A stretch of DNA of 64,000 nucleotides from Gammaproteobacteria bacterium (GTDB taxonomy: Bacteria; Pseudomonadota; Gammaproteobacteria; VBWC01): NCBI GenBank assembly GCA_006218035.1, contig VBWC01000017.1, positions 1,408 through 65,407 of the forward strand, written 5' to 3'. Position numbers and translations under genes: made by a program. Below the pieces are notes generated by a model. The model was not told the DNA's origin and searched no databases. It worked only from the letters and a program-made list of their open reading frames with translations. This document shows positions 1 to 64,000 of the stretch, in pieces; positions within the stretch are counted from its first letter, which is position 1; every line of letters begins with the position of its first letter.

Positions 1-607
1 CAACGAGATTGGAAAATATCTTGACCGACGCTGTGTAGTTTTTCTTCAGCGATTCGTGCGCCGATTCCAGTAACGCCATCGCCTCGCGCAGCTTTACTGT
101 ACGCTCTTCCACCTTCTTCTCCAGATTGACGTTCAGGTCACGCAGTTCGGCATTCTGCCGGGTTGTCAACGCGTGCAGGCGGTCGCGCTCCCTCTGGAGA
201 TACTTGTGTTCCAGCGCGTGTCGCACTGTGATGGTGATGTCGTTGTCTTCCCAGGGTTTGCTGATGTATTTATAGATACTGCCTTTGTTGATCGCGGCGA
301 TCGTCGACGTGATGTCCGCGTAACCCGTCAACAGAATCCGGATCGTCTCCGGCCACTTTAACGACGCCTCCGCCAGAAACGCCGCACCGTCCATCTCCGG
401 CATGCGCATGTCGGAAATTACCAGGTCGATCGCCTGACTCGCCATCACCGCGAGCCCATCCTTGCCGTTCTTGGCTGTGAGAATCGTGTACCCCATCGGC
501 CGGAACAGACGCCGTAGCGATGAGAGAATATTCTCCTCATCGTCAACGAATAACAGCGTTGCCTTTGGCGGCTGTCCCTCTGCTGCCTGTTCGTTTCTGT
601 CATTCAT
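1..607 (-). CDS. Response regulator, REC domain plus coiled-coil linker. The 3' end runs off the window, so the output domain is not visible.
   Basis: Hand translation of the minus strand from ATG at 607-605 gives MNDRNEQAAEGQPPKATLLFVDDEENILSSLRRLFRPMGYTILTAKNGKDGLAVMASQAIDLVISDMRMPEMDG...KPW...ESLKKNYTASVKIFSNLV. It is missing from the ORF track because the window edge truncates it. Confidence 0.8.
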   Translation of the reverse strand, partial: MNDRNEQAAEGQPPKATLLFVDDEENILSSLRRLFRPMGYTILTAKNGKDGLAVMASQAIDLVISDMRMPEMDGAAFLAEASLKWPETIRILLTGYADITSTIAAINKGSIYKYISKPWEDNDITITVRHALEHKYLQRERDRLHALTTRQNAELRDLNVNLEKKVEERTVKLREAMALLESAHESLKKNYTASVKIFSNLV

Positions 608-644
608 TTGTTGGCTTCACCATTGCGACGCACAGCCCGCCTTA

Positions 645-2006
645 TCACCGCCCTGCCTTGGCCTCCGCCTGCGTCACCGGCAACCAAACCGTGAACGTCG
701 TACCCTTGCCGGCCTCGCTTTCCACCTCAATGCGTCCATGATGTTTTTGCACAATGCTGTACGACAGCGACAGGCCCAGCCCGGTGCCCTTGCCGACCGG
801 CTTGGTGGTAAAAAACGGTTCGAATATCCGCTTGATCTTGTCCGGAGGTATGCCGTTTCCAGTATCCATTATCTTGGCCCACACCCAGTCGTCGCCCTGT
901 TTCCCGGTGCGCACCGTGATTGTCCCGCGGCTTTCTATTGCGTGGGCCGCATTGACCAGCATGTTCATGAACACCTGGTTGAGCTGTGACGCGATGCACT
1001 CGACGTCTGGCAGGTCGCCGTATTCCTTGACCACATCAGCCTTGTACTTGAGCTCGTTGTTGACGATGTTGAGCGTGCTGTCGATACCGCGATGCAGATT
1101 GGCCCATTGCCATTCAGCCTCGTCGACGTGCGAGAAGTCCTTCAGATCCTGGACGATCTGCCGGACCCGCGTCACCCCCTCGATAGATTCGTTGACGAGC
1201 TGCGCGATGTCCTCCTTCAGAAAATTCAGATCTATTTCTTTCTTCAACGCGACCACCGGATCCCGCTGCTGCTGCGGCAGCGACGGTTCGACGCCCTCGT
1301 AGGCGCTCAGCATTCGAAATAGATCCTCGACATAACGTTTCAGGGTTCCGATGTTGGAATTGATGTAGCCGACCGGGTTGTTGATTTCGTGCGCGACACC
1401 GGCGGCGAGCTGGCCGATCGACGCCATCTTTTCGGACTGAAGCAACTGGTCCTGAGCTGATTCGAGCTCCTTGATTTTCACCTCGACACGTTTCTCCAGT
1501 TGCGCATTCATATCCATCAGTTCGCGGACCTTCAGTTCGAGTTTCTCTACCAGGCGGCGGTTGTATTCCTTGAGATAGCCATTCTTGGCTGAGTCCTCGA
1601 GCACCTCCTGCTTTCCGCTGACATAGGAAGTCACAGTCGCTACAAATGTCCCGACATCGATCGGCTTCGATATATAGCCATCGCAGCCGGCGACAAGGCT
1701 GCGCTCCCGGTCGCCATCGATCGCGTTGGCGGTAATCGCAATGACCGGGATCGAGGCCAGATCGGCGATCGCCTTGATGCGAGTGGTTGCCTCGTAACCA
1801 TCCAGCCCGGGCATGTTCATATCCATCAGAATCAGGTCCGGATGCTCGGCCTGGGCCATATTGATACCTTCAATGCCGTCACTTGCCTCAAGAACCTGAT
1901 AGCCAGCGTTGACGAGCAGCTTGTGCACCAGCGCCTTGTTTGCCGGATCATCCTCAACATAGAGAATCCTGACGACCGCGCCTGATGATAATTGCTGACC
2001 TTCCAT
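645..2006 (-). CDS. Hybrid sensor histidine kinase with an N-terminal receiver (REC-coiled coil-HisKA-HATPase)
   Basis: REC motifs (ILYVEDDP, DLILMDMNMPGLDG, ISKP). H-box AAGVAHEINNPVG. ATPase motifs DTGNGI and GTGLGLS. It lies 13 bp downstream of the MHYT kinase and 37 bp upstream of the next regulator. Confidence 0.85.
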   Translation of the reverse strand: MEGQQLSSGAVVRILYVEDDPANKALVHKLLVNAGYQVLEASDGIEGINMAQAEHPDLILMDMNMPGLDGYEATTRIKAIADLASIPVIAITANAIDGDRERSLVAGCDGYISKPIDVGTFVATVTSYVSGKQEVLEDSAKNGYLKEYNRRLVEKLELKVRELMDMNAQLEKRVEVKIKELESAQDQLLQSEKMASIGQLAAGVAHEINNPVGYINSNIGTLKRYVEDLFRMLSAYEGVEPSLPQQQRDPVVALKKEIDLNFLKEDIAQLVNESIEGVTRVRQIVQDLKDFSHVDEAEWQWANLHRGIDSTLNIVNNELKYKADVVKEYGDLPDVECIASQLNQVFMNMLVNAAHAIESRGTITVRTGKQGDDWVWAKIMDTGNGIPPDKIKRIFEPFFTTKPVGKGTGLGLSLSYSIVQKHHGRIEVESEAGKGTTFTVWLPVTQAEAKAGR

Positions 2007-2019
2007 TGCCTTCTCCCCC

Positions 2020-5000
2020 TTACGTTGCCTGTTTCAACGTTTCGTTCGACTGTCGGACGTCGACAGGAATAGTGAAATAAAATGTCGAACCAGCCCCCGG
2101 CGTGCTTTCCACCCGGATGACGCCGCCATGCATCTCGACGAATCGCCTGGAAATCGCCAGACCCAGACCGGTACTTCGCTCTTTTTTCGCGCCCTGTTTG
2201 GTCTGGCGGAATTCTTCAAACACCAGTTCGATATCCTGCGGCGCAATACCGGTACCGGTATCGCTGACCGAGACGATAACCATGCGCTTCCCGGAACTAA
2301 CGGAGCTGATGTCTTTTGCTACCAACAGCGGGGCGTCATCCTCGGCAGTCCGGATGCCCAACACAACTTCCCCCTTGTCAGTAAACTTGATCGCGTTGCT
2401 GAGCAGATTTAGCATGACCTGTTTGAGGCGCATCGGATCCCCATAAACCCGCGGAAGATCTTTCTGAATTTCACTGCGCAGCATCAACCCCTTGTCATTG
2501 GCGAGCACGCGCACTGCGGCAAGCGATTGATCCGCGACGGCGGCCAGATCGGTATCCTCGCGATGAAGCTCCATACGCCCCGCCTCGATCTTGGAGATGT
2601 CGAGCAGATCGCTGATCAGTTCCAGCAAATGCTTGCCACCGTCGTTGACAAACTTGAGGCTGTGCGCCTGTTCCTCGTTGACCGGCCCGTCCACGCCCTG
2701 CAGCATCGCGCCGGAAAACCCGATGATGGCGTTGAGCGGTGTCCGTAACTCGTGTGACATACTGGCGAGAAACTGTGATTTCACCTGATTGGCACGGGTC
2801 GCTTTGTCCCGCACAGCTTCCATCGCCGCCTCCATCGTCATCCGCTCCAGTTCGGCGCCGGCGCGCGCCGCAAAAATCTGCGACAGTGATATGACGCGTT
2901 CCGCATCGGGGAAAGGTCCGTCATGGATGATGGCGATATGGCCAAGATACCCGTTCGCCGAGTCCTTGAGTGGCACACCGTAATAACTGTCGGCGTGGAT
3001 GCTCTTCAGCAATTCCGCCTGGGGGAATTCCGCCTGAACGTTTTGCGGAAAATAACAGGGCTGGTTGCTTGCTGGCAACGATTCGCAAGGCATGCCGTCC
3101 ACCTTGAACTCCTGGGGCTCGCCCCAACCGTTGTGGGTCCAGCTGGCGATGATCCTGGCGGTGTGTTCATCGACTTTCTTGATTACAAATACATAACTAA
3201 CGCCCAGAGCCTCGGCGAGGTAGTTTGCTAGCATCGGGAAGAAATTCGCGCCGGTCACGTTGCTGGTGCCCTCGATCACCAGCCGCAGCGCATTTCTGTC
3301 GTGTTCGAGCTTCTTTCTGCCTTCTTCCAGTTGCCCGGTTCTTTCCCTGACGCGCTGCTCCAGATCGCGATTGGCTTCGGCAAGCTGCTTCTCTGTCAGC
3401 ACAAGATTCGTGATGTCGGTGCGCGCCGAAATGTACTGATAGATTTTTCCGTCCGCGCCGACACACGGAACAATGGTCGCGTTAACCCAGTAGTTGCTGC
3501 CGTTCTTGCGGCGGTTACAGATAATTCCCTTCCAGACATGGCCATGCGAGATCGTACGCCACAGCTCCTCGTAAAACTCCGGCGGATACGCGCTGGATTT
3601 GACGATTCTGTGGTTCTGTCCGATCAATTCTTCCGGGGAATAACCGCTGACGGAACAGAATTTGTCATTGGCATAGAGGATATCGCCACGGCGATCGGCA
3701 ATGCTGACGATCGCATGTTCGTCCAGCACGAGTTTCTGATACGTGAGCTGGCTCAGCGCCTCTTCCAGCTCACGGCTCTTGGCGTGGAAGAACAGCCCAT
3801 AGCGGCGGAACCCCATATAGACGCAACCCAGCAAGATCGCCAGCATCCATAACAGCGCGTTCTGTATAGACCTGGCGACGCCCGACTGGACGTAAATCCG
3901 GTTGACGACGGCCGCCGACAGCCCCGCGCTCAGTTGATGGATGTCCTTCAGCAGATAGTCCGTATCCGGTGTCATCACGGCGACGAATTCATTCAACGCG
4001 GCGCGGATCTCTTCATCCCGCTCCGGCTCGACGAGCTGGCCATTGAGCAGCCCGCCGCGCAACATGGTATGCACCAGCGCGAGCGTGTTATTGATGGCGA
4101 AGCCGTCGATCGTCGTACCCGCCGCTTTGTCCGGGTGCTCCATCGCGAGATGCACCAGCGCGAGCCGTCGCTCGATCTGCTGGCTGATATCGAGCAGCAG
4201 TACCTGCCGCCGATACGCCGCACCCAGCCACTGGTTACCTAATATGACCATGCTGATCACTACCATCAGACCGGTGACGATCCCCACCTGGACCCGGGTC
4301 ATAATCATGTCTCTGGCGTTCATTCGCTGATCCCAACGGAGTGAAACGATCACAGCGATGCCGAGAGCCATTGTAATTCCCACCAGAAGAACCGCGGTCG
4401 GCACGACGCCGAGCACGGCATCGCTCTGCAGGGACGCGATCTTTGGTACATGGAAAAAGGTCGCCGCCATTGCGGCGTAATGCGTACCGATAAAGGCCGT
4501 ACCGAGCAGTACTGCGCCAGCCAGTTTGAACAATTCGGCGGAAAACCTGCCCTCCGGAATCCGGCCCAGGACCAGCATCAGCGCAATATTCGTCACACAA
4601 ATCGGCAGCGCCACCGACAGCAGTACGAGCGCCGGTTCGTAGAGTATCGTCGCTTCTGTCTCCACCATAGCCATAGCCACGTAATAAATCGACGCGAGAC
4701 CGAAGCCGGCCACTAGCCCGCTGCCGAGCCATTGCCCAAGACTCAGCACCCGGTGCGAGACCAAGTACATGCCCAGCGCGCAGACACCGATCGCATAGAG
4801 CAGCGACACAACGATGCCGGCCGGCCGCATATGCATTGCGATCGGCACCTGGAACGCAAGCATCGCAACAAAGTGCATGCACCAAAGCCCGGTGCCCAGC
4901 ATACCGGCGCGCATCAGCAGATCGGCCATCCCCGACCCGCCAGAGACATTGACAGGCTTTGCGCGCGAAATAAGTATTATCGATAGATAGGTGACCAGCA

Positions 5001-5070
5001 CGGCAATGAGCGCCGACGCCGTGACAAGACGCAGATCATAGCTTCCTTCGATCAATCCCCGCGCGTACAT
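2020..5070 (-). CDS. Sensor histidine kinase, MHYT-type membrane domain + PAS + GAF-like + HisKA + HATPase
   Basis: Multi-TM N-terminus with MHYT-like motifs (WCMHFVAM, GTHYAAM). PAS segment (DILYANDKFCSVSGYSPEELIGQNHRIV). H-box FLASMSHELRTPLNAI. ATPase motifs DTGTGI and GLGLAISR. Confidence 0.85.
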   Translation of the reverse strand: MYARGLIEGSYDLRLVTASALIAVLVTYLSIILISRAKPVNVSGGSGMADLLMRAGMLGTGLWCMHFVAMLAFQVPIAMHMRPAGIVVSLLYAIGVCALGMYLVSHRVLSLGQWLGSGLVAGFGLASIYYVAMAMVETEATILYEPALVLLSVALPICVTNIALMLVLGRIPEGRFSAELFKLAGAVLLGTAFIGTHYAAMAATFFHVPKIASLQSDAVLGVVPTAVLLVGITMALGIAVIVSLRWDQRMNARDMIMTRVQVGIVTGLMVVISMVILGNQWLGAAYRRQVLLLDISQQIERRLALVHLAMEHPDKAAGTTIDGFAINNTLALVHTMLRGGLLNGQLVEPERDEEIRAALNEFVAVMTPDTDYLLKDIHQLSAGLSAAVVNRIYVQSGVARSIQNALLWMLAILLGCVYMGFRRYGLFFHAKSRELEEALSQLTYQKLVLDEHAIVSIADRRGDILYANDKFCSVSGYSPEELIGQNHRIVKSSAYPPEFYEELWRTISHGHVWKGIICNRRKNGSNYWVNATIVPCVGADGKIYQYISARTDITNLVLTEKQLAEANRDLEQRVRERTGQLEEGRKKLEHDRNALRLVIEGTSNVTGANFFPMLANYLAEALGVSYVFVIKKVDEHTARIIASWTHNGWGEPQEFKVDGMPCESLPASNQPCYFPQNVQAEFPQAELLKSIHADSYYGVPLKDSANGYLGHIAIIHDGPFPDAERVISLSQIFAARAGAELERMTMEAAMEAVRDKATRANQVKSQFLASMSHELRTPLNAIIGFSGAMLQGVDGPVNEEQAHSLKFVNDGGKHLLELISDLLDISKIEAGRMELHREDTDLAAVADQSLAAVRVLANDKGLMLRSEIQKDLPRVYGDPMRLKQVMLNLLSNAIKFTDKGEVVLGIRTAEDDAPLLVAKDISSVSSGKRMVIVSVSDTGTGIAPQDIELVFEEFRQTKQGAKKERSTGLGLAISRRFVEMHGGVIRVESTPGAGSTFYFTIPVDVRQSNETLKQAT

Positions 5071-5461
5071 ACGTTATGTTTTGTAAGCCGTTATGCGCAT
5101 TTTCAACGTCGGCCCCCCATGTTCATGTTCTGACATGGCCCTCGCCGAGAATGGACCGGGAACCTGTGGAAGTGGCGTGAAGCTCAATCGTCGCCTCCCT
5201 TGTGCGGCAGCCGCCCCCCTTTGTGCCAGGCCGAGTCCTCCGTAACTCCCTTGGCTATCGGCATTTTTCACAAGGCAATTAGCAGACTGCAGAAAAACCG
5301 CCCACGTGCGGCGCGGAAACGCACCGCCATTTTTCACGTCGGCTTCATCTGCTTGAAAAATGGCGCAAAGTAACAATCAAACACATTGATTGGGGTGTCG
5401 AAAAAACAATCGAAGCGCTGCCGCAATTCTGACAGGGTGCGATGAGCGCGAAAATCCCGGA

Positions 5462-6295
5462 CTAACCCAACAGGGCTTTCGATGAACCGAACAGCGCTTC
5501 GATCTGGGAAAGATAGGTTCCGATGTTTTTTATATCCATCTTTAATGTAGCAACGGCATCGGGCGCGAGCATCGGAATAAGGGTATCTCCACCATCACCA
5601 AGCTCCAGCCCCCGGCAGAGGATGTCCGCCACGTGCACCAGCGCCACCAGCGTGACGGATGGGTACGAGCACGGTGTGTGGTGGCCCTTGATCGCCAGCG
5701 CGAGCGCTTCCGGCAGCTTCCACCGGTGCGCGATCATGCCACCGATTTCGCAGTGATCGATGCCGAGTACAGCGGTTTCCGCGTCGCGTAACAGGCAGGA
5801 ATTCGCATCGCGATATTCGATCACCTTGCCGTAGCGATCGGCAAAATGCACATCCAGCACCATCTTGCCGATGTCGTGCAGCAGACCGGCGGTGAATGCC
5901 GTCTCCTGATCAACACCCGTCGACGGCGCCAGCACCTTCGCGGCCACGCCGGTACCGATCGCGTGCTGCCACAGTCCGATCAGGTTCAGATGATTGCCCC
6001 CATCCGCAGGAAACTGACCGATCACGCCGGCGGTAATCACGATGTTGCGTACCGCATGTATGCCGAGAATGACGCAAGCCTCCTTCAGGCTGCTTACCTC
6101 GCCCCCCAGGCCATAGAACGGTGAGTTCGCGACTTTCAGAATACGCGCGGCCAGCGCCGGGTCCTGGGCGATCTTCTTTTGCAGTTCGCCGAAGTCCACG
6201 TCCTTGCGATTCAGAACTTCCATGACCGCCGTTACCGCTACCGGCAGCGGTGGAATTTCCCTGAGGCCTTTTTCGAGTGTCTGTCGATCGAACAT
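5462..6295 (-). CDS. HDOD domain signalling protein
   Basis: 277 aa with typical HDOD features (ILKVANSPFYG, GLLHDIGKMVL). Confidence 0.8.
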   Translation of the reverse strand: MFDRQTLEKGLREIPPLPVAVTAVMEVLNRKDVDFGELQKKIAQDPALAARILKVANSPFYGLGGEVSSLKEACVILGIHAVRNIVITAGVIGQFPADGGNHLNLIGLWQHAIGTGVAAKVLAPSTGVDQETAFTAGLLHDIGKMVLDVHFADRYGKVIEYRDANSCLLRDAETAVLGIDHCEIGGMIAHRWKLPEALALAIKGHHTPCSYPSVTLVALVHVADILCRGLELGDGGDTLIPMLAPDAVATLKMDIKNIGTYLSQIEALFGSSKALLG

Positions 6296-6302
6296 GGGCT
6301 GT

Positions 6303-6620
6303 TCAGATATTGTTAAGCCTGTATTCCAGCAATACCGCCTTGAGTTGCTCCATTAACAGGTCGTTTGCCACCTTGCGAAAGCGCTCGTCCAGCTGCCTGG
6401 CGACTTCCTGGCGTTTTTTTTCCTGCTCCTCCGGTGTGGACGTTTCTTCGCGATAGATTGACACCTTCTTGACACCACGGCTGGCAAGTCTTTTCAATGT
6501 TTTTTCACCCAGCATCGTACCCGCCGGCATCAGGCAAACGCCCTTGGCATCGGTGACATCAAGCGCCAGGATAGCGCTCTCGTCCACGTCGCCAAGAACG
6601 ACTTCAACGCACTTCTTCAT
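6303..6620 (-). CDS. Small hypothetical protein in the signalling cluster
   Basis: 105-aa ORF that overlaps the stop of the upstream REC gene by 17 nt, which suggests translational coupling. I recognise no catalytic motif. Confidence 0.5.
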   Translation of the reverse strand: MKKCVEVVLGDVDESAILALDVTDAKGVCLMPAGTMLGEKTLKRLASRGVKKVSIYREETSTPEEQEKKRQEVARQLDERFRKVANDLLMEQLKAVLLEYRLNNI

Positions 6621-7452
6621 GATCCTGTCCTCGCGGCAATATCAACAGGACACCACCGGTCGCCATCGATGACCCGCCCATCGATGCGGCCCATATTTCC
6701 AGCGTACGCCCCGCGATGACCGCCGTTTCATGTCCCAGCCCATTGCCTTCTGCGCCCCGGCGATAGCAAGCCAGTATTTCGACCGGCACGACCTGCTCGA
6801 CTTGATTCCCCAATAGCCCAAACTCAACCGGACCAAGAATTTCGGCGGCCTTTCCATTTGCAACGGCAATCATGCCGTCCTCACCAATACCCAGCACCGC
6901 AAACGGCATCGCCTCGAGAATCTCCTGAATCACCTGCAGGGCCCGGATATTCATTGCGCCGGCCTGGTTACGCTGCTCGGCATTCGCCGCCATCGCCTCG
7001 TTGGCGATTCGCAGATTCTCATTGACCTTCTTGAGCTCTTGCCCGAGACGCTCGTTTTCCTGCACCAGTTCGTAACGACGAAATGCTTCCCGGACGTTGG
7101 CGCGCAGAAGGTCGTCATCCCACGGCTTCGTCAGGAACTTATAGATTGCGCCCTCATTGATCGCGTCGGTCACCGACTTTAGATCGGTATAGCCGCTCAG
7201 AACGATGCGCACGGTGGCCGGACACTGCTTCTTGACCGCACGGAGAAACTCTACACCACTCATATTCGGCATGCGCTGATCCGAAATAACGACCCCGACG
7301 TTGTTGGTTTCAAGCAATTTCAGCCCATCGGCACCGCTGTTGGCGGTCAGTACCTGGTAATCGTCACGACGAAACAGGCGCGCCAGCGAGCGCAGGATGT
7401 TTTCTTCATCGTCTACCAGTAACAACGTCTTAGCCATTAAGAGACCACTCAC
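6604..7452 (-). CDS. Response regulator (REC + coiled coil + PAS-like C-terminal domain)
   Basis: LLLVDDEENILRSL, VVISDQRMPNMSG and TKPW receiver motifs. It has a 4-nt overlap with the upstream Hpt gene. Confidence 0.8.
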   Translation of the reverse strand: MSGLLMAKTLLLVDDEENILRSLARLFRRDDYQVLTANSGADGLKLLETNNVGVVISDQRMPNMSGVEFLRAVKKQCPATVRIVLSGYTDLKSVTDAINEGAIYKFLTKPWDDDLLRANVREAFRRYELVQENERLGQELKKVNENLRIANEAMAANAEQRNQAGAMNIRALQVIQEILEAMPFAVLGIGEDGMIAVANGKAAEILGPVEFGLLGNQVEQVVPVEILACYRRGAEGNGLGHETAVIAGRTLEIWAASMGGSSMATGGVLLILPRGQDHEEVR

Positions 7453-7766
7453 ATGCGCTGATGTGTCACCATGAATACGTCTACGGACTGGGGCAGCGCC
7501 TCGGCAATACTGGTGCAGATCACGAATCTGCCTGACCGCGCACCGTCGAGCGGCTTCTCCAGCAGATGCGTGAACGCGGCGATTTCATGAAATCCGAAGG
7601 TGCCGCTGCCACCCTTGATCGAATGCGCGCCGCGAAATATGACGTTGATGTGTTCCGGATCGGTTCCACCGCTATCGAGATCCAGCAACGCTGTCTCGAC
7701 ATTGGCCAGATGCTCGAGCCTCTCCTCGAAAAACACCTCGTGAAACTGTGTGACGTCGATGGTCAT
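7449..7766 (-). CDS. Stand-alone histidine phosphotransfer (Hpt) protein
   Basis: 105 aa with a CheA-P1/Hpt-type motif, RGAHSIKGGSGTFGF. Confidence 0.75.
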   Translation of the reverse strand: MTIDVTQFHEVFFEERLEHLANVETALLDLDSGGTDPEHINVIFRGAHSIKGGSGTFGFHEIAAFTHLLEKPLDGARSGRFVICTSIAEALPQSVDVFMVTHQRM

Positions 7767-7770
7767 GGCG

Positions 7771-7959
7771 TCACAGAACGCGCTTTATCGTGTCGACAAC
7801 GTGTGTCGGATTAAATGGCTTGACGATCCCAGGCAACTCCGCATGGAGGACCGCGACATGGTCGATTCCCGCGGGCGTGCCTAAACCCATTGCAATAGCG
7901 CGATTTTCAACTTCGTCAACAGAAATGCCGCTTCCTTGCATCGTCTCTCTACCCGTCAT
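7771..7959 (-). pseudogene. Possible C-terminal remnant of a receiver domain, truncated next to a MITE
   Basis: The 62-aa ORF ends ...LPGIVKPFNPTHVVDTIKRVL, which resembles REC alpha4-beta5-alpha5. There is an in-frame stop at 7981-7983, just before the repeat at 8003. Confidence 0.3.
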
Positions 7960-8002
7960 CGGAATCAGCCAATGTATTGGCTACACTCAGTGATATACAT
8001 AT

Positions 8003-8113
8003 TTAAGGAAGCTCTGATTAATCGTCTTATTGTCATTCCCGCGAAAGCGGGAATCCAGTAACGCACTGTTTTAAAAGCGCTGCCGGAATGACGACACATC
8101 AGAGGTTCCTTAA
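8003..8113. repeat. MITE/REP-like element, copy 1 (111 bp, terminal inverted repeats)
   Basis: TTAAGGAAGCTCTGAT...GTCATTCCCGCGAAAGCGGGAATCCAG...CCGGAATGACG...ATCAGAGGTTCCTTAA. The same core appears at about 19.5, 42.06 and 46.6 kb. Confidence 0.85.
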
Positions 8114-8480
8114 TATGGTTTTTTAACTTACCTCATCACTCGGAATTAATCGGCTTTACGGCTGAACTTGATTAAACTTGAATCAAGTAGGGTTTTTTAT
8201 CCGCGGGAAAATGCTGCGATTATTCGTGTCAAAACGCGTTTCTTGTTGCAGACCGGTGACGTGGCGTAGGCGCGGACGGCATGAGGCGCCGCCTACGGAC
8301 TCCGGGATTTCAGAGGGTTACCGACTGGCGACGGAATTCGGGGGTGGTTTTCGCGTCGCGCTCACTGAGCAGGCAGGCACTCGGATCTTGTTCAACCGGG
8401 CCTCGCGCGATTCAGATAGATAACGGGCCTCTGCGGTTCGCGCCACGCGACCAAAACGCAGGCACGACCGGCTATATTTA

Positions 8481-9725
8481 TTAGAAGCCGAACATCGATG
8501 CCTTGCCGGCCATCCGCACATCAATGCCGAACATGCCATGGGGCAGGCTTTTGGCGATTTCGCGTGCGGGCCCGCGCGACTGTTCCTCTTCTGCGTAGAG
8601 ATCAACGATTTTTCGCTTGCGAAACGGAAGCATGCTGGCCTTAAGCAGTAACATCACCGTGGGTTTCAGCCGCCGCTCCCGGTTCTGCTCCATAACGACC
8701 GCGATTTCGCCGGTGGTCAATCTAACCAGGCTGCCGGTGGCGTACAGACCGATCGCCTGGATAAACTCACTGACGATCTGGCCGTGAAACAGGGTGCCGC
8801 GCAGCTCGTTCAGTATCGACGTCGCCTCGGCAGAGGCTACCGCCTCCTCCCCGCCAGCCCGCGGATTGGTCAGCATTTCGTAGTAATCGGCGATACCGGA
8901 AAGGCGCGCCAGCATTGGAATCCGGTCCTGTTGCAGACCGTCGGGATATCCGGAGCCATCGTGACGTTCATGATGGGACTGCACGATATGCAGCACTTCG
9001 TCATCCATGCCCGGCACGATACACAGTATTTCCACCGCGGACTGGACCTGCCGTTTGCGCCGCTGTCGGTCTTCATCGGCCGAAGCCCCGGTACTGCCGC
9101 CGGAACTTGCGTCCGCCAACACCTCGGGCAGGTGCGCCAGCAGGCAGCCCAGAAAAAGCGTCAGCATCTGGCCCTTGTCCAGCCCGATATGACGCGCCAG
9201 TATCGCGGCCCGGATCGCCGCGCGAACTTCCTGACGCCAGGCATAGGTCTCATGATCGTAGACACGGGCCGACCAGGCGTACGCATCGGGATTGCGACAG
9301 ATCCCGTCGATGATCCCGGCGGCAATCTTATACATGGCCAGGTACGCGAACTCGCCGTCGGCGACCCATTGCGCCATCGCGTCAACCATGGCGGATGAAA
9401 TCGCCGGATACAGCTTGGCCGCAGTATTGACCTCTTTCTTGAACGGGACGAGGCCGGCATCGTAGACGCCGTGTTCGATCTTGAGCTCGACGTTTTTCGG
9501 TGGTGCGATGCCAACGTCGAGCACAGCCCGGCTGCGTTTGGGGTCGGTATAGACGAAATCGCAATGCAATCTGAGCGCCAGTATGTCTGCACGCTCGCGG
9601 ATAAAAAATCCTTCGACCGGGAACGGCGTGCCGGCCCACAGCCGGTCAAGACGCGCGACGAACATCCCGACGAGCAGATCCTGCACCGGCACTTTCCTGA
9701 GTCCGTTCGGTAGGTTTTCCGCCAT
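8481..9725 (-). CDS. HD-GYP domain c-di-GMP phosphodiesterase-family protein
   Basis: 414 aa with an intact HHERHDGSGYPDGL motif. Confidence 0.85.
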   Translation of the reverse strand: MAENLPNGLRKVPVQDLLVGMFVARLDRLWAGTPFPVEGFFIRERADILALRLHCDFVYTDPKRSRAVLDVGIAPPKNVELKIEHGVYDAGLVPFKKEVNTAAKLYPAISSAMVDAMAQWVADGEFAYLAMYKIAAGIIDGICRNPDAYAWSARVYDHETYAWRQEVRAAIRAAILARHIGLDKGQMLTLFLGCLLAHLPEVLADASSGGSTGASADEDRQRRKRQVQSAVEILCIVPGMDDEVLHIVQSHHERHDGSGYPDGLQQDRIPMLARLSGIADYYEMLTNPRAGGEEAVASAEATSILNELRGTLFHGQIVSEFIQAIGLYATGSLVRLTTGEIAVVMEQNRERRLKPTVMLLLKASMLPFRKRKIVDLYAEEEQSRGPAREIAKSLPHGMFGIDVRMAGKASMFGF

Positions 9726-9831
9726 GCGTCATCCCTGCGTCATGTTGACCAATACCCGGTAACACACCGGTGCGTGACGGGTGTACAACGACGTGGTAAT
9801 GCAAAATGGCACCGGTCGCCTGCTGGCTATG

Positions 9832-10215
9832 TTACGCCAACGCGAGAACGGCGTTGACGAACCGGTCGATCCTTTCAAACATGGCGGTATCGATATCGAG
9901 ATACTGCAGGCTGATCCGATAAACGTTCTCGGCGCGCCGGGTAGCACCGAGGACCTTGCCACGCACACGCACATCGGCGGTGGAGCCGTCCGGTGACGCC
10001 AGCCGGAACTCGACGCCGAGCTGTAGCGTTTCCAGCGGTGTGCCCAATACCGAGCCGGGCACGATGGCGGCAGCGGTCTGGCGGTCAACCGCCAACTGCA
10101 GACCGGCACACGACAGGCTACAGACGACCGCGGAAAATCGCGCCCCGCCATCCAGGGTGATCGTCGCCGGAACCTCTGTTTCGGTCCGCGGATACTGCCG
10201 TCTTTCGAATATCAT
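9832..10215 (-). CDS. PilZ domain protein
   Basis: 127 aa with RRQYPR (RxxxR) near the N-terminus and a degenerate SLSCAG ((D/N)xSxxG-like) motif. Confidence 0.65.
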   Translation of the reverse strand: MIFERRQYPRTETEVPATITLDGGARFSAVVCSLSCAGLQLAVDRQTAAAIVPGSVLGTPLETLQLGVEFRLASPDGSTADVRVRGKVLGATRRAENVYRISLQYLDIDTAMFERIDRFVNAVLALA

Positions 10216-10390
10216 TGCCGTTCAGACTTCCAACTGCCTGTTTATAGTAGTCCGGTAATTTCTGGTTTCGGCTACTAAAATCATAACATTAGGAGCCGGG
10301 TCCGGCCGGCGGCCGTATGCGTTCTATTTGACACCGTTTTACCCCGCAAAACCTCCCGGGCGACCACGCGATCCGGGTCGGCAAACGGGG

Positions 10391-11719
10391 CTAAAAACCC
10401 TGCAGGCGATCCATCCAGTGCGGCAGCCACAGCGCGACGGCGGGCCAGAACGCGACCACGGCAAGCGCCAGCAACTGGATGACGATGAACGGCACGACAC
10501 CGCGATAGATCTGCGTGATACGGATTTCCGGCGGCGCCACCGCCTTCAGATAGAACAGCGAAAAGCCGAAGGGCGGTGTCAGAAACGAGGTCTGCAGATT
10601 CAGCGCGATCAGCACGCCGAACCACAGCAGGTCGATATTGAGCAGCTCGGCGATCGGCGCGAGTATCGGCACGACGATAAAACAGATCTCGAGAAAATCG
10701 AGAAAGAACCCCAGCACAAAGATCAGCAACATGCTGACGATCAGAAAACCCGCGTCGCCGCCGGGCAGATTGGTGAAGATATCCTCGACCAGCAGATCGC
10801 CGCCCATGCCGCGAAACACCAGACCGAACGCCGCCGCGCCGATCAGCACCAGGAACACCATGCTCGTCAGCCGCGTGGTATGGCGCATCGCGTCACGCAA
10901 CCCCGCCAGCGTCAACCGGCGGTGGAAGGCCGCCAGCGCCAGCGCGCCGATCGCACCGACCGCCGCTGATTCGGTCGGTGACGCAATGCCAAAGAATATC
11001 GATCCAAGGACGGCAACGACCAGTGTCACCGGCGGCAGCAGGCTGATCAGCGCCTTAAAGCGCAGCCGGCGACGGTCAGCGGCGTTCGCGTCTGCGGCCG
11101 CTACGGCCGGCGCAGCGTCCGGGTCCAGCGCCGCCTTGATCAATATATAGAGTATGAAAAACACGACGAGTAACAGTCCGGGAACCACCGCACCGGCGAA
11201 CAACTGCCCGACCGGCACGCCGATGACATCGCCGAGCAGTATCAGGATGACGCTCGGCGGAATGATCTGTCCGAGCGTACCGGCCGCCGCGATCGTGCCG
11301 GTCGCGATCTCCGGCTGGTAGCGGTGTTTGAGCATCGCCGGCAACGCCAGCACGCCCATTGTGACGACGGTCGCGCCGACCACGCCGGTGGTCGCCGCAA
11401 GCAATGCGCCGACGGCAACAATGGACACGCCAAGACCGCCACGAATTCTGCCGAATAACCGGCCCATGGTCTCCAGCAGTTGTTCGGCAATGCCGGACTT
11501 CTCCAGAATGATCCCCATGAACACAAACAGCGGCACCGCCAGCAGCGTGAAGTTGGTCATTACGCCCCAGATGCGCAGCGGCAGCAGATCGAAGAATCCG
11601 ACACCGAGAAAGATCGCACCGAATGCCATCGCGACCGCGCCGAGCGTGAAGGCCACCGGATACCCCAGCATCAGCAGCACCACCAGCACGGCAAACATGA
11701 TCAGCGCCCAGACTTCCAT
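10391..11719 (-). CDS. dctM: TRAP transporter large permease subunit
   Basis: 442-aa polytopic membrane protein of the DctM family. It lies 4 bp downstream of the small subunit gene. Confidence 0.85.
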   Translation of the reverse strand: MEVWALIMFAVLVVLLMLGYPVAFTLGAVAMAFGAIFLGVGFFDLLPLRIWGVMTNFTLLAVPLFVFMGIILEKSGIAEQLLETMGRLFGRIRGGLGVSIVAVGALLAATTGVVGATVVTMGVLALPAMLKHRYQPEIATGTIAAAGTLGQIIPPSVILILLGDVIGVPVGQLFAGAVVPGLLLVVFFILYILIKAALDPDAAPAVAAADANAADRRRLRFKALISLLPPVTLVVAVLGSIFFGIASPTESAAVGAIGALALAAFHRRLTLAGLRDAMRHTTRLTSMVFLVLIGAAAFGLVFRGMGGDLLVEDIFTNLPGGDAGFLIVSMLLIFVLGFFLDFLEICFIVVPILAPIAELLNIDLLWFGVLIALNLQTSFLTPPFGFSLFYLKAVAPPEIRITQIYRGVVPFIVIQLLALAVVAFWPAVALWLPHWMDRLQGF

Positions 11720-11723
11720 CAGA

Positions 11724-12359
11724 TCACCCGGGGTCGCGCTGCCCGGGGGGCGCGCATAGCAATGTCAGCAGATTGCGGCAGATACCCGCAATCCCTTGCA
11801 GCAGCAACAGACTGAAGCCGACCGGAATAGCCGCCTTCAACAGAAACCGGTACGGCAGACCGCCGGGATCAGGCGAGCTTTCGCTGAATTGCCACGCGTT
11901 ATGCACAAACGGCCAGCTGCTGGTGATGACCAACAGACAGAACGGCAACAGGAACAACAGCGCCCCGGCGAGATCGCTCAGCGCACGCCGCCGGTCGTCC
12001 ATGATCCGGCTGCGGTAGATGACATCGACGCGCACATGCTCGTCATGGCGTAGCGTATAGGCCGCGCCGAGCAGAAAAATCAGCGCGAACAGATGCCATT
12101 CGAGCTCCTGCAGTGCAACCGACCCGGCCTGAAACAGGTAGCGCATCGCGACGTCGTAACCGATCAGCAGCACCAGCGCCGGCAGCAGCCATGACGTCAC
12201 GCGGCCGGTCCACTCGCTGAGCGATTCGATCGATTGCGCCAGGTGCAAGAGCAGGCGGGTAAGGTATGTCACGGCGGCGATTGTACCCGGATCAGCGCGA
12301 TTTGAAACGATGGAACGGCCGGGCGACCGCCAGCGTTTAACTGTCGTTGCCGGAAACAC
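11724..12359 (-). CDS. dctQ: TRAP transporter small permease subunit. The start is uncertain and may be GTG at 12272.
   Basis: Four-TM DctQ-like protein. The ORF as listed overlaps the gspN stop. An internal in-frame GTG gives VTYLTRLLLHL.... Confidence 0.7.
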   Translation of the reverse strand: MFPATTVKRWRSPGRSIVSNRADPGTIAAVTYLTRLLLHLAQSIESLSEWTGRVTSWLLPALVLLIGYDVAMRYLFQAGSVALQELEWHLFALIFLLGAAYTLRHDEHVRVDVIYRSRIMDDRRRALSDLAGALLFLLPFCLLVITSSWPFVHNAWQFSESSPDPGGLPYRFLLKAAIPVGFSLLLLQGIAGICRNLLTLLCAPPGQRDPG

Positions 12360-13122
12360 CGGCCAGCCGCGGCAGCGTGCCGTTAAACGACATGTTGATC
12401 TTGCCGTCCGGTCCCGGGTTACCCATCATCCGCAGCGCCTGGGTGAGCGTCGCGTCACCCGGATTGCGCGCGGCCAGTGTGCCGGTAAAGCGGTACTCGC
12501 CCGCAGGCGCCAGCATCAGCAACCCGTTGCCCTGCAGCGGACCGCCGCCATCCGCGATCGTGCCTTTCACGCCTTCCGCGGTGGTCTCGAAACTGGCGTT
12601 GAGATCGCCGAGCTGTACCGCGCGCGGTGCCTGCGCGCCGGCCTGCTTCCATCTGACCGTACCGTCGGCGGCCGCAATCCATCCGCCGGCGACGTCGAGC
12701 CGTTCCAGAGCGACTTCAATGACACCGCTGAGCCCGAGTGCCTCCGCATTGAACAACGGTGCGAACTCGGCCGGCACCAGCCTGGCCGTGACATCGCGCA
12801 GCACCAGCTTGCCGGTGATGCTGCGCCCGATCACTCCGTCCGCAAGGCTGTTGCCGTTATCGAACTTCACCGCGTACTGGGCCCTTCCGGCAAACAGACC
12901 GGTCGGCTGCAGATACCATTCCAGTCGCCGGAACTCACGGCCGTTCACCACCAGCGACCGCGCCTGGCCCGACCATACCGAACCACTGACGTCCAGCAGC
13001 TGAACGCCGCCGGGCAGTTGATCGCGGAAATGTCCCGCCACGACAGCGGCGGGCAATGTCGCGATCAGAAAAATAGCGTAGAGCACCGCGGCATAGACGC
13101 CGTAACGGGTCGCCGCTTTCAT
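12337..13122 (-). CDS. gspN: Type II secretion system protein N
   Basis: 261 aa with an N-terminal TM anchor. It is the last gene of the gsp operon and overlaps gspM by 4 nt. Confidence 0.7.
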   Translation of the reverse strand: MKAATRYGVYAAVLYAIFLIATLPAAVVAGHFRDQLPGGVQLLDVSGSVWSGQARSLVVNGREFRRLEWYLQPTGLFAGRAQYAVKFDNGNSLADGVIGRSITGKLVLRDVTARLVPAEFAPLFNAEALGLSGVIEVALERLDVAGGWIAAADGTVRWKQAGAQAPRAVQLGDLNASFETTAEGVKGTIADGGGPLQGNGLLMLAPAGEYRFTGTLAARNPGDATLTQALRMMGNPGPDGKINMSFNGTLPRLAGVSGNDS

Positions 13123-13607
13123 CGGCCGCCCTCAATGACCAGACGGGCGTTGATGCGACCGGGCGCGCCGGGGCGATCTATCGTCAGCCGGCTGACCTGC
13201 GCGCCGGTCTCCTGCTGCAGGTTACCTATCCAGCGCACCATGTCATCGAACGATGCATCCTCAAACCAGACGCGCACCGAATTCTGGCCTTCCGGCTCGA
13301 CACGTTTCAGCGCGCCGGCGAGTTGTCCCTGCCGCGCGGTGCGGTCGACCACGGCCAGCAACGACTGACCGTCGGTGCCGGCACCGGGCCGGCTGCTCGC
13401 CGCGCGCAGGCGTATCACTTCGGCCGCCGCGGTCTGCATCGTCTGCGCTTGCGCGCGCCGCTCGACCACGGATTTTTCCAGCCGCTCGACCTTGCCGGTC
13501 AGCGGTCGCCAGCCGATAAAATAAACCAGCAGCAACACCAGCACGCCGCCGCCCCAGAACACGGCCTGCCGTTCGCGCGCCTCAAGTCCGGCGAGCCATT
13601 GCTTCAT
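13119..13607 (-). CDS. gspM: Type II secretion system protein M
   Basis: 162 aa, single TM. Assigned from its position between gspL and gspN. Confidence 0.8.
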   Translation of the reverse strand: MKQWLAGLEARERQAVFWGGGVLVLLLVYFIGWRPLTGKVERLEKSVVERRAQAQTMQTAAAEVIRLRAASSRPGAGTDGQSLLAVVDRTARQGQLAGALKRVEPEGQNSVRVWFEDASFDDMVRWIGNLQQETGAQVSRLTIDRPGAPGRINARLVIEGGR

Positions 13608-14842
13608 GACGCCTTGCCCTTGATCTGCAACCGCGCCTCGACCTGGTTGTCGCGCGCACTGGCCGACTGGATCGCCACGTCCAGACCCGGTATCACCGCC
13701 AGTTGTTGCTTGAGTTTATCCAGACCCTGCAGATCCTTGATGGTCAGCGCCAGATCGATCTGTCCGTCGTTGTACGACATGCGCTGCAATTCGAGCCCGC
13801 CGGTGGTGGCCAGCGACTGGCTGACCTCGCCGAGCAATGCCAGCAGGCCAGCGTCCGCTGTACCGCCGCCGCGCAGTTCGCCAAGCCGGCGCATCATCTC
13901 GCGTTCCATCAGGCTGATATCGATCGCGCGCGCGTCCGGAAAGGTGTCGCGGTATACCTGCGTGACCTGTTCGGCGAGCCAACCGTCCTCGCGCGACAGC
14001 CTGACGTAGTCCGTCACCGTCAGACCGACATGAACCACCAGCCAGACCGCCGCCAGTGCCGCCGTGGCACGCCATGGCCGCCACCGCTTGCCGATCTGTT
14101 CGCGACGGCTGTAATCGCCCTGCAACAGATCAATCAGCTGCGGTTCGTCGAGACCGCGCGAGCACGCCTGCATGACGGTATCGGGCAACGCCCGGACCTC
14201 GATGCCGCTCGCTGCGGCAACACTGGCGTCGGCGATCTGCACGGCCAGCAGGAATTCCGGTTTCGTCGCGCCGGCCTCGGCCAGCGCCGCCGTCAACAGC
14301 GCGGCGAGATTCTCAAAATCGCAGGCGAATCCACTCTGCCGGCCGGTGCGCACCAGCCCGTAGCGGTCGATTTCGCCTAGCGTCCAGCCACCCGGCTCAT
14401 ACGGCAGCGCCAGCATGTCGGGCACCAGCATCGCCGGCCGTATGCCGGCCTCGTGCAAGCGCGACAGCCAGTCCGCCATCAACGATTTTGCGACGACCGC
14501 GACCTGAATACGGCCGTCCGCGCCATGCTGTCCGAGCGCGAAATGCAGATCGTCAATATCGTCGGCGATCTGCTCCTCGAGCACGTTCGGCACCGCGGCG
14601 AGGATGCGCTGGCGGTTACGTGTAGGAATATGCGCCGAGGTCAACAACAAACGGGTAGATGGCACCAGCACGATCACGCGGCGGCCGGTCAGTTGCGTGG
14701 CGGCCTCGGTCAGCGTGCCCTGACCAACGTCAGCGGTTTTTTCCGGCGCGGCAATGACGTTTACCCAGCTGACGTTGCCGGACAAATCTTCCGCAAGCCT
14801 TAATATAGAGGTGTCCGCCACGCTAGTAGGTCCCCTGACCAC
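13604..14842 (-). CDS. gspL: Type II secretion system protein L
   Basis: 412-aa bitopic protein, assigned by its position in the operon. Confidence 0.8.
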   Translation of the reverse strand: MVRGPTSVADTSILRLAEDLSGNVSWVNVIAAPEKTADVGQGTLTEAATQLTGRRVIVLVPSTRLLLTSAHIPTRNRQRILAAVPNVLEEQIADDIDDLHFALGQHGADGRIQVAVVAKSLMADWLSRLHEAGIRPAMLVPDMLALPYEPGGWTLGEIDRYGLVRTGRQSGFACDFENLAALLTAALAEAGATKPEFLLAVQIADASVAAASGIEVRALPDTVMQACSRGLDEPQLIDLLQGDYSRREQIGKRWRPWRATAALAAVWLVVHVGLTVTDYVRLSREDGWLAEQVTQVYRDTFPDARAIDISLMEREMMRRLGELRGGGTADAGLLALLGEVSQSLATTGGLELQRMSYNDGQIDLALTIKDLQGLDKLKQQLAVIPGLDVAIQSASARDNQVEARLQIKGKAS

Positions 14843-15773
14843 GCGATACCACGGCTACCTTACCACTGTTCCCTTCAGCGCGCTGCAACAGGCTGAACAG
14901 CTGCGCCCGGCCGTGGCCGAACCGGGTTTCTGCATAGACCATAAAGTACTGGCTGCTGACGGAGGCCCGGTCGGTAACGATCTCCGGTTTCTTGTCTTGC
15001 AACACCGGCTGGCTGAGAAATTCCTCGCTGTCGTCAAATGGATTGTCCGCGCGCGTCGCGCTGAGTTCCTTGGCATCCGCTGCGGTGATCCCTTCGCCCA
15101 GCATGCGCAGTACTTCCGGCGGCGCGGTGTTGACGTTAACCGCTACGCCATGGGCCGGCAGCGCGCTGATGTACGGCTCAAGTTTCTGGTAGATGGCGCG
15201 GTCGAAACCGCTGACCAGCATTAACTCGCTGGGGCTTTCAAACCGGCGGTTCGCCGCGCGGTACGGCCGTTTCATCGCGAGATAGGCGCTGTCCTCGGCG
15301 CCACCCGGCAACGTGACATCGATGTCGGCATCGAGCCAGTCGATCACCGCGTCAGCCAGCTCCGGGGCAATTTCCAGTACCGACAGCAGGCGCTGGAACA
15401 GGCGCGCATCGACTTCGCTGTGCTGGCCTGCGCTGTCGACGAGATTATTGAGATTGAAGCGGCCCTGCATGTCCGCGCCGCGCCCGGAAACAGTCGCTCC
15501 CTCGACCGGCAGATTGGCGATGACCGTCGTCCAGTCTTCCTTGAGATGATCAATCTGATTGTCCTTCGCGTCCTTCGCGAGCACCTGTATCGCCCACGCC
15601 TCGGCGCCCAGCGCAAACAGATAGGCGCGGTCATTGTCGAGTACGTTGGCGGTACGGCGCAGTTCGAGCTGCTGACTGGCCGTCGCCGACACGGTGATCA
15701 CCGTGACCAGCGCGACGACGATCAGCGCTGTGATCAGCGCGACCCCGCTCTGCGTTGCCATCGATCCTGTCAT
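14823..15773 (-). CDS. gspK: Type II secretion minor pseudopilin K
   Basis: 316 aa with N-terminal GVALITALIVVALV. Confidence 0.85.
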   Translation of the reverse strand: MTGSMATQSGVALITALIVVALVTVITVSATASQQLELRRTANVLDNDRAYLFALGAEAWAIQVLAKDAKDNQIDHLKEDWTTVIANLPVEGATVSGRGADMQGRFNLNNLVDSAGQHSEVDARLFQRLLSVLEIAPELADAVIDWLDADIDVTLPGGAEDSAYLAMKRPYRAANRRFESPSELMLVSGFDRAIYQKLEPYISALPAHGVAVNVNTAPPEVLRMLGEGITAADAKELSATRADNPFDDSEEFLSQPVLQDKKPEIVTDRASVSSQYFMVYAETRFGHGRAQLFSLLQRAEGNSGKVAVVSRGQGTY

Positions 15774-15803
15774 GAATGCTCGCCTGAAATCACTGTGTAC
15801 ACG

Positions 15804-16493
15804 CTACGATGCCTTGGCGGGCGGTGGCGTAATCACGCCGGCACCGGGCACGCGAAACAACCGCGGCACGCGACCCCAGCCGGGTGCCTCGACGGTGATC
15901 TCGATCGCCTTCGGCAACGGCGTCGGTTTTTTACCTTCGCTTTCAAAATCCGGTGGCGGCCAGCTGTCGTGCCATTGATTCGCCTCGTCCAGCAAGCGGA
16001 TGTCGACGGCGGTTACCTTGTCCAGCAACGGATACTCAACCGGTTGGCTGTCCTGCGCGCGGTCAAGCACCGCCCAGCTCAACCGCATCAGCCGGTCTTC
16101 CTTGATCATATAGGCGACGCGCTGCAGCGACGAACGCCGGTTGTCCGGCAACGGGTTGCGCCAGCCGCTGCGCGTGAATTCGATCAGCGCGCCGCTGGCC
16201 GTCGTCAGTGACGGCAGGCGATCGCCGAAGCCGTCACGTATGTCGCGATTAATGATCTGCTCCATGTCGCGCGCCACCAGCGTAAACGCCGTCTGTAATT
16301 CGGCCAGGCGTTCGGTCTGGCGTTCCACATGACGCTGCGTGCTCATCACCGACTGCAGGCCGCCAAACGCCATCACGTAAAGCACCGCGAAGATCGCCAG
16401 CGCGACCAGCAGTTCCAGTAAGGTAAATCCGTGCATGGCCCACGCTGCGGCGCCAGCTCGCGATTGGCGTGGCATGAACAGGCGCGTCATCAT
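15804..16493 (-). CDS. gspJ: Type II secretion minor pseudopilin J
   Basis: Prepilin-type N-terminus HGFTLLELLVALAIF. I chose the start at the internal Met (16493), which gives a 4-nt overlap with the gspI stop. The listed ORF extends to 16670. Confidence 0.8.
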   Translation of the reverse strand: MMTRLFMPRQSRAGAAAWAMHGFTLLELLVALAIFAVLYVMAFGGLQSVMSTQRHVERQTERLAELQTAFTLVARDMEQIINRDIRDGFGDRLPSLTTASGALIEFTRSGWRNPLPDNRRSSLQRVAYMIKEDRLMRLSWAVLDRAQDSQPVEYPLLDKVTAVDIRLLDEANQWHDSWPPPDFESEGKKPTPLPKAIEITVEAPGWGRVPRLFRVPGAGVITPPPAKAS

Positions 16494-16888
16494 AAAGGCT
16501 GCCCGACATAGGCAATCACCTTGCTGAGCGTTTCGCCGCCGTCCTTGTTGCTGACCTCGATATCGGCGCGACGCACATGGGTGTCGCCGGTCTGGTAGAC
16601 GATCACGGTCCAGAACCATTCGTGGTCCGCCAGCAACGCTGCGCCCTTGGTCGTGCCAGGCGACGGCCATTCAGAGCCCAGCTGCAACTCCGCGGCACGG
16701 TTCATGGCGACCCAATGCGCCAGCGTGCGGTCACGCAGGTAGGTGGCGTTGGCGACATGTGCGGTAACGCCCTCGATCACCGCGGCCAGTGCGATGGCCA
16801 GTATGGCCAGCGCAACCATGACCTCGATCAACGTAAAGCCACGCGAGCGTTTCCGGCGGTGCGATCGATGTAATACAGATGCCGACAT
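16490..16888 (-). CDS. gspI: Type II secretion minor pseudopilin I
   Basis: RGFTLIEVMVALAIL prepilin N-terminus, 132 aa. Confidence 0.85.
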   Translation of the reverse strand: MSASVLHRSHRRKRSRGFTLIEVMVALAILAIALAAVIEGVTAHVANATYLRDRTLAHWVAMNRAAELQLGSEWPSPGTTKGAALLADHEWFWTVIVYQTGDTHVRRADIEVSNKDGGETLSKVIAYVGQPL

Positions 16889-17454
16889 CAGGTGTTGTTC
16901 GGGTAGATCAGTTCCAGCTTGCCGGAGGGCTCGCCCTTCAGCCGGTAGATATCGCCATCCGCCGACGCCTGCAGCGTCAGTTCAAACGGCTGTGCGAACT
17001 CGCCGCTCGACAACAGATAGATACGCGCCGCCGGTGCGGTCTTGCCATTTTTGAGTTTCTTGTCGTTCTTGTCGTTGTTCGATTCGCCGAGCGTAATGGT
17101 ATCGCCTTCGAGTTCGATCGAGAGCCTGAATCCTTCCGGCAGGCTGCGTTCGCGCAGCAGCTTGTCATCGTCGTCAATCGCCACGAGCTTGTTCTCGGTG
17201 ACGTCCAGCTCGAAGAAACGGTAGCCTTGCTCGTCCAGTTCCAGCACGATCTCGCGCGAACCCAGCACCGCCTCCTGGCTGGCGAGGCCGATCAGCGCGG
17301 CGAGCCGGTGGATTTCCTCCTCGGCCTGCGCGTTCTTGTTCGGGCCGACCGACAGCACGGCGAAATTGATCATCACGCCGATGATGATCAGCACGACAAG
17401 GATCTCGATCAGCGTCAGGCCGCGCTGACCGGCGGCTACGTGACGGCGCCGCAC
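16888..17454 (-). CDS. gspH: Type II secretion minor pseudopilin H
   Basis: RGLTLIEILVVLIIIGVM prepilin N-terminus, 188 aa. Confidence 0.85.
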   Translation of the reverse strand: MRRRHVAAGQRGLTLIEILVVLIIIGVMINFAVLSVGPNKNAQAEEEIHRLAALIGLASQEAVLGSREIVLELDEQGYRFFELDVTENKLVAIDDDDKLLRERSLPEGFRLSIELEGDTITLGESNNDKNDKKLKNGKTAPAARIYLLSSGEFAQPFELTLQASADGDIYRLKGEPSGKLELIYPNNT

Positions 17455-17508
17455 CGAATGACAGGCAGGTTGAATGACGTGATCGCGCAGCGTATTGGCT
17501 TTCCCGGT

Positions 17509-17952
17509 TTACTCGCCCAGATTCCAGTTACCGATATCGGCATCGACACCGTCGCCACCGGGCTGTCCATCACGTCCCAGCGAAAAGATATCGAGCGATC
17601 CCTGCGTGCCGGGATAGACGTACTGGTACTCACGCCCCCACGGGTCCTTGGGAATCCGCTCGACGTAGCCACCATCCTTCCATTGCGGCGCGCTCGCCGG
17701 TTTTTGCACCAGCGCCTCCAGGCCGTGATCCATGGACGGATAATCGTGGTTGTCGAGCTTGTAGAGATTCAACGCGCTTTCGAGTACGCGGATGTCCTGC
17801 TTTGCCTTGGTCATGCGCGCGATATCCGGCCGATCCATGATACGCGGCACGATGAACGCCGCGAGGATGCCGAGGATGACGACGACCACCATGACCTCGA
17901 TCAAGGTAAAGCCGGCGGCCATTTGCTGTGTTTGGCGTATATGCTTGGTCAT
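17509..17952 (-). CDS. gspG: Type II secretion major pseudopilin G
   Basis: AGFTLIEVMVVVVILGILAAFIVP...KDPWGREYQY, typical of GspG. Confidence 0.95.
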   Translation of the reverse strand: MTKHIRQTQQMAAGFTLIEVMVVVVILGILAAFIVPRIMDRPDIARMTKAKQDIRVLESALNLYKLDNHDYPSMDHGLEALVQKPASAPQWKDGGYVERIPKDPWGREYQYVYPGTQGSLDIFSLGRDGQPGGDGVDADIGNWNLGE

Positions 17953-18001
17953 TATCTGTCCTGTTACTGAATTAGTTTTGAATCCACTGCCGTCTCATTA
18001 A

Positions 18002-18026
18002 CTCCCTCTCCCGCAGGGGGAGGGAG
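18002..18026. other. Perfect GC-rich hairpin in the gspF-gspG intergenic region
   Basis: CTCCCTC-TCCCGCAGGGG-GAGGGAG, seen once in the window. Confidence 0.5.
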
Positions 18027-18159
18027 TAGCCTCGTTACCACGCAAACCGGGGATTTCAAGCCATTTATTCCTCCGGCCGTACTTACAATCAAGCCATCGA
18101 CAATGTCGGCCACCACCAGTACGACCGGTTTATGGAGCCATCAATCATCGGTTGGACCA

Positions 18160-19374
18160 TTATTTCACCAACTGGTTGAGATCAAAGATCGGCAGCAGGA
18201 TGGCCAGCACGATCACCAGCACCACGCCGCCCATCACCAGGATCAGCACCGGTTCGAAAATGCCCAGCGCCGCCGCAATCAGTGTTTCCACCTCGCGCTC
18301 CTGATTACCGGCCGCGCGTTCCAGCATCGCCTCGAGGTTACCGCTTGCCTCGCCGCTGGCGATCAGATGGATCGTCATCGGCGGGAAATAGCCGTTGCGC
18401 TCCAGCGCAGTATGCAGGTTGGAGCCCTCGCGCACGTTGCGCGAGGTTTCCTCGACCGACCGGCGCATCGGGATGTTGGTCACCACCTGTGCCGAGATGC
18501 GCAGGCCCTCGAGCACCGGCACGCCGCTGGCCACCATGATACTGAAGGTGCGTGCGAACCGCGCCGCGTTAATGCCGCGCACCAGCCGGCCAATTAGCGG
18601 CAGGCGCAACAAAAAGCGGTGAAAAGCGGCCTTTGGACCGGGCCGCCGCAGGATATAGCGGGTGGCGATCGACAGCAGCACGATCGCGATCAGCAGCAGC
18701 ACGCCATGGTCGCGGATAAAATCGGAGAGTGCGATCAGCATGATAGTGAGCAGCGGCAGTTTCTGATTGATATTCTCGAACACCTGCACGACCTGCGGCA
18801 CGACAAAGGCGAGCAGGGCGGTGACCACCAGTATCGCGACCGCCGTGACCAGTATCGGATAGATCAGCGCGAGCATGCCTTTTTGCTGCACCATCTGGCG
18901 GTTCTCGGCGTAGTCGGCGAGCTTGTCGAGTACGGCGTCCAGATGCCCCGACTGTTCGCCGGCCGCCACGGTTGCTCGGTACAGATCGGGAAAGATATGC
19001 GGAAAATCGCCAAACGCATCGGCCAGCGTATGACCTTCCTTGACGCGCGAACGCACCGCCAGTAACGTGCTCTTCAGACGCGGTCTTTCGGTCTGCTGCG
19101 ACACGGCATGCAAGGCCTCGTCAATCGGCAGGCCGGACCCAACCAGCGTCGCGAACTGGCGCGTGATCAACGAAAGATCGGTCGCGCTGATACCGCGCCG
19201 GAATAACGTGCGGCGCTGCCGGCGCGCCTCGCGCTGCTGCACCTCGACAACCGACAGCGGCGCCCATTGCTTTTCGCGCAACTGGCTGCGAATCTGGCGC
19301 GGCGTGTCCGCCTCCATGATCCCCTTGTGCGTCCGCCCGGAACTGTCGAGCGCGGTGTATTCGAATGCACCCAT
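18160..19374 (-). CDS. gspF: Type II secretion inner-membrane platform protein F
   Basis: 404-aa polytopic protein of the GspF family. Confidence 0.95.
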   Translation of the reverse strand: MGAFEYTALDSSGRTHKGIMEADTPRQIRSQLREKQWAPLSVVEVQQREARRQRRTLFRRGISATDLSLITRQFATLVGSGLPIDEALHAVSQQTERPRLKSTLLAVRSRVKEGHTLADAFGDFPHIFPDLYRATVAAGEQSGHLDAVLDKLADYAENRQMVQQKGMLALIYPILVTAVAILVVTALLAFVVPQVVQVFENINQKLPLLTIMLIALSDFIRDHGVLLLIAIVLLSIATRYILRRPGPKAAFHRFLLRLPLIGRLVRGINAARFARTFSIMVASGVPVLEGLRISAQVVTNIPMRRSVEETSRNVREGSNLHTALERNGYFPPMTIHLIASGEASGNLEAMLERAAGNQEREVETLIAAALGIFEPVLILVMGGVVLVIVLAILLPIFDLNQLVK

Positions 19375-19453
19375 GAGTCAATCACACATAGAACAAATAG
19401 TTGCGGAACGGTTTATTGGATAGCGCAGCAAATGCGCACGGTCCAGGAATGAC

Positions 19454-19622
19454 GGAATTATTGAGAATTACCAAATTACGTGACAACACATCGCGACCGT
19501 CATTCCGGGCGGAGCGTAGCGGAGACCCGGAATCCAGCGGTTGTGAATGGCACTGGATTCCCGCTTTCGCGGGAATGACGGCCATTGGGCGTGTCATGCT
19601 TATAGGTAATTCTCGATAATCC
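19454..19622. repeat. Composite MITE/REP-like element inside the gsp operon, between gspE and gspF
   Basis: Terminal inverted repeats GGAATTATTGAGAATTACC and GGTAATTCTCGATAATCC. It carries two copies of the family core: GTCATTCCGGGCGGAGCGTAGCGGAGACCCGGAATCCAG and, inverted, CTGGATTCCCGCTTTCGCGGGAATGAC. Confidence 0.8.
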
Positions 19623-19631
19623 AAAGCCTCA

Positions 19632-21173
19632 CTAATCCTCGCGTGTCACGCGCAATACTTCTTCCAGCGAGGTTTCGCCGGCCAGCACGCGCTTGATGCC
19701 GTCCTGGCGGATGCTCTTGCTCAGCGTGCGCGCGTATGATTCCATTTCCTGTTCCGATGCGCCGTCGTGCACCATGGCGCGCATCTTGTCGTCCACCTCG
19801 ATCAGCTCATAGATGCCGACCCGGCCGCGGTAGCCGACATGCTTGCAGCTGTTACAGCCGACCGGCGCGTACAGCGTCGGCGGATTGCTCGCCGGCAGCC
19901 ACAGTTCCGCGCAATCGGCCTGGGTTGCGGTATACGCGCGCCGGCATTCGGCGCACAGCACGCGCACCAGGCGCTGCGCCAGTACGCCGATCAGACTGGA
20001 CGACAGCAGAAACGGCTCCACACCCATGTCGCGCAGACGCGTCACCGCGCCGACCGCGCTGTTGGTATGTAACGTCGACAGCACCAGGTGACCGGTCAGA
20101 CTCGCCTGCACGCCGATCTCGGCGGTTTCCAGATCGCGGATTTCACCGACCATGACGACATCCGGATCCTGACGCAGTATCGCGCGCAGGCCGCGCGCGA
20201 ACGTCATGTCGACGCGCGTGTTGACGTGCGTCTGGCTGATACCGTCGATGTAGTACTCGACCGGGTCCTCAACCGTCATGATGTTGCGGCTTTTGTCGTT
20301 GATGCGCGCCAGCGACGCATACAGCGTCGTGGTCTTGCCCGAACCGGTCGGGCCCGTCACCAGAATAATGCCGTGCGGCTTGTGAATCAGCTTGTCGATG
20401 CTCTTGCGCGTGCGCTCGTCCATGCCGAGATTCTCGAGATCGAGCCGGCCGGCCTGCTTGTCGAGCAGACGCAGCACGACGCGTTCACCGTGACCGCTCG
20501 GTATCGTCGATACGCGCACGTCGACGGCGCGGCCGGCGATGCGCAGCGAGATGCGGCCGTCCTGCGGCAGGCGCTTCTCGGCGATATCCAGTTTCGCCAT
20601 GACCTTGATGCGCGACACGATAAGTGGACCGAGCACGCGCCTGGGCTCCAGCACCTCGCGCAGCACGCCGTCGACGCGGATGCGCACCACCAGCCGGTGT
20701 TCGTAGGGTTCGATATGGATGTCGGAGGCGTTGAGCTTGACCGCCTCGGTGAATAACGCGTTCAGCAGCCGGATGATCGGCGCATCATCGGCGCTTTCGA
20801 GCAGGTCTTCCGGCTCCGGCAGTTCCTGCATGAGGCGCGACAGGTCGACCTCGTCGCCGAGGTCGTCCATCAGCTGCATGGCCTCGGACGAACCGCTTTC
20901 GTAGGCCTGTTGCAGCAATGCGTCGAACCGGTCGGGAGAGACAGTCTCGATATGCAAGGGCAGGCCAAGAAAACGCCGCAGTTCGGTCAGTGCGGCGGTC
21001 GATACGCCACTGCGCGTCAGTACCTGCGCGATGTCCTCGCCAATAGCGGTGATCAGCACGCCGTGCCGCTTGGCGAATGTGAACGGCACCTGGCGCTGAC
21101 GGCTACCGGCCTCTGCCGCCGGTGCCGCAACACCCTCGATAGCCAAAGGATTATCGTGCACTACCTCGGTCAT
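19632..21173 (-). CDS. gspE: Type II secretion ATPase E
   Basis: 513 aa. Walker [11 protein letters not shown] and a C-terminal CxxC...CxxC zinc motif. Confidence 0.95.
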
Positions 21174-23284
21174 TTCTCTGTGTTCTGCTTGCCGTCACCG
21201 GCATCGACCGGGAACGACGGCGGCAACTCAAGTTCGTTTGCGGCAGGCGAATTCCTTGCGCCGAACTCGGGTGGCAGTTTCATCATCTCTTCGATCGGCG
21301 GCAGCAGCGCCGGACGCTCGCCGCGCATGATCAGCGATTTGATCTCGCGGCTTTCCAGCTGACGCTCGCGGATAAAATTGTATTTGCTGTTGGTCATAAA
21401 ACTGGCCAGTGCTTCGTCACGCAGGATCACCGGGCGCAGGAATACCATCAGGTTGGTCTTGTCCTTACGCTTGGTGGTGTAGCGGAACAGGTGGCCGAGC
21501 AGCGGGATATCACCGAGCAGCGGCACCTTCTGGACGCTCTCGGTCTGGTTGTCGCGAATCAGGCCGCCGAGGACCACCACGTTGCCGTCGTCGACCATGA
21601 CGGTGGTCTTGATGGATCGCGTGTTGGTGATCGACAACGTCACGTCCTGCCCCGAGCCGGCCAGACTGTCGACGTTCTGCTCGATATTCAGCCGCACCGT
21701 ATTGCCTTCGTTGACCTGCGGTTTCACCTTCAGCGTCAGGCCGACCTTCTTGCGCTCGATGGTCTGGAACGGATTATTGGCGCCGTTGGTCGACGTCGTG
21801 AACGATCCCGTTGTAAACGGCACTTCGTTGCCGACGCTGATTTCGGCCTCGACGTTGTCCATCGTCACCAGCGTCGGTGTCGACAGGATGTTGTTCGCGC
21901 TGTCGCCCTGTAAAGCGCGCAACAGCGCGCCCCAGCCGGTGCCGGAATTGGGGAAGTCGCCGCCGCCGATGGTCAGGCCAGACGGCACGCTGGCGAGGCT
22001 CTTGCGAACATCGTCGCCGCTGCCGCTGGCGGCACCGGCGATCGCGCCGATGCTGCTGCCGGCCGGCCCGAGATTGATCAGACCGACCGGGTTGTTGCGC
22101 GGTCCGTTCTTCTCGCCAAACAGCCATTGCACGCCAAGTTCGGCGGATTTGTCCGACGACACCTCGGCGATGATCGCCTCGACCAGCACCTGCGCGCGGC
22201 GCACGTCGAGCTGTCGGATCACGGCCTGCAACGAGCGGTACACGGCCGGCGGCGCGGTGATCACCAGCGAATTGGTCGCCTCATCGGCCTGGATGTTGAA
22301 CGCCGGCTGCCGGCCCGGTGCCGCCGCCGCGCCGCCTTTCTTCGCCTGCTCTTCCTGCTCGATGCTGCTCCCGACACCGGTAATCACCGGCACCAGGTCC
22401 TTGGCGTTGGCATAGCGCAGGTAGACGACATGGGTATCACCGGTGGTTTCGAGCGGTGTGTCGAGGTGCGCAATCACCGCAAGCAACTGCAGGCGACCGG
22501 AACGCCCGCCGCCGATCAGGATACTGTTGGTGCGCTCATCCGCCATAAGGGTCGGCTGGTCAACCTCGCCGCCCTGCTGTGCGCCCTTGTTCGCCTGCTG
22601 CTGCAGCGCGGTCAGCACGCGGACCACTTCCGCCGCCGAGGCGTATTTCAGCGGCACGATCTCGACCTCATCGACGGTGCGTTTGTCGATGCGCCGGATG
22701 ATCTGTAACAGCCGTTCGATATTCGCGGCGCGATCGGAGATGATCAGGATATTGCTCGGCGGATAGGCGACCAGATGTCCCTGCTGTGGAATCAGCGGCC
22801 GCAGGATCGGCACCAGCTGCGACGCGGCAACGTTCTCGATCTCGATGACACGGGTGACGACCTCGTCGGTCTCCGTCGGCTCGCGCCCGGTGCCGATCGG
22901 CACCGCCGACTGCTTGGCATTCGCCGCCGGGATGATCTTGACCGTATTCCCCAGCGGCACCGCAGCGAAGCCGTGCACCTCCAGGATCGACAGAAAGACG
23001 TCGTAGACTTCCTGCTTCTCCATGGGGCGCGACGAAATGATCGTGACTTTACCCTTGACGCGCGGATCGACAATGAAGTTCTTGCCGGTAATCTCCGCAA
23101 CGGTGCCCACCACCGCGGCGATCTCGGCGTCCTTGGCATTAAATGTGACCGGCTGCGATGCCGCCGGCAACGCCCACAGCACGGCTACGGTAGCCGCCAC
23201 GGCACGCAGCGTGGCGCGCGTTACCCGCCACCTGCTCCGGGGGAACCGCCCGGAGCGGCTAGTTGGTCTGTCCGTTACACCCAT
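21170..23284 (-). CDS. gspD: Type II secretion outer-membrane secretin D
   Basis: 704 aa with secretin-family motifs ([14 protein letters not shown]). Confidence 0.95.
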
Positions 23285-23374
23285 CTGCGTGATTGCCTGC
23301 TCGCCGCCACGTGGTAATGTTTATTGTTGAATACCGGCAGTTTAGCCGTGACCGTGCCTGTCTGCACCATAAAA

Positions 23375-24256
23375 CTAGTTCAGTGAAATTACCATCGACC
23401 GGGTGATGCCGTCGCGTATCACCTCAACACTCACCTGGTCCGCGGTCGACAGCGCACGCAATACCTCCAGGCCCTTCATCGGGTTGTCGAGTCTGACACC
23501 ATTCACCGCCGTCACAATGTCGTTAACCTCGATGCCGAATTCTTCGAAAAATTCACGGTCCTTGCCTGGCAACAGCCGGAAGCCCTTAAATTCGCCGTTC
23601 TCGTTGACAGCCTCGGCCCTGACGTACTCACCAAAGCTTTCCGGATTATTAATCAGCGCGTCGCGGTAACCACGCCGTGACAGGCCGCCGTTCGGTTGTT
23701 GCATGGTACGCACTTCGTTGGCGATTTCGGCCGTCACTTCCAGCGTTTCCTTCGGCAGGCGCAGGGTTTCATAACGTCCGCCGCGAAACAGGATGATATG
23801 GGACTCGTGTATTTCCTTTAGCTCGGCCCCGCCGGGCAGTTGCGCGCCGATCGCGTAGAAGTTCTCGCCCCCGGAAGGGTCGGAGATAATTGCCCGCGCG
23901 GTCGCCGCATCACCGGCAAATACCGCGCGCAACACCAGGTTGAGCTTGGTCTCAGGTATGGTTTCCGGCCGCACTGCCGCCACCACCGCGTCCGCCCGCC
24001 CGAACAGATGCAGACCGGCGATCTCCTGCGCCAAAGCGCTGATCACCGGACGTTGCGCGACCGCCGGTCCGCTGTCCATCTGCAGGGCCCGCGTCGCCGC
24101 CGAGTCCGGTCCCGGCGTGATCGCGCGCCAGGTCAACTGCGCGGCACTGGCGGCAAGCAGCGTTATTAGAAGGAGATTGACGATAACCGTCGCCGGTTTG
24201 ACGGTATCTTCGCTGAACGCCGCCGACGTCAGCCTTTTCCAGTCTGGCAGTTGCAT
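23375..24256 (-). CDS. gspC: Type II secretion protein C (PDZ-containing)
   Basis: 293 aa with an N-terminal TM and a C-terminal PDZ-like segment. It is the first gene of the operon. Confidence 0.8.
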   Translation of the reverse strand: MQLPDWKRLTSAAFSEDTVKPATVIVNLLLITLLAASAAQLTWRAITPGPDSAATRALQMDSGPAVAQRPVISALAQEIAGLHLFGRADAVVAAVRPETIPETKLNLVLRAVFAGDAATARAIISDPSGGENFYAIGAQLPGGAELKEIHESHIILFRGGRYETLRLPKETLEVTAEIANEVRTMQQPNGGLSRRGYRDALINNPESFGEYVRAEAVNENGEFKGFRLLPGKDREFFEEFGIEVNDIVTAVNGVRLDNPMKGLEVLRALSTADQVSVEVIRDGITRSMVISLN

Positions 24257-24776
24257 GCCGCTACACCACGCCTTTTCGACTCACCCGCCGATCCGCCACT
24301 ATTCCAACGCCGTGTCTCGTTTTCATGCTTACCGGTGTTCTTCTTCGAGAACACACTCGCAAATTAAGCGTTTGGGTTAGAAAAACAAGAAGATATTGTA
24401 ATCTGAACGGCGTCGCTTTGGCGAAACCGGATCGCGTGCGCGGTACGGGGAGGGCGCTGGCAGGCGCGCTGCCCGCCACACTTTAGTAATACACCGCGAA
24501 TACTAATTGTTCCCCGGCGAAAAACGCGCGCACAAATCCTGCGCGCGCCGGACTGGCCCGGCTGGGCTTATACACAAATACCTTGTGGCGTTACGCGACA
24601 GGCGTTGTAACAGACGGAAATCCCGGAATATTTATAACTTGCTGAATAATATGTGCTTTCATTGTGAAGAAGAACCAGTTCACGCGCTGGATCAACGACA
24701 TGCGGTCGGTCGGCGCATCACTTGACCCCAATATGTCCACAAGGTTATCCACAGGCCCAAAGAGCGGGTAGATACG

Positions 24777-25736
24777 CTAGGCACCGGCGTCCCACAGACG
24801 GCGGATCTGGTTTTCGCCGGCGATGCGCCGCTGCAGTATGCGCTTGAACACCTCGGGGTCCTTGGTGTGTGTGATCTCGCCGGCGCGCGGGAAGTGCTGG
24901 TCTTGCAGCCGGGACAGCCAGAAACGCAACGCCGCTGCACGCAGCATCGCCGGCCACATCTCGCGCTCTTCGGCAGTGACCGCGCGTTGTTCCTGGTAAG
25001 CACCGGTCAGCGCGGTCAGTTTTGCCATATCGAGATCGCCGTCCGGCAGGCTGCACCAGTCGTTAACGGTGACCGCGAGATCATACAGATACGCATCGTT
25101 ACAGGCATAGTAAAAATCGATGACACCCGTCAGCTTGTCGCCGACAAACAGCGCGTTATCGCGGAACAGATCAGCATGAATCACGCCCGCCGGCAACGCG
25201 GTGGATTGATGCCGGGCCTGAAAACGGATTTCGTCGTTAACAAGTGCAATACTCGCGGCATCGAGGCGCGGCGAGACCTGGGATACAACTTTCTGCCACC
25301 AGACCGGCCCGCGATCGTTTTCGCGGTGGTCTTTGAACGCCGCGCCAACTAGATGCATGTGCGCGAGCATCGCACCGATAACCGAGCAATGACGAACCGA
25401 CGGGTTATTCAGGCTGGCGCCATCCAGACGTTGCACCAGCACCGCGGGTTTGCCGCAAAGTTCCTGGAGATATTGCCCATCGCCGTTAGCGATCGGATGC
25501 GCACTCGGGACTCCGTGTTCGGCAAGAAACGCCATCAATTCCAGGAAATACGGCAGGTCGGCACGCGGCACCACTTCGAACAGCGTCAAAACGAACTTGC
25601 CGCAGGTGGTGGTAACGAAGTAGTTGGTGTTCTCTATGCCGTCACTGATGCCTGTGAGATCGACCAGCCCGCCAATCGAATAGCTGCGCAGCAGCCGTTC
25701 GAATTCGTCAAATTCAACGCTCGTGTAAACCGACAT
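24777..25736 (-). CDS. thrB: Homoserine kinase, protein-kinase-fold (type II) ThrB
   Basis: MSVYTSVEFDEFERLL...GIENTNYFV...IHADLFRDN closely resembles the Pseudomonas-type ThrB. Confidence 0.85.
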   Translation of the reverse strand: MSVYTSVEFDEFERLLRSYSIGGLVDLTGISDGIENTNYFVTTTCGKFVLTLFEVVPRADLPYFLELMAFLAEHGVPSAHPIANGDGQYLQELCGKPAVLVQRLDGASLNNPSVRHCSVIGAMLAHMHLVGAAFKDHRENDRGPVWWQKVVSQVSPRLDAASIALVNDEIRFQARHQSTALPAGVIHADLFRDNALFVGDKLTGVIDFYYACNDAYLYDLAVTVNDWCSLPDGDLDMAKLTALTGAYQEQRAVTAEEREMWPAMLRAAALRFWLSRLQDQHFPRAGEITHTKDPEVFKRILQRRIAGENQIRRLWDAGA

Positions 25737-25807
25737 AAAATCAGATCAGCTTTCTGGCGACATCAAACACCGGCGCGTCGCGCCGTGTTCGACATCCCTT
25801 TAATATT

Positions 25808-26128
25808 CTATTTCCAGCGAAACAGTATCCACTGCGGCGTCAACAGATCTGACGCGAGATCGTTACGCCGTGTTTCCAGAACCCCGTCGCCGTCAGTGTC
25901 GACAAGATAGTAAGGGGGTCCCTTGCGCGGCGTCACCTTGATCATGTACAGCTGGCCATTAACACGGTATTCCTCTATCCGCTTGCCGTCCGACTGTATG
26001 ATCGTGACTTCCGGTTCCGTCGCATCGGTATTATCCGTGGCCGCACGCGACTGTGTTTCGTCGGCGCCGGCCATACCCGTCACGACCAGCAGCAACCCTA
26101 TGGCAAAGAAGAGGCGGCGCATAGACAA
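25808..26128 (-). CDS. DUF2782-like periplasmic protein
   Basis: 106 aa with a signal peptide and IEEYRVNGQLYMIKVTPRKGPPYYLVDTDGDG. Its position between thrB and polA matches pseudomonads. Confidence 0.65.
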   Translation of the reverse strand: MSMRRLFFAIGLLLVVTGMAGADETQSRAATDNTDATEPEVTIIQSDGKRIEEYRVNGQLYMIKVTPRKGPPYYLVDTDGDGVLETRRNDLASDLLTPQWILFRWK

Positions 26129-26140
26129 CCCTGATGCATG

Positions 26141-26866
26141 TTAGAGGTCGAGCAGCATTTCCTGCTCTTCGGCGGAAGGCTCGAATCCCCGGTTCTCGTA
26201 GTGGCTGAATATAGCATCAACCACGTCCTTCGGTGTATCCATGATCTGCATAAGATCGAGATCCGCGGCGCTGATGGTGCCTTCGGGAACCAGGGTCGTC
26301 CGGAACCACTTGATCAACCCTTCCCAGAAAGTCGCCGATACGAGAATGATCGGAATGCGCCGCGTTTTCTCGGTCTGGATCAGCGTCAGGATCTCGGCCA
26401 GTTCATCGAGCGTGCCGAATCCGCCCGGCAAAACCACATAGGCGGACGCGTATTTGACGAACATCACCTTGCGCGAAAAGAAGTGACGGAAGTTCAGCGA
26501 GATATCCTGGTACGGGTTCGTATTCTGCTCATGCGGCAGCACGATGTTCAATCCGATGCTCGGCGAGCGTCCCGCGTAGGCGCCCTTGTTGGCCGCTTCC
26601 ATGATACCCGGCCCGCCGCCACTGACGACGCTGAAACCGGCGTTGGATAATTCCAGCGCGATCTCTTCGGCGAGCTTGTAGTAAGGATTGTCCGGCTCGA
26701 AGCGCGCCGAGCCGAATATACTCACCGACGGTTTGATCTGGGCGAGCCGCTCGAAACCCTCGACAAATTCCGCCATGATCTGAAAAATCTTCCAGCTCTC
26801 CCGGTTCAACATGGTATCGTTGATCGGGCGCAGACTGGGGTGCATTGATTTGTGATCGTCGTCCAT
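26141..26866 (-). CDS. LOG family / TIGR00730 Rossmann-fold nucleotide hydrolase
   Basis: VVSGGGPGIMEA and PGGFGTLDE motifs. Confidence 0.85.
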   Translation of the reverse strand: MDDDHKSMHPSLRPINDTMLNRESWKIFQIMAEFVEGFERLAQIKPSVSIFGSARFEPDNPYYKLAEEIALELSNAGFSVVSGGGPGIMEAANKGAYAGRSPSIGLNIVLPHEQNTNPYQDISLNFRHFFSRKVMFVKYASAYVVLPGGFGTLDELAEILTLIQTEKTRRIPIILVSATFWEGLIKWFRTTLVPEGTISAADLDLMQIMDTPKDVVDAIFSHYENRGFEPSAEEQEMLLDL

Positions 26867-26987
26867 TACGTGTACTCACAACCTGATGGGTATGTCGCAG
26901 CACCGGTAAAACGGTGCGTGAGCTGAAGTTTATCACGTTATCCAGTACGTTAAGTTATCGTTCGAAAACCGTCTTTCATTAGCGATC

Positions 26988-29708
26988 ATGGCCCGTTCGG
27001 ACACTAAAACGCTCGTCCTCGTCGACGGTTCGTCATATCTGTATCGCGCATTTCATGCGCTGCCGCCGCTGACCAATTCGCGCGGCGAACCGACCGGCGC
27101 GGTTTACGGTGTCGCCAACATGTTGCGCAAACTGATGGTGGATCTGGCGCCGGATTATGTCGCCGTGGTGTTTGATGCCAAGGGCAAGACGTTTCGGGAC
27201 GATATGTTCGAGCATTACAAGGCGCATCGCCCGCCGATGCCCGCCGATTTGCAGGCACAGATCGAACCGCTGCATGAGCTGGTCGCGGCGCTGGGATTGC
27301 CCTTGCTGATGATCGACGGCGTCGAGGCGGACGATGTCATCGGCACGCTGGCCGTCCGCGCGGCGGCACAGGGAATTGCCACCATCGTCTCGACCGGCGA
27401 CAAGGATCTCGCGCAGCTCGTCAACGAGCAGGTAACACTGATCAATACCATGACCAATACGACGCTCGACCGGCAGGGCGTCATCGACAAGTTCGGCGTG
27501 CCGCCGGAACGGATCATCGATTACCTGGCGCTGGTCGGCGATAGTTCCGACAACATTCCCGGTGTGCCGAAGGTCGGGCCGAAAACCGCGGTCAAATGGC
27601 TGCAGGAACATGGCTCGCTGGATCAGGTCGTTGCCCACGCGGCGGATATCAGCGGCAAGGTCGGCGAGAGTCTGCGCGATCATCTCGAACAACTGGAGTT
27701 GTCGCGGCAACTGGCGACGATACGCTGCGATGTCAGTCTGGATGCCGATCCGGCGCAGCTCCGGCCAGGCCCGCTGGACACTGCCGCGCTACGCGGCATC
27801 TACCAACGCATGGAATTCAAACGCTGGCTGGAAGAGTTACTCGCCGGGGAGGGACGGGCGGTAACGGCGCCAGAATCGACCGCGCCGGCGACGCGTACCG
27901 GCAGGCGATACCAGATAATAGTCAACGAAGACGATTTCAACGCATGGCTTGAGCGCCTGGCCGGCGCCGAGCTGTTCGCGTTCGATACCGAAACCACCCG
28001 CCTTGATTACATGGAAGCGGAAATCGTCGGTGTGTCGTTTGCAATCGAGCCGTTCGAGGCGGCCTATGTGCCGGTCGCCCATGACTATCCGGGCGCACCC
28101 CAGCAGTTATCGCGGGATTACGTGCTGGAACGGCTGCGACCGCTGCTGGAGGACCCGCGCCGCCGCAAGGTCGGCCAGAATCTGAAGTACGACAAAAACG
28201 TGCTCGCCAATTACGCCATCAATCTGACGGGAATCGCGTTCGACACGATGCTCGAATCCTATGTAATCGACAGCAATGCGACGCGACACGATATGGATTC
28301 GATGGCGCTCAAGTATCTCGGCGAGCGCACCGTGCATTTCGCTGACATCGCCGGCAAGGGCGCGCGCCAATTGACCTTCAACCAGATCGACGTGGCCACG
28401 GCGGCCGACTATGCGGCCGAAGACGCCGACGTAACCCTGCGCCTGCATCACGCGTTGTGGCCACGCCTGAGCGAGTTCGCGGGACAGCGCACGCTGTTCG
28501 AAACCATCGAAGTGCCGCTCATCGAGGTACTGTCGCAGATGGAGCGCACCGGTGTACTGGTCGACGCCGGCATGCTCAACGAGCAGAGCCGGATGCTCGC
28601 GACGCGTATCCTCGAGCTGCAACACCAGGCCGAAAACGCGGCGGGCCAGACGTTCAATCTGGCTTCGCCGAAGCAAATCCAGGAAATCCTGTTCGACAAG
28701 CTGGGCCTGCCGGTGCTCTCCAAGACACCTAAGGGGCAGCCATCGACTGCTGAGTCCGTGCTACAGGAGCTCGCGCTCGATTACGACCTGCCGAAAATCC
28801 TGCTCGAACACCGGGCGCTGAGCAAGCTGAAGTCGACGTATACCGACAAGCTGCCCGGGCAGGTCAATCCGCGCACCGGCCGGGTACACACGTCCTATCA
28901 CCAGGCCGTTGCGGCGACCGGGCGATTGTCATCGAGCGATCCTAATCTGCAGAACATCCCGATCCGCTCCGAGGAAGGGCGCCGCATCCGCCAGGCCTTT
29001 GTCGCGCCAGCGGGTTACCGGATTGTCGCGGCCGATTACTCGCAGATCGAACTGCGCATCATGGCGCATCTGTCGGGCGACACAGGTCTTGTCGACGCGT
29101 TCACGCGCGGCGAGGACATCCATCGCGCCACTGCTGCCGAGATCTTTGACGCAAGCCGCGACACGGTAACGACCGAGCAACGGCGCAACGCCAAGGCGAT
29201 CAACTTCGGCCTGATCTACGGAATGTCGGCATTCGGCCTGGCGCGGCAACTGGGTATCGACCGGCAGTCGGCGCAGAAGTACATGGAGCGCTATTTTGCC
29301 CGGTACCCGCAGGTCAAACAGTTCATGGACAACACCCGCGAGCAGGCGCGCGCGCAAGGCTACGTCGAAACGCTGTTCGGCCGGCGGTTGTATCTGCCGG
29401 AGATCCGGTCATCGAACGCCCAACGCCGCCAGTACGCCGAGCGAGCGGCGATCAATGCGCCGATGCAGGGCACGGCGGCCGATATCATCAAGTGCGCGAT
29501 GCTCAAAGTCCATAATTGGCTTATGGAAACCGGGACAGATGCGAAAATGATCATGCAGGTACACGACGAACTGGTGTTTGAGGTCGCGGATACTCGCATC
29601 GACGACTTCGTGACAAATATCCGGCGCCATATGCGCGATGCGGCGGCGCTTTCCGTGCCTCTGGAGGTAGATATCGGGATCGGGAACAATTGGGACGAGG
29701 CTCACTGA
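26988..29708 (+). CDS. polA: DNA polymerase I
   Basis: 906 aa with 5'-3' exonuclease, 3'-5' exonuclease and polymerase motifs ([17 protein letters not shown]). Confidence 0.97.
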
Positions 29709-29782
29709 CCGCCAACGGAGTCACCATAGTGATTCGATTGGCGGTTGTCAGATTGTTAAACGACATTTAACAATCCGCTTTT

Positions 29783-29810
29783 GAACTTTTGCCAAACAGC
29801 TTAGTCATAA
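29783..29810 (+). promoter_or_regulatory. Candidate extracytoplasmic-stress sigma (RpoE/AlgU-type) promoter
   Basis: GAACTT (29783-29788), a 16-nt spacer, then TCATA (29805-29809). The remembered consensus is GAACTT-N16/17-TCnnA. Confidence 0.35.
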
Positions 29811-29816
29811 TCTTCG

Positions 29817-29942
29817 GAAGCGTTCATCCCAAACGCTTCGCCGCCCTCCCTCCCTGGGCGGTAACCCCTAACCGGCCTCCCCGGCCGGGAAATGTTGGCC
29901 CCGGTTCAACCTTCCTCCCTAGGACGAACCGGGGTTTTTTTT
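29817..29942 (+). ncRNA. Candidate sRNA in the polA-engB gap (the Spot42/ErsA genomic position). The 5' end is estimated.
   Basis: Four consecutive stem-loops ending in a rho-independent terminator (CCCCGGTTC...GAACCGGGG + T8, 29899-29942). Three loops expose C/U-rich motifs: UCCCUCCC, UCCCC and CCUUCCUCCCU. Confidence 0.4.
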
Positions 29943-30580
29943 GCCTGCTCGAAACCGAGCCACCGATCGAGCACGGTGTGTACATCGTCTATCCCGGTTC
30001 GTTTGGCCGCGGAAAACGCCTGCAGGGTGACTCCACCCGTGCCGCTGACACCGACCGGCAGGTCAAATTCGGTTTTCAACGCCTCGCTAACCTGTGCAAC
30101 TGTCGTGTTAATCGCGCCACGGCCGAGTTTGTCCGCCTTGGTGAGCAGGATGTGCACCGGCATCGCCGCCACCTGGCACCAGGCCAGCATCTGGCGGTCG
30201 AAGTCCGTCAACGGATGGCGGATATCCATGAGCAGGATCACGCCGCGCAGCGATCGCCGTGAGCGCAAGTACTGCTCCAGCAATTGGTCCCAACGGCGTT
30301 TCACTTCGGCGGGCACGCGCGCATACCCATAGCCGGGCAGATCGACTATGCGACGCTCGTCATCAATCCGGAAAAAATTGAGTTGCTGGGTACGTCCCGG
30401 CGTCTTGCTCACTCGGGCGAGGCCGCCGATGCCGGTGATGGCATTGATTGCACTTGATTTCCCGACGTTGGAGCGGCCGCAGAACGCCACCTCGCTACCG
30501 GCTTCAGGCGGCAACTGCGGATAACTCGCGACACTCAGCATGAAAACGGCGCGGTTGTAGGCGGGATTACGCCGTGTCAT
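29906..30580 (-). CDS. engB: Ribosome biogenesis GTP-binding protein YihA/EngB
   Basis: FCGRSNVGKSSAINAI (G1), DLPGYGYA, and LTKADK (G4). I chose the start at internal Met 30580. The listed ORF extends to 30694. Confidence 0.9.
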   Translation of the reverse strand: MTRRNPAYNRAVFMLSVASYPQLPPEAGSEVAFCGRSNVGKSSAINAITGIGGLARVSKTPGRTQQLNFFRIDDERRIVDLPGYGYARVPAEVKRRWDQLLEQYLRSRRSLRGVILLMDIRHPLTDFDRQMLAWCQVAAMPVHILLTKADKLGRGAINTTVAQVSEALKTEFDLPVGVSGTGGVTLQAFSAAKRTGIDDVHTVLDRWLGFEQAKKTPVRPREEG

Positions 30581-30608
30581 GACACAAGAATCCGGTGCGG
30601 GCCGCCGC

Positions 30609-31097
30609 TTATCTCCGGCCCGGGCCGAACAGATAGTTATCCATGCGCGCGCCTTCCTTGCTGACCCGGCGCACCAGGTGATCCAGACTGACAATCGCGT
30701 GTTCGAGCAGATTCACGGCAATGAACGGATGCTCAATACGCAAGCGCCGGTACATCGGGCGCGTCAGCTTCAGCAGCTGGGTATCGCTGGAAAGCGAGCG
30801 CATGCGCAGCAGGCGCGGCTCCTGATCGAAAAACGACATTTCGCCCATCAGCTCGCCTTCGAGCATCCGGCCGACCTCCCGTTCGCGCGTGCCATCGTCA
30901 TAAAAAAGCCCGGCCTCGCCCTTGACGACAAAATACAGCGCCTCGCCTATCGCCCCGATATCCGCGATAATGTCGTCGCGCCCGAAGGTCACCAACTCGG
31001 TGTAGTCGAGCAGGCTCTGCACCTCCTTGACGGTCAGCGATTCGCACAAATAGTGCTGGTTGAGAAACTGGGTTAAATCAATTTTTTCCGGCGACAT
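30609..31097 (-). CDS. Cyclic nucleotide-binding domain protein
   Basis: 162 aa with a cNMP-binding-like core (GELMGEMSFF...RMRSLSS). Confidence 0.65.
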   Translation of the reverse strand: MSPEKIDLTQFLNQHYLCESLTVKEVQSLLDYTELVTFGRDDIIADIGAIGEALYFVVKGEAGLFYDDGTREREVGRMLEGELMGEMSFFDQEPRLLRMRSLSSDTQLLKLTRPMYRRLRIEHPFIAVNLLEHAIVSLDHLVRRVSKEGARMDNYLFGPGRR

Positions 31098-31304
31098 CGG
31101 TCAGGCTCCTCGGCAGTTCGATGATGGTTATAACATAAAGGGTGATTAATTCAATCGCTTAAAGCCGCATGACCTGTATATTAAGCATACCGCGTTGACG
31201 CCATTAATATGCGGTTCATACACAAATGCTTCAATATAGATGGCAGGACAACATTACAAGTTAACCGGGCGATCAGCGCCCCGCCCTCAATCCAAGGTGG
31301 ATAA

Positions 31305-31943
31305 GTGATGACAAAACGTTTGCTTCCGCTGCTTTTTCTGCTGCTGACCACGGCGGCCGCCACGGCCGCTTCGTATGAGGAAGGCAAGCAGTACCAGCGC
31401 ATCATTCCGGAATCACCGACCGTCAGCACGACGGACAAGATCGAGGTTGTCGAGCTGTTCTGGTACGGGTGTCCGCACTGCCACCGCTTCGAACCCGTCA
31501 TTGATCGCTGGCTCGAGCATAAACCGGCCAACGTCGAATTCGTGCGTCTACCGGTCATCCTCAACGAAAAATGGGAGATCCACGCGCGTGTTTATTACAC
31601 GGCCGAGGCGCTCGGCGTGCTGGACAAGACCCATCTCCCGCTATTCGAAGCGATTCACAGTCAGCGGCGTAAACTCGATACGGAGGACAGCCTGATGGAA
31701 TTCTTCAAGGGGTTCGGCGTGAAAGAGGAGGACTTCCGTAAAACATTCCATTCATTCGCAGTCGACAGCAAAGTGCGGCGCGCACGCGAACTGGGCCGTC
31801 GCTACAACATTAGTAGCACACCGTCGATCGTTATCAATGGCAAATACCGCACCGATCCTGGCATGGCGCAGGGGCAAGCCAGCGAGACCATGAAGGTAGT
31901 CGATTTTCTTGTTGCCGAGGAAACAAGAAAAGCGGCACGCTAG
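31305..31943 (+). CDS. dsbA: Thiol:disulfide interchange protein DsbA
   Basis: Signal peptide, FWYGCPHCHRFEP active site, 212 aa. Confidence 0.9.
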   Translation: MMTKRLLPLLFLLLTTAAATAASYEEGKQYQRIIPESPTVSTTDKIEVVELFWYGCPHCHRFEPVIDRWLEHKPANVEFVRLPVILNEKWEIHARVYYTAEALGVLDKTHLPLFEAIHSQRRKLDTEDSLMEFFKGFGVKEEDFRKTFHSFAVDSKVRRARELGRRYNISSTPSIVINGKYRTDPGMAQGQASETMKVVDFLVAEETRKAAR

Positions 31944-31959
31944 CAGTGTCTATTCGTCG

Positions 31960-33591
31960 ATGAAAGTCTCCGAGCTGTTTGTCCGATGCCTCGAGAACGA
32001 AGGTGTTGAGTATGTCTTCGGTATTCCCGGCGAAGAGAACCTCGACGTCATGGACGCGTTGCTCGATTCATCGATCAAGTTCGTCACGACGCGCCACGAG
32101 CAGGGCGCGTCCTTCATGGCCGATGTCTACGGCCGGCTGACCGGCCGCGCCGGGGTTTGCCTGTCAACACTGGGCCCCGGCGCAACGAATCTTGTCACCG
32201 GCGTTGCCGACGCCAATATGGATTGCGCGCCTCTCGTCGCGATCGCCGGCCAGGCCAGCACCAACCGGTTGCACAAGGAATCGCATCAGGTGCTCGACCT
32301 CGTTGCGCTGTTCCAGCCGATCACCAAATACGCCGCGCAGATCGTATCTCCGGACATCGTCACGGAGATAGTGCGTAAGGCGTTCAAGCTGGCGCAGACC
32401 GAAAAATCCGGCGCGTGTTTCATCGAGTTCCCGGAGAACATCGCAGAACTGTCGAGCAATGACCAGCCGTTGCGTGTCCAGCATCACACACATCCGGAAC
32501 CTGCGGCGGATCGCGTCCAGCACGCGGCGGAGATTATTTCGAACGCGCAGAACCCGATGATTCTTGCCGGTAACGGTGTGATCCGCGCGAAGGCGTGGCG
32601 ACAACTGGCGGAGTTCGCAGAAAAACTCCATATTCCCGTAGCAAACACCTTCATGGCCAAGGGAATCATTCCGTTCAAGCATCCCATGGCGCTGGGCACG
32701 GCCGGATTGCAGTCACGCGACTATATTAACTGCGGTTTTCAACAGGCCGATGTGATCATCTGCGTCGGTTTTGACCTGGTTGAATATCACCCGCACTTGT
32801 GGCATCCGACGCGCGACCGCAAGATCGTCCATATCGCGATGACACCGGCGGAGGTGGATGCCTGCTACATCGTCGAGGCGGGCGTCATCGGTGATATCAA
32901 ACACAGCCTGATCCGTATCGGTGAACTGGCCACGCCGCATCAGGGCCACCGCATGCACGGCCTGCGTGATACGTTGATCAACGAAATGAACGAGCATCGT
33001 GCCGATACGTCGTTTCCAGTCAAGCCGCAGAAGATTGTCTGGGATCTGCGCACCGCGCTCGAGCTGGATGACATCGTCATCTGCGACGTCGGCGCCCATA
33101 AGATGTGGATGGCGCGGGTATTCCGCTGCGAGGAGCCGAACACCTGCATTATTTCGAACGGTTTCGCCAGCATGGGTATCGCGGTGCCCGGCGCCGTCGC
33201 GGCCAAACTGGCGTACCCGGACCGGGCAGTGGTCGCAGTCACCGGCGACGCGGGCTTTTTGATGAATTCCCAGGAAATCGAAACGGCGATGCGCCTCAAG
33301 GTACCCGTCGTGATCCTGATCTGGAACGACGGCGGCTACGGTTTGATCGAATGGAAACAGATGAGCAGCTTCGGGCGGGTTTCCAATGTAAAGTTCGGTA
33401 ATCCGGATTTTGTAAAGTACGCCGAATCGTTCGGCGCGACGGGTTATCGGGTGCAAAAGACTGCCGAGCTGCTGCCGATACTACAAAAGGCCCGGGAGGA
33501 TAACACCGTCAGCATTATCGACTGTCCGGTGGATTACCGGGAAAATCTGAAGTTAACGCAGAAACTGGGGGACATGGTTTGCCCGATCTAA
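31960..33591 (+). CDS. Thiamine-diphosphate enzyme, acetolactate synthase (AlsS)-like
   Basis: MKVSELFVRCLENEGVEYVFGIPGEEN...GDAGFLMNSQEIETA (TPP-binding motif). I chose the start at the internal ATG. The listed ORF starts at 31909. Confidence 0.8.
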   Translation: MKVSELFVRCLENEGVEYVFGIPGEENLDVMDALLDSSIKFVTTRHEQGASFMADVYGRLTGRAGVCLSTLGPGATNLVTGVADANMDCAPLVAIAGQASTNRLHKESHQVLDLVALFQPITKYAAQIVSPDIVTEIVRKAFKLAQTEKSGACFIEFPENIAELSSNDQPLRVQHHTHPEPAADRVQHAAEIISNAQNPMILAGNGVIRAKAWRQLAEFAEKLHIPVANTFMAKGIIPFKHPMALGTAGLQSRDYINCGFQQADVIICVGFDLVEYHPHLWHPTRDRKIVHIAMTPAEVDACYIVEAGVIGDIKHSLIRIGELATPHQGHRMHGLRDTLINEMNEHRADTSFPVKPQKIVWDLRTALELDDIVICDVGAHKMWMARVFRCEEPNTCIISNGFASMGIAVPGAVAAKLAYPDRAVVAVTGDAGFLMNSQEIETAMRLKVPVVILIWNDGGYGLIEWKQMSSFGRVSNVKFGNPDFVKYAESFGATGYRVQKTAELLPILQKAREDNTVSIIDCPVDYRENLKLTQKLGDMVCPI

Positions 33592-34400
33592 GTGCAACGC
33601 TAAGCGACGCATGTCGCGACACAGCACCACTCGCCGGCGCAAAGCTTCATCTGAAGTTGTTGAGCTATAACATTCAGGTGGGCGTGGCAACCGCGCGTTA
33701 CCATCACTACCTCACGCAAAGCTGGCGCCATGTGATACCGCACCCGGCGACGTTTACGAATTTAGAGCGCATCGCACGCATGGTCAGCGACTACGACATC
33801 GTCGCGCTGCAGGAAGTCGACGCCGGCAGCATGCGCAGCTACTACGTCAACCAGGTCGAGTACCTGGCAGTCAAGGCACGTTTTCCATTCTGGCATCATC
33901 AGACTACCAGAAATCTTGGGCGCATCGCGCAGCACAGCAACGGTCTGCTGAGCAAGATCCGTCCGACCGCGGTCACAGAACATCGATTACCTGGCCGCAT
34001 TCCCGGGCGCGGCGTACTCGAGGTGCGGTTTGGTCACAAGGATAATCCGCTGGTAGTACTTGTCGTGCATCTTGCGCTGGGCAAGGGTTCGCGCGCCAAA
34101 CAGCTCGATTACATCACCGGGATCGTCAAACAGCATGAGCATGTGGTATTGATGGGCGATTTCAACTGCGCGGTACACAGCCAGGAAATCGATCTGCTGT
34201 TAACACGCACGCATCTGTGCGAACCGCTGGACAGATTGAATACCTTTCCAAGCTGGCGGCCGGTACGCAATATCGATCATATTTTGACGTCGCCATCGTT
34301 GCGCATTGCCGAAGTGCGCACCCTCAATCACATGTTCTCTGATCACTTGCCGATTGCCGTCGACATCCGTATACCGGACGGCGTGCATCTCGCCGCATAA
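33579..34400 (+). CDS. Endonuclease/exonuclease/phosphatase (EEP) family protein. The start is uncertain (non-ATG).
   Basis: LLSYNIQVG...ALQEVD...MGDFN...SDHLPI motifs. Confidence 0.8.
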   Translation: MPDLSATLSDACRDTAPLAGAKLHLKLLSYNIQVGVATARYHHYLTQSWRHVIPHPATFTNLERIARMVSDYDIVALQEVDAGSMRSYYVNQVEYLAVKARFPFWHHQTTRNLGRIAQHSNGLLSKIRPTAVTEHRLPGRIPGRGVLEVRFGHKDNPLVVLVVHLALGKGSRAKQLDYITGIVKQHEHVVLMGDFNCAVHSQEIDLLLTRTHLCEPLDRLNTFPSWRPVRNIDHILTSPSLRIAEVRTLNHMFSDHLPIAVDIRIPDGVHLAA

Positions 34401-34434
34401 TCCCGGACAATAACCCCTGAGTAAGGCTAGGCAC

Positions 34435-34472
34435 TCTGCCGCATATGCGGCAGACCGCGTTTATTTATATTT
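34435..34472 (+). terminator. Rho-independent terminator after the EEP gene
   Basis: Perfect 20-nt palindrome TCTGCCGCATATGCGGCAGA followed by a T-rich tract. Confidence 0.6.
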
Positions 34473-34492
34473 CATAGAACGTAAGATGACGC

Positions 34493-34714
34493 ATGGAAAA
34501 CTGGTTGCACGGTCACATGGCGGCGATTTTACTCGGCATCGAGATCCTGTGGGTCGGCGGTGTCATCGCAATTATCGTGTTTTATTTTTTGGTGAGAAGG
34601 CGATTCTCAGGCGCGAGGCATCAATCGGGAACCGCACTGTCGGATGAACACCCGCCGTCGACGTCCGGTGAAGATGAATCACCGGCGGCTGATCGAAAAC
34701 CGTCACGCAAATGA
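34493..34714 (+). CDS. Small single-TM protein with a charged/acidic tail (hypothetical)
   Basis: 73 aa: a hydrophobic helix AAILLGIEILWVGGVIAIIVFYFLV followed by RRRF...SDEHPPSTSGEDESPAADRK. I see no homology. Confidence 0.35.
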   Translation: MENWLHGHMAAILLGIEILWVGGVIAIIVFYFLVRRRFSGARHQSGTALSDEHPPSTSGEDESPAADRKPSRK

Positions 34715-35075
34715 AAACGATTGTCGTTTTAATTCGCAAACGAATAAAACAACGCCTGGATACGCGCTTTTTTTGTTAAATCGCATAAGCAATCTCACAT
34801 TCCATCCGGAATGTTTGCCACCCACAACGATTTAGCATTATTCCCCAAGAAAATAGTGCTTTATTAAGATATGACAACGCCCGATGAATATGGTAAGAAA
34901 TAACTTAACAAGACCGAGAATTCGAGTCTGAACGGTATTTCTTCGGTAGGGAGCAGGCCTGTTCGACAGGTTCCACGAGTAATTGGGTTGCCATATTTTC
35001 TTGCTGTTCGCGTAATGCCGAAAGAAGCGTGGCGAGTTAACGGGAATTAATAAATAACACCGAGAGGAATTCAAT

Positions 35076-36290
35076 ATGGTTACTGAAACAGTCATGCTGA
35101 AGATCGAATCCGCGAGACAAGCCGCGCAGGTCGCGGCCGCGCAGGGGAAGACATTTACCGTGGGCAAGGCCGTCGCAGGCGGTGGCATGAAGAACATGCT
35201 GATCCTGAATCCAACGACAGCAGGCGGCCAGTCCATCGCTGTGCAACTGGCCGGTAATAATCAGGCCGCAACCGTTGCCGCAATGGGCGGTAAAACTGTC
35301 ACCATCGGCAACTCGCCGTTGATGCTCGGCGGTGGCGCGAGTAAATGGGTAGTAGTCAAACCGGTTGCCGGTGCTATGACTGCCGGCGCCGCTGGAACCG
35401 GCGCCGCTGGTGTCGCGGCGAAAGGTGGCGCGGTCAAGGCGAGCGGTGCCGCCGCTGCGAAAGCAGGCATGGCCGCGAAAGCAGGTGCCGCGGGGATGGC
35501 GGTCAAGACCGCAGCCGCGGGTGCCGGCGCTGCAGCCGCAGCTGACATCACCATTACCAAGATCCAGGGTGCCAATTCGATTCTTATCGAGGTCACCAAT
35601 GCCAAACAGGCCGCCATGGCCAAGGCAGCCGGCGGCAAGGCGTTCACCGTGATGGCACCTCCGGTCGGCGCCAATGCCAACAATATGCTATTCCTGAAAC
35701 CCGCCGGCGTTGCGACAGGACAGGGCGGCAATCAGGTCATGATGCTGAAGGTTCAGGAAGGTGCCAATCAGATCCCGTCATTGATTGGCAAGACGTTCTC
35801 GGTTAACAAAGCGCCGATAGCGGCCGGCGTCGGTCCTAAGAACCTGATTATTCTGAAGCCGGTCACGGTGACCGCCAAGTCAGCAGCAGCCACGTCGGCG
35901 GCAGCGGCGAAAACCGCTGGCGGCAAGGCCGCGGCCGGTGCAGCGATGAAAACCGGTGCCACAGCAAAGGCGGCGGGCGGCATGGCCGGCAAGCCGATGA
36001 TGATGAATGCCGCGATGACCACCCCGGCGGCAACATCTGCCGGCAAGGCGTGCGTCGCCGGAAAAAGCGCCGCGACCGCAACAACAGCGGCAGCCACCGC
36101 GAAGACAACGGTAGCAGCGGGCACCATCTGGTCAGGCACCGGCTGGAGCCTCGGTCTTGGATTGGGCTTGGGCGCATGGGGCCCGGTGATCCTTGGCGGG
36201 CTCGCCGCGGCCGGCATTTATGGCTACGTGCGCAACAAGAAAGACCAGGAGGCCCACAAGTCCGACAACGAACTCCAGCCGGCACACTGA
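35076..36290 (+). CDS. Alanine-rich repeat protein with an Mms6/MamG/MamD-type LG-repeat C-terminal membrane anchor (MamD/Mms7-like)
   Basis: RBS GAGAGGA lies upstream of the ATG. The C-terminus is GTIWSGTGWSLGLGLGLGAWGPVILGGLAAAGIYGYVRNKKDQEAHKSDNELQPAH. There are four internal ~45-50-aa modules (GKTFTVGKAV..LILNP, GKTVTIGNSP..VVVKP, GKAFTVMAPP..LFLKP, GKTFSVNKAP..LIILKP). A terminator follows. Confidence 0.75.
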   Translation: MVTETVMLKIESARQAAQVAAAQGKTFTVGKAVAGGGMKNMLILNPTTAGGQSIAVQLAGNNQAATVAAMGGKTVTIGNSPLMLGGGASKWVVVKPVAGAMTAGAAGTGAAGVAAKGGAVKASGAAAAKAGMAAKAGAAGMAVKTAAAGAGAAAAADITITKIQGANSILIEVTNAKQAAMAKAAGGKAFTVMAPPVGANANNMLFLKPAGVATGQGGNQVMMLKVQEGANQIPSLIGKTFSVNKAPIAAGVGPKNLIILKPVTVTAKSAAATSAAAAKTAGGKAAAGAAMKTGATAKAAGGMAGKPMMMNAAMTTPAATSAGKACVAGKSAATATTAAATAKTTVAAGTIWSGTGWSLGLGLGLGAWGPVILGGLAAAGIYGYVRNKKDQEAHKSDNELQPAH

Positions 36291-36336
36291 GTCGGCGCGT
36301 TGAATTAACTATCTGAAACGCGCAGTACGACACACA

Positions 36337-36368
36337 AACCCGCCTGGCAAACCCAAGCGGGTTTTTTG
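36337..36368 (+). terminator. Rho-independent terminator of the MamD-like gene
   Basis: AACCCGC-loop-GCGGGTT followed by TTTTTG. Confidence 0.7.
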
Positions 36369-36453
36369 TTTCGTGGCACTACTGGCGACATGTCGAACGG
36401 AAGCGCTTCGAATTCCCGCCGTGCCTAAGTTCCGACGTACGACATTAACGAAG

Positions 36454-36814
36454 TGGCGCGCCCGAGACGGTGAGGCGAACGCTGTTCGCGAAGCGCCGCT
36501 TCGCGCGAGCCGAGCGCCTTGAGGCTGTGCCGAAAGGCCGGGAATCCGAGCGGGTGTGACATAAACAAAGTGAATGGCGCACCCGAGAGGGTGAGTCGGA
36601 ACCGAATGTCCATAAGACATTCGCAGTTCGGCGAACGCCCGAAGCGCAGCGTAGGGCCGGGAATCCGAACGGGCGCAGAATGAACGAAGTGAATGGCGCG
36701 CCCGAGAGGGCAAGGCGAGTGAAGTATGCGAAGCACCGCTTCGCGCGAGCCAAGCGCCTTGAGGCTGTGCCGAAAGGCCGGGAATCCGAGCGGGCGTGAC
36801 ATAAACAAAGTGAA
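36454..36814 (-). repeat. Tandem array of three ~120-bp units, each starting with a copy of the 3'-terminal 16 nt of tRNA-Arg
   Basis: Plus-strand TGGCGCGCCCGAGAGG or a close variant occurs at 36454, 36575, 36694 and, in the tRNA itself, 36815. That gives a period of 119-121 bp. Units 1 and 3 share about 85 nt that are nearly identical. Unit 2 has a different interior. Confidence 0.9.
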
Positions 36815-36891
36815 TGGCGCGCCCGAGAGGATTCGAACCTCTGACCATCGCCTTCGGAGGGCGGTACTCTATCCAGCTGAGCTACGGGCGC
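36815..36891 (-). tRNA. tRNA-Arg (anticodon CCG)
   Basis: The reverse complement folds as a cloverleaf: GCGCCCG-TA-GCTC-AGCTGGATA-GAGT-A-CCGCC-CTCCGAA-GGCGA-TGGTC-AGAGG-TTCGAAT-CCTCT-CGGGCGC-G-CCA. The anticodon loop CU-CCG-AA gives CCG. Confidence 0.9.
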
Positions 36892-36959
36892 AGGGGGCCT
36901 AAGGATACCCGTGTTGCCGACCGTCGTCCATGCGCGCCGGATAACAGCGGCGGGAATTC

Positions 36960-37432
36960 GCCCTCCAAAACGCGGCACGGCCTCGGCCAGCGACCGGGAT
37001 TGCAGACGGAAGAACATCTCCAGATAGCGTTGCGTCTCCTGGCACTCCAGGTTGGTCACATATTTCCGGAAACCATAGATACGCGACAGCGTCATCGTGC
37101 GCTCCGCATACAGCTCCCAGGTGGAATGGGCGCGGATTTGCGCCAGTGTTCCGTTAGAAATCTCTTCCCAGTACTCCTTCCGCGGTGCAAGGCTCCAGAA
37201 AATCCGCGATCATGTCGGCGGCGCCCTGGCCGCGATCGGGTCGATGTGAAACCCGGAGACTTCCGGTTCGATAATTTCCAGTGGATCGCCGTAGCGCATT
37301 GCGAATGTCGGCCGGCCGGCGCTCATTGCCTCGATCACTGTCAGGCCAAACGGTTCGGTCAGCGCCGCGCCCGGGCTCCATGTCGCGGCCACGCACCAGA
37401 CCGTGCATGCTGATCAGCGGGATATACAGACC
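36960..37432 (-). pseudogene. Degraded sucrose-synthase / sucrose-phosphate-synthase family glycosyltransferase remnant
   Basis: Three frames are needed to read it: [21 protein letters not shown] (SPS-like N-terminus), then [38 protein letters not shown], then [67 protein letters not shown] (SuS-like C-terminus). Most of the gene is missing. Confidence 0.7.
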
Positions 37433-37436
37433 GTCT

Positions 37437-38384
37437 CTATCGGCCGGCGTCCCGCTCCCACTGGTCTATATACGACGCATACAAGCCTTGATTGGTCGTC
37501 GTTGCGCCGCGCACGCCGCAGATCGCCGACGCGAAAGCGAGCGCCCGGGCCAATATCGTCGCGACCGGCCAGCCGCCGGTCAGGCCGAGTATCGACACCG
37601 CGCTGAAGGCATCGCCGGCACCAACAGTATCGACAAGACGCTTCACCTTGACCGGCTTGCCCGCGTCGATACCCTGCGCCGTGTCGATGAACGCGCCCTG
37701 TTCGCCGCAGGTCACCATCAGCATGCCGATTCTGAAGTGCCTGCGCAACGCCGCCGCGAGTTCATGCGAATTGGCGTCGGGTAGCCGTTCATACGACGCG
37801 ATCTGTTTTATTTCGTCATTATTCACTTTGACGCGCAGAGCGTCATACAGCGCATTCGTCGCCAGCTCCATCGTCGACCAAGGCGGGCGCAGGTTGATAT
37901 CGACGAAACGTGGCACATTCGTCTGGCGACGCAACGCATCCAGCGCGCCGCGCGACACCGGTTGACGCGCACCCAGCGTGCCGTGATAAAGCATCGATAG
38001 CGGTGTCCCGGCGATGGCGGCGATCGCGGCACCGGCGTCGATGAAATCGTAGGCCTGGTCGGGAACGATAAAGAACGTCGGCTGACCGTTTTTCAGCGCG
38101 ACCTGCACGGTGCCGGTCGGATGCGCGGTATCGGTCTGGATCCCGGAGATGTCCATACCCCAGATCATCATCGCAGCCAGCATCTGCTCGCCGAGCGCAT
38201 CGTCGCCGACGCGACTGATCAGCAACGGATCCAGCCCGAAACCCTGCAGGTGCCACGCGACGTTGAATGGCGCGCCACCGAGCACCGACGATCCATCGGC
38301 GAACTGATCGAACAATACCTCGCCGAACACCAACGGCCGCCGCGGGGTATCCCGGCCCGAACTAGGTCGGACCATGACATCCAT
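37437..38384 (-). CDS. PfkB-family sugar kinase, fructokinase-like
   Basis: 315 aa. N-terminal GGAPFNVA and C-terminal DTVGAGDAF motifs. Confidence 0.8.
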   Translation of the reverse strand: MDVMVRPSSGRDTPRRPLVFGEVLFDQFADGSSVLGGAPFNVAWHLQGFGLDPLLISRVGDDALGEQMLAAMMIWGMDISGIQTDTAHPTGTVQVALKNGQPTFFIVPDQAYDFIDAGAAIAAIAGTPLSMLYHGTLGARQPVSRGALDALRRQTNVPRFVDINLRPPWSTMELATNALYDALRVKVNNDEIKQIASYERLPDANSHELAAALRRHFRIGMLMVTCGEQGAFIDTAQGIDAGKPVKVKRLVDTVGAGDAFSAVSILGLTGGWPVATILARALAFASAICGVRGATTTNQGLYASYIDQWERDAGR

Positions 38385-38915
38385 CGAATGTTACCGACAC
38401 GGGCGCCGACGACAAGCGACCGGCCGGGAAGGCCGGGTACAGGAAGGCCGTTGACGCAACCGCCGATAGCGAAACCGGCCGCGCGATACAGAGAAGGGTA
38501 ATGCTGATTTTCTTAAAACAGGAGACGATTCCGCTCCTCGAAGTCGTTTTTGAAAAAACTACTGTCATAATGATATGTCAGGTTCGCACGCAACAAACCG
38601 GCGCAAACGGCGCCTCTCAACGGACAGTATTGCATGACAATATCCGTGTGCACCCGTCGGCTTGATCGGGGCATACATCAGTAAACGCCGTTGCAGATAA
38701 TTGCGATCGATTATCGACTCACAATCCGGAATGGGACGGCATGCCGTTTTGTTTGGTAGCGACAGCCGCACTTAAGTATCCCTTAAGGCGAGTGCGTGAA
38801 CTTACCCATAATATTCAAGTCATATTTGTCGATAGTTTGTGTCGGCGACGCTGACCGCAAACCCTCAACTACCGCCCGGTAACGGGCCGATCAATTTATC
38901 GAAGTACCGGCGTAC

Positions 38916-39503
38916 ATGCGTAGTCACAGCGTCCAGGGTCATACCGAAAAAGTCTGGGATGGCTTCGTCAGGTTCTTTCACTGGACACTGGTTGTTTCCT
39001 TTGCAGCCTCGTACTGGACCAGCCAGTCCGGGATGCAGAACACGCACATCGTGCTCGGCTATCTGATATCCGTGCTTGTTGTGGCACGTATCGTCTGGGG
39101 ATTCACCGGAACCCCCTACGCGCGCTTCAGCAACTTTGTTTATTCCCCGGGTGCGGTGCTTGGTTATTTGAAGGCCATCGCCACAGGACACCCGCAACAC
39201 TATCTCGGTCATAACCCCGCGGGTGGCGCGATGGTCGTCATGTTGCTGGTGGGGCTGGTAGTCGCGACGGTCGCGGGCTTCATCGTGTTGATGGTGATCG
39301 AATTCGAGGCGCCGCTTCCCGGCCTGATGATCCACATGACAGATGCACAGGCCTATTTATGGCGCGAAGTCCATGAGACCACGATTGACGTTATGCTCGT
39401 GATGATCGCTTTTCATCTGCTCGGCGTGCTTCTCGCGTCGATACAACACCGGGAAAATCTCGTCCGCGCTATGATTACCGGCATCAAACAAAAACCTAAA
39501 TAA
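38916..39503 (+). CDS. Cytochrome b561-family membrane cytochrome
   Basis: 195 aa, four TM segments with conserved His residues (VRFFHW, THIVLGY, GHNPAGG, AFHLLGV). Confidence 0.75.
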   Translation: MRSHSVQGHTEKVWDGFVRFFHWTLVVSFAASYWTSQSGMQNTHIVLGYLISVLVVARIVWGFTGTPYARFSNFVYSPGAVLGYLKAIATGHPQHYLGHNPAGGAMVVMLLVGLVVATVAGFIVLMVIEFEAPLPGLMIHMTDAQAYLWREVHETTIDVMLVMIAFHLLGVLLASIQHRENLVRAMITGIKQKPK

Positions 39504-39519
39504 CCCACAGGACGGAGCC

Positions 39520-40077
39520 ATGTTGAGATATCTGCTGTTACCAATAATCGCCCTGATCCTCAGTGCGCCCGTCCGGGCGGACAACACCGCCGACACGGCG
39601 CAGGCCGGCATCAACTATGCGACCTTGTACGGCAACCGCTTTGAACTGGCGGCCGCTGACGACACGGCCGATAAAACGCCCGATGTGCGCCGTGACAAGG
39701 AAGCGAGCGATGACAAGCCGCTGTTCGAAGAGCGCTGGTTTACCGCCAACAAGATGCACAAATACCTCGGTATCGGTTCGATCGGCGCGGCCGCGCTGAC
39801 ACTGCTGGCGCCCAAGGAGGAGGATGGCGCGCATGAATTTCTCGCCAGGACCGCCGCAGCGCTGGGTGTTGGCGCGGTCGCTACCGGCCTGACGTTTCAC
39901 TGGAATGATTTTGATCTGAGCGAAGGCTTCAAAAATCCCGACAACACCCATATGTTGCTGACCACACTGGGCACGCTCGGCTTCCTGTATGCGGTCAGCA
40001 AGGCGCCGGAGGCCCATGGCGGCGTCGGCGCGGCGAGCGCGATCGGCATGCTGGTCGGCATCAAGATGACATGGTAA
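39520..40077 (+). CDS. Hypothetical exported/membrane protein in the cytochrome operon
   Basis: Signal peptide MLRYLLLPIIALILSAPVRA plus three predicted hydrophobic helices. It lies 16 bp after the b561 gene. Confidence 0.5.
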   Translation: MLRYLLLPIIALILSAPVRADNTADTAQAGINYATLYGNRFELAAADDTADKTPDVRRDKEASDDKPLFEERWFTANKMHKYLGIGSIGAAALTLLAPKEEDGAHEFLARTAAALGVGAVATGLTFHWNDFDLSEGFKNPDNTHMLLTTLGTLGFLYAVSKAPEAHGGVGAASAIGMLVGIKMTW

Positions 40078-40095
40078 CAAGTGGTAGAGGTCGTT

Positions 40096-40488
40096 ATGAG
40101 GAAGCATCTGTTGTTTTTAGCAGCAATTACAGTAGCGCAACCCGCCTGGTCGATCTCCGTTGACGAGGCGATTGCGCATTACAACCCGCAGGGAACGCTG
40201 GCGTTAAACCCCAAACATGGTGATGAGCTGTGGCACCAGAAAAACATCGGTGAGGACGGCAAGGAGCGCGATTGCATGGCCTGCCACGGCAAGGACCTCA
40301 CCAAACCGGGCAAACATGTCAAGACCGGCAAGGTGATCGATCCGCTCGCACCGTCGGCGAACAAGGAACGGCTCACCGATCTCGAAAAAATCGAGAAATG
40401 GTTCACGCGAAATTGCAAATGGACCTACGGACGTGAATGTACAGATCAGGAGAAAGTCGATCTGCTCAAGTATCTGTCGGCGCTGTAA
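40096..40488 (+). CDS. DUF1924-type monoheme c-type cytochrome
   Basis: Signal peptide and a single CMACH heme-binding site. I chose the ATG at 40096 because of the upstream GAGG RBS. The listed ORF starts at GTG 40081. Confidence 0.7.
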   Translation: MRKHLLFLAAITVAQPAWSISVDEAIAHYNPQGTLALNPKHGDELWHQKNIGEDGKERDCMACHGKDLTKPGKHVKTGKVIDPLAPSANKERLTDLEKIEKWFTRNCKWTYGRECTDQEKVDLLKYLSAL

Positions 40489-40506
40489 TCATTACGAGAG
40501 GACATC

Positions 40507-41064
40507 ATGAAGAAATCCAGAGCGGTATTGTTATCCCTGATGATCGGCGCCGGCGCGATATCGCCCGTCCACGCCGACAGCTTTTTTACCGATGCCTTTT
40601 CGCTGGAGCGGAAGAAAGAGATCGCACCGGTGACCAGCGAAGCCTATCGCAAGGGCTGTGGCGAGTGTCACTTTCTTTATCAGCCGGGCCTGTTGCCGGA
40701 ACAGTCGTGGCGCAAACTACTCGATGCCAAGGCCCTCGAAGACCATTTCGGCGAGAACGCGGAGCTTTCGGACAAGGATCGCATTGCGATACTGGAATTT
40801 CTGGTCGCGAACTCGGCGGAAAAATCGAATTACAAACGCTCGAAGAAGATCATGGCGTCGCTGCAGCCGGGTGAAGCGCCGCTGCGCATCATCGAGGTGC
40901 CGTACATCAAGCGCAAGCACAACGAGATACCGGAAGACCTGATCAAGAAGAACGACAAGGTAAAGTCATTGAGCTATTGCGACAAATGCCACCAACAGGC
41001 CGATAAAAACAGCTTTGACGATGACGCCGTGAATATACCGGGACATGGCAACTGGACGTGGTAG
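40507..41064 (+). CDS. Diheme cytochrome c (DHC family)
   Basis: Signal peptide and two CxxCH sites (CGECH, CDKCH). The FLYQPGLLPEQSW context is typical of DHC. Confidence 0.75.
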   Translation: MKKSRAVLLSLMIGAGAISPVHADSFFTDAFSLERKKEIAPVTSEAYRKGCGECHFLYQPGLLPEQSWRKLLDAKALEDHFGENAELSDKDRIAILEFLVANSAEKSNYKRSKKIMASLQPGEAPLRIIEVPYIKRKHNEIPEDLIKKNDKVKSLSYCDKCHQQADKNSFDDDAVNIPGHGNWTW

Positions 41065-41083
41065 CAATGTTATTTTCGAAAGA

Positions 41084-41121
41084 TTTTCGCGCCTCGCTAT
41101 TGTCATAGTCAGGCGCGAAAA
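41084..41121. terminator. Bidirectional terminator-like hairpin between the convergent DHC and bcp genes
   Basis: TTTTCGCGCC-18 nt-GGCGCGAAAA. Confidence 0.5.
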
Positions 41122-41140
41122 TAATCGCTGCGTGCCGCCT

Positions 41141-41605
41141 TTACAGCTTCTTTACTATCACCAGCATCGCCTGCGCGTGGCCGTCCGGGGTGACGCCGTA
41201 TAAAACCTCTTGCAGGACACCGTTTTTATCTACGACGAAGGTTGACCGAACAATCCCCATCTTCTTCACACCGTCCTTTTCTTTTTCCTGCCAGACGCCG
41301 TAGCTGCTGCAAACCCGGCCATCCGGATCCGAGATCAGCGCGACGTTCAGGCCATATTTCTTAATAAATGCGCGGTGACTGTCGCAGGAATCCTTGCTGA
41401 CACCAATCACCACCGTGTCGTATTTTGCAAATTCTCCGGCCAGGTCCGTAAACTGCTTTGCCTCAATCGTACAGCCGGGCGTATCGTCCTTCGGGTAGAA
41501 ATACAGCACCACGTTTTTGCGGTTCCGAAAATCCGCGAGGCTGATTGGCTTATCGTCCTGATTCACGGCGTTGAACGCCGGTGCGGTGTCATTTTTCTTT
41601 AGCAT
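41141..41605 (-). CDS. bcp: Thioredoxin-dependent peroxiredoxin Bcp
   Basis: MLKKNDTAPAFNAVNQDDKPISLADF...FYPKDDTPGCT. I chose the start at the internal ATG, which has an AAGGAAG RBS. Confidence 0.9.
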   Translation of the reverse strand: MLKKNDTAPAFNAVNQDDKPISLADFRNRKNVVLYFYPKDDTPGCTIEAKQFTDLAGEFAKYDTVVIGVSKDSCDSHRAFIKKYGLNVALISDPDGRVCSSYGVWQEKEKDGVKKMGIVRSTFVVDKNGVLQEVLYGVTPDGHAQAMLVIVKKL

Positions 41606-41682
41606 GTTTGCTTCCTTTAACATTCGGGTAGAGGTCGGACGGTAAATCTCGTGAGGGAGCAATTCCATAATTTATTGGTTAG

Positions 41683-41829
41683 CAGGCTGTTGAAAAACAG
41701 CCTGTGTGCGGTGCAGGGGCACACCGCCATTGTTCAAACAGGTTTTTATCTGTTTGAACAATGAAGCAAAGCAAAAATATTACTTTTTGCTTTGCGTGTT
41801 GGAAAATGCCATGGATGGACTTTTCCAAC
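41683..41829. other. Cluster of four consecutive perfect stem-loops in the bcp-greB spacer
   Basis: CAGGCTGT/ACAGCCTG (41683-41704). CATTGTTCAAACAG/CTGTTTGAACAATG (41728-41763). GCAAAGCAAAAA/TTTTTGCTTTGC (41766-41795). GTTGGAAAA/TTTTCCAAC (41798-41829). Confidence 0.6.
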
Positions 41830-42031
41830 ATCCTGTTAGAGACTAGCAAAGCGCACATCGTATGCGCAGGCCATAATAATTTGCGTCGTGGCGCCAGCCG
41901 CAGAGCTGAACCTGCCGACGCTTATGTCTCATGCGAAAGTAACCTACCTGCTAAAACGGTGGAAGTACAGCGGCGGCTCGCAAAGCTTGTTATGCCGCTG
42001 CTTACAATACATGGAGGTCATCAATCATTGT

Positions 42032-42096
42032 TATGGAAGCTCTGATTAATTTCTTGTCCGTCATTCCCGCGAAAGCGGGAATCCAGTGCCGCGAAT
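42032..42096. repeat. MITE/REP-like element, copy 3 (half element) abutting the greB stop codon
   Basis: TATGGAAGCTCTGATTAAT...CGTCATTCCCGCGAAAGCGGGAATCCAG. The right inverted repeat is absent. Confidence 0.8.
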
Positions 42097-42600
42097 TCAC
42101 GGCCCCGCCGTGTAGCGTATGTTGCACACGAGCAGGCACCGTTCACCCTCGGGTGTCTGCACCCGCACTTCGTCATCGACCGCCTTTTTAAACAGCGCCC
42201 TCGCCATCGGCGAGTCGATACTGATGAATCCCTGTTGGGCATCGGTCTCGTCGGCACCGACGATACGATAGGTGACCTCAGTGCCGCCTTCATCTTCCAG
42301 AGTGACCCATGCACCGAAGAAGATATGGCCCTGGTCTTTTGGCGTGTCGTGCACGACCGTGAGGTCAGGCAGCCGTTTCTGCAGGTACCGGATACGGCTG
42401 TCGATCTCGCGCAGTTCTTTTTTACGATAAATGTACTCGGCATTTTCGGAACGATCCCCTTCCGCCGCTGCCGCAGAAAGCGCCTGCACGACAGGCTGGC
42501 GGCGCTTCCACAGCGTCTTGAGCTCGTCATCCAGCACCGTGTAGCCGGCGGGCGTTATATAGGGCGATGACTTCGGTTGCGGTGGGCGATAGCGTGACAT
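42097..42600 (-). CDS. greB: Transcription elongation factor GreB
   Basis: [18 protein letters not shown]...[21 protein letters not shown] chose the start at internal Met 42600. Confidence 0.9.
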
Positions 42601-42925
42601 CGTTTGCTCTTTGCGAGCCTGGTCGGCTTTCTCGTTTTTGATATTGCGTATCACCCTGAGGACAGCAGCGCCGACGTTGGCAACAAAGCCATGCTCAATC
42701 AGGATTGGTAATTCTATGTCGATGATCCGCTAACAATCGAGCAATCCAAGCGCGCCTTCCAACTCACACTGGCTGGAGTGCAATCATTAACAAAGGAACG
42801 CAACCCCCCATAGGGACGTTCACGATTGAAGAATTCTCCAAAAGTCTCAGATCAGCCAAGAGCGGACGCTCAGGTTTAAAAAGTTAAGTGATTTTTCATC
42901 TTCTAAAGCCACCCCATGCGCTCTT

Positions 42926-44695
42926 TCATCGCATTTTCTCACTGATGCTCTTTAGCTTGGGCTCCGCCTCTTCCAAGACAGCTGATAATCTCTCAAGTGA
43001 GCCGCCAAACAGGCCGCCACCTAAAGGTGGCCATGATTTATCTGATTTCCCTATTGCATTTCTTGCTTGCATTGCCAACCAGTCAACGTCACGCTCTTTA
43101 TGTTTCCAGATAAATGCGCCATAAGGCGTCCAAATATCGCTCCGTCCTAATTCCTTCTCCGCATCGACGTGAAGAAGGCACCACAGATATTCGAAATCAT
43201 CGAATGCTCTCTCATACTGTGTATCATCCGGAATTAGAATTCTGAGCGGGTCTCGAAGCCGCCTGCTCAAATAATCACTTACTGGAGTGTATTTCTGCGC
43301 CATCCCTTCGATAAGTTTTCGAGCATGGTCTCGATCCATCACATTGTGCGTATAAATACGGACAGGTGCTACCACACTTTTATCGTCGTCATGTTTTATG
43401 AAACTAGGACGTGATGCAATTTCATGAAGTACTGAGTAGTTCTCCGAGACAACGGCTGCAATCCCTGCGGCATAGACAAGTAGCAAGGCGGGATAACGCC
43501 TAATATTTGTCCACACCTGGTATCCACCCGTAGATACCGCCTTACCTATGATCAAATGGAACGCATCAAAGAAGGACCTTGCCTGACTGGGGCGAGCGAA
43601 GAAAGAACCGTTTGCGAATATATGGATTAGTTTTTCGCAACTAGCCTCTAATCGTAGCATTAAGTCGCCAACAGAATGTTTATCTGGAGCGACTCCTTCC
43701 ATATGGGAGAAGGCAGTATCAATAGCCGACCCTGCCTGCCCGGCCTCTGCTACAAGAAAATCACGTAATCGGATTCTGTATTTTTCCTCACTTAAATATC
43801 TTTTCAATGTAACAACAGCTGCCTGAGTAGTAACCGGATGTGGTCGGTCAAATTCCTCTAACGCGCCCACTTTTTCAAGGAGTGTCGGAAAGAAACCGTC
43901 AGCGTCTTTTATTTTGATAAAATCTGCGCTGTGCAGGGATATAAGTTTCTTGGCTTGCCCTCCTGGATCAGAGCGGCCTGTCCAATACATTGGGTACCGC
44001 CGTGTTTTAGACCTCTCTAAAGCTTTGCGTAGAGCCAAATCGTAATCGGCTGACCAGCCACAACAGATTAAACCATACTCATCGAAGATCTGGTCAAGTA
44101 GTCGATTCATCGGTGGCGCATATTTCGAGAGCGCTTCAAGTGAGTTCTTGATTCTGTGATCTAGATAGTCGCCATGAACCTTGATAACGGTACACTTTGA
44201 ATGAGCAAGTGGTGGCGCGCCCTTAGCAGCATCTGGCGACGCGATAACGATTGGCGCAATACCCTCGCCTTCAAGCGCGTTCTCAATCAGTCTATCAAAA
44301 TTTGTTGTTACAATAACTCGGATATGACCCGTAGCTACTAATTGGGCAATCGCCTTATGGGCAACGGTTGGAAGCTTTTTCCCTTCCTCCCTTTCTTCGT
44401 CAGATGGTTCGAAATACTGCTTTAACAGCTGCTGTTGCGCAGCTGATGTCGGAGCTATAGTTGCCAATAGCTCCGAATAATCCGGTTCCTTTTTGAACTT
44501 TTCTAAATACCATCCCGCTTCGTCACCTTCGCAATCCTCTTCATGAAGATGCGCGAGCTTAGAGACGAGATTAAGTGTAATTTCCCAGCCGGTAGGGATG
44601 CTTGCGCTACGTGAAACACCTGAACCAAGTAATAATGCGTACGTACCCTTCTGGGCGTGAACGTTAAATGAAAGAGTGAGAAGCGGATCTATCAT
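42926..44695 (-). CDS. SIR2-family (SIR2_2-type) protein with an unassigned ~310-aa C-terminal domain
   Basis: LLLGSGVSRSASIPTGWE, VIVTTNFDRLIE and VIKVHGDY motifs in the N-terminal ~270 aa. The gene is AT-rich: a hand count gives 26/60 G+C at 43801-43860, against 40/60 at 20401-20460. Confidence 0.8.
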   Translation of the reverse strand: MIDPLLTLSFNVHAQKGTYALLLGSGVSRSASIPTGWEITLNLVSKLAHLHEEDCEGDEAGWYLEKFKKEPDYSELLATIAPTSAAQQQLLKQYFEPSDEEREEGKKLPTVAHKAIAQLVATGHIRVIVTTNFDRLIENALEGEGIAPIVIASPDAAKGAPPLAHSKCTVIKVHGDYLDHRIKNSLEALSKYAPPMNRLLDQIFDEYGLICCGWSADYDLALRKALERSKTRRYPMYWTGRSDPGGQAKKLISLHSADFIKIKDADGFFPTLLEKVGALEEFDRPHPVTTQAAVVTLKRYLSEEKYRIRLRDFLVAEAGQAGSAIDTAFSHMEGVAPDKHSVGDLMLRLEASCEKLIHIFANGSFFARPSQARSFFDAFHLIIGKAVSTGGYQVWTNIRRYPALLLVYAAGIAAVVSENYSVLHEIASRPSFIKHDDDKSVVAPVRIYTHNVMDRDHARKLIEGMAQKYTPVSDYLSRRLRDPLRILIPDDTQYERAFDDFEYLWCLLHVDAEKELGRSDIWTPYGAFIWKHKERDVDWLAMQARNAIGKSDKSWPPLGGGLFGGSLERLSAVLEEAEPKLKSISEKMR

Positions 44696-44986
44696 TATTT
44701 ATCTCTATAATAAATCGTATCGTTCCACATATAGCACTTACACTAACAAAAAACAGAAGCACGTGTAACGTCTCCTCTTAGGCTCGGATGCAGCCGTTCA
44801 CCGGAGCCGAGAGTGGAAGCTTGCGCGTCTCTTGGTAACCTTTGGTGACCGAGAGGCAACGGCTGCGGTCGCCGGGAAGAAAATGCCATTAAAACAGGGA
44901 CCAGGTTCCCGCCGCTACGTGAAACGGTCCGGCCCAGGTAAGACCTTTATTTCCCCCGCACACCGGTCCTTGTCATGCGGCGTGAC

Positions 44987-45204
44987 TTATTCCACCGTCA
45001 CCGACTTGGCGAGGTTGCGTGGCTGGTCGACGTCGGTGCCCTTGAAGACGGCGACGTGGTAGGCGAGCAGTTGCAGCGGGATGGTGAAGATGATCGGCGA
45101 GATTTCGTCTTCGGTCGGCGCGACGTTCAGCACCTGCACGCCCGGGCCAGAGCGCACATCGGTCCCTGAATCGGCGAACACGATCAACTGGCCGCCGCGC
45201 GCGC
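44987..45204 (-). pseudogene. Displaced duplicate of the glmS 3' end (last 72 codons plus stop)
   Basis: 218 bp that match 46894-47111 with 7 mismatches by hand alignment. It encodes ...[64 protein letters not shown]. Confidence 0.9.
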
Positions 45205-45210
45205 ATTCTC

Positions 45211-46557
45211 CTATTTCAACGCCTCCAGCTTTTGTCTGAGATTGGCGGTCACCGTAAATGAGAACGCCCTGCCAATGGTCGTTTTTTCCAGAAACCCCAG
45301 ATCGACCAATTTGAGAAGATCGGTTCTGGCTGTGTCATAGGTGACATTATGCGAACCGCGATGACTCTGGATGGTAAAAATCGAATCAGGGCTTTTCAGT
45401 GCTCGATTTAACAAAGCGATTTGCCGATAATTTAATGATCCCTGCAGATCTTTCCTGATCAAGTGTTCTACGGTCTTTATCTCGGTCGCTTTCTTTTCAA
45501 GATACGTTAACAGGTCTTTTATAGCACTGTTTATGACCTCCAGTTGGTGGACAATAAAGTAGGTAACGTCGTTGTCGTCCGTTTCTGTGTATAAATATGC
45601 CCTTGTATATTTTACCGGCGCAGACTTCAATATCCTCGAGATCGATATAAATTCCATGGTCCAATAATCCTGTTTCAACATGGCCCAATAGAAAAGTGCC
45701 CGCGCGGTTCGCCCATTACCATCCTCGAACGGGTGATCATATGCCAGAAGAAAGTGAAGAATAATTGCCCTGATAACCGGATGAAGGAAAAAAGCCGAAT
45801 CTGTTGCATTGGCGAATTCACATATGTTCTGAAGCCTCGCGGCCAGATCTTTTGCTTTCGGTGGTACATAGATGATGGTTGCGTCTCTTTCATCACCGAC
45901 ATAGATATCATCGGACGTACGCAATCGCCCTACGGCCTTTGGATTATCCAACGTGTCGACTGTTAATATTCTATGCAGCTCAAATACCAGTTCCGGTGAG
46001 AGATCCTCGGTATAGATGTCGTTAATGAACTCCATCGCATAATAATTGTTCACTATCATTCTTTCCGATCTGTTTCGCGGCTTGCGTTTTTGCCGTAGCA
46101 TTTCCTTCGCTACTTTTCGGGTCGTTGCAGCGCCTTCAAGCTGACTCGACGTGATTGACTCCTCGATTAACGAATTAATCAGGTAGGTATCCCTGGTATT
46201 GGGATTAGCCACCTGTTCGCTGGCCTTCAATTCTCCGCCGCCATGAATGTCGATTTCGTGCAACAAGCGACGGACTACGTCAGGTTCCGCATAAACGAAG
46301 GGCTTACCCTCCTTGTCCAGGTGCGGAATTGTTCTGTAGAGGGCTCTACGTGCGAATTTTATGGCGAGCCACCATTCTGCGTGGCTCAAATCCTGAGGCG
46401 GTTGTTTTAGATGCCGTAGTTTGTCCCAATGGTAGTAGTTTCCTCCCGGATCAGGCCTGATTCCAAGAGACAAGATATTGCCCAGGCGCGTCGGCGAATC
46501 GCCCGCGGCTTTATTGAGCAGGGAATGGATGTCGGGCGCGGTAACCGGGATTTTCAT
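45211..46557 (-). CDS. Fic family protein (Fic domain with N-terminal inhibitory-helix motif and C-terminal wHTH-like region)
   Basis: [13 protein letters not shown] active-site motif. SSQLEG matches the (S/T)xxxE(G/N) inhibitory motif. The gene is AT-rich (hand count 24/60 G+C at 45601-45660). Confidence 0.85.
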
Positions 46558-46566
46558 CGATAATAC

Positions 46567-46662
46567 TAAGGAAGCTCTGATTAATCATTTTGTTGTCATT
46601 CCCGCGAAAGCGGGAATCCAGTAACTCCGCCCGGAATGACGAATTAATCAGAGCTTCCCTAA
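46567..46662. repeat. MITE/REP-like element, copy 4 (near-perfect inverted repeat)
   Basis: TAAGGAAGCTCTGATTAATC...GTCATTCCCGCGAAAGCGGGAATCCAG...CCGGAATGACGAATTAATCAGAGCTTCCCTAA. Confidence 0.9.
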
Positions 46663-46703
46663 TTTGGATGCTATTGGCAGGAACATATCAAACCAAACAC
46701 CTT

Positions 46704-46832
46704 TTTACTACCAGCTTGGTAGAAATTGGTAGTAAATTGGCAGGTAACCTGTTCCGTTTACTACCAATCTGGTATAGATTGGTAGTAAATTGGTAGCTTG
46801 ATACAAGCTATCTTATTGATCTATTGATAGCT
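46704..46832. repeat. Iteron-like array of the 11-mer TTGGTAGTAAA in direct and inverted copies, plus an adjacent palindrome
   Basis: Exact TTGGTAGTAAA at 46726 and 46779. Exact inverted TTTACTACCAA at 46757. Variants at 46704, 46716, 46737, 46768 and 46790, mostly spaced 10-11 nt apart. The palindrome is AGCTATC-N13-GATAGCT at 46806-46832. Confidence 0.8.
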
Positions 46833-46893
46833 CGTCTGCGTGGGTAACTTGTACAACTCCGCTGATCCGCTGGTCCGGAAACGGGCGGGAGGC

Positions 46894-48726
46894 TTATTCC
46901 ACCGTCACCGATTTGGCGAGGTTGCGTGGCTGGTCGACATCGGTGCCTTTGAAGACGGCGACGTGGTAGGCGAGCAGTTGCAGCGGGATGGTGAAGATGA
47001 TCGGTGAGATTTCGTCTTCGGTCGGCGCGACGTTCAGCACCTGCACGCCCGGGCCAGAGCGTACATCGGTCGCCGAATCGGCGAACACGATCAACTGGCC
47101 GCCGCGCGCGCGGACTTCCTGCATGTTGGATTTGAGTTTTTCGAGCAGCGCATTGTCCGGCGCGACGGTGATCACCGGCATGTCGGCGTCGACCAGCGCG
47201 AGTGGCCCGTGCTTGAGTTCACCGGCCGGGTAGGCCTCGGCGTGGATATAGGAAATTTCCTTGAGCTTCAGCGCCCCTTCCATCGCAATCGGATAATGCG
47301 CGCCGCGACCCAGAAACAGCGCGTGGTGCTTGTCGGCGAACTGCTGCGCAAGTTCGGCGATTTCCCCATCGAGTTGCAGCGCCTCGTCGATCTTGCGCGG
47401 CAGGCTTTCGAGCTGCTTGACGAGCGATGCCTCGATTTCTTCGGTAATACGATGACGCCGGCCGAGCACGATCACCAGCATCATCAGCGCCACAAGCTGC
47501 GTCGTGAATGCCTTGGTCGATGCGACGCCGATCTCCGGGCCCGCGCGCGTCATCAACACCACGTCGGACTCGCGTACCAGCGAACTCTCCGGCGCGTTGC
47601 AGATCGCCAGCGAATGGCCGATGCCGCGGCGCTTGGCGTCGCGCAGCGCGGCGAGCGTATCGGCGGTCTCGCCGGACTGCGAGATCGTTACGAACAGGCT
47701 GCGCGGCTGCAACACCGGATGCCGGTAACGGAACTCGCTGGCGACCTCGACATTGCATGGAATGCCGGCGAGCGCCTCGAACCAGTATTTGGCGACGAGG
47801 CCGGCGTGGTAGCTGGTACCGCAGGCGATGATCTGCACACGCTTGACCGCGTCAAACACTTCCGTGGCCAGCGGCCCGAACGCTCCTTCGAGCACGCGGT
47901 GACCGCTGATGCGGCCCTCAAGTGTCTGCGCGACGGCGCGCGCCTGCTCGAATATTTCCTTGGCCATGTAGTGGCGGTATTCGCCACGCTCGACCGAATC
48001 CGCCGTCAACTCGCTGAGCTTTATCGGCCGGGTGACCGCGTTGCCTGCGGCGTCATAGATGTCCAGCGTGTCCTTGGTGATGTCCGCAACGTCGCCTTCT
48101 TCGAGAAAGATAAAGCGCTGTGTCACCGGCAGCAGCGCCGCGACATCGGAGGCGATAAAGTATTCGCCAATACCGATACCGACCACCAGCGGGCTGCCGC
48201 GCCGTGTTGCGATCAGACGCCCCGGTTCCTTGGTGCTGACCACGCCCAGCGCATAGGCCCCTTCGAAATCACCGACCGAGGATTTGACGGCGTCGAGCAG
48301 CGTCGCCCCTTTGACGTGATAATCGTAAACCTGATGGGCGACAACCTCGGTATCGGTTTCGGAGGTGAATTCGTAGCCGGCCGTTTTCTGCTGCGCGCGC
48401 AGCGCCTCGTGATTTTCGATGATGCCGTTGTGCACCACGGCGACCGTATGACGGCAGATATGCGGATGCGCATTTTTTTCGGTGGGTTTGCCATGCGTCG
48501 CCCAGCGGGTATGGGCGATACCGGCGTGCCCGTGCAGTGGCTTGTGCCGGATGTTGTTTTCGAGTTCCACCACCTTGCCGACCACGCGCGCACGGGTCAG
48601 CTCGGCGGCGTCGTTCATGACGACCAGCCCGGCAGAGTCATAGCCGCGATATTCCAGCCGCTTCAGTCCTTCGATCAGGATCGGGACCAGATCGCGGGAG
48701 GCCGCGCCGCCAACAATGCCGCACAT
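46894..48726 (-). CDS. glmS: Glutamine--fructose-6-phosphate aminotransferase
   Basis: MCGIVG N-terminus, 610 aa, C-terminus ...[13 protein letters not shown]. Confidence 0.97.
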
Positions 48727-48730
48727 ACTG

Positions 48731-50119
48731 TTATTCCTCCACGCGTCGTTTCTTGACCGGCTTTTTCCAGCCGGGATGGGTCTGCTGCGGCGCGCGGCTC
48801 AGCGTCAGTTCGCCGGCGGGCGCGTCGCGTGTGATGGTCGAGCCTGCGCCGATCGTCGCACCGTCACCGATGCGCACGGGCGCCACCAGTTGACTGTCGG
48901 AGCCGACAAATACATCGTCGCCGATAATCGTCTGGTACTTGTTCGCGCCGTCGTAATTGCAGGTGATAGTACCCGCACCGATGTTAACGCGAGCGCCCAC
49001 CGTGCTGTCGCCGATATAGCTCAGGTGATTGATCTTCGAACCCGAGGCAACCGTGGATTTCTTGATCTCGACAAAGTTGCCGACGTGAACATCGTCGGCC
49101 AGCCGGGTCTGCGGTCGAACGCGCGCGAACGGACCGATGCGGCAGCCCGCGCCGATCACCGCGTCCTCGATCACGCAGTTAGCCAGGATCTCGACGTCGT
49201 CGCCGATCTCGACATTGCTCAGCAACACATTGGGACCGATCGTCACGCGGCTACCAAGCCGAACTGTGCCCTCGATGATGACGTTCACATCAATGGTGAC
49301 GTCGGTGCCATAGCTTATCTCGCCGCGCAAATCGAAACGCGCCGGGTCACGCAGCGTCACACCGTTTTTTAGCAGTTCTTCTGCACGCATCTTCTGGTAA
49401 TACCTCTCGAGTAACGCCAGTTGCGCCTTGTCGTTGACGCCCAGCACCTCGAAGGGCGAGGCGGGCGATACCGTGCGTATCGCAACACCATCCTGCACGG
49501 CCATGGCAATGACGTCGGTTAGATAGAATTCGCGTTGCGCGTTGCTATTGTCCAGCCGTTCGACCCACTGACGCAACTGGCCGGCGCGCACCGCCAGAAA
49601 GCCGGTATTGATTTCACGGATCGCACGCTGGCTATCGTTCGCGTCTTTTTCCTCGACGATGCGCGTTACGGCATGGGCCTTGTCGCGTACGATGCGGCCA
49701 TAACCGGCGGGATTATCCAGCTCGACGGTCATCAGTGCCAGCGCGCCGTCGGCGCTGGCGGCGACGAGGCGCCGCAAGGTTGCAGCGGAAATCAGCGGCA
49801 CATCCCCGTAAAGCACCAGTACCGTGCTGGACTCATCGATGCCGGGCAAGGCCTGCGCGACCGCGTGGCCGGTACCCTGCTGCTGCTCCTGCTTGACCCA
49901 CCGCACAGAGTTCGGCGGCAGCACGGCGTCCAGTTTGGCAATGACCTGGTCACCGCCGTGGCCGTAGACGACATGGATGCTGGCATCGCCGAGTTGTCTG
50001 GCCGTCGCGATCGCGTGCACAAGCAGCGGCTGGCCGCCGATGTCGTGCAGTACCTTCGGCAACCGCGAGCGCATGCGCTTGCCTTCGCCGGCGGCGAGTA
50101 TGACAACGCTGATGGTCAT
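48731..50119 (-). CDS. glmU: Bifunctional UDP-N-acetylglucosamine pyrophosphorylase / GlcN-1-P acetyltransferase
   Basis: [15 protein letters not shown]-terminus and a C-terminal hexapeptide-repeat domain. Confidence 0.95.
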
Positions 50120-50326
50120 TGGTGTAGTGTCGGATTTCGCCCGTCAGGATTCAAGCCGGATGGCGCCGTATGGCAGATGTCTGCACCGATGGTCGGGCAG
50201 GAGCGAGGCGTCGTAACGACGCGGCGATCGGTCAGGAAAGGTCTGATGAATTCCCGAGCGGTCATCCCCGCGCCAGCGCGATGGCAGCGACGACGCAATG
50301 GATCGGAAATATCATCACACGGCCGC

Positions 50327-50752
50327 CTAGCGACCGGTCTTCTTGCGCAGATGCTGGATGGCTTGCAAGCGCGCTGAGGCCTCGATCAGCTCGGCTTGTG
50401 CCCTCGCGTAGTCGATATCCGACTTGCGGTCCTTGAGCGCCTGTTCCGCACGTTGCTTGGCCTCGATCGCCGCGGCCTCGTCGATATCCTTGGCGCGCAC
50501 CGCGGTGTCGGCCAGCACGGTCACGGTATAGGGCTGCACCTCGAGCATGCCGCCGGAGACGTAGAAGAAATCCTCCGTGCCATCCTCGGTCTGCACGCGC
50601 ACCTCGCCGGGGCGGAGCTGCGTCAGTAACGGCGCATGTCGGGGCAGAATGCCAACCTCGCCCATGACCGCCGGCGCAAATACCATGCGTGCCTTGCCGG
50701 AGAAAATGGCTTCCTCGGCGCTGACGATGTCGACATGCATGGTGAAGGCCAT
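50327..50752 (-). CDS. atpC: F1 ATP synthase epsilon subunit
   Basis: 141 aa, assigned by operon position and family similarity. Confidence 0.9.
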
Positions 50753-50773
50753 GGTATTTCTCCGGCTGGTGAC

Positions 50774-52198
<1,425 letters not shown>

Positions 52199-52227
52199 CT
52201 ACCCGCTTACCTCGTTGCCCACCAACA

Positions 52228-53094
52228 CTACACGGCGGCGGCGCCACCGACGATTTCCGATATTTCCTGTGTAATCGCCGCCTGTCGCGCCTTGTTGTAA
52301 ACCAGTTGCAATTCGCCGATCAGGTCACCGGCGTTATCGGACGCCGACTTCATCGCGACCATGCGCGCCGCCTGCTCGCAGGCGATGTTTTCGACGACGC
52401 CCTGGTATACCAGCGATTCGATATAGCGCATCATCAGACCGTCGAGCACCGCTTTCGCCTCGGGCTCGTACAGATAATCCCAGTGATGCTTCAGCTGCGC
52501 ATCAAGCTCGCCGGCCTCGATCGGAATCAGCTGATCAATGTGCGCCTTCTGCGTCATCGTGTTGACGAATTCGTTATAGACGACGCACAACCGGTCGATG
52601 CGCCCTTCGCTGTAGGCGTCGAGCATGATCTTGACCGTGCCGATCAGGTCACTGAGCTGCGGCGCGTCACCGAGATGATCGACCTGGCCAACGAGGTTGC
52701 CGCCGAGCCGTTTGAAGAAGGCGTGCGCCTTCTTGCCGATCGTGCACAGGTCGATCTCTACCTTCTCCTTGTGCAGCTGCCGCATTTCGCCGAGCAGCGC
52801 CCGGAGCATATTGGTGTTCAGGCCGCCGCACAGGCCGCGATCCGACGAGATAACGATGAAGCCGACACGCTTGACCTCTTCGCGCGGCTTCAGGTACGGA
52901 TGCTTGTACTCCGGATGCGCGTGGGCCAGATGGCTGATCACGGCGCGCATCTTGTCGGCATAGGGTCGCGATGCGGCCATGCGGTCCTGCGCCTTGCGCA
53001 TCTTGCTCGCCGCGACCATTTCCATCGCGCGCGTGATCTTCTGAGTATTCTTGATACTCTTGATCTTGGTGCGTATCTCTTTGCCGACGGCCAT
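52228..53094 (-). CDS. atpG: F1 ATP synthase gamma subunit
   Basis: 288 aa. N-terminal [27 protein letters not shown]. Confidence 0.95.
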
Positions 53095-53108
53095 GCGCTA
53101 ACCCCGGA

Positions 53109-54650
53109 TTACCAGACGTGGCTCTTCTTGAAGCTTTCGATCGCGCCGCGCAGGTCCTTGACGATGTCGTCGTTGTAGTCGCCGCTCTGGTTGATCTTGT
53201 TGAGTAACGCGCCGTGTGACGACTTCATGTAGCTGTGCAGCGCATGTTCGAAATCGACGATCTTGCTCAGTTCGACGTCATCGAGAAAGCCCTGGCTGGC
53301 CGCGAACAGCGATACCGCCTGCTCGGCCACCGACAGCGGCTGATACTGCTTCTGCTTCATCAGCTCGGTGACGCGCTGGCCGCGCTCCAGCTGCTTGCGC
53401 GTGGTGTCGTCCAGATCGGAGGCAAACTGCGCGAACGCCGCCAGTTCACGATACTGGGCAAGGTCGAGACGCACGCCACCGCCGAGCTTCTTGATGATCT
53501 TGGTCTGCGCGGCGCCACCGACACGCGACACCGACAGGCCGGCATTGATCGCCGGACGGATACCGGCGTTGAAGAGGTCGGTCTCAAGATATATTTGGCC
53601 GTCCGTAATCGAAATCACATTGGTCGGCACGAACGCGGACACGTCACCGGCCTGGGTTTCGATGACCGGCAAAGCCGTCAGTGATCCGGTCTTGCCTTTC
53701 ACCCTGCCGCCGGTCAGTTTCTCGACATATTCGGGATTGATACGCGCGGCGCGCTCAAGCAGGCGCGAATGCAGATAGAACACGTCGCCCGGATAGGCCT
53801 CGCGACCCGGCGGACGGCGCAGCAGCAGTGATACCTGACGATACGCCCAGGCCTGCTTGGTCAGATCGTCGTAAACGATCAGCGCGTCTTCGCCGCGGTC
53901 ACGGAAGAATTCGCCCATGGAACAACCTGCGTACGGCGCGATGAACTGCATCGCCGGCGAGTCGGACGCGCTCGCCGCCACGACGATGGTATGGGCCATC
54001 GCGCCGTGCTCTTCGAGCTTGCGCACGACATTCGCCACCGACGACGCCTTCTGGCCGATCGCGACATAGATACATTTAATGCCGGTGCCTTTCTGATTGA
54101 TGATCGCATCGATCGCCACCGCGGTCTTGCCGGTCTGACGATCGCCGATGATCAGCTCACGCTGGCCACGGCCAATCGGCACCATCGCATCGATCGACTT
54201 CAGACCGGTCTGCACCGGCTGGCTAACCGACTGACGCTGGATGACGCCCGGCGCCACCTTCTCGATCGGTGACGTACCGGCGGCAGTGATCGGACCCTTG
54301 CCGTCGATCGGGTTACCAAGCGCGTCGACGACGCGGCCGAGCAGGCCTTCGCCGACCGGCACCTCAAGAATGCGTCCGGTACATTTGGCGCTGTCGCCCT
54401 CACTGATATGCTTGTAGTCACCCAGAATCACCGCGCCGACCGAGTCGCGCTCCAGGTTCAGCGCCATGCCGAAGGTGTTGCCCGGAAACTCGATCATTTC
54501 ACCGGACATCACGTCGGCCAGGCCGTGTACGCGCACAATACCGTCAGTAACACTGACCACCGTGCCCTCGGTTCTGGCTTCGGTGACCGCCTCGAAGCTG
54601 TCGATACGCTTTCTAATCAGATCGCTGATTTCGGATGCATTTAGCGCCAT
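53109..54650 (-). CDS. atpA: F1 ATP synthase alpha subunit
   Basis: GDRQTGKTA Walker A, 513 aa. Confidence 0.97.
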
Positions 54651-54669
54651 GTTTTGTTTCCTCGACTAA

Positions 54670-55206
54670 TTAATGCGACAGTGCGACTGCCAGTTTTCCG
54701 AGCTTGCCGGTAACGGACCCGTCAATGACCAGGTCCCCGGCGCGGACGATCGCACCGCCAATCAAACTCTCGTCGGTCCGGCAGGTCAGACTGACCTCGC
54801 GGCCCAGTCGCTTTTTCAGCGCCGCGGCCAACCGCTGTTTCTGTTCCTCGGTAATCTCAAACGCGGACACGACCTCGGCCTGCATCGATCGCTCGGCCTC
54901 GGCGCGCAGCTTTTCATACAGCGCGGCGATCTCCGGCAGCACACCCAGCCGTCGGTTACGCGCCAGCACCCTGAGCAGACTCACCGCCTTGTCACCCGGC
55001 CGGTTGCCGGCAACCTCGGCGATGATCGCGACCCGCTGGTCGTCGGTGACACGCGGGCTGACGATCAGCCGCCGCACGTTCAGATCGTTCACGGCAAGCG
55101 CCAGCCTTTGCAGGTGCTCCGACCATGCCGGCAGCGCGCGCTGACTCTGCGCCAGCTCGAATACGGCCTGGGCATAGGGGCGGGCAAGTGTGCTTTTCTC
55201 GGCCAT
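54670..55206 (-). CDS. atpH: F1 ATP synthase delta subunit
   Basis: 178 aa, starts TLARPYAQAVFELA. Confidence 0.9.
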   Translation of the reverse strand: MAEKSTLARPYAQAVFELAQSQRALPAWSEHLQRLALAVNDLNVRRLIVSPRVTDDQRVAIIAEVAGNRPGDKAVSLLRVLARNRRLGVLPEIAALYEKLRAEAERSMQAEVVSAFEITEEQKQRLAAALKKRLGREVSLTCRTDESLIGGAIVRAGDLVIDGSVTGKLGKLAVALSH

Positions 55207-55217
55207 CGGTCAACGTC

Positions 55218-55688
55218 CTAGATTTGCGCGATCAGGTCTTTCATCAGGTCCGCATGCGCCCTCGCATCGACCTCGCGCCGCAGGATCTTGCCGGCGCCGG
55301 CCGTCGCGAGCAGCGCGACCTGCCCGCGCAGATGCTCCTTAGCGCGGTTGGCTTCCTGATCGATCTCGGCCCGCGCCGCCTTCAGCAGACGCTCGCCTTC
55401 TATACGCGCGTTGGCCTTGCCCTCTTCGGCGATTTCCGACGCACGCTTTTCGGCCTGCGCAAGAATCTCTGCGGCCTGCGCCTTGGTGTCCTTCAACACC
55501 TCCTTGGCGCGCTTTTCGGCGAGTTCCAGTTCGTGCCTGCCCTTGTCCGCCGCGGCCAGGCCGTCGGCGATGCGCTTCTGGCGCTCGGCCATCATGGCCG
55601 ACAGCGGCCCCCACAGGACCCGGTTAACAAACCAGATCAGCAGGACAAAGGCGAGCACCTGGCCAAACAATGAAACAGTAATATTCAC
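55218..55688 (-). CDS. atpF: Fo ATP synthase subunit b
   Basis: 156 aa, single TM followed by a long charged helix. Confidence 0.9.
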   Translation of the reverse strand: MNITVSLFGQVLAFVLLIWFVNRVLWGPLSAMMAERQKRIADGLAAADKGRHELELAEKRAKEVLKDTKAQAAEILAQAEKRASEIAEEGKANARIEGERLLKAARAEIDQEANRAKEHLRGQVALLATAGAGKILRREVDARAHADLMKDLIAQI

Positions 55689-55732
55689 GGTCTTGCGCCT
55701 CCGGTAAAAAAGACGTCAGGCAACACTGACTG

Positions 55733-56029
55733 CTAGCCGCCCAATGTCTTGATCGCCGCGTCCATCGCGCCGATGAACGGGTTGGCGAACAAAAACCACA
55801 TCGCGAACGCCAGAATAATGAACGGAAACGACTCCATCAGACCGGCAAAGATGAACATGTTGGTCATCAGCGCCGGGCGCATTTCCGGCTGACGCGCGAT
55901 ACCTTCGAGCGTCTTCGCGCAGATCAGGCCCCAGCCGATCGCGGAACCGAGACCGGCGGCGGCGAGAATCACGCCGACGCCAACGGCGGTCGCGGCGTAA
56001 ATTTCAGAAATCATCTCGGGTGTCATCAC
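55733..56029 (-). CDS. atpE: Fo ATP synthase subunit c
   Basis: Two-TM hairpin with the GIARQPE loop. Confidence 0.9.
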   Translation of the reverse strand: MMTPEMISEIYAATAVGVGVILAAAGLGSAIGWGLICAKTLEGIARQPEMRPALMTNMFIFAGLMESFPFIILAFAMWFLFANPFIGAMDAAIKTLGG

Positions 56030-56125
56030 TTCTCTCCTTATTTAAACAAACAATCGAAACTCGAAACTATTCGGTTCCCGCTACTGATGCGATCGGGATT
56101 TCGCTATGCAAACACCGCCATGCCA

Positions 56126-56971
<846 letters not shown>

Positions 56972-57001
56972 TCAAACTCCCAGACCACTTTACGCTTATT
57001 A

Positions 57002-57403
57002 TTACGCCGAATTCCCGGTGCTGCGCGGCTGATCCCTGAACCGTATCAAGTAACCCAGCTGCGCCGCGACAAAACCGCTGATCAACGGCACCGGTTTAAG
57101 CCCCAGCATTGCCAGACCGACGCCGAACAACGCGAGCACCAGCACAAACCGCAGTGCGGCACTCATATATAAGACCCAGGTGCCGGTGCCGGGATTGTGC
57201 GGCGCTGCCTCTCCCGCCATTAAGACGCCGCGGCTCAACATCCATGCCGCCACTACGCTTATTAGCCCGCCGTAACAGGCCGATCTGGCCGCTGCCTCAC
57301 CCTGGACCCAAAAAAAACCGGTCGCGACCAGCCCCGTGATCGCGATCTGCAGAACCATGACCTTCCTGGCCTTTACAACCAGCTCATGCGCTGCAGGGTC
57401 CAC
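57002..57403 (-). CDS. atpI: ATP synthase protein I
   Basis: 133-aa hydrophobic protein upstream of atpB. Confidence 0.75.
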   Translation of the reverse strand: MDPAAHELVVKARKVMVLQIAITGLVATGFFWVQGEAAARSACYGGLISVVAAWMLSRGVLMAGEAAPHNPGTGTWVLYMSAALRFVLVLALFGVGLAMLGLKPVPLISGFVAAQLGYLIRFRDQPRSTGNSA

Positions 57404-57407
57404 CGCC

Positions 57408-57608
57408 TTAACCGAACCTGCTTAACAACTTGTGGACCTTCATGAAGCCACCGATCAGGCCAAGGCCTCCGCAGATCAACATGAAAACCGGCCGGCTGCC
57501 CAGCCAGGTGTCCACCACATACCCCAGCAAAAATCCGGCGACCACCATCGACGTCAGCATCGTACCCGCCCCGATCAATAACGGAGCCACCCTGCCGGGT
57601 TTGGTCAT
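57408..57608 (-). CDS. AtpZ/AtpI-family small membrane protein. The start is uncertain.
   Basis: Two TM helices (LLIGAGTMLTSMVVAGFLLGYVV and VFMLICGGLGLIGGF) at the head of the atp operon. The listed ORF extends to 57713. Confidence 0.5.
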   Translation of the reverse strand: MTKPGRVAPLLIGAGTMLTSMVVAGFLLGYVVDTWLGSRPVFMLICGGLGLIGGFMKVHKLLSRFG

Positions 57609-57725
57609 GCCGGAGACACCCGAAAAATTGACCGCGAAGTATAACGTGCGTGCGGCCACAGCTGCAATAGTTGTTCGTGGGAGCCGCCGCCAGTTTCCCG
57701 GGTACTTGCGCAAGCTACCGCTATT

Positions 57726-58607
57726 TTATTTTATGTGCGACAAAATCCCGTCGAGTTCGTCCAGGCTGTTGTACTGGATAACGAGCTTGCCCTTGCCGCG
57801 CGCGCCTGGCTGAATCTGCACCGCGGCACCCAGTTTTTCACTCAGGTCATGTTGCAGCTGGCGCACGTTGGGGTCAACCGCCGCCGCCCGGGTCGCCGGG
57901 CGCTTGCCGTGGTCCTTCTGCAGCTGCGCGACCAGTTGTTCGGTTTCGCGCACTGACAGCCCCTTCGCTACCACGCGATGCGCGGCTTCGCTCTGCATGC
58001 CGCCGGTAAGCCCGAGCAATGCACGTGCATGGCCCATTTCCAGCTGCCGGTTTTCGACCAGTTGTTTGACATCCTGGTTGAGTTCCAGCAGGCGCAGCAG
58101 GTTCGATACGGCGGCACGCGACCGGCCAACCGCCTCAGCGGCCTCCTGGTGCGTCATATTGAATTCGCGTATCAGGCGCTGCAGCGCGCCGGCCTCCTCG
58201 AGCGGGTTGAGGTTTTCGCGCTGGATATTCTCGATCAACGCCATCGCGATCGCCGCCTTGTCCGCTACGTCACGGACGATCGTCGGTATCTCACTCAGCC
58301 CGGCCAGCTGCGCGGCGCGCCAGCGGCGTTCGCCGGCGATGATCTCGTAACCACCGACGTCCAGCGGCCGGACAACCACGGGCTGGATCACGCCCTGCGC
58401 GCGTATCGACGCGGCGAGGTCCTCGAGCGATTCGGTATGCATATCGTGACGCGGCTGGTAACGGCCGCGGCGGATCAGGTCGACCGGAATCATGCGCAGA
58501 TCGCTCCCCGGCGCCGCGCGCGGCGCTTCAGCCGCTTGCGCCGGTACTGCGTTGCCGAGCAGCGCTTCCAGACCGCGACCCAGCCCGCGCTTTTTGTTAA
58601 CCGCCAT
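57726..58607 (-). CDS. parB: Chromosome partitioning protein ParB
   Basis: KRGLGRGLEALL N-terminus, GERRWRAA, and an HTH. Confidence 0.95.
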   Translation of the reverse strand: MAVNKKRGLGRGLEALLGNAVPAQAAEAPRAAPGSDLRMIPVDLIRRGRYQPRHDMHTESLEDLAASIRAQGVIQPVVVRPLDVGGYEIIAGERRWRAAQLAGLSEIPTIVRDVADKAAIAMALIENIQRENLNPLEEAGALQRLIREFNMTHQEAAEAVGRSRAAVSNLLRLLELNQDVKQLVENRQLEMGHARALLGLTGGMQSEAAHRVVAKGLSVRETEQLVAQLQKDHGKRPATRAAAVDPNVRQLQHDLSEKLGAAVQIQPGARGKGKLVIQYNSLDELDGILSHIK

Positions 58608-59430
58608 CCTGCATTTCCATCGTTACGGCCGGACCGTGGGATTCGGCCGGCCTGGTGGGCGTGTCTTTGGCATCACGGCGTATGATTTCGCCGGCCAGCG
58701 CCAGGTACGACAGCGCGCCACGCGAGCTTTTATCATACAACAGCACCGGCAGGCCATGGCTCGGGGCCTCGGCGACGCGGATATTGCGCGGAATAATGGT
58801 CCGGTAGACCTTGTCGCCCATGTGGCTCAGCAGTTGGTCGGACACCTCGATGGCCAGCTTGTTGCGCGGGTCATACATGGTGCGCAGCACGCCCTCGACG
58901 CGCAGTTGCGGGTTCAGCGTCTGGTGGATCTGCCTGACGGTATCGAGCAAGGCGGATAATCCTTCAAGCGCATAGTATTCGCATTGCATCGGGATCATCA
59001 CGCCGGCCGACGCGACCAGCGCATTGACGGTCAGCATGTTCAGCGAAGGCGGGCAGTCGATCAGAATATAGTCGTAGTCGTCCAGTACCGGCTCCAGCAC
59101 GCTGCGCAGGCGGCGTTCGCGATTCGGCATGTTTATCAGCGCGACTTCCGCGGCGGTCAGGTCGGCGTTGGCGGGTAACAGCGTATATCCGGCCGGTTCG
59201 GCGCGAACGACCGCGTCCGCCAGCCCGCATTCGCCCAGCAATACGTCGCAGGCACTCACTTCCAACTGGTACTTGTTGACGCCGCTACCCATCGTTGCAT
59301 TGCCTTGCGGATCGATATCGATCAGCAGCACGCGGCGGCGTGTCGCCACCAGCGACGCAGCGAGGTTGACCGACGTCGTGGTCTTGCCGACGCCGCCTTT
59401 CTGGTTGGTGACCGCGATAACCCTGCCCAT
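58597..59430 (-). CDS. parA: Chromosome partitioning ATPase ParA/Soj
   Basis: NQKGGVGKTTT deviant Walker A. Confidence 0.95.
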   Translation of the reverse strand: MGRVIAVTNQKGGVGKTTTSVNLAASLVATRRRVLLIDIDPQGNATMGSGVNKYQLEVSACDVLLGECGLADAVVRAEPAGYTLLPANADLTAAEVALINMPNRERRLRSVLEPVLDDYDYILIDCPPSLNMLTVNALVASAGVMIPMQCEYYALEGLSALLDTVRQIHQTLNPQLRVEGVLRTMYDPRNKLAIEVSDQLLSHMGDKVYRTIIPRNIRVAEAPSHGLPVLLYDKSSRGALSYLALAGEIIRRDAKDTPTRPAESHGPAVTMEMQDGG

Positions 59431-59445
59431 GGTTGCCTGCTGTGA

Positions 59446-60099
59446 CTACGTCAAGTTGGCGGACTGTATCTGTATCAAATGCCGTTCGGCGTCCAGACCG
59501 GGTACTGTCACCTCCGTGACCGCTACTACTCTATATGGTTCGGGAATTTCTTTCAGCTCCGTTTCCGGGTAGCGCCCCTTCATCGCCAGAATAAGCCCGT
59601 CCGGCGCGCACAAGTGGCCGGCTTCCCGGACAAAATCCGCGGCCGACGCGAACGCCCGCGAAACCACCGTGGTAAACAGGGCGGGCGGCCGGTAATCGGC
59701 GGCGCGCGCCTGGACCACCTCGACGTTGGTCAGGCCGAGCTCGATCATGGCCTGCCGCACGAAGCGCGTCTTCTTTTGCTGCGTATCCACCAGCACGAAC
59801 GAAAACCCCGGCCGCGCCAGCGCCAGCGGGATGCCGGGCAGGCCGGCGCCGGTGCCGATGTCGGCGATACGCGGGCCCTGCAGCCAGGGCGCGACGGAAA
59901 GGCTGTCGAGCAGATGCTGGACGATCATCTGCTCGCGCGTTTTGTTCCCGGTCAGGTTATAGACGCGATTCCATTTCGCCAGCAGCGCGACATATTCGAG
60001 CAACTGCCGCTGCACCCCGGCGTCCAGTGACAGGCACAGCCGGTCGATGCCCTGAGACAAGGTGGCGTCAGGGGAAAAGTTGTGTGGTTGGCCGGGCAT
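59446..60099 (-). CDS. rsmG: 16S rRNA (guanine527-N7)-methyltransferase
   Basis: KWNRVYNLT and DIGTGAGLPGIPLA SAM motif. I chose the start at internal Met 60099. Confidence 0.9.
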   Translation of the reverse strand: MPGQPHNFSPDATLSQGIDRLCLSLDAGVQRQLLEYVALLAKWNRVYNLTGNKTREQMIVQHLLDSLSVAPWLQGPRIADIGTGAGLPGIPLALARPGFSFVLVDTQQKKTRFVRQAMIELGLTNVEVVQARAADYRPPALFTTVVSRAFASAADFVREAGHLCAPDGLILAMKGRYPETELKEIPEPYRVVAVTEVTVPGLDAERHLIQIQSANLT

Positions 60100-60272
60100 A
60101 CGGGTATATCGCGATCGGGCTTGATGTTTGCGGCGTATTGGGTATTGTAGTGCGCGCGCCGTGCCACCGACCAAGGTTTTTTGTTATTGTCTGGCCGACC
60201 GCGCCTGTAACGGCCCGCGCACCCGGAGGCCGGGCATACCGTCAGCAATCCGCAATACTGGAGGACAGCTTC

Positions 60273-61103
60273 ATGAATATCTGCAAGCCCTGGTGGCGCA
60301 TCGGCGCGCTGGCGGCCATGTTGGTGATCAGCGCCGCAACGGCAGCTGCCGAACTCAGCGCCGAGGACGTGATGAACAAGGCGTTCAATGTCTACGGCGG
60401 TGACGATTCTATATCGACGCTGACGTTCTCGTTCGAGGCCGACGACCAGCCGGAACGCAAACTGGTCTACACCATGCTGTGGAAGCGCTACAAGGGCGAG
60501 GGCAACGTCAATTCAAAATTTCTGTTCATCAAGGAATTCCCGGCGCACGGCCGCGGTATCGCCTACATGTCATGGCGCTATCGGCCGTATGTCGATCAGG
60601 CCGACGATGAATGGATCTATCTACCCGAGCTGCGCACCGTGCGCAAGGTCAGCCATCGCGACAATATCGAGGAAGACGAGGAGTTTGCCGCCACCGAACT
60701 GAAGCCGTTCGATCTCGATCCGCGCCATCCGTCACGCGACAGCCATACGCTGACCGGCACCGAGGAGATTGACGGCGTCACGTACTATGTCATCGAAAGC
60801 TCGCGCAAGGACGAAGCGGAGTTCTACCCGTACCGCAAGGTGGTGCGCTGGATTTCCGCCGACCGCTTTCTGACGACGAAAATCCATTATTTTGATCTGG
60901 ACGGTAATCTGCGCAAGCAGCAGACGACGGAGTGGCAGCCTGTCGGTGATGCATGGTCGTGGAAGGCACTGGACGTCGAGAACGTGCAGAACGGCCACAA
61001 GACGCGCCTGGAGGTTTCCGATATCCGCCTCAACACCGGGCTCAGCGACGACGTTTTTTCGCAGCGCACGATGAAGACCGGACTGCGCGGCAAGCTGCGC
61101 TAG
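60273..61103 (+). CDS. Outer-membrane lipoprotein-sorting (LolA-like) family exported protein
   Basis: RBS GGAGGA, signal peptide MNICKPWWRIGALAAMLVISAATAAA, 276 aa. The listed ORF starts upstream at 60027. Confidence 0.6.
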   Translation: MNICKPWWRIGALAAMLVISAATAAAELSAEDVMNKAFNVYGGDDSISTLTFSFEADDQPERKLVYTMLWKRYKGEGNVNSKFLFIKEFPAHGRGIAYMSWRYRPYVDQADDEWIYLPELRTVRKVSHRDNIEEDEEFAATELKPFDLDPRHPSRDSHTLTGTEEIDGVTYYVIESSRKDEAEFYPYRKVVRWISADRFLTTKIHYFDLDGNLRKQQTTEWQPVGDAWSWKALDVENVQNGHKTRLEVSDIRLNTGLSDDVFSQRTMKTGLRGKLR

Positions 61104-61501
61104 TCTGCCGATTCGGCGACGACGGTGATCGGATGTTCGGCGACCCACGGGGCCGAGTGATTCGGCGCAGCGAGTGCGCGCAGTGTCGTCGAGGTTTGCA
61201 GCGTTATGGTCAGCGTCACTTGCGGCACGCTCATGGTCGGCGTCAGATCAACGCGCGCGATCTCGACATCGCCGGCATACAGCGCGATGTAACGGATGAA
61301 ATGATCGGTCAGTGACGGATGCTGTTTTTCACCGATCGCGATCATGACGTCAAACGCCTCGCCGGGTTTGACCTTGTCCGGCGCGCTGATGATCGGCGTG
61401 TGCGCCGTATTCGTTTCGCGTTGCAGGGTGTCAAACGGACCGGCGATCGATACACCGGACCAAACGAATAGTGCCAATAACGCTGTGCCGCGATTCATCA
61501 T
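61100..61501 (-). CDS. Exported superoxide-reductase (desulfoferrodoxin-fold)-like protein lacking the Cys ligand
   Basis: Signal peptide. AHTPIIS, GEKQHPSLTDHFIRYIALY and APNHSAPW align with the remembered 1Fe-SOR motifs (KHVPVIE, HPNTTEHHIRYIELY, CNIHGLW), with Pro in place of Cys. Confidence 0.5.
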   Translation of the reverse strand: MMNRGTALLALFVWSGVSIAGPFDTLQRETNTAHTPIISAPDKVKPGEAFDVMIAIGEKQHPSLTDHFIRYIALYAGDVEIARVDLTPTMSVPQVTLTITLQTSTTLRALAAPNHSAPWVAEHPITVVAESAD

Positions 61502-61600
61502 GGGTAACTTCCTCCGTGGCGTTATCATTTTGCGCCCGATATCAGAGCGGCGATTGTGAGGCTTGCACCACGGTCTTCGCAACCATGGTGGCCGCGTGGA

Positions 61601-62215
61601 TTAGGGCTTGAAGGCGTCGTCCGCCAGAACCGCTAGCAACTCCTGCTTGTGGTCGGGAAAGAAGTGGCCGGCGTCGGCCAAGGCATGGAAACTGACGTCG
61701 GGCAACGTCCGGCTCCAGCGCTGGACATCGTCAAACGGCACGATTTCGTCGTTGGTACCGATCACCACCGTCAACGGGCGCGTGTCTTCCCGCATGAAAG
61801 AAAAATCATAATGGTTGACCGCGGGCGCGACGGCAAACAGGCGCGTGACGCGTTGATCGTCGTGCGCGGCGCGCAGGCCGGCGTAACATCCGAACGAGAA
61901 TCCGGCGATCCATAACGGCTCTTCCGGGTGTCGATCATGCAGCCAGGCGAGTGCAGCGCGAGCGTCATCGGTCTCGCCGACACCGTTGTCCCAGCGGCCC
62001 TCGCTGTCATCGACGCCGCGGAAATTGAATCGCAACACCGTGCAACCGTGCTGGCGAAACGTCTGCGCGATCCAGTAAACGACCTTGTTGTTCATCGTGC
62101 CGCCATAAAGCGGGTGGGGATGACAAACGACGACGGCGGGTTTATCGGCGTCGCCGGGCTGGTAGATCGCCTGCAAACGCCCGGCAGGCCCCTGGATAAA
62201 CAGACGTTCAGACAT
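61601..62215 (-). CDS. Alpha/beta-fold hydrolase
   Basis: 204 aa with the nucleophile elbow GFSFG and a C-terminal GHFF. Confidence 0.7.
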   Translation of the reverse strand: MSERLFIQGPAGRLQAIYQPGDADKPAVVVCHPHPLYGGTMNNKVVYWIAQTFRQHGCTVLRFNFRGVDDSEGRWDNGVGETDDARAALAWLHDRHPEEPLWIAGFSFGCYAGLRAAHDDQRVTRLFAVAPAVNHYDFSFMREDTRPLTVVIGTNDEIVPFDDVQRWSRTLPDVSFHALADAGHFFPDHKQELLAVLADDAFKP

Positions 62216-62248
62216 TGGCGGGTAACGGTGCGGCAGGCCGGCGTGTTA

Positions 62249-64000
62249 CTAGGCCGACTTCGGCAGCCTGTGGCCGTGTTTTTTCACGTGCACAAGCAAC
62301 AGCGAGATCGCCGCCGGTGTAACCCCCGGGACGCGGGACGCCTGACCGAGGGTTTGCGGGGCGACCGCAGACAATTTCTGGCGCACCTCGCTCGACAGGC
62401 CGCGCACATCGTTATAGTCGACGTCGGCCGGAATACGCAGTTCGTCGTTGCGGCGCTGGCGCGCGATCTCGTCTTCCTGACGGTCTATGTAGCCCGCGTA
62501 TTTGGCCTGGATGTCCACCTGCTGACGTACCGCCGGATCGGCCGCACCGTCACCGGTGCCAGGCAGTGTCATCAGGCTTTCGTAGTTCACCCCGGGGCGG
62601 CGCAACAGTTCCATCAGATTCTGGTTGCGGCTCAACGGCGTGCCCAACACGCGCTCGGCATCCGCGACAGGCAAACGCTCCGGATGCAGCCAAGTGGTAC
62701 GCAGTCGCTGTTGTTCGCGTTCCAGTGCTTCGCGTTTCTGTTCGAACAATCGCCAGCGTTCGTCGTCGACCAGACCCAGCTCGCGACCCTGCGCGGTCAG
62801 ACGCAGATCGGCGTTATCCTCGCGCAGCAGCAGCCGGTACTCGGCACGACTGGTGAACATGCGATACGGTTCCAGCGTGCCGCGCGTGATCAGGTCGTCG
62901 ATCATAACGCCGATGTACGCCTCGTCGCGGCGCGGGCACCACGCCTCCAGGTCGTTCACCCGGCGCGCGGCATTGAGGCCGGCGATCAGCCCCTGGGCCG
63001 CGGCTTCTTCATAACCGGTCGTGCCGTTGATCTGGCCGGCGAAGAACAGACCATCAATATGTTTCGTTTCCAGCGACGCCTGCAAGTCGCGCGGATCGAA
63101 GTAGTCATATTCGATCGCGTAACCGGGCCGCGTGATATGCGCGTGCTCAAAACCACGGATCGAACGCACCAGCGCATATTGCACGTCGAAGGGCAGACTG
63201 GTCGAGATCCCGTTCGGATAGACCTCATGCGTGTTCAGCCCCTCGGGCTCAACAAAGATCTGGTGCGAGCCACGCTCGCTGAAACGCACGATCTTGTCCT
63301 CGATCGACGGGCAATAGCGCGGGCCGACGCCTTCGATCACGCCGGTGTACATCGGCGAACGATCCAACCCGCTGCGGACGATCTCATGGGTCTGTTCGTT
63401 CGTCGCCGTAATATGACAGACGATCTGGGCGGGATGCTCGGCAACGGACCCGATATAGGAAAACACCGGCGCTGGCGTATCGCCGGGTTGCGCAGCAAGC
63501 TGGCGGTAATCAATCGTGCGGCCGTCGATGCGCGGCGGCGTGCCGGTCTTCAGGCGCGCGACGCGTAACGGCAGTTCACGCAGCCGGCTCGCCAGCGCGT
63601 TCGCCGGGGGATCGCCGGCGCGACCGCCCGGGTAATTCGCCAGGCCGATGTGAATACGGCCGCCGAGAAACGTGCCGACGGTCAGCACCACGGCGCGCGC
63701 GGCGAAACGCAGGCCCATCTGCGTGACGACGCCGGTGACGCGGCCGTGCTCGACGAGCAGATCATCGACGGCCTGCTGGAATATGAAAAGGTTCGGCTGG
63801 CCCTCGACCGCCGCGCGTATCGCCTGCCGGTACAGCACGCGGTCGGCCTGTGCACGGGTCGCGCGCACCGCCGGGCCCTTGCTCGCGTTCAGGATGCGGA
63901 ACTGGATGCCGGCGCGGTCGGTCGCGCGCGCCATCACGCCACCGAGCGCGTCGATCTCCTTGACCAGATGCCCCTTGCCAATGCCGCCGACCGCCGGATT
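62249..64000 (-). CDS. mnmG: tRNA uridine 5-carboxymethylaminomethyl modification enzyme MnmG (GidA). The N-terminus is outside the window.
   Basis: Strong family similarity. The reading frame stays open from 63937 to the window edge (…[17 protein letters not shown]). Confidence 0.95.

Follow-up and report, generated by a model that had tools for sequence, protein, structure and literature searches.

MamD, Mms6, and MamG are considered, to our knowledge, specific to magnetosomes, and a gene of this kind standing among housekeeping genes in a 64-kb stretch of gammaproteobacterial DNA (hereafter the window) raises the question of what such a protein does there. The host lineage consists of uncultured groundwater Gammaproteobacteria (GCA_009773435.1; species representative nzgw581). 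The original prediction offered two answers, either a satellite copy kept by a magnetotactic host or a role unconnected with magnetosomes, and this is still the right dichotomy.

The span is filled exactly by an ORF with an ATG start (Table 1), the product of which begins with MVTETVMLKIESARQAAQVAAAQGKTFTV and ends with GTIWSGTGWSLGLGLGLGAWGPVILGGLAAAGIYGYVRNKKDQEAHKSDNELQPAH, as had been quoted in the original prediction. The NCBIfam search assigned it 210.1 bits (E 4.5e-62) with the MamD equivalog model NF040916, the curated cutoff of which is 100 bits, in three stretches corresponding to the N-terminal modules and the C-terminus; the best stretch is that of the N-terminal modules, which is non-repetitive. 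The Mms6 (NF040917) and MamG/Mms5 (NF040985) models reached 58 and 36.9 bits, under their cutoffs of 200 and 100, with matches confined to residues 289-400 and 310-391, respectively. Because the MamD model scores above its cutoff and the other two score below theirs, the predicted membership in the LG-repeat magnetosome family can be sharpened: judged from its sequence, the protein is specifically a full-length orthologue of MamD (Mms7), not a member of Mms6 or MamG. It could be aligned end to end with the MamD proteins of P. magneticum, of Magnetococcales, and of gammaproteobacterial magnetotactic bacteria (MTB), and residues 1-99 of AMB-1 / P. magneticum MamD match modules 1 and 2 with a BLASTP E value of 1e-17. 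The family-invariant columns L359, L361, G362, G369, and P370 are all kept, and in charge and composition the protein is a typical member of the MamD family, with a C-terminal tail that is net neutral where most family members are net acidic. The LG segment continues to align after correction for composition, a point on which the assignment had been made to depend: profiles built only from family members outside the lineage gave 88.9 bits for this segment and comparable values for the modules (Table 1), whereas composition-preserving shuffles reached a maximum of 9.8 bits over 1000, and of 9.1 bits for the C-terminal segment. A Pfam scan of the window protein, performed with a copy that predates PF28196, gave no match; the orthologues P0001-P0003 (97%, 83%, and 73% identical) have precomputed matches to that family ('Magnetosome_regulatory').

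Table 1. Features of the mamD locus, with positions in the window.
Feature	Position	Strand	Evidence
Conserved leader/promoter region (~240 nt)	34835..35075	+	Alignment of four loci
Ribosome-binding site GAGAGGAA	35062..35069	+	Invariant in 4/4 lineage loci (alignment)
MamD (Mms7)-family gene, 404 aa	35076..36290 (stop codon included)	+	ORF, NCBIfam NF040916, full-length alignments, dN/dS
Modules 1 + 2 (residues 1-98), two beta-alpha-beta-beta units predicted to form one small domain	35076..35369	+	AlphaFold2 pLDDT 70-88, BLASTP, profile 100.7 bits
Linker 1 (residues 99-165), Ala/Gly/Lys-rich, predicted disordered	35370..35570	+	pLDDT <50 at residues 101-166
Modules 3 + 4 (residues 166-264), second predicted beta-alpha-beta-beta pair	35571..35867	+	AlphaFold2, repeat alignment, profile 90.6 bits
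Linker 2 (residues 265-348), Ala/Lys/Thr-rich, predicted disordered	35868..36119	+	pLDDT <50 at residues 266-364
C-terminal signature (residues 349-404): GTIWSGTGWS-(LG)4-AWGP, Gly-rich membrane helix, tail RNKKDQEAHKSDNELQPAH	36120..36287	+	Invariant columns, model helix, profile 88.9 bits
Intrinsic-terminator-like hairpin and T-run, end of monocistronic unit	36336..36370	+	Scan; L001 identical but for one base

The full MamD architecture is present, comprising four modules, Ala-rich linkers, an LG repeat followed by AWGP, a single C-terminal Gly-rich helix, and a charged tail. The modules, each of ~46 aa (residues 3-48, 52-98, 166-211, and 219-264), are mutually alignable, and the two halves match each other with BLASTP E values of 1e-8 and 2e-7. 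The four repeats were correctly anticipated, but Ala-rich linkers had been expected between every module; the modules form two tandem pairs, with one linker between the first and second pair and the other between the second pair and the LG segment. Linker 1, of which 82% is A+G+T+K, varies in length within the lineage through indels between members. Linker 2 is probably, by its position in the sequence, the counterpart of the MamE cleavage region in Magnetospirillum MamD, which was mapped to aa 229-259 of the 314-aa AMB-1 protein (PMC8833152). The AlphaFold2 model places the C-terminal helix at residues 369-395, the charged tail has 19 residues, and no N-terminal signal peptide was found in the 404-aa protein. 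Foldseek queries of the PDB, made both with the full-length model and with a model of the 102-residue domain, yielded nothing at E <0.1, and OB-, Mop-, and HIRAN-like matches were rejected as weak; no relative of known structure can be named for the module fold.

The locus belongs to the origin-proximal core chromosome, where the gene neighbours are polA, dsbA, an acetolactate synthase gene, an endonuclease/exonuclease/phosphatase-family (EEP) gene, tRNA-Arg, pfkB, the atp operon, and glmUS. When all ORFs from ~57 MTB loci were compared with the window by tblastn, no mam gene besides the MamD ORF was found along 35 kb upstream and 28 kb downstream, and the other matches were generic histidine kinase / response regulator and ParA-like genes. 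Within the 64 kb, the gene is indeed solitary among housekeeping genes and free of mam/mms company, as the original prediction held. The mamGFDC/mms6/mamAB neighbourhood is absent at this locus, which is a contextual feature rather than a property of the sequence family. A small upstream ORF of 73 aa was rejected as a hidden Mam protein; it shows no similarity to MTB-locus ORFs of at least 40 aa and no Pfam match.

The gene was also expected to have its own ribosome-binding site, terminator, and AT-rich leader, and all three could be located. The terminator hairpin with its T-run is conserved in the sister genome, the leader (34715-35075) has 41% GC vs 59% for the window, and an earlier hand count of 20 G+C in 60 positions at 34861-34920 proved exact. 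Across the four loci, conservation of the leader lies well above that of the synonymous sites in the coding sequence (dS >1), with a near-invariant AT-rich block of 33% GC at 34838-34906. No Rfam family was found in the leader, and no consensus sites for Fur, FNR, CRP, or sigma-54 are conserved in it. A structured RNA in which UAUUUCUUCGG pairs with the Shine-Dalgarno region, as drawn by RNAalifold, was rejected as unsupported, since the pairing shows no covariation, is absent from the single-sequence minimum-free-energy fold, and has no Rfam match, and the stability of the leader fold does not exceed that of shuffles (z = +0.86). A short upstream reading frame of 10 codons, ATGACAACGCCCGATGAATATGGTAAGAAATAA, which lies within the near-invariant AT-rich block, was likewise rejected as coding, its substitutions being mostly non-synonymous and its stop codon lost in L057.

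Four lineage members carry mamD at the same locus, with the EEP gene and a 70-aa ORF as upstream neighbours in all four. Among these orthologues dN/dS is 0.06-0.07, while dS between the three sublineages is 1.05-1.38, and the GC3 of mamD (0.70) falls within the host range of 0.66-0.80. Because the locus is shared by four members, dN/dS is ~0.06, dS exceeds 1, and the leader is conserved, the gene is, on comparative sequence grounds, functional, selectively maintained, and anciently resident in the lineage. Recent horizontal acquisition was rejected in view of the host-like GC3 and a locus common across dS >1. At least seven contigs from NCBI, ENA, and Logan, all assembled independently and stemming from different samples on different continents, show the same junctions. 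Logan and ENA assemblies with the locus are SRR8863435, SRR8438314, SRR14366785, SRR22388154, ERR14790945, and ERZ27284380; no further lineage members were found in metagenome contig scans. In the MamD tree the lineage branches deeply on its own, with no MTB as a close sister. By PolA (72% identity), it is closest to ordinary metagenome-assembled genomes (MAGs) of groundwater Gammaproteobacteria, with no mamD adjoining polA. Neither GCA_009773435.1 nor GCA_023266115.1 is labelled magnetotactic, and the sampled habitats are groundwater (SRR8863435 and SRR8863439 in bioproject PRJNA512237). The contig scan gave one LG-motif locus for nzgw581 among the matches listed. With a MamO profile, no MamO could be traced to these two assemblies; the search is clearly insensitive, with 19 matches and two of its five own queries recovered, and four of its NCBI matches are from other assemblies.

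The MamD family itself is tiny. An exhaustive search returned 162 matches in 1.84 billion representatives, with the lineage as one cluster among them, so that the architecture is not common in non-magnetotactic taxa; had it been common there, this would have told against the original assignment. All other members with a source name come from genomes or MAGs labelled MTB, and most other homologues with annotatable flanks adjoin mam genes; mamD is found elsewhere beside mamT/Q/S/B/O/P/A/K and feoAB. The homologues P0013 and P0021, from assemblies other than the two of the lineage, are both inside magnetosome clusters, and in the gammaproteobacterial MTB loci L027 and L029 mamD lies inside the cluster core. 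A detached MamD of 195 bits in the MTB YQV-1 (L041) adjoins folC, an S1-domain protein gene, and a histidine kinase gene, and a MamD-like gene is located in the AMB-1 MIS islet (PMC8833152).

We give slightly better than even credence to the reading that the window MamD keeps its job in a magnetosome-type organelle, that the other genes required are elsewhere in the genome, and that the host is an unrecognised carrier of magnetosome genes in which mamD has left the cluster and come to have a conserved control region of its own. The retention of the invariant residues together with family-typical charge and composition argues that the protein is constrained as it is in MTB, and hence does the work that it does there. 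The family identity, the functional constraint on the gene, the small size of the family, the MTB origin of its source-named members, the mam neighbours of mamD elsewhere, and the existence of detached copies in true MTB (YQV-1 and the AMB-1 islet) speak for this reading. Against it stand the mam-free flanks, the mamD genes within the cluster core in L027 and L029, MAGs that are not labelled magnetotactic and have ordinary groundwater relatives by PolA, and a groundwater habitat, compared with the sediment redox interfaces typical of MTB. The one LG-motif locus listed for nzgw581, which is weak evidence, and the lack of a MamO match in the insensitive search also count against it.

If the window MamD does serve a magnetosome-type organelle, a course of action can be proposed from a model drawn from work on Magnetospirillum (PMC8833152, PMC11628618). 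The protein would be anchored in an intracellular membrane by its C-terminal Gly-zipper helix, probably with a MamF-like/HOTT (DUF4870) insertase as a helper of insertion, and would self-associate via the LG/GxxxG segment. Its basic N-terminal modules would hold back growth of the membrane compartment until linker 2 was cut by an HtrA-type protease (MamE in MTB), after which the small LG peptide would remain, membrane-bound, at the mineral surface.

The principal alternative, which we regard as a real possibility though somewhat improbable, is that the host has no magnetosome cluster and that a MamD acquired long ago, or left by a magnetotactic ancestor, now has a non-magnetosome membrane role. 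Held in the membrane by its C-terminus, this Lys/Ala-rich protein would self-associate, be inserted by a generic HOTT/DUF4870 protein, and be processed by a housekeeping HtrA protease; it might, for example, shape or restrict some other intracytoplasmic membrane or inclusion, or work at the cytoplasmic membrane. In favour of this alternative, insertases related to the MamF-like proteins are widespread outside MTB (PMC11628618). A solitary, monocistronic core-chromosome gene, preceded in each of the four lineage members by a conserved leader of its own, also fits it, as do 64 kb devoid of anything mam-like, two assemblies to which the insensitive MamO-profile search traced no magnetosome protein, and relatives and a habitat not known as magnetotactic. 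The deep branch in the MamD tree and the neutral tail point the same way. However, the protein shows no shift from the MamDs of MTB in conserved positions or composition, and co-option has no precedent in a family of which the other source-named members are all labelled MTB.

The remaining explanations fare much worse. Loss of magnetosome islands is known, and the gene is alone and adjoins a tRNA gene with att-like repeats, which might suggest a functionless, decaying relic of a lost island; this is very improbable and effectively refuted, because four diverged genomes all have an unbroken ORF, synonymous change is saturated while dN/dS is 0.06, the ribosome-binding site, leader, and terminator are conserved, and the tRNA adjacency is confined to one sublineage. 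An MTB fragment wrongly joined to a non-MTB contig during assembly or binning, although conceivable in metagenome-assembled genomes, has almost no credibility left given the recurrence of the junctions in independent contigs and a GC3 like that of the neighbouring genes. Equally negligible is a low-complexity protein (26% Ala, 15% Gly, and no match in the older Pfam copy) that resembles MamD and Mms6 through composition alone, already refuted by real scores of 89-101 bits vs shuffles, the non-repetitive top NCBIfam stretch, and the PF28196 matches of the orthologues.

If the host has a magnetosome cluster elsewhere, the locus flags an unrecognised magnetosome-bearing gammaproteobacterial lineage in aquifers and indicates that a mamD gene can part from its cluster and acquire a conserved control region of its own. 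If it has none, this would be the first MamD-family protein functioning outside magnetosomes, kept there by strong purifying selection, with a second, undescribed role for a supposedly magnetosome-specific family, such as control of another membrane compartment or inclusion. Co-option, if true, could illuminate the activity of MamD before, or besides, magnetite biomineralisation and provide a handle on a generic LG-repeat membrane activity that combines an oligomerising Gly-zipper anchor, signal-peptide-free insertion, and protease-gated regulation.

Among known systems, the MamD of Magnetospirillum/Paramagnetospirillum (NF040916; PF28196) shares the whole architecture from first to last residue, with ~42-45% identity in the alignable parts and every family-invariant residue in common. 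The window protein is 60-90 residues longer, owing to longer linkers, and differs in its neutral rather than acidic tail; the Magnetospirillum gene resides in clusters (mamGFDC/mms6/mamAB), whereas the window gene is alone in the core chromosome of a groundwater gammaproteobacterium not known as magnetotactic. In AMB-1 and MSR-1, MamD is described as a protein of the magnetosome membrane that undergoes processing by MamE and restricts the growth of this membrane (PMC8833152, PMC11628618). Mms6 and MamG (Mms5) share only the last ~55-100 residues, namely the LG repeat, AWGP, a Gly-rich helix ending xYxY, and a charged tail, and lack the four N-terminal modules; the Mms6 C-terminus given in the original prediction is a near-exact match to the database protein P0283, an Mms6-type C-terminus identical to the window protein at 31 of 52 residues. 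The detached copies of the AMB-1 MIS islet and of the alphaproteobacterium YQV-1 are likewise MamD-family genes away from the main mam operons, but their hosts are known MTB, and AMB-1 also encodes a canonical MamD in its mamGFDC cluster (PMC8833152), whereas neither a second copy nor a cluster was seen in the 64 kb of the window host. Finally, MamJ and other clients of MamF-like proteins (HOTT/Tic20) have, like the window protein, a soluble Ala-rich N-terminal part, and a Gly-rich and moderately hydrophobic C-terminal helix with GxxxG; they lack a signal peptide, and their layout resembles that of a tail anchor (PMC11628618). Their N-terminal parts have no sequence homology to the window protein; the window MamD may similarly depend on an insertase of the HOTT family.

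The mamD-like gene of the window adds a new protein to the MamD family, as the original prediction had proposed. In an NCBIfam scan, the protein scores 210.1 bits with the MamD equivalog model NF040916 (E 4.5e-62; curated cutoff 100) and matches it best over residues 3-109 in the non-repetitive N-terminus, while a scan of a local copy of Pfam gave zero matches. The likeness to Mms6 and MamG, which had also been suggested, holds for the C-terminal third, the only part matched by these two models, but the scores of 58 and 36.9 bits lie below their cutoffs of 200 and 100, respectively. Among 5.8 billion proteins, 58 homologues were found, all assigned to the newer Pfam family PF28196 'Magnetosome_regulatory'; one of them is 'magnetosome protein MamD [Paramagnetospirillum magneticum]', and a large number come from Magnetococcales, gammaproteobacterial, and alphaproteobacterial MAGs of magnetotactic bacteria (MTB). 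The window protein aligns with the homologues end-to-end, from first through last residue, at 40-46% identity, and with AMB-1 MamD at E 1e-17 across the first 100 residues (BLASTP, compositional adjustment). As a composition control, profiles were built only from members outside the lineage (the host and close relatives with the gene at the same locus). They gave 88.9 bits for the C-terminal 60 residues, 100.7 for modules 1-2, and 90.6 for modules 3-4, whereas composition-preserving shuffles of the window segments (n=1000) reached a maximum of 9.8 bits. The AWGP/LG (Leu-Gly) similarity therefore survives correction for composition, whose failure the original prediction had named as one refuting outcome, and these sequence comparisons show that the protein is homologous to MamD rather than alike in composition. 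An exhaustive phmmer search of 1.84 billion 50%-identity representatives returned 162 proteins at E <=1e-3, 62 at 1e-10, and 18 at 1e-30, so this architecture is not widespread under some other name outside magnetotactic taxa, which had been named as the other refuting outcome. In this set the lineage is one representative (its orthologue P0003), the next best match is 46% identical, and the C-terminus of the short LG proteins is at most 67% like that of the window protein. JGI metagenome contigs contained zero lineage members.

The fourfold N-terminal repeat of ~45-50 aa read from the sequence corresponds to four modules with the consensus xxhhhKhExAxQAAxxxxxxGKTFTVxxxP...nhLhLKP, and the two protein halves match each other at E 1e-8 and 2e-7. 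AlphaFold2, using 58 aligned homologues, predicted a beta-alpha-beta-beta unit for every module (pLDDT 70-88), long disordered linkers, and a single helix; a separate model of residues 1-102 had a pLDDT of 75.7 and a pTM of 0.67. Since Foldseek gave nothing below E 0.1 in the PDB for either the full or the 1-102 model, the module fold appears to be without a solved relative. Ahead of the LG repeat, the protein has a strongly basic region (net +27, 8.6% Lys), in line with the rest of the family (mean +19.5, range +7 to +35), whereas the tail, with 4 acidic and 4 basic residues, is unlike the net acidic tail of most members. The protein has no N-terminal signal sequence, and its Gly-rich C-terminal helix is the sole hydrophobic segment.

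Coordinates of features in the window, its MamD-like protein, and comparison loci
Feature	Position	Strand	Remark
Histidine kinase / response regulator genes	1-3700		generic tblastn match
70-73-aa ORF	34493-34714	+	between EEP gene and leader
Leader	34715-35075		41% GC; window 59%
Conserved ~240 nt	34835-35075		before ATG
AT-rich block	34838-34906		near-invariant in four lineage loci
AT-rich stretch	34861-34920		20/60 G+C
RBS	35062-35069		GAGAGGAA
mamD-like gene	35076..36290	+	404 aa, ATG start
Terminator-like element	36336-36370		hairpin + T-run
Tandem repeats	36454-36838		about three copies, ~120-nt unit
tRNA-Arg(CCG)	36815-36891	-	3' end GGCGCGCCCGAGAGGATTCGAACC
60-aa ORF fragment	37210-37392	-	contains ...GDPLEII...
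greA-glmS insert	42926-46557	-	GC 0.47 vs 0.59
mnmG(gidA)-rsmG(gidB)-parA-like-parB-atp operon-glmU-glmS	46894-63937		
ParA-like gene	58.7-59.4 kb		generic tblastn match
Modules (~46 aa)	residues 3-48, 52-98, 166-211, 219-264		align with one another
Linkers 1 and 2	residues 101-166, 266-364		predicted disordered
C-terminal helix	residues 369-395		predicted
YQV-1 MamD homologue (L041, scaffold_68)	7661-8524		first modules missing
PF09650 gene, L067	11119-11418		adjoins mamD
PF09650 gene, L068	9232-9531		adjoins mamD
PF09650 gene, L069	4302-4601		adjoins mamD

The ORF was confirmed from the ORF listing and the sequence, in which both quoted termini of the protein occur exactly. Its own RBS, with the core GAGG 8 bases 5' of the ATG, and its terminator-like hairpin, found 3' of the stop by a scan, were recovered as predicted, as was the AT-rich leader with its exact G+C count. 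In an alignment of the four lineage loci, the ~240 nt before the ATG are conserved far above the synonymous sites of the gene. An Rfam search of the leader returned no family, and no Fur, FNR, CRP, or sigma-54 consensus is conserved there at the four loci. The conserved leader is most simply explained as a promoter/operator plus 5' UTR. A predicted fold hiding the Shine-Dalgarno region was rejected, as neither covariation nor stability backs it. The small ORF preceding the leader is also conserved across the four loci in its N-terminal ~40 aa (MxxWLHGHMxAxLxGIEILWVGG..AI..FYF..RRR, one TM helix), with a variable C-terminus; it has no Pfam match and no counterpart among the MTB loci.

The identical protein is also encoded on contig WSNP01000007.1 (280,843 bp) of GCA_009773435.1 and on contigs assembled from other samples in ENA and Logan, and a 97% identical orthologue with unchanged gene order is found in GCA_023266115.1 ('MAG: Gammaproteobacteria bacterium isolate nzgw581'). 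SRR8863435 and SRR8863439 of bioproject PRJNA512237 contain the locus (PMC11549363). Logan assemblies contributed two further members, L056 and L057, with 83% and 73% identity, respectively. In both, mamD lies directly 3' of the same endonuclease/exonuclease/phosphatase-family (EEP) gene and ~70-aa ORF, with genes for cytochrome c and a BNR/Sortilin protein replacing tRNA-Arg and pfkB downstream. By its PolA, the host belongs with uncultured Gammaproteobacteria; the closest relatives without a genus name are 72-85% identical, and the closest genera with a name (Thiohalobacter, Sulfurivermis, Ca. Tenderia, and Thiogranum) only 68-69%. Two 72% relatives that were inspected are ordinary MAGs in which mamD is absent near polA. 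For the four lineage genes, dN/dS is 0.058-0.073 in all six pairs and dS is 1.05-1.38 between three sublineages (Nei-Gojobori), GC3 is 0.70 compared with 0.66-0.80 for the neighbours, and a rough neighbour-joining tree with no bootstrap places the lineage on a separate deep branch without a close MTB sister. By these measures the gene is functional, long resident, and vertically kept. Recent import, a relic, and a chimera are ruled out by the low dN/dS, dS above 1, and neighbour-like GC3.

The window is core, origin-proximal chromosome. The order mnmG(gidA)-rsmG(gidB)-parA-like-parB-atp-glmU-glmS is a classic origin-proximal block in Gammaproteobacteria, which places the mamD-like gene about 30 kb or less from where replication probably starts. 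The window holds mnmG, rsmG, parB, the atp operon, glmU, glmS, greA, a cytochrome b/dihaem cluster, pfkB, tRNA-Arg(CCG), mamD, the 73-aa ORF, EEP, acetolactate synthase, dsbA, polA, and type II secretion genes. The tandem repeats abut tRNA-Arg, the last copy entering the 3' end of the gene and the earlier ones carrying a similar GGCGCxCCCGAGAGGG... motif; fewer copies occur in the sister genome L001, and they look as if an att site or tRNA end had been duplicated repeatedly at a hot spot of integration. The ORF fragment between tRNA-Arg and pfkB, likened to a GT1/GT4 glycosyltransferase C-terminal motif, is probably a pseudogene remnant. The insert between greA and glmS, encoding SIR2-like (PADLOC PDC-S65, 665 bits) and Fic (SoFic, 150 bits) proteins and a 66-aa ORF, is a candidate defence islet because it is missing from the otherwise syntenic nzgw581 contig.

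At least 47 MamD/LG loci from species-representative genomes were compared by clustering their ORFs. The recurrent neighbours were MamT, MamQ, MamS, MamB/M, MamO/E, MamP, MamA, MamK, FeoAB, and short LG proteins, and two further MamD homologues that were looked up both lie inside such mam clusters. A 99-aa PF09650 (PHA_gran_rgn) gene is another recurrent mamD neighbour, directly adjoining it on three magnetosome-cluster contigs. In three MAGs labelled Gammaproteobacteria / Piscirickettsiaceae (L048, L053, L054), short LG-repeat proteins matching only query residues ~345-403 sit in a shared multi-gene cluster that includes a ~108-aa family recurring in MTB loci. When all MamD/LG-locus ORFs were compared with the window by tblastn, the MamD ORF was the sole Mam match beside generic genes, in agreement with the predicted lack of any other mam or mms gene in the 64 kb; the gene thus stands alone over no less than 35 kb on its upstream side and 28 kb on its downstream side. 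Among the loci listed in the species-representative genome scan, nzgw581 has one LG locus. A MamO profile search gave 19 matches, with no unnamed NCBI match from GCA_009773435.1 or GCA_023266115.1, but it recovered only 2/5 of its own queries; both results are weak evidence for the lack of a magnetosome cluster elsewhere in the genome. In YQV-1 (Alphaproteobacteria bacterium, a confirmed MTB), a MamD homologue (NF040916, 195 bits) has the non-mam neighbours folC, an S1-domain (Tex-like) protein, and a PAS histidine kinase, and for AMB-1 the literature mentions that the MIS islet has a MamD-like gene (PMC8833152). Because of these detached copies, detachment from a cluster is by itself compatible with a magnetotactic host.

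We lean towards the window MamD acting on a magnetosome-type organelle encoded elsewhere in the genome, because the family constraints are unchanged, members of known origin are apparently confined to MTB, and detached copies have precedents. Weighed against these points is a co-opted role outside magnetosomes, a serious though somewhat less probable alternative, which is favoured by the gene forming a lone unit in the core chromosome under a conserved leader of its own, by the non-MTB relatives and habitat, and by a second mam gene being untraced in the 64-kb window and the insensitive MamO search. A relic, an artefact, or compositional likeness share what probability remains and are essentially excluded. 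The setting, a solitary MamD gene in an undescribed groundwater gammaproteobacterial lineage, is unusual. A magnetosome cluster in the genome would make this a new magnetosome-bearing lineage; a genome without one would make the protein the first of the MamD family to act outside magnetosomes.

In Magnetospirillum, MamD resides in the magnetosome membrane and combines a large N-terminal region with a single C-terminal helix. It inhibits growth of this membrane until MamE cuts it at positions that map within aa 229-259 of its 314 aa; a C-terminal fragment of 7 kDa (Mms7) is recovered in tight association with magnetite crystals (PMC8833152). The cleavage region corresponds to the linker preceding the LG repeat. 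Membrane targeting depends on MamF-like proteins, which belong to the HOTT/DUF4870-Tic20 superfamily that is widespread outside MTB (PMC11628618). Since the window protein retains every element used in these steps (the modules, linker 2, the LG/GxxxG helix, and the tail), it probably shows the same molecular behaviour: it would be anchored via its C-terminal helix, could self-associate, and its inhibitory N-terminal part might be released by a protease-gated cut. Its tail-anchor-like layout is that described for MamD, Mms5, and MamJ (PMC11628618).

Follow-up and report, generated by a model that had tools for sequence, protein, structure and literature searches.

Foreign DNA has probably arrived behind glmS on at least three separate occasions, and the interval between greB and glmS would be the layered record of these events, which left two independent and self-contained genes of toxin type, one encoding a SIR2-family protein and the other a Fic protein. 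The scars that record the arrival of these two genes were more instructive than the genes themselves. The features are listed here in the coordinates of the window, which is the whole stretch of 64,000 nt that was analysed.

42032-42096, no strand assigned: partial MITE abutting the greB stop codon, with a left terminal repeat and the ATTCCC-N8-GGGAAT core
42097-42600, minus strand: greB, transcription elongation factor, with Pfam GreA_GreB N and C domains and host-like GC
42926-44695, minus strand: SIR2 single-gene cassette, 589 aa (Pfam SIR2_2, 3.8e-11; PADLOC PDC-S65)
44937-44962, minus strand: relic Tn7-like right-end terminus TGTGCGGGGGAAATAAAGGTCTTACC, from alignment to the Tn7-R terminus
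44986-45204, minus strand: displaced glmS 3′ end, 219 nt (the last 72 codons and the stop), 97% identical to 46893-47111
45205-45210, minus strand: six-nucleotide junction GAGAAT, joining the Fic stop to the displaced glmS fragment
45211-46557, minus strand: Fic gene, 448 aa (Pfam Fic, 2.1e-17; PADLOC SoFic)
46566-46662, no strand assigned: complete MITE with its target duplication (element 46570-46658, with 19-nt terminal inverted repeats)
46699-46830, minus strand: Fic regulatory region with two TTTACTACCA-N-TGGTAGTAAA palindromes and an upstream ATCAATAAGATA motif, from a repeat search
46831-46892, minus strand: 62-nt spacer after the stop of the intact glmS
46893-47111, minus strand: functional 3′ end of the intact glmS, the other copy of the 219-nt repeat, from repeat comparison
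46894-48726, minus strand: intact glmS, 610 aa, with Pfam SIS and GATase domains; glmU and the atp operon come before it

Each feature that the original prediction had described between greB and glmS was found to be present, and every gene lies on the minus strand, in the order greB, SIR2 gene, displaced 219-nt glmS 3′ end, Fic gene and intact glmS. The AT-richness also held, with a GC content of 0.42-0.48 at 42.6-44.8 kb and at 45.2-46.8 kb; glmS and glmU have 0.60-0.65 and the displaced glmS piece 0.62. The two cassettes themselves have 44-47% GC, compared with 60-64% for the flanks. Only three ORFs, those of Fic, the glmS fragment and SIR2, were found between glmS and greB and, as had been claimed, ORF and gene calls and a similarity search revealed no recombinase or transposase among them. 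The greB product scored 216 bits with the NCBIfam GreB equivalog (cut-off 188), and greB is probably the native right-hand neighbour. Its ORF may be extended to 42654; the NCBIfam GreB match begins at residue 30, and the gene caller chose a protein of 167 aa. Horizontal acquisition of the SIR2 and Fic genes is supported by their foreign composition and by the unrelated contexts of their homologues. The closest glmS among 185,579 species genomes was 71% identical, and none of the 80 glmS loci examined had greB, SIR2 or Fic downstream. A sister lineage carrying glmS-Fic or glmS-SIR2 alone was not found, and look-ups of the exact proteins gave this arrangement only.

The two glmS ends are homologous up to 1 nt past the stop codon and, on the other side, up to a GCGCGCGC run. 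The two copies differ at seven sites, six of which are synonymous third-position changes, and it is therefore probable that one of the ends arrived with the Fic gene from a relative of about 3% divergence; counted on seven sites only, this bias has a p of about 0.03 under a drift model, as a rough estimate. The displaced fragment is most likely the recipient's original glmS end, and the 219-nt end of the intact glmS is probably the incoming donor version. Beyond the two stop codons there is no similarity (local score 16; shuffle mean 16.7), and since the spacer behind the intact glmS is unrelated to the sequence following the displaced stop, it is presumably derived from the donor. In close homologues, the Fic gene ends in TAG-AGRAAT, followed by sequences unrelated to each other, and the attC or other downstream sequence that they carry is missing here.

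Similar duplications were seen elsewhere. The L051 locus has a comparable architecture, in which a nucleotidyltransferase-family gene (Pfam NTP_transf_2) and an ORF without a Pfam match lie between glmS and a second glmS end. The duplication in L137/L138 covers 199 nt at 94% identity and ends at the stop codon, with a junction that is also at GCGCGCGC, and the duplication in L098 is at least 510 nt long and contains in-frame indels and one frameshift. The repeat pairs of L051 and L137 display the same synonymous bias as the pair in the window.

As a mobile cassette, the Fic family is widespread. Several homologues lie between two copies of the 3′ end of another conserved gene, and direct repeats tightly flank the cassette in about 10 of the 53 loci with enough flanking sequence, some of these repeats probably being neighbouring attC sites or dispersed repeats. 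In L147 the Fic gene has a complete tRNA-Phe on one side and a perfect copy of the 3′ end of that tRNA, 44 nt long, on the other, with no further gene in between, and another homologue lies inside a toxin-antitoxin-rich array with 193-nt repeats. Hairpins of the attC-like TAAC...GTTA type, 53-85 nt long and called by eye and folding without a dedicated model, follow within 20-30 nt of close Fic homologues (L090, L102/L095/L100, L104, L121, L111 and L113). In the greB-glmS interval no attC, attI or intI was found and the glmS fragment follows 6 nt after the Fic stop. Minimal mobile elements of the Neisseria type are cassettes located between conserved genes and lacking a recombinase of their own, and the cassettes in the window share this arrangement.

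The relic terminus begins 24 nt after the displaced glmS stop, with TGTG at +25, which is the canonical attTn7 position. When aligned to Tn7-R from base 1 it scored 28, compared with 14.2±2.3 for shuffled sequences, and 0 of 500 shuffles reached this score. Tn7-R itself was checked in E. coli for its sequence and for its distance of 25 nt from glmS; tnsABC follows there. Ends of the form TGTG-N8-AATAAAG were located at +24 to +27 in eight other glmS loci, and TnsA was confirmed next to such ends in three of them (L017, L005 and L035). The sequence after the intact glmS stop (46831-46892) contains no Tn7-like terminus. The window thus shares with Tn7-like transposons at attTn7 the TGTG-N7-AAATAAAG terminus 24 nt after a glmS stop, but only about 26 nt survive, without the repeated TnsB sites, tnsABCD/E or a left end: a second TnsB-type (AATAAAG) repeat, a left end or inverted copy of the terminus and a 5-bp target duplication were not found, and no similarity to tns genes was detected at E≤0.01 anywhere in the 64,000 nt. 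A terminus of this kind at this distance, with no transposition genes, therefore points to an eroded transposon. Tn7-like elements often carry defence cargo. The terminus stands alone without other parts of Tn7, and its link to the SIR2 gene is therefore positional only. The earlier suggestion that the cassettes might be eroded cargo of larger elements is, on this relic, favoured for the SIR2 side, and the proposal that the region behind glmS is a landing site for mobile DNA is supported by the Tn7-like right-end terminus at attTn7 distance from the native glmS stop and by the separate arrival of the Fic module.

MITE copies had been thought to bound the interval. The copies are real, the 27-nt core being present four times in the window where none was expected, but they do not delimit the interval: the copy at 46.6 kb lies inside the conserved upstream region of the Fic gene itself, and two further copies are far off at 8.0 and 19.6 kb. 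The partial copy next to greB shares 56 nt at 86% identity with the 46.6 kb copy and lacks the right terminal repeat. The 46.6 kb copy is a real transposition, its CTAA target duplication being directly visible at 46566-46569 and 46659-46662. Inserted 8 nt ahead of the Fic ATG, it interrupts the proximal operator palindrome; removal of the MITE and one CTAA restores a TACCAAT-N-ATTGGTA-like arrangement, as found before the ATG in the Fic relatives.

The history of the interval may be pictured as follows. A Tn7-like transposon would once have occupied attTn7 behind the original glmS end and have since eroded, and the low-GC SIR2 gene would most simply be its surviving cargo or, alternatively, a later insert into its remains. 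Thereafter, the Fic promoter region and ORF would have come in by the same event as a replacement glmS 3′ end, from a donor that was about 3% diverged and presumably carried Fic directly after glmS. One side of the insert would have been joined by homologous recombination within glmS and the other illegitimately, at a GCGCGC microhomology 6 nt past the Fic stop, and the recipient's own glmS end would thereby have been pushed downstream. Finally, the proximal operator appears to have received an IS5-type MITE by transposition, at a distance of 8 nt from the Fic start codon.

The duplicated glmS end could have been made in other ways. The Fic module might be a miniature site-specific island of the type formed by e14 and phage 21 in icd, with an integrase that was later lost or supplied in trans, in which an attP carrying the replacement glmS 3′ end recombined at a core site some 216 nt ahead of the glmS stop. 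Such islands have as their classical signature an insert flanked by direct repeats of the target's 3′ end, here 219 nt at 97%, and the tRNA-Phe arrangement of L147, the glmS duplication of similar length in L051 and the integrase genes found among the neighbours of some Fic homologues all agree with this reading. We nevertheless consider it unlikely. Neither the interval in the window nor L051, L137 or L147 contains an integrase, and the left boundaries of the two glmS cases are about 25-30 nt apart. The targets vary by locus (glmS, a gene of 666 aa, an ABC-F-like gene and a tRNA) and can therefore not all be explained by one attP. Two of the junctions are on GCGCGCGC runs, resembling joining by microhomology, and the Fic module comes within 6 nt of the repeat, too close for an att arm to fit in. 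In replacement-3′-end integrations (e14 and phage 21 in icd, tRNA-targeting islands), as in insertion-duplication of the Campbell type or by homology-facilitated illegitimate recombination, incoming sequence completes the intact target and the homeologous 3′ end that it displaced is found on the far side of the insert, as observed here with mainly synonymous differences between the copies; the insert of the window differs in being 1.7 kb long without an integrase and in its GC-microhomology junction 6 nt past the Fic stop. Furthermore, unlike e14, phage 21 and tRNA islands, or Campbell-type or homology-facilitated illegitimate recombination, a single cargo family has here been associated with several target genes.

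A duplication formed in situ, either in tandem or through an insertion that duplicated a long target, with the differences between the copies as later decay, is far less probable still. The tight direct repeats at about 10 of the 53 Fic loci could point to an insertion that duplicates its target, yet some of these are the probable attC sites or dispersed repeats mentioned above. Neutral decay of one copy predicts mostly non-synonymous differences, whereas six of the seven are synonymous, the same bias recurs in L051 and L137, and the indels of L098 are in frame. The repeat also comes to an end at the stop codon, and the DNA after it is unrelated, which fits the meeting of two orthologous regions and not a staggered cut.

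The SIR2 protein consists of an N-terminal defence-type SIR2 NADase domain (residues 1-280, approximately) and an all-helical C-terminal domain (about 285-589). It matched PADLOC PDC-S65 (PDLC05061) with E 1.7e-200, residues 1-582 covering positions 12-587 of the 592 in the profile. PDC-S65, one of 145 candidate classes in PADLOC, goes back to genes lying within BREX, DISARM or type I RM systems and has no known phage-defence phenotype. The motifs are the NAD-binding glycine motif GSGxS at residues 24-28, TTNFD and HG, and the catalytic Asn (N132, in TTNFD) and His (H174) are intact. In the AF2 model (pLDDT 89), Foldseek matched the N-terminal domain only, best to the SPARSA SIR2, DSR2, KomBC and ThsA (E 4e-11 to 1e-7), and the structural neighbours of this domain were without exception anti-phage SIR2 NADases. 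No confident structural match was obtained by Foldseek for the C-terminal helical domain, the alignments to DSR2 that exceed 600 columns having an rmsd of about 20 Å. The known sensors or partners, SLOG, Ago/APAZ, HerA and the DSR2 C-terminal domain, were absent, as was an adjacent partner gene.

The protein thus resembles PDC-S65 and other defence SIR2 NADases in its full-length profile match, in the SIR2 fold and motifs and in standing alone in varied and sometimes mobile contexts. It differs from ThsA, DSR2, the SPARSA SIR2-APAZ and KomBC/HAM-SIR2 in that its helical C-terminal domain of about 300 residues is unlike SLOG, the DSR2 C-terminal repeat and APAZ/Ago, and in size (about 590 aa, where DSR2 has about 1000 and ThsA about 480). 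From family membership, an abortive mechanism by NAD+ depletion is likely: the C-terminal domain would sense a phage cue and release the NADase, NAD+ would be depleted and the infection would abort.

By its sequence, the Fic protein is of the class II auto-inhibited AMP-transferase type with a C-terminal wHTH-type domain. The catalytic motif HPFxDGNGRxxR, of the HxFx(D/E)GNGRxxR type, at residues 275-286 and the class II inhibitory helix SSQLEG (S137...E141-G142), N-terminal to the core, are both invariant among 38 homologues. The protein matched the PADLOC SoFic HMM with E 2.5e-44, but reached only 53 bits with the NCBI SoFic equivalog (NCBIfam NF046030), for which the cut-off is 550, and falls outside that equivalog. 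A phmmer search of the PDB aligned residues 223-431 with positions 149-349 to 149-354 of SoFic (3zcn, 9tc4) at E of about 7e-7, a stretch that covers the wHTH; the AF2 model (pLDDT 65) is too poor to inform on this domain. The protein belongs to a distinct and tightly conserved subfamily of about 450 aa from environmental Gammaproteobacteria. With SoFic of Shewanella oneidensis and EcSofic of E. coli it has in common the class II architecture, the SxxxEG helix, the catalytic core and the C-terminal wHTH, and it differs by an N-terminal extension of about 75-110 residues and by being only distantly related to the validated SoFic. A small downstream antitoxin like the AS1 of EcSofic was absent, the sequences after the stop being unrelated among the homologues and the glmS fragment being the only ORF there in the window.

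Nearly all of about 40 Fic relatives inspected keep the palindrome architecture upstream, and the ATCAATAAGATA motif recurs in some of them only. The palindromes lie within about 100 bp upstream of Fic; SoFic, a reversible AMPylase/deAMPylase of EF-Tu, binds its own promoter in the 100 bp upstream of its gene. CccR, a wHTH-Fic protein that is both a T6SS-secreted toxin and a transcription factor, is likewise autoregulatory. By analogy with these two proteins, we infer that the wHTH domain binds the upstream palindromes; dimers of Fic would probably repress their own gene in this manner, and unleashed Fic would AMPylate an essential target and arrest growth.

A role of the two genes in anti-phage defence is plausible, and both fit catalogued candidate families: the scan with PADLOC-type HMMs that had been suggested as a check matched both proteins to models of the defence catalogue (PDC-S65 and SoFic). 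The enrichment in defence islands that had also been proposed as a check was weak in the samples examined, with one obvious defence island among six SIR2 contexts and about 8-10 matches to defence models among 150 genes flanking Fic. Some of the latter are probable false positives, such as IscS-like proteins matching DndA/SspA. One SIR2 homologue adjoins a type I RM system, Cas1 and IS elements and another is within an integrase/primase islet; in four of the six contexts, the nearest 3 kb or so contained neither defence nor mobile genes.

It is less probable that the genes are accessory without being anti-phage, Fic acting as an auto-regulated regulator of stress or translation or as a CccR-like interbacterial toxin and transcription factor, and SIR2 in another NAD-dependent role. 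The reversible action of SoFic on EF-Tu, its binding to its own promoter and the dual nature of CccR are in line with this, as are the conserved operator of the Fic family and its unusual conservation, with more than 120 clusters at 69-83% identity and with E≤1e-10 for all of the 8000 candidates scored, a capped subset. One Fic homologue adjoins a giant RHS protein, most neighbours of Fic homologues are housekeeping genes or genes of unknown function, and the catalytic His is replaced by Asn in 7 of 52 SIR2 homologues. Against it stand the exclusively defensive structural neighbours of the SIR2 domain, the origin of PDC-S65 in genes embedded in defence systems and the 27 viral or prophage contigs in IMG/VR that carry SIR2 relatives. 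Stand-alone SoFic has moreover been reported to be protective, and to be toxic with the logic of abortive infection, and several Fic homologues carry attC-like hairpins of the kind seen in integrons, whose cassettes are now known to store defence genes.

The minus-strand gene order between greB and glmS was the same in the ORF map of the window as in gene calling of the source contig, and Pfam confirmed the domains of the interval genes. The features of the locus are as follows:

glmU, minus strand, the upstream neighbour of glmS (ORF map and gene calls)
46894-48726, minus strand, intact glmS (ORF map and gene calls)
45211-46557, minus strand, Fic protein of 448 aa (ORF map, gene calls and Pfam)
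44986-45204, minus strand, displaced glmS 3′ end, holding a 66-aa ORF (44987-45187) that is a glmS tail (ORF map)
42926-44695, minus strand, SIR2_2 protein of 589 aa (ORF map, gene calls and Pfam)
42097-42600, minus strand, greB (ORF map, gene calls and Pfam)

The GC content was 0.42-0.48 over the SIR2 and Fic cassettes compared with 0.60-0.65 in glmS and glmU and 0.62 in the glmS fragment. The fragment and the end of the intact glmS form a 219-nt repeat (44986-45204 and 46893-47111) with 97% identity. Together with the miniature elements (MITEs) described below, these observations bore out the order greB-SIR2-glmS′-Fic-glmS of the original prediction. Its wider picture of a landing site behind glmS holding two stand-alone toxin-type genes found in defence catalogues, with no recombinase, was partly right. 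The MITEs do not bound the interval and belong to a dispersed family with four copies in the window. Searching Rfam at E ≤ 1 across 41-48 kb returned no structured RNA, and the 295 nt 3′ of the displaced glmS stop folded no differently from shuffled sequence (z 0.01).

Seven sites distinguish the two glmS ends, and six of them are synonymous third positions (p of about 0.03 for the synonymous bias, our own estimate from these seven sites). Since about half of the changes in a drifting pseudogene would be non-synonymous, both copies were most likely functional while they diverged, in two lineages separated by about 3%. The homology ends one base past the stop codon, the DNA beyond the two stops is unrelated, and comparison of the sequences 3′ of both stops revealed no similarity. 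At its other boundary, six bases beyond the Fic stop codon, the repeat meets a GCGCGCGC run. These boundaries fit incoming DNA that consisted of a glmS end, a 62-nt spacer and the Fic module and would have entered by homologous recombination within glmS on one side and by illegitimate joining at GC microhomology on the other; it could have been linear or a circle that integrated in Campbell fashion. Tandem accretion predicts a third glmS fragment in the SIR2-greB gap, and none was found there. A diversity-generating retroelement as the source of the repeat pair was rejected because there was no reverse transcriptase and the differences between the copies were not adenine-specific.

Duplicated gene 3′-ends around toxin-type cargo recur at other loci, namely at glmS in a Methylophaga genome as well as in the window, at a gene for a 666-aa protein, at an ABC-F-like gene and at tRNA-Phe. 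Tight flanking repeats were present in approximately 10 of the 53 Fic loci with adequate flanks, though adjacent attC sites or dispersed repeats may account for a part of them. The loci examined, L051 being a glmS locus from a species genome and the others loci of Fic homologues, are:

L051:10001-12880, Methylophaga MAG NVVW01000011, glmS followed after 6 nt by a 99-aa nucleotidyltransferase-family gene (Pfam NTP_transf_2), a second ORF of 163 aa without a Pfam match, an in-frame duplicate of the glmS tail, 69 codons long (85% identity over 144 nt, differences mostly synonymous), and gmd
L137:5623-7630 and L138, 199-nt duplicate of the end of the 666-aa membrane protein gene around Fic, with the junction at GCGCGCGC (repeat comparison)
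L098:1453-4359, repeat of at least 510 nt comprising the ABC-F-like gene end and downstream DNA, with in-frame indels and one frameshift
L147:5573-7438, Fic as the sole gene, with tRNA-Phe on one side and an exact 44-nt repeat of the tRNA 3′ end on the other

Fic is the only gene between the repeats in L137, L138, L098 and L147. L051 has the same design as the window with a different cargo, a gene pair that may be a toxin-antitoxin module. The displaced glmS tail in the window, 20 nt downstream of Fic, is still an open reading frame of 66 codons, and the corresponding tails in L051 and L137 are likewise open, most likely because the insertions are recent. The open tail next to Fic drew attention because EcSofic has a small downstream antitoxin.

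A serious rival for the origin of these duplications is an integrase that replaces the 3′ end of its target gene, in the manner of e14 at icd. It is opposed by the absence of an integrase, by duplicated targets that vary from locus to locus, and by breakpoints that differ by about 25-30 nt between the two glmS cases. We regard it as unlikely that the arrangement of conserved gene, cassette and displaced homeologous 3′ end is a general recombinase-free route by which small defence or toxin cassettes spread. Were it so, the module would have in the duplicated 3′ end a portable second arm of homology, and ordinary homologous recombination would copy the module into any genome carrying the conserved gene, whatever lies downstream. 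A bolder variant, likewise unlikely, is that the retained and still open GlmS C-terminal ORF beside Fic has a function itself. A reusable homology arm of this kind would explain how single-gene cassettes lacking a recombinase pass from one species to another; failing that, the locus is no more than an accessory islet of the ordinary sort. Of the features seen here, only the repeated duplication of gene ends around small toxin cassettes might merit a survey of its own.

Among 80 glmS loci from species genomes, the best glmS identity was 71%, and greB, SIR2 or Fic was found downstream of glmS in none. Exact-protein look-ups of glmS and greB returned only the arrangement of the window itself, and an exact search for the junction in metagenomes found nothing.

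Twenty-four nucleotides past the displaced glmS stop the strand reads TGTGCGGGGGAAATAAAGGTCTTACC, which aligns from its first base with the right-end terminus of Tn7 (score 28 versus 14.2±2.3 for shuffles, 0/500 of which reach it). An E. coli chromosome confirmed the Tn7-R sequence, which lies there 25 nt from glmS with tnsABC following. Similar right ends at attTn7, the Tn7 target downstream of glmS, were present in eight of the 80 glmS loci, about one in ten (L017, L005, L035, L063, L078, L077, L019 and L034) as TGTG-N8-AATAAAG located 24-27 nt after the glmS stop, with the motif repeated some 22 nt later; TnsA was confirmed in three of these eight. In the window neither a second TnsB-type repeat or copy of the terminus, nor tns remnants, a left end or a target duplication were found. 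Because only the terminus remains, at the attTn7 position, a Tn7-like element appears to have once occupied attTn7 and then eroded. SIR2 begins 240 nt beyond the terminus and may be surviving cargo of that element, a link that is positional only. The suggestion that the cassettes are eroded cargo of larger elements thus gains support on the SIR2 side from this relic, and the Fic side resembles a self-contained cassette gained by recombination. The locus illustrates cleanly how defence-type genes build up behind glmS in nature, with three kinds of scar within 5 kb: the Tn7-end relic, the homeologous gene-end duplication and a MITE in an operator.

Four copies of the MITE core GTCATTCCCGCGAAAGCGGGAATCCAG lie in the window, where none would be expected. 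The family has GGAAGCTCTGATTAAT termini and an ATTCCC-N8-GGGAAT core, and this core fits the Neisseria dRS3 consensus. The copies are:

8007-8115, complete, with a TTAA target duplication
19553-19579, MITE copy
42032-42096, left repeat and core only
46566-46662, complete, with 19-nt terminal inverted repeats and a CTAA target duplication

The four-base target duplications of both complete copies suggest mobilisation by an IS5-type transposase.

Both cassette genes are members of kinds already known. The recommended scan with PADLOC profiles gave a match to PDC-S65 for SIR2 and to SoFic for Fic, and a defence function is predicted for both from family membership. The Fic protein contains the canonical 12-residue catalytic motif and the class II inhibitory SxxxEG, both invariant in 38 homologues, and its C-terminal part aligns with the wHTH region of SoFic; the AF2 model was poor (pLDDT 65). 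It matched the PADLOC SoFic model at 2.5e-44 and scored only 53 bits against the NCBI SoFic equivalog model, which has a cut-off of 550, and we therefore classify it by sequence as SoFic-like and not as SoFic. SoFic has been reported as a stand-alone defence gene that is toxic, has the small antitoxin AS1 in E. coli, AMPylates EF-Tu and binds 100 bp upstream of its own gene, and the related CccR is both an auto-regulator and a secreted toxin.

Homologues of Fic are very numerous and conserved to an unusual degree, with 69-83% identity over more than 120 clusters in unrelated genomic contexts, and plasmid and phage databases held only distant relatives (<40% identity). Enrichment near defence genes was weak, as few of 150 flanking genes matched defence models (DpdF, PsyrT, type I methyltransferase, PD-T4-6, MADS components and PDC-S43) and two matched integrases. 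Downstream of Fic, similarity among the homologues is lost some 10 nt past the stop, and hence there is no conserved partner gene. The upstream region (150 nt in each of L085-L169) had a conserved architecture, shared by 80 metagenome loci and found in nearly every member of the subfamily of about 450 aa: ACTACCAATT-N-TACCAAATTGGTAGTAA occurs one to three times, and a proximal TACCAAT-N8-10-ATTGGTA lies directly ahead of the ATG. The window Fic is preceded by two large palindromes (46699-46796), and its proximal palindrome is split by the MITE at 46570-46658, whose flanking CTAA duplication lies 8 nt from the ATG. The analogy of SoFic and CccR makes the palindromes a probable operator for a dimer of the Fic wHTH, a candidate so sharply defined in this subfamily that auto-regulation by Fic-wHTH proteins is directly testable. 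In L096:736-2073, a Fic homologue has an apparent insertion of about 170 nt after the first few codons (the tblastn match begins at residue 5), which may be another small mobile element disrupting the gene.

Several homologues (L090, L102/L095/L100, L104, L121, L111 and L113) are followed 20-30 nt after the stop by imperfect bulged TAAC...GTTA hairpins of 53-85 nt that resemble integron attC sites, which suggests that Fic circulates as an integron-type cassette with its own promoter. The identification is provisional since only a loose folding test found them: two detectors that combined a strict RYYYAAC/GTTRRRY regex with ungapped matching of the arms returned nothing, and a third requiring paired termini gave a single 36-nt match, in L169. 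In L085:3600-11100 a Fic homologue lies within an array of small toxin-antitoxin-type genes (ParE, HicB, BrnT, PIN and nucleotidyltransferases) separated by tandem 193-nt repeats with G/C-rich palindromes, which may be a chromosomal integron-like cassette array.

The SIR2 protein matched the PDC-S65 profile end to end (E 1.7e-200), and an NCBIfam search gave no model for it. The PDC systems are 145 candidates that came from genes lying within BREX, DISARM or type I RM loci. A confident AlphaFold model was built on the homologue alignment (pLDDT 89), and in a structure search the N-terminal 300 or so residues matched only anti-phage SIR2 NADases (SPARSA SIR2, DSR2, KomBC and ThsA; E 4e-11 to 1e-7); the helical C-terminal half had no credible match. 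GSGxS and TTNFD (N132) are retained in 52 homologues, and the HG histidine (H174) in 45 of these. The window SIR2 has GSGxS, N132 and H174, and the PDC-S65 class thereby gains test material with intact catalytic residues. In the remaining 7/52 of the alignment the catalytic histidine is replaced by Asn, with N132 invariant; some members of this type may be inactive or perform another chemistry.

The IMG/VR viral contigs contained 27 relatives with 33-43% identity. The six genomic contexts of close SIR2 homologues were all different. One of the six has known defence genes alongside, namely Cas1 and a type I RM system, together with IS1595 elements, and two are alone among metabolic genes. The others are an integrase/primase islet, a position with a recombinase trio and IS110 elements about 3 kb away, and one with a DUF2971 gene 30 nt downstream. 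In one lineage (L171:8001-10675 and L172:4421-7095), a DUF2971 gene comes 30 nt after the SIR2 homologue and an SNase-domain gene lies before it; this may be a multi-gene variant of the system.

What the first reader, a model, noticed from the sequence alone, without database searches (positions are those of the whole stretch)
42926..44695. Stand-alone SIR2_2-type protein with an unrecognised 310-aa C-terminal domain and no partner gene
The N-terminal ~270 aa carry the SIR2 landmarks GSGVSRSASIPTGW (NAD pocket), TTNFD (catalytic Asn) and VHGD (catalytic His). Residues ~280-589 are predicted helical. They show nothing I can assign to the SLOG, APAZ, HerA-interaction or DSR-type domains that accompany the known SIR2 defence effectors (ThsA, SIR2-APAZ/pAgo, SIR2-HerA, DSR1/2). 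No TIR, pAgo or HerA ORF is adjacent, and the flanks are non-coding. It is a candidate single-polypeptide NAD+-depleting sensor-effector with a new sensor module.
Basis: partly seen in the sequence, partly recalled or inferred. Interest (0 to 1): 0.7.

Follow-up and report, generated by a model that had tools for sequence, protein, structure and literature searches.

The report
Stand-alone SIR2 defence candidate (PDC-S65)
This gene encodes a one-protein candidate anti-phage weapon: an NAD-destroying SIR2 domain joined to a large helical domain of unknown fold. The family is already listed as an untested defence candidate (PADLOC PDC-S65), and here the helical domain is shown to be a module that also pairs with other effector domains.

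Summary
Residues 1-276 are a SIR2_2 ("SIRim") domain with no zinc module, closest to the pAgo-associated, ThsA, DSR2 and KomC NADases. Residues 277-589 fold confidently (pLDDT 94.7) into a compact all-helical domain. That domain has no Pfam, PDB-sequence, PDB-fold or viral-fold match, so it is not APAZ, SLOG or a DSR2-type tail.

The family is not new. The whole protein matches PADLOC's single-gene candidate PDC-S65 (E=1.7e-200), for which I found no experimental test.

Eighty homologous loci share no conserved partner. About 15% have type I restriction-modification genes nearby, mostly with the gene embedded in the operon.

Among the listed relatives, the C-terminal domain also occurs behind TIR, TIR-like, Ser/Thr-kinase and PilZ N-termini, and it evolves faster than the SIR2 half.

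In the window, the gene lies in a low-GC islet downstream of glmS, next to a SoFic-like Fic gene that is not a conserved partner.

Most likely it is an autonomous NAD+-depleting abortive-infection protein. This is an inference; nothing about its activity has been tested.

The parts
42926..44695 (-). Complete gene for the 589-aa SIR2 plus helical C-terminal domain protein (PADLOC PDC-S65 family)
   Evidence: ORF. PDC-S65 model PDLC05061 matches aa 1-582 to profile 12-587/592, E=1.7e-200. AF2 mean pLDDT 90.5.
43868..44695 (-). N-terminal SIR2_2/SIRim domain (aa 1-276), the putative NADase effector
   Evidence: Pfam SIR2_2 E=3.8e-11. Best PDB sequence hits are the SPARSA SIR2-APAZ chains 8jkz/8in8, E=1.4e-8, over aa 21-243 only. 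Top Foldseek hits are SPARSA, ThsA, DSR2 and KomC. There is no CxxC zinc module.
44585..44626 (-). GSGVSRSASIPTGW, the Rossmann NAD-binding loop (aa 24-37)
   Evidence: Translation. G24, S25, G26, S28, T35, G36 and W37 are invariant in 109 homologues.
44294..44308 (-). TTNFD with the catalytic Asn132
   Evidence: Translation. T131, N132, F133 and D134 are invariant in 109 of 109.
44168..44179 (-). VHGD with the catalytic His174
   Evidence: Translation. G175 and D176 are invariant. Position 174 is His in 93 and Asn in 16 of 109.
42929..43867 (-). C-terminal all-helical domain (aa 277-589), a modular domain of unknown fold and the putative sensor/regulatory module
   Evidence: AF2 of the domain alone: pLDDT 94.7, pTM 0.93. 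No PDB fold match (best E=0.29), no BFVD match, no PDB sequence-profile match and no Pfam match. Found fused to TIR, TIR-like, kinase and PilZ N-termini.
44696..44985 (-). Upstream intergenic region: sequence downstream of the orphan glmS stop, with a stem-loop plus T-run read by eye, then an AT-rich stretch before the ATG
   Evidence: Read directly. The consensus scan found no convincing promoter or terminator here, so this is a reading of the sequence only.
44986..45204 (-). Orphan copy of the last 219 nt of glmS, at native GC (63%), separating the Fic cargo from the SIR2 cargo
   Evidence: Direct repeat, 97% identical to 46893-47111. GC profile.
45211..46557 (-). Neighbouring Fic-domain gene (448 aa), SoFic-like. 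A co-resident of the islet, not a conserved partner.
   Evidence: Pfam Fic E=2.1e-17. PADLOC SoFic E=2.5e-44. No Fic neighbour in 80 homologous loci.
46894..48726 (-). Intact glmS. Its 3' end (46893-47111) is the second copy of the repeat and marks the insertion hotspot.
   Evidence: ORF, Pfam annotation in L081, repeat.
42097..42600 (-). greB, the distal flank of the islet
   Evidence: Pfam GreA_GreB N- and C-terminal domains. The same arrangement is seen on every contig encoding the identical GreB.

Best explanation
The gene encodes an autonomous single-polypeptide immune protein of the PADLOC candidate family PDC-S65. The N-terminal SIR2_2/SIRim domain is the effector. Once switched on, it hydrolyses NAD+ and arrests or kills the infected cell (abortive infection). 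The C-terminal helical domain is the regulatory or sensing module. It holds the enzyme off until it detects an infection cue, most likely a phage protein. Activation probably works through a change in oligomeric state, as in DSR2, ThsA, SIR2-HerA, SPARSA and Avs5. Shown here: family membership, an intact NAD pocket and catalytic residues, absence of the zinc module, absence of any conserved partner, a C-terminal domain that is unrecognised and modular, and a mobile, defence-type genomic context. Inferred: NADase activity, anti-phage function, the sensing role of the C-terminal domain, and oligomerisation.
For: (1) Full-length match to PDC-S65 (E=1.7e-200). PDC systems are candidates predicted by 'guilt-by-embedding' within R-M type I, BREX, DISARM and Hma. 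(2) The SIR2 domain is closest to proven defence NADases: SPARSA SIR2-APAZ, ThsA, DSR2 and KomC. N132 and the GSG loop are invariant and the window's protein has H174. There is no CxxC zinc module, and CobB deacylase models score 12-18 bits against cut-offs of 221-320. SIR2_2 proteins lack the zinc module needed for deacetylation, and their activation often involves multimerisation (PMC12700824). The SIRim clade is 12-fold enriched next to defence systems (10.1101/2024.09.18.613514). (3) No conserved neighbour in 80 loci. The commonest are HsdS (12 of 80), HsdM (10) and HsdR (9), mostly with the SIR2 gene inside the operon and in at least six loci starting at the hsdS stop. (4) The same C-terminal domain follows TIR_2, CAP12-type TIR-like (weak hits), PD-T4-6-like kinase or PilZ N-termini in 14 of 145 listed representatives. 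Two such genes are intact and internal to their contigs. (5) The C-terminal half diverges faster than the SIR2 half (median identity 32% against 59%). (6) Mobility: low GC (45-48% against ~62%) in an islet at glmS next to SoFic; the 74%-identical homologue lies beside an integrase and primase, and the 62% one beside type I R-M genes and IS1595; 55 plasmids carry relatives.
Against: There is no experimental evidence for this family: no paper in the library names PDC-S65. No promoter or terminator was detected by the consensus scans. The catalytic His is Asn in 16 of 109 homologues, which is odd for a strictly NADase-dependent family. PilZ, one of the alternative N-termini, is a signalling domain and not a killing effector, and that variant sits among signalling genes. 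This leaves room for a non-immune role for the C-terminal domain. The C-terminal domain gives no clue to its ligand: no fold match, and a near-neutral pI. Only the best 150 of 1,976 C-terminal-domain hits were inspected.
Confidence: 0.6

Rival explanations
1. The protein is a PrrC-like guard of type I restriction-modification. The C-terminal domain docks onto Hsd subunits, and the NADase fires when a phage anti-restriction factor disables the R-M complex.
For: In at least eight of 80 loci the gene sits between hsdS and hsdR, the position PrrC occupies in EcoprrI (that position is recalled from memory). In at least six loci its start coincides with the hsdS stop. The PDC family was defined by such embedding.
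Against: About 85% of loci, including the window's, have no R-M gene within 7 kb. Payne et al. describe PrrC as almost exclusively embedded in type I R-M, whereas this family is mostly solitary. No interaction has been tested.
Confidence: 0.12
2. The protein has a non-immune role, as a regulatory sirtuin-like enzyme (deacylase, ADP-ribosyltransferase or NAD-sensing signalling protein) with the helical domain selecting its cellular target.
For: PilZ-fused relatives lie among signalling genes (PilZ protein, hybrid histidine kinase). Recurrent H174N variants suggest that hydrolysis is not always needed. The window's copy has housekeeping neighbours such as glmS and greB.
Against: The protein has no zinc module and fails the CobB models. 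Its nearest structural relatives are all defence NADases. Its distribution is patchy and mobile, with low GC. It is enriched in type I R-M operons. The other alternative N-termini (TIR, PD-T4-6-type kinase) are defence-type effectors.
Confidence: 0.12
3. The C-terminal helical domain is itself the active or scaffold part, for example a filament former or an unknown enzyme. The variable N-terminal domains would then be regulators or co-effectors, not effectors controlled by a sensor.
For: The C-terminal domain is the constant element across at least five architectures. It carries conserved polar residues and motifs, including an invariant Glu in FDRFEY and the motifs TPLSDHL and WPPL. PilZ is a ligand-binding domain and not a killing effector.
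Against: The C-terminal half is the faster-evolving half, which is more typical of a sensor than of a catalytic core. No enzyme fold or motif was recognised. SIR2, TIR and kinase domains are established effectors in other systems.
Confidence: 0.1
4. The protein is an orphan SIR2-APAZ-type partner of a short prokaryotic Argonaute encoded elsewhere in the genome.
For: The SIR2 domain is closest to SPARSA SIR2-APAZ, and the two proteins are nearly the same length (589 against 584-587 aa).
Against: PADLOC's pAgo-associated SIR2 models align only as far as aa 243-271. The C-terminal domain alone finds no significant PDB match (none at E<=0.001, and no SPARSA chain among the 50 hits listed), although SPARSA structures are in the library. 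It is all-helical. PIWI genes occur in only 3 of 80 loci, never adjacent, and one of them directly follows another gene that may be its own partner.
Confidence: 0.02

Closest known systems
PADLOC PDC-S65, a single-gene 'phage defence candidate' (Payne et al., bioRxiv 10.1101/2024.01.29.577857)
   Same: End-to-end HMM match (E=1.7e-200), the same ~590-aa two-domain architecture, and the same single-gene organisation.
   Different: Nothing structural differs. The window's copy is solitary at glmS and not embedded in an R-M system. The family itself has no published functional test that I could find.
DSR2 and DSR1 (defence-associated sirtuins; Garb et al. 2022; DSR2 structures 8wy8, 8k9a and others)
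   Same: A single polypeptide with an N-terminal SIR2 NADase and a C-terminal helical region. In DSR2 that region binds a phage protein (the tail tube) to switch on NAD+ depletion. This is the best working analogy for the mechanism.
   Different: DSR2 is about 1,000 aa with a HEAT-like tail. No PADLOC DSR model hits the query. The C-terminal domain alone does not retrieve DSR2 from PDB. The full-length alignments to DSR2 beyond the SIR2 domain have rmsd of 16-20 A.
SIR2-APAZ of SPARSA short-pAgo systems (8in8, 8jkz, 8y80)
   Same: The closest SIR2 domain by sequence and by fold, a similar total length, and a parallel logic of SIR2 or TIR effectors swapped onto a constant C-terminal module.
   Different: The C-terminal module is not APAZ by sequence or fold, and no pAgo gene is linked.
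ThsA of Thoeris (6lhx, 7uxt, 8bto)
   Same: A SIR2_2 NADase effector fused to a C-terminal regulatory domain and activated through oligomer or filament formation.
   Different: ThsA carries a SLOG or Macro domain that binds a ThsB-made signal. Here the C-terminal domain is all-helical and there is no ThsB/TIR neighbour.
PrrC anticodon nuclease embedded in the EcoprrI type I R-M operon
   Same: A subset of PDC-S65 genes occupies the same hsdS-X-hsdR slot, with overlapping start and stop codons.
   Different: The effector is different (NADase against RNase), there is no sequence relationship, and most family members, including this one, are not linked to R-M.

Membership tests
PADLOC PDC-S65 (candidate single-gene defence system) | Full-length match to the family HMM | tested here: met
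   PDLC05061 E=1.7e-200, aa 1-582 against profile 12-587/592. PDLC05060 E=1.7e-123.
PADLOC PDC-S65 (candidate single-gene defence system) | Single gene with no obligatory partner | tested here: met
   No neighbour cluster occurs in more than 12 of 80 loci. The PADLOC scan of 150 immediate neighbours shows only type I R-M components in 8-9 of them.
PADLOC PDC-S65 (candidate single-gene defence system) | Found embedded in R-M type I, BREX or DISARM operons (the basis of the prediction) | tested here: met
   True for the family: HsdS in 12 of 80 loci, HsdM in 10, HsdR in 9, mostly as embedded arrangements. The window's own copy is not embedded.
PADLOC PDC-S65 (candidate single-gene defence system) | Protects against phage | not testable with these tools
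   No experimental report was found.
SIR2_2 / SIRim NADase domain | Pfam PF13289 above the gathering score | tested here: met
   43.7 bits against a cut-off of 24.5.
SIR2_2 / SIRim NADase domain | Rossmann GxGxS loop plus catalytic Asn and His | tested here: met
   GSGVS, TTNFD and VHGD are present. N132 is invariant. H174 is His in 93 of 109 relatives and Asn in the rest.
SIR2_2 / SIRim NADase domain | Lacks the Cys4 zinc module of canonical sirtuins | tested here: met
   No CxxC motif; only six scattered Cys residues. The criterion comes from PMC12700824.
SIR2_2 / SIRim NADase domain | NAD+ glycohydrolase activity | not testable with these tools
   Needs biochemistry.
SIR2-APAZ / SPARSA | C-terminal APAZ domain | tested here: not met
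   The Aga_SIR2-PNTD models align only to aa 9-271. Foldseek with the C-terminal domain found nothing at E<=0.001 in a PDB library that contains SPARSA. The profile found nothing against PDB sequences.
SIR2-APAZ / SPARSA | Adjacent short pAgo (MID-PIWI) gene | tested here: not met
   None in the window. PIWI genes occur in 3 of 80 loci, none adjacent.
Thoeris ThsA | SLOG or Macro C-terminal domain and a ThsB (TIR) neighbour | tested here: not met
   ThsA models hit only the SIR2 core, aa 108-177. The C-terminal domain is all-helical. No TIR neighbour cluster was found.
DSR1 / DSR2 | Match to the DSR models and a long (~700-aa) C-terminal tail that binds phage protein | tested here: not met
   No DSR model in the PADLOC hits at E<0.1. 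The C-terminal domain does not retrieve DSR2 chains. The protein is 589 aa against ~1,000.
SIR2-HerA (Nezha) | Adjacent HerA ATPase gene | tested here: not met
   No such ORF in the window and no recurrent ATPase neighbour.
CobB-type protein deacylase | NCBIfam equivalog score and a zinc-binding module | tested here: not met
   12-18 bits against cut-offs of 221-320. No CxxC motif.

The most novel reading that the evidence does not exclude
The 313-aa C-terminal helical domain is a previously undescribed, widespread immune sensor or switch module (about 2,000 clusters at 50% identity). It can drive at least four different output domains (SIR2, TIR, TIR-like, Ser/Thr kinase) and defines a new, mechanistically distinct family of single-protein defence systems. 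Its trigger and fold would resemble no characterised system. The recurrent His-to-Asn toggle at the catalytic base could reflect a second mode of action or regulated attenuation.
Probability: 0.4. Interest if true: 0.65.

Novelty: new member of a known kind. Interest (0 to 1): 0.42.

Why it matters
SIR2 NADases are a recurring immune effector from bacteria to humans. What differs between systems, and what decides which invaders are detected, is the sensor. This family is large, spans many bacterial phyla and archaea, works as one gene, and carries a confidently folded sensor-like domain with no structural relative in PDB. Identifying its trigger would add a new recognition principle. Because the same domain is wired to SIR2, TIR, kinase and PilZ modules, it is also a natural test of how one switch controls different outputs. 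For this particular window the practical result is more modest: the gene is a member of an already catalogued but untested candidate family.

Tried and rejected
1. APAZ or orphan pAgo partner. Rejected by PADLOC alignment limits, by Foldseek and the PDB sequence profile of the C-terminal domain, and by the lack of linked PIWI genes.

2. Fic as a partner. Rejected: none of the 80 loci has a Fic neighbour, and an orphan glmS fragment at native GC separates the two genes.

3. Independent contexts for the identical protein (L082, L083). These are the same locus at 100% identity.

4. Presence/absence polymorphism of the islet, tested through exact-GreB contigs. Every contig carries the same arrangement, so this was uninformative.

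5. Promoter and terminator scans. Nothing convincing was found.

6. Literature searches for PDC-S65, SIR2_2/PF13289 and single-protein SIR2 systems. No characterisation of this family was found. The supplements held for the Payne preprint do not mention S65.

7. The ~330-aa 'C-domain-only' hits. They start inside the last strand and helix of the SIR2 domain, often with non-ATG starts, so I read them as truncated gene calls and not as a separate architecture.

8. The P0211-type TIR fusion as a widespread family. Only two full-length clusters of that TIR subtype exist, so the alternative architectures are real but minor.

9. Host identification through cluster names. No names were available.

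10. Nucleic-acid-binding or membrane readings of the C-terminal domain. Its pI is about 6.4, and the most hydrophobic stretch (aa 398-416, KD 1.49) is a high-confidence helix within the bundle.

11. Phage carriage. Phage genomes hold only weak matches to the SIR2 domain.
Full report
**Observation**

The ORF at 42926..44695 (minus strand) is a 589-aa ATG-initiated reading frame. Pfam recognises only SIR2_2 (PF13289), at aa 127-247 (43.7 bits against a cut-off of 24.5). Nothing in Pfam or NCBIfam covers the C-terminal half.

AlphaFold2 with a 109-sequence alignment gives a confident model (mean pLDDT 90.5). It shows an alpha/beta Rossmann-type N-terminal domain and an all-helical C-terminal half. 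Modelled alone, residues 277-589 form a compact unit (pLDDT 94.7, pTM 0.93). The lower pTM of the full-length model (0.62) suggests that the relative orientation of the two domains is not fixed.

**What the N-terminal domain is**

By sequence, the closest solved chains are the SIR2-APAZ subunits of SPARSA (8jkz, 8in8; E=1.4e-8), followed by KomC and ThsA. All of these align only to aa ~20-243. Foldseek with the full-length model returns SPARSA SIR2-APAZ (about 320 aligned columns, the SIR2 part), ThsA, DSR2 and KomC.

The NAD-loop residues (G24, S25, G26, S28, T35, G36, W37) and T131, N132, F133, D134 are invariant in 109 homologues. The protein has no CxxC pair and only six scattered cysteines. 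CobB-type deacylase models score 12-18 bits against cut-offs of 221-320. This places it in the SIR2_2/"SIRim" subfamily, which lacks the zinc module needed for deacetylation. Characterised bacterial members of that subfamily are NADases, usually activated by a change in oligomeric state (PMC12700824; 10.1101/2024.09.18.613514). An ordinary deacetylase is therefore unlikely.

**What the C-terminal domain is not**

PADLOC's pAgo-associated SIR2 models align no further than aa 243-271. Foldseek with the C-terminal model alone finds nothing at E<=0.001 in PDB. The best hit has E=0.29, TM scores are at most 0.27, and the hits are generic armadillo-like or designed helical repeats. The SPARSA, ThsA and DSR2 structures that the full-length search retrieved are in that same library.

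BFVD gives nothing. A 61-sequence profile of the domain finds nothing among PDB sequences (best E=0.18). No Pfam family recurs among the 61 members. The domain is therefore not APAZ, SLOG, Macro or a DSR2-type tail. Within the libraries available here it has no recognisable relative. AFDB could not be searched.

**The family is already catalogued**

The whole protein, C-terminal domain included, matches PADLOC model PDLC05061, 'PDC-S65', end to end (E=1.7e-200). PDC systems are 'phage defence candidates' predicted by 'guilt-by-embedding', meaning the genes are found nested inside type I R-M, BREX, DISARM or Hma operons. They were added to PADLOC without individual validation (bioRxiv 10.1101/2024.01.29.577857; PMC12988326). 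I found no paper naming PDC-S65 and no functional study of this architecture.

The family is large. More than 3,896 clusters at 90% identity match at E<=1e-5, and at least 558 species genomes across many bacterial phyla and several archaea carry it.

**Partner genes**

I called ORFs within 7 kb of the gene in 80 homologous loci and clustered them. No neighbour family is present in more than 12 loci. The three commonest are HsdS (12), HsdM (10) and HsdR (9). In most of these loci the SIR2 gene sits inside the type I operon (hsdM-hsdS-SIR2-...-hsdR). In at least six loci its start coincides with the hsdS stop. A PADLOC scan of 150 immediate neighbours agrees: type I methyltransferase in 9 and specificity subunit in 8.

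True PIWI proteins occur in three loci and are never adjacent. One of them directly follows a separate 280-aa ORF that may be its own partner. No Fic neighbour occurs anywhere. The protein is therefore genuinely stand-alone, and its context is defence-type.

**New evidence on the C-terminal domain**

A phmmer search with the C-terminal domain alone against 1.84 billion representatives gave 1,976 hits at E<=1e-3 and 1,173 at E<=1e-10. I classified the 145 listed proteins not already in hand:

- 90 have a SIR2 N-terminus.
- 41 are N-terminally truncated calls that begin inside the end of the SIR2 domain.
- 14 have 60 or more residues of N-terminus with no SIR2 similarity.

Among those 14, Pfam and PADLOC identify several types:

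- TIR_2: P0138, P0173, P0211 (E=1e-18 to 1e-22).
- A CAP12/Pycsar-type TIR-like domain, with weak hits: P0142 and P0251. P0205 and P0236 share the same sequence type.
- Protein kinase of the PD-T4-6/mad6 type: P0153, P0174, P0222.
- PilZ: P0163, with P0277 and P0305 found.

All of these match the PDC-S65 HMM only over profile positions ~290-590. The TIR-fused P0211 and the PilZ-fused P0305 are intact genes internal to their contigs. A follow-up search showed that the alternative architectures are minor: only two full-length clusters of the P0211 TIR subtype exist.

The C-terminal half also diverges faster than the SIR2 half (median identity to the query 32% against 59%). A constant, fast-evolving C-terminal module with interchangeable NAD-consuming or kinase N-termini is the pattern seen for sensor/effector immune proteins. 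It parallels the SIR2/TIR/nuclease swapping on APAZ (that comparison is recalled, not tested here).

**Local context in the window**

The gene has 45-48% GC in a genome of about 62%. It lies downstream of atp-glmU-glmS. The order on the minus strand is:

- intact glmS (46894-48726);
- a low-GC segment with a 448-aa Fic gene (45211-46557; PADLOC SoFic E=2.5e-44);
- an orphan, native-GC copy of the last 219 nt of glmS (44986-45204, 97% identical to 46893-47111, beginning exactly at the stop codon);
- 290 nt of intergenic sequence;
- the SIR2 gene;
- greB.

Two foreign cargo segments have therefore accumulated at the glmS 3' end. No integrase or transposase is present. No other defence genes were found among the large ORFs I sampled in the window.

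The closest homologues sit elsewhere. The 74%-identical protein lies beside a tyrosine integrase and a primase/AAA_25 gene. The 62% one lies beside a type I methylase and S subunit, IS1595 transposases, a Cas1-like ORF and a NUDIX gene. Fifty-five plasmids carry relatives. Phage genomes hold only weak SIR2-domain matches. The gene is thus mobile cargo.

**Mechanism**

The best-supported reading (confidence about 0.6) is an autonomous abortive-infection protein. The helical domain keeps the SIR2 NADase off until it detects an infection cue. The enzyme then depletes NAD+, probably after oligomerisation. This is analogous to DSR2, which is a working analogy and not a homology, because the DSR membership tests failed.

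Shown here:

- family membership;
- an intact active site and no zinc module;
- no conserved partner;
- a modular C-terminal domain of unknown fold;
- a mobile, defence-type context.

Inferred:

- NADase activity;
- protection against phage;
- a sensing role for the C-terminal domain;
- oligomerisation.

Rivals:

- A PrrC-like guard of type I R-M (0.12). This is attractive for the embedded copies, but 85% of copies, including this one, are solitary.
- A non-immune regulatory role (0.12). The PilZ-fused relatives and the His-to-Asn variants point this way.
- The C-terminal domain as the active or scaffold part (0.10).
- An orphan pAgo partner (0.02). This is effectively refuted.

**Unexplained**

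The catalytic His is Asn in 16 of 109 homologues. These variants are not a clade: an Asn protein and a His protein can be 87% identical. No other column co-varies, and the replacement is always Asn. In KomC, the H146N substitution was deposited as a point mutant, which I take to be catalytically inactive (9xvc). The window's protein has His.

**Verdict**

This gene is a member of PADLOC's untested candidate family PDC-S65. What this analysis adds is threefold. It excludes APAZ, SLOG and DSR-type identities for the C-terminal domain by explicit test. It shows that no partner gene is conserved. And it finds that the C-terminal domain is a swappable module used with several effector types. Interest is moderate.

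Noticed in passing
window 44986-45204 and 46893-47111: A 219-nt direct repeat (97% identical) of the glmS 3' end, starting exactly at the stop codon. It brackets the Fic gene, so glmS is intact and an orphan 3' remnant at native GC lies 1.9 kb downstream. This suggests an element was inserted into the glmS 3' end carrying its own replacement end, but no integrase or transposase remains.
   Followed up: partly
window 45211-46557 (-): A 448-aa Fic-domain protein with an intact HPFEDGNGR motif. It matches PADLOC SoFic (E=2.5e-44) but falls far below NCBIfam's SoFic equivalog cut-off (53 bits against 550). It is a second defence-type cargo gene in the same low-GC islet.
   Followed up: partly
window 42032-42087, 46567-46622, 46642-46662; also ~8003-8082 and ~19498-19579: REP-like repeats containing the palindrome CATTCCCGCGAAAGCGGGAATCC. 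They are scattered in intergenic regions, and copies flank the greB-to-Fic segment in direct and inverted orientation.
   Followed up: no
alignment A1, column of H174 (window 44174-44176): The catalytic His of the SIR2 domain is replaced by Asn, and only by Asn, in 16 of 109 full-length homologues. These do not form a clade, and no compensating change is seen elsewhere.
   Followed up: partly
L085 7199-8008 and 10236-10709: In the locus of the 62%-identical homologue, a 269-aa Cas1-family ORF overlaps the start of the SIR2 gene and a NUDIX hydrolase follows it. The locus lies next to type I R-M genes and two IS1595 transposases. A NUDIX gene beside an NADase could process ADP-ribose.
   Followed up: no
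L088 7001-8464: A PilZ-fused version of the same C-terminal domain (P0305, 487 aa) sits between another PilZ protein and a CHASE hybrid histidine kinase. This is a signalling context, not a defence context.
   Followed up: partly
L084 10080-14321: The 74%-identical homologue lies next to an AAA_25 protein, a DnaG-type zinc-ribbon primase and a tyrosine integrase, beside queA-tgt. It looks like a small integrative, satellite-like element carrying the SIR2 gene as cargo.
   Followed up: no
window ~36444-36590 and ~36680-36830, next to tRNA-Arg(CCG) at 36815-36891: Two copies of a ~150-nt sequence (88% identity in cross-matches to L081), about 240 nt apart, abutting or overlapping the tRNA-Arg gene. 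This may be a partial tRNA duplication or an attachment-site scar.
   Followed up: no
L070 11218-14784: A 1,188-aa ORF in my own crude ORF call, near a PDC-S65 homologue. It appears to combine an AlbA_2/Schlafen-like N-terminal region with a C-terminal PIWI domain. This was read by eye from the sequence.
   Followed up: no

Follow-up and report, generated by a model that had tools for sequence, protein, structure and literature searches.

The gene glmS is among the best-known landing sites in bacteria, known for Tn7-type insertion after the gene and not for replacement of the gene end. Tn7 inserts ∼25 bp (23–25) beyond the glmS stop codon, generates a 5-bp duplication, and carries tnsABCD together with repeats at its ends. 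At the 3′-end of the icd gene of Escherichia coli, the integration of e14 displaces an icd′ fragment of 163 bp (PMC6379469). CIMEs (cis-mobilizable elements), another described class of elements, keep attL and attR and have lost the integration genes (PMC5704250). Minimal mobile elements, which are hotspots flanked by core genes, are exchanged in Neisseria by homologous recombination (PMC3787668). Finally, SoFic, an AMP-transferase, has been described as an abortive-infection toxin, and a small antitoxin, AS1, lies downstream of the E. coli Sofic gene (PMC12249575). The locus analysed here offers another route by which a defence-type gene can reach glmS, and its scar is datable and readable.

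The repeated glmS end and the DNA between its copies

In the window (the whole stretch of 64,000 nucleotides that was analysed), the ORF list shows an intact glmS gene of 610 codons at positions 46894–48726 of the minus strand. It contains two SIS domains and GATase_6/7 matches according to Pfam, closes an atp-glmU-glmS block, and specifies a protein 95% identical to that of its nearest relative (P0121/L088). The 3′-end of this gene (46894–47111, minus strand; hereafter copy B) is repeated at 44987–45204 on the same strand (copy A). The earlier note had claimed a direct repeat with seven mismatches at these positions; alignment confirmed it, the two copies being 96.8% identical over 218–219 bp with no gaps. 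The edges of the repeat (44986/7 and 46893/4) are sharp, sequence likeness ending abruptly at both sides: one lies 1 nt beyond the TAA stop codon of glmS and the other, at GCGCGCGC, 218 bp ahead of the end of the gene. The repeat thus delimited contains 2 nt, 71 sense codons and the stop codon, rather than the stop codon and last 72 codons reported before. The mismatches had been read as five synonymous changes plus two in a single codon (SGTD versus SATD). They turned out to be six synonymous third-position differences and one non-synonymous difference (GGG for Gly in copy A, GCG for Ala in copy B), the closest pair falling in neighbouring codons (TCA/TCG for Ser, followed by GGG/GCG). Copy B is the last 71 codons and stop of the working glmS; copy A is a displaced 3′ fragment, a pseudogene whose frame is still open and in which gene finders call an ORF of 66 or 64 amino acids.

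The segment bracketed by the repeats (45205–46893) contains only fic, a MITE and a repeat array, with no integrase, just as described earlier. Its GC content is 42–50%, versus ∼62% for the host, and the cargo is foreign DNA by composition. The fic gene (45211–46557, minus strand) specifies a SoFic-type AMP-transferase of 448 residues that belongs to Fic class II (Pfam Fic, 2.1e-17; PADLOC SoFic, 2.5e-44). Both the inhibitory motif (S137-x3-E141-G142) and the active-site motif (HxFx(D/E)GNGRxxR, residues 275–286, starting at H275) are invariant in 30 homologues. The PDB matches are FICD and SoFic (3eqx/3zcn), the C-terminal part of the protein aligning with the C-terminal region of SoFic; against the NCBIfam SoFic equivalog the protein scores 53 bits, the cut-off being 550. 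By analogy with SoFic, the product probably acts as an abortive-infection toxin and probably represses its own gene through a C-terminal DNA-binding domain.

A repeat search delimited a control region upstream of fic (46704–46825, minus strand), which is conserved before fic homologues in seven other loci. It contains a conserved box, ATAGATCAATAAGATAG, at 46808–46824, and an array (46704–46796) of two 40-nt units (46704–46743 and 46757–46796), each with ACTACCAAT direct repeats and a TACCAxxTGGTA palindrome; no further copies of this palindrome were found in the rest of the window. The array had been called ‘iteron-like’. Since it accompanies fic homologues in other genomes, it belongs to the upstream region of fic itself and would be an operator of this gene, not a replication origin. 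An inverted-repeat search located the MITE at 46567–46662 (19-nt terminal inverted repeats and a TA/TTA target duplication; no strand assigned), within the third operator half-site and 14 nt upstream of the fic ATG. When it was removed in silico, the consensus of three other fic loci (L083, L086 and L227) was restored; on this comparison the MITE is a later, secondary insertion. Copies of its terminal inverted repeats are also present at 8007 and 42035, and contig L081, from another dataset, carries a variant differing by 40 bp in length. The conserved fic unit is separated from the glmS stop by a GC-rich spacer of 68 bp (46826–46893, minus strand; 61% GC), host-like in composition and, by sequence comparison, unrelated to the flank of copy A or to the glmS flanks of relatives.

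At the other end of the unit, the fic stop codon (45211–45213) lies 6 nt from the repeat, the distance that the earlier note had given, and the junction with the glmS′ fragment (45205–45210) reads GAGAAT on the minus strand. The unit is cut at this point without the 3′ hairpin that it keeps elsewhere; locus L083 resembles it up to this junction. In L227 the 3′ flank of fic is AATAATGCGCACGGGG, versus GAGAATGCGCGCGCGG here, with a resemblance over GCGCnCG; a short microhomology at the fic/glmS′ junction is therefore possible, although the 8 matches in 10 GC-rich bases could be due to chance. The fic homologues with 70–83% identity are all at other loci, never linked to glmS, and no conserved gene was found downstream of them; the unit has no conserved ends and stands alone in at least six unrelated contexts. 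Relatives of fic were essentially absent from viral contigs (IMG/VR). Repeats flanking fic in two other loci were considered as gene-end duplications and discarded: those in L083 belong to a dispersed 193-bp repeat family, and those in L230 derive from IS110, one insertion being accompanied by an older remnant.

Downstream of copy A, the 291 nt at 44696–44986 (minus strand; 57% GC over the first 247 nt) were taken as the resident region downstream of glmS. They matched no RNA family and folded in no unusual way, and an Rfam scan of the 40–50 kb part of the window at E ≤ 1 gave no match. The sequence 25 nt past the stop of the fragment, TGTGCGGGGGAAATAAAGG, which we took to resemble a Tn7 end, was rejected as such, since neither a further copy, direct or inverted, nor a BLAST match was found; the flank showed no likeness to plasmid-borne Tn7. 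The following gene (42926–44695, minus strand; GC ∼46%) is a SIR2_2 gene (Pfam, 3.8e-11) and a defence candidate (PDC-S65; PADLOC, 1.7e-200). It lies outside the repeat but, like fic, in the variable slot that separates glmS from greB. This slot contains fic and SIR2 here, intI in L088, and a methyltransferase gene followed by pfkB in L089; intI abuts glmS in relatives L088, L027, L162 and L157. The likeness between the repeats ends at the glmS stop codon, where all relatives also become mutually unrelated, and by alignment this stop codon is the edge of the variable slot.

The source being metagenomic, two strains with different DNA after glmS might have been fused during assembly through their common glmS end, and short Logan contigs from two runs, built with short k, do stop inside the repeat. 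Such an artefact is barely conceivable. A MEGAHIT-type contig from a different dataset (L081) shows the same order with the same seven differences; over 21 kb its sequence matches at 100%, save for the 40-bp indel in the MITE. Four more long contigs are reported to represent this locus. A separate Logan contig (L082) contains the fic|glmS′ junction, and two others carry bases specific to copy A joined to the SIR2 side. Moreover, with no more than 57 nt between neighbouring mismatches, the copies should share no k-mer at k = 139 and be fully phased. The objection raised with the earlier note, that the duplication might stem from the assembly, is answered by this recurrence in independent assemblies. 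Exact-protein look-ups with GlmS and SIR2 gave only the same arrangement, and neither an empty site nor the arrangement of a donor came to light.

Divergence between the two copies

The dN/dS ratio between copies A and B is 0.055. Duplication of the segment, either locally or as a long target duplication produced on insertion of fic, with later independent mutation of the copies, would account for their 96.8% identity and direct orientation, and the sole amino-acid change does sit on the fragment. However, under a model of in-situ decay (a local duplication followed by neutral decay of the fragment), ∼9 non-synonymous differences would be expected versus the single one seen alongside six synonymous ones (Poisson P ∼1e-3; conditional binomial P = 0.02). 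When the differences were polarised against two outgroups (L088 and L089), the intact copy B showed four derived changes, all synonymous and all G/C-to-A/T, and copy A two, one of them the amino-acid change; most of the polarised changes thus belong to the copy under selection rather than to the fragment (P ∼0.03–0.07). In addition, we know of no insertion mechanism that makes target duplications of 200–500 bp. The derived sites are ordered along the repeat (positions 37 and 39 for A, 106–199 for B); a crossover within the repeat was considered as an explanation and dropped, as the same order is expected by chance (P ∼0.13–0.4).

Two other loci show a comparable architecture, the three cases having been met within ∼3 Mb of fetched loci. 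In a Methylophaga MAG (L050), glmS and glmS′ bracket a nucleotidyltransferase/HEPN-like gene pair; in a metagenome contig (L225), the end of an ABC-F gene brackets a fic unit. The repeats span 218 bp at the present locus, and ∼190 and ∼520 bp in the other two, where dN/dS is 0.15 and 0.19. The glmS ends of L050 are 82–85% identical (dS 0.72), contain no identical run longer than 18 nt, and are each other's closest relatives. The repeats of L225 are 78–87% identical and comprise the last 240 bp of the ABC-F gene plus ∼270 bp of intergenic DNA past the stop codon; the fragment in this case contains a frameshift and indels. The in-situ decay model was rejected in all three cases, and the fact that L050 and L225 share the synonymous excess at far greater divergence also speaks against local duplication, an origin that we consider very unlikely. 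Instead, the copies are, on the pattern of substitutions, two alleles that diverged under purifying selection while both were functional, which agrees with the earlier note.

Over the repeat segment, the closest database relatives are 85–86% identical, versus 96.8% between copies A and B, which are each other's closest relative. Since the incoming and resident glmS ends are 97% identical and the copies are mutually closest, the donor was a near relative. Copy B probably represents the allele of this donor, at least over its 3′ half.

The displaced fragment might also have been kept as a working part of the cassette, specifying a small protein or RNA, by analogy with the antitoxin AS1. It has an open frame of 66 codons right after fic; the fragment ORF of L050 has a low dN/dS, and its GTG start codon overlaps the stop of the gene before it (GTGA). 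Nonetheless, this seems most improbable: the L225 fragment is disrupted by its frameshift and indels, no ribosome-binding site can be read ahead of the fragment in the window, no conserved gene follows the fic homologues at other loci, and a 66-residue SIS-domain tail would be unlikely to fold by itself.

Possible origins of the insertion

The explanation that we favour, with a probability of about 0.45, is that DNA of a close relative entered through general recombination of the host, which acted on glmS homology. In a single acquisition, a segment of this relative consisting of at least the last 218 bp of glmS, the 68 bp of spacer and the fic unit would have recombined with the resident gene. 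Its glmS end would now complete the working gene, and the resident end would have been pushed 1.9 kb downstream as a dead fragment, still joined to its own downstream DNA and to the SIR2 gene. This could have occurred by (i) insertion of a circular copy through a single, Campbell-type crossover or (ii) one homologous crossover in glmS combined with illegitimate joining, just after fic, over a short GC-rich microhomology (homology-facilitated illegitimate recombination). Neither would need a dedicated integrase, the enzyme making the join and any circular intermediate being elements that we infer. The MITE landed afterwards in the 5′ leader of fic.

Several observations are consistent with host recombination: the copies are two alleles, the donor is a near relative, the spacer has a host-like GC content, no recombinase was found, and the likeness between the repeats ends at the edge of the variable slot. 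The fic unit has no conserved ends, the repeat lengths differ among the three cases, and fic is cut 6 nt after its stop codon at a junction resembling the L227 flank. The extension of the L225 repeats into intergenic DNA likewise fits a piece of a relative's chromosome rather than a minimal attachment site. Other considerations count against this origin. A circular intermediate or an illegitimate join has to be assumed, neither an empty site nor a donor arrangement was retrieved, and the L227 microhomology could be chance. In L050, with ends 82–85% identical and identical runs of at most 18 nt, a RecA-dependent crossover would be very inefficient. Furthermore, the inner boundary of the repeat lies at the glmS codons RARGGQ here and only 12–27 nt further on in L050, and in both loci the cargo ORF ends no more than 6 nt before the glmS fragment; a near-coincident boundary with flush cargo looks designed and would fit a site-specific system.

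The earlier note had seen here the footprint of an element that integrates inside a gene end and brings a replacement. That the replacement end came with foreign DNA agrees with the present analysis; a dedicated, integrase-driven element was not found. A non-autonomous or decayed site-specific element of the e14/icd type, now CIME-like, might have entered glmS through a tyrosine-recombinase attachment site in the RARGGQ codons and supplied a glmS end of its own; its integrase would have been lost through a deletion reaching the attachment site, or would act in trans from elsewhere in the genome. We regard this origin, the main alternative, as possible but doubtful. It would explain the classical footprint, in which low-GC DNA is bracketed by direct repeats, one in a regenerated gene and the other a displaced 3′ fragment, with likeness ending at the stop codon, as well as a replacement allele that evolved under selection; e14 likewise leaves a 163-bp pseudo-icd′ (PMC6379469), and the CIMEs provide a class that has kept attL and attR without integration genes (PMC5704250). 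The nearly identical glmS position in L050, with a different cargo and a dS of 0.72 that a recombinase would tolerate better than RecA, points in the same direction, as does the flush position of the cargo in both glmS cases.

Against such an element, an integrase is absent in all three cases. No tyrosine-recombinase-like ORF was found in 45205–46893 or in the whole window, and tblastn of the IntI of a neighbouring lineage against the window gave only noise, with no intI and no integrase or remnant; an iterated tyrosine-recombinase profile matched nothing in the inserts of L050 and L225. Nor did the related integrase-bearing elements that the earlier note envisaged at the same glmS position appear among ∼200 glmS loci (80 from genomes, 80 from metagenomes and 46 from IMG/VR) or in 5,425 E. 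coli genomes. No duplicated glmS end was detected at 5,428 places in those E. coli genomes, in the 46 IMG/VR loci, or in the 80 metagenome loci retrieved with the 71-residue GlmS C-terminus, none of which had a second copy. The tyrosine recombinases that adjoin glmS elsewhere are integron integrases, or are of phage type with no glmS′ within 10 kb. The ∼270 bp of intergenic DNA in the L225 repeat, the near-relative origin of the incoming allele and the fact that the fic unit elsewhere is never linked to glmS also argue against a site-specific element.

Some candidate carriers were examined and rejected. The phage matches considered as carriers of a glmS end as attP came from unverified records and represent host glmS over its full length (H18 and H19 were the ones checked), and the corresponding plasmid matches were complete glmS/nodM genes. 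A replaced glmS 3′-end beside the recombinase of L018 was dismissed because the last 216 bp show no excess divergence. An integron attC site or gene cassette was discarded as well: the 218-bp segment, on either strand, and its flanks fold no better than shuffles (z from −0.5 to +0.5). At L004, a tandem Tn7-like pair was observed after glmS.

A more general scheme, which we think unlikely, is that small defence or toxin cassettes spread recombinase-free with part of the 3′-end of a conserved core gene as a portable homology arm, host recombination inserting the circle beside the resident gene, so that an intact gene and a displaced fragment are formed anew, and the repeats allowing it to pop out again; the present locus, the Methylophaga locus and the ABC-F/fic locus would then be three independent instances. 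Under host recombination, the 218-bp repeats would permit a RecA-mediated pop-out that deletes fic and leaves one chimeric, intact glmS. From the repeats one would predict that fic is unstable and can be excised, and that the genome has a second Tn7 attachment sequence. If the architecture is common, it would help to explain how single defence or toxin genes without mobility genes move between the hotspots flanked by core genes that many species show, and a displaced gene-end fragment with a low dN/dS relative to the intact gene could serve as the signature to search for.

Comparison with described systems

The Fic protein resembles SoFic defence proteins in its match to the PADLOC model, its class II inhibitory helix motif, its Fic active-site motif and its C-terminal alignment to the SoFic structures. 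It differs in being only distantly related to the Shewanella and E. coli SoFic proteins and in having ∼75 additional N-terminal residues, and the locus has no AS1-like gene. As with Tn7, the conserved 3′-end of glmS serves as the landmark and the cargo, which in Tn7 often includes defence genes, is placed just downstream; in contrast to Tn7, 218 bp of coding sequence are duplicated, with neither tns-like ORFs nor a repeated end motif.

The likeness to e14 and phage 21 at icd is that the incoming DNA completes the gene and leaves a displaced pseudo-3′-end as a direct repeat on the far side (163 bp, versus 218 bp here), with few and mostly conservative differences. However, e14 is a prophage with its own integrase and excisionase, whereas here the insert is 1.7 kb long, with one cargo gene and no recombinase, the target is glmS, and no autonomous relative was found. 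CIMEs, which are decayed ICEs or IMEs, may be comparable in that the insert here has no recombinase gene and has repeats, putative attachment sites, at both ends; they are recognised, though, through functional ICEs or IMEs that share the attachment site in the same taxa, and none was found for this glmS position in the loci and genomes searched.

A fic cassette at the glmS site of other lineages, as expected of an exchanged hotspot, was not found, the fic homologues sitting elsewhere. Minimal mobile elements and hotspots share with this locus a gene content that differs between conserved flanks in close relatives, the lack of mobility genes, and transfer from relatives through host recombination. 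The difference is that a double crossover leaves no duplication, whereas here one flank is duplicated, which points to a single-crossover or one-sided event.

The duplicated glmS end

The minus-strand gene block atpD-atpC-glmU-glmS of the window contains an intact glmS (46894-48726, minus strand), an ORF of 610 aa. Its terminal 71 codons and stop codon (copy B, 46893/4-47111) recur as a fragment standing alone (copy A, or glmS′, 44986/7-45204), 1,907 bp downstream with respect to glmS transcription, the two forming a direct repeat of 218-219 bp. The earlier note had described a 218-bp repeat of the glmS end with 7 mismatches, and alignment agreed with it: the copies align without gaps at 96.8% identity, and 7 positions are mismatched. 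The repeat has, however, 71 codons plus the stop where 72 plus the stop were counted there, and the mismatches, read there as five synonymous changes plus two sharing one codon, proved to be six synonymous third positions and a single non-synonymous difference (GGG, Gly, in copy A; GCG, Ala, in copy B), the two neighbouring mismatches falling in adjacent codons. The edges of the repeat are abrupt, one lying 1 nt beyond the TAA and the other at GCGCGCGC (codons R-A-R-G-G-Q).

The duplication is not a product of assembly. A second, independent contig of the same locus (L081), 100% identical to the window across 21 kb save for a 40-bp indel within a miniature element (MITE), shows both copies, phased as in the window; for four further long contigs the same place was reported; and Logan short contigs from two sequencing runs, which end within the repeat, contain either the junction of fic with glmS′ or bases specific to copy A linked to the side bearing a SIR2 gene. 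Misassembly as the cause of the duplicated end is thus extremely improbable. The comparison with L081 also brought out a 141-bp direct repeat, 90% identical, at window positions 36450-36590 and 36691-36830 (starts 241 bp apart).

Nei-Gojobori counts gave 6 synonymous differences over 56 sites and 1 non-synonymous difference over 157 sites (dN/dS 0.055). Had the gene end been duplicated in place and the fragment left to drift neutrally, ∼9 non-synonymous differences would be expected, while 1 was observed (Poisson P about 1e-3; P = 0.02 in a more conservative, conditional test of the same model). These values support the earlier proposal of two alleles that diverged under selection, and local duplication with decay is highly unlikely. 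When L088 (GlmS 95% identical in amino acids) and L089 (82%), the closest two relatives, were used to polarise the differences, four changes came out as derived on the intact copy B, all of them synonymous and from G/C to A/T, and two on the fragment, one of which is the sole amino-acid change; the remaining site was ambiguous. This fits an incoming allele B that diverged under selection and a resident end A starting to decay; a crossover within the repeat fits equally well, and the order of the sites does not discriminate between the two readings. It is very improbable that the displaced fragment has a functional role. The copies are ∼85-86% identical to the relatives as against 97% to each other, so the donor was a very close relative; the relatives are all metagenomic, and the nearest differently arranged genome shows only 85% DNA identity over the repeat segment.

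The bracketed cargo and the glmS-greB slot

The GC content, ∼62% in host genes, falls to 42-50% in 45200-46800, with a second drop in 42600-44800. Read in the direction of glmS, the bracketed segment (1,689 bp) opens with a 68-bp spacer whose GC (61%) is like that of the host; then come a conserved box, two 40-nt units (composed of ACTACCAAT repeats and a TACCAxxTGGTA palindrome), the MITE (96 bp, 46567-46662), fic (45211-46557, minus strand, 448 aa) and six nucleotides after fic. The fic product matches Pfam Fic (2.1e-17), the PADLOC SoFic model (2.5e-44) and PDB structures of FICD and SoFic, the SoFic C-terminal region included (E-values about 5e-12 to 8e-7). Since it reaches 53 bits against the NCBIfam SoFic equivalog, whose cut-off is 550, it is a distant member of the SoFic kind. 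The active-site motif and the class II inhibitory motif (S137..E141-G142) are invariant across 30 homologues and, judged by homology, the protein is probably an auto-inhibited SoFic-type AMP-transferase; SoFic has been reported to be an abortive-infection toxin (PMC12249575). No AS1-like partner gene is conserved beside this fic family, and apart from the window's own sequences no fic or SIR2 of at least 90% identity is on record.

The same box and palindromic arrays stand upstream of fic homologues of 69-83% identity (L083, L085, L086/087, L223/224, L225, L227 and L229-231), each in its own distinct genomic neighbourhood. The array, taken earlier for an iteron-like one, is therefore no replication origin but fic's own control region, to which the Fic C-terminal domain presumably binds. 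Once the MITE and one copy of its TA are taken out, the third half-site, 14 nt upstream of the fic ATG, again matches the consensus, which indicates that the MITE is a later insertion. Two more members of the MITE family lie at 8004-8082 and 42031-∼42100; the terminal inverted repeat (TIR) is TA(A/G)GGAAGCTCTGATTAAT and the internal palindrome ATTCCCGCGAAAGCGGGAAT. Each of these two has a single TIR; the element in the fic leader has the pair, together with a TA/TTA duplication, and is 40 bp longer in L081. Three of the fic loci (L229, L230 and L231), otherwise 99.9% identical, hold a 350-bp remnant of the 5′ end of one IS upstream of fic, and in L230 an IS110-family element (2299-3460), the same IS, directly follows the gene.

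Past copy A come 291 nt, with no RNA-family match or unusual fold, then a low-GC SIR2_2 gene (42926-44695, minus strand, 589 aa) and then greB. Over its whole length the SIR2_2 protein matches PDC-S65, a defence candidate in PADLOC (1.7e-200); its exact sequence is on record from this population only. Past their stop codons the two copies have flanks related neither to each other nor to those of L088 and L089. The glmS stop codon thus borders a slot with different content in each relative: L088 has an integron integrase there (TIGR02249, 476 bits; cut-off 265), L089 a methyltransferase, and the window fic and SIR2. The latter two genes probably make up a two-gene, defence-type islet. Integron integrase genes directly downstream of glmS, in convergent orientation, were seen in L088 (11882-12859) and in three other comparison loci, L027 (11701-12732), L162 (1140-2171) and L157 (2250-3350), that is, in four different gammaproteobacterial lineages, the window's closest relative included. 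In Ca. Methylobacter oryzae KRF1 (L004, 11850-18300), two tandem Tn7-like elements start ∼20 bp past the glmS stop codon; they have TnsA-like and TnsB-like ORFs and a mutual DNA identity of 70-73%. Over the last 221 bp of glmS, 502 of 5,426 E. coli records are only 90-95% identical to K-12. Core-gene identity in E. coli is typically higher, and the low values may stem from frequent recombination at the border of the attTn7 slot.

Similar arrangements and the search for a recombinase

A second glmS end was present in one of 80 genome loci retrieved with GlmS: contig NVVW01000011.1 of the Methylophaga sp. NORP53 MAG (L050, 11692-12880). Here glmS is followed by 6 nt, a 99-aa nucleotidyltransferase, a 163-aa protein and a glmS fragment of 62-69 codons, which starts 12-27 nt downstream of the start point of the window's fragment. 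The 163-aa protein had no Pfam match; its sequence includes RNQMIH, a HEPN-type Rx4H motif, and the final stop codon of the cargo pair overlaps the GTG that opens the fragment ORF. The two ends, 82-85% identical (dS 0.72, dN/dS 0.15), are each other's closest relatives. No duplicated glmS end appeared in 46 IMG/VR loci, 80 metagenome loci or 5,425 complete E. coli genomes. One IMG/VR locus (L129, UViG_3300002059_000031) has a low-GC glmS with an internal out-of-frame deletion (1300-1380), which starts around the EVK(AR) codons and covers almost exactly the segment duplicated in the window.

A bracketed fic was found in one more of about nine independent fic contexts, the metagenome contig JGI Ga0316205_10005829 (L225), whose fic unit is 80% identical to that of the window. 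Its repeats (1453-1970 and 3738-4366) comprise the end of an ABC-F ATPase gene (240 bp) and ∼270 bp of intergenic DNA past its stop codon; they are 87% identical in the coding and 78% in the non-coding part (dN/dS 0.19), and the fragment has a frameshift and indels. Repeats flanking fic at two other loci were rejected as gene-end duplications, being a dispersed repeat family in L083 and IS110 copies in L230.

The earlier note had seen no integrase in the bracketed segment; this held, and no tyrosine-recombinase-like ORF was found anywhere in the window. The search that it proposed, for larger integrase-bearing elements at the same glmS position, yielded none: with an iterated recombinase profile, the only glmS-adjacent tyrosine recombinases in all fetched loci were integron integrases (L088, L027, L162 and L157) or of phage type. 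None had a glmS fragment within reach, and there was no sign that the glmS end beside the L018 recombinase had been replaced. Neither an empty site nor a donor arrangement was recovered among the relatives' sequences. A third GlmS variant in the same cluster (P0242, ∼97% amino-acid identity to the window's GlmS), on a 153,882-bp contig in public assemblies, could mark an empty site or different cargo.

Origin of the arrangement

The foreign cargo and a glmS end from a near relative arrived together, leaving the order intact gene, cargo, displaced end. Joint arrival, part of the earlier picture of an element bringing a replacement 3′ end, is thus supported; no recombinase is encoded nearby. As argued from the anatomy and the three examples, host general recombination may have made the join (probability roughly 0.45). 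This is favoured because in all three cases the donor is a near relative, because the repeats vary in length (218, ∼190 and ∼520 bp) and that of L225 extends far into non-coding DNA, and because the 68-bp spacer resembles chromosomal DNA of a relative. The fic unit argues likewise, as it has no conserved ends, is otherwise unlinked to glmS, and is cut 6 nt past its stop codon, where relatives retain a hairpin; so does the junction, where a short GC-rich stretch is similar to the sequence 3′ of fic in L227. A double crossover would replace the resident end, not duplicate it, so a single reciprocal exchange between the resident glmS and a circular molecule, or a one-sided event, would be required. 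In the latter, one end of the incoming DNA would have joined homologously and the other illegitimately, at a microhomology after fic. The likeness to L227 suggests such a join, as in homology-facilitated illegitimate recombination, in which, by one account (PMC3240628), incoming DNA recombines homologously at one end and illegitimately at the other.

The main rival is a site-specific element like e14 at icd, either decayed or non-autonomous. It would explain why the inner repeat boundary almost coincides in the window and L050, and why the cargo abuts the fragment directly in both; moreover, the L050 ends are strongly diverged, their longest identical run (≤18 nt) being a poor RecA substrate. 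It is judged less probable than general recombination. That a recombinase-free cassette travels with the end of a core gene, which would serve it as a portable homology arm, has a low probability.

RecA acting on the direct repeats is predicted to delete fic; the glmS left behind would be chimeric but intact. Tn7-type TnsD proteins recognise the attTn7 sequence in the glmS end, and the repeat is predicted to give the genome two copies of it.

The replacement of a gene end with displacement of a fragment is a known kind of footprint: e14 leaves a pseudo-icd′ of 163 bp (PMC6379469), and CIMEs are elements that retain attL and attR, their integrase having been lost (PMC5704250). Tn7 goes in after glmS, whereas the target here lies inside it. 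Unusual in the present case are this target, an insert that is minimal and lacks a recombinase, a donor so closely related, and the recurrence of the arrangement with other cargo and at another gene.
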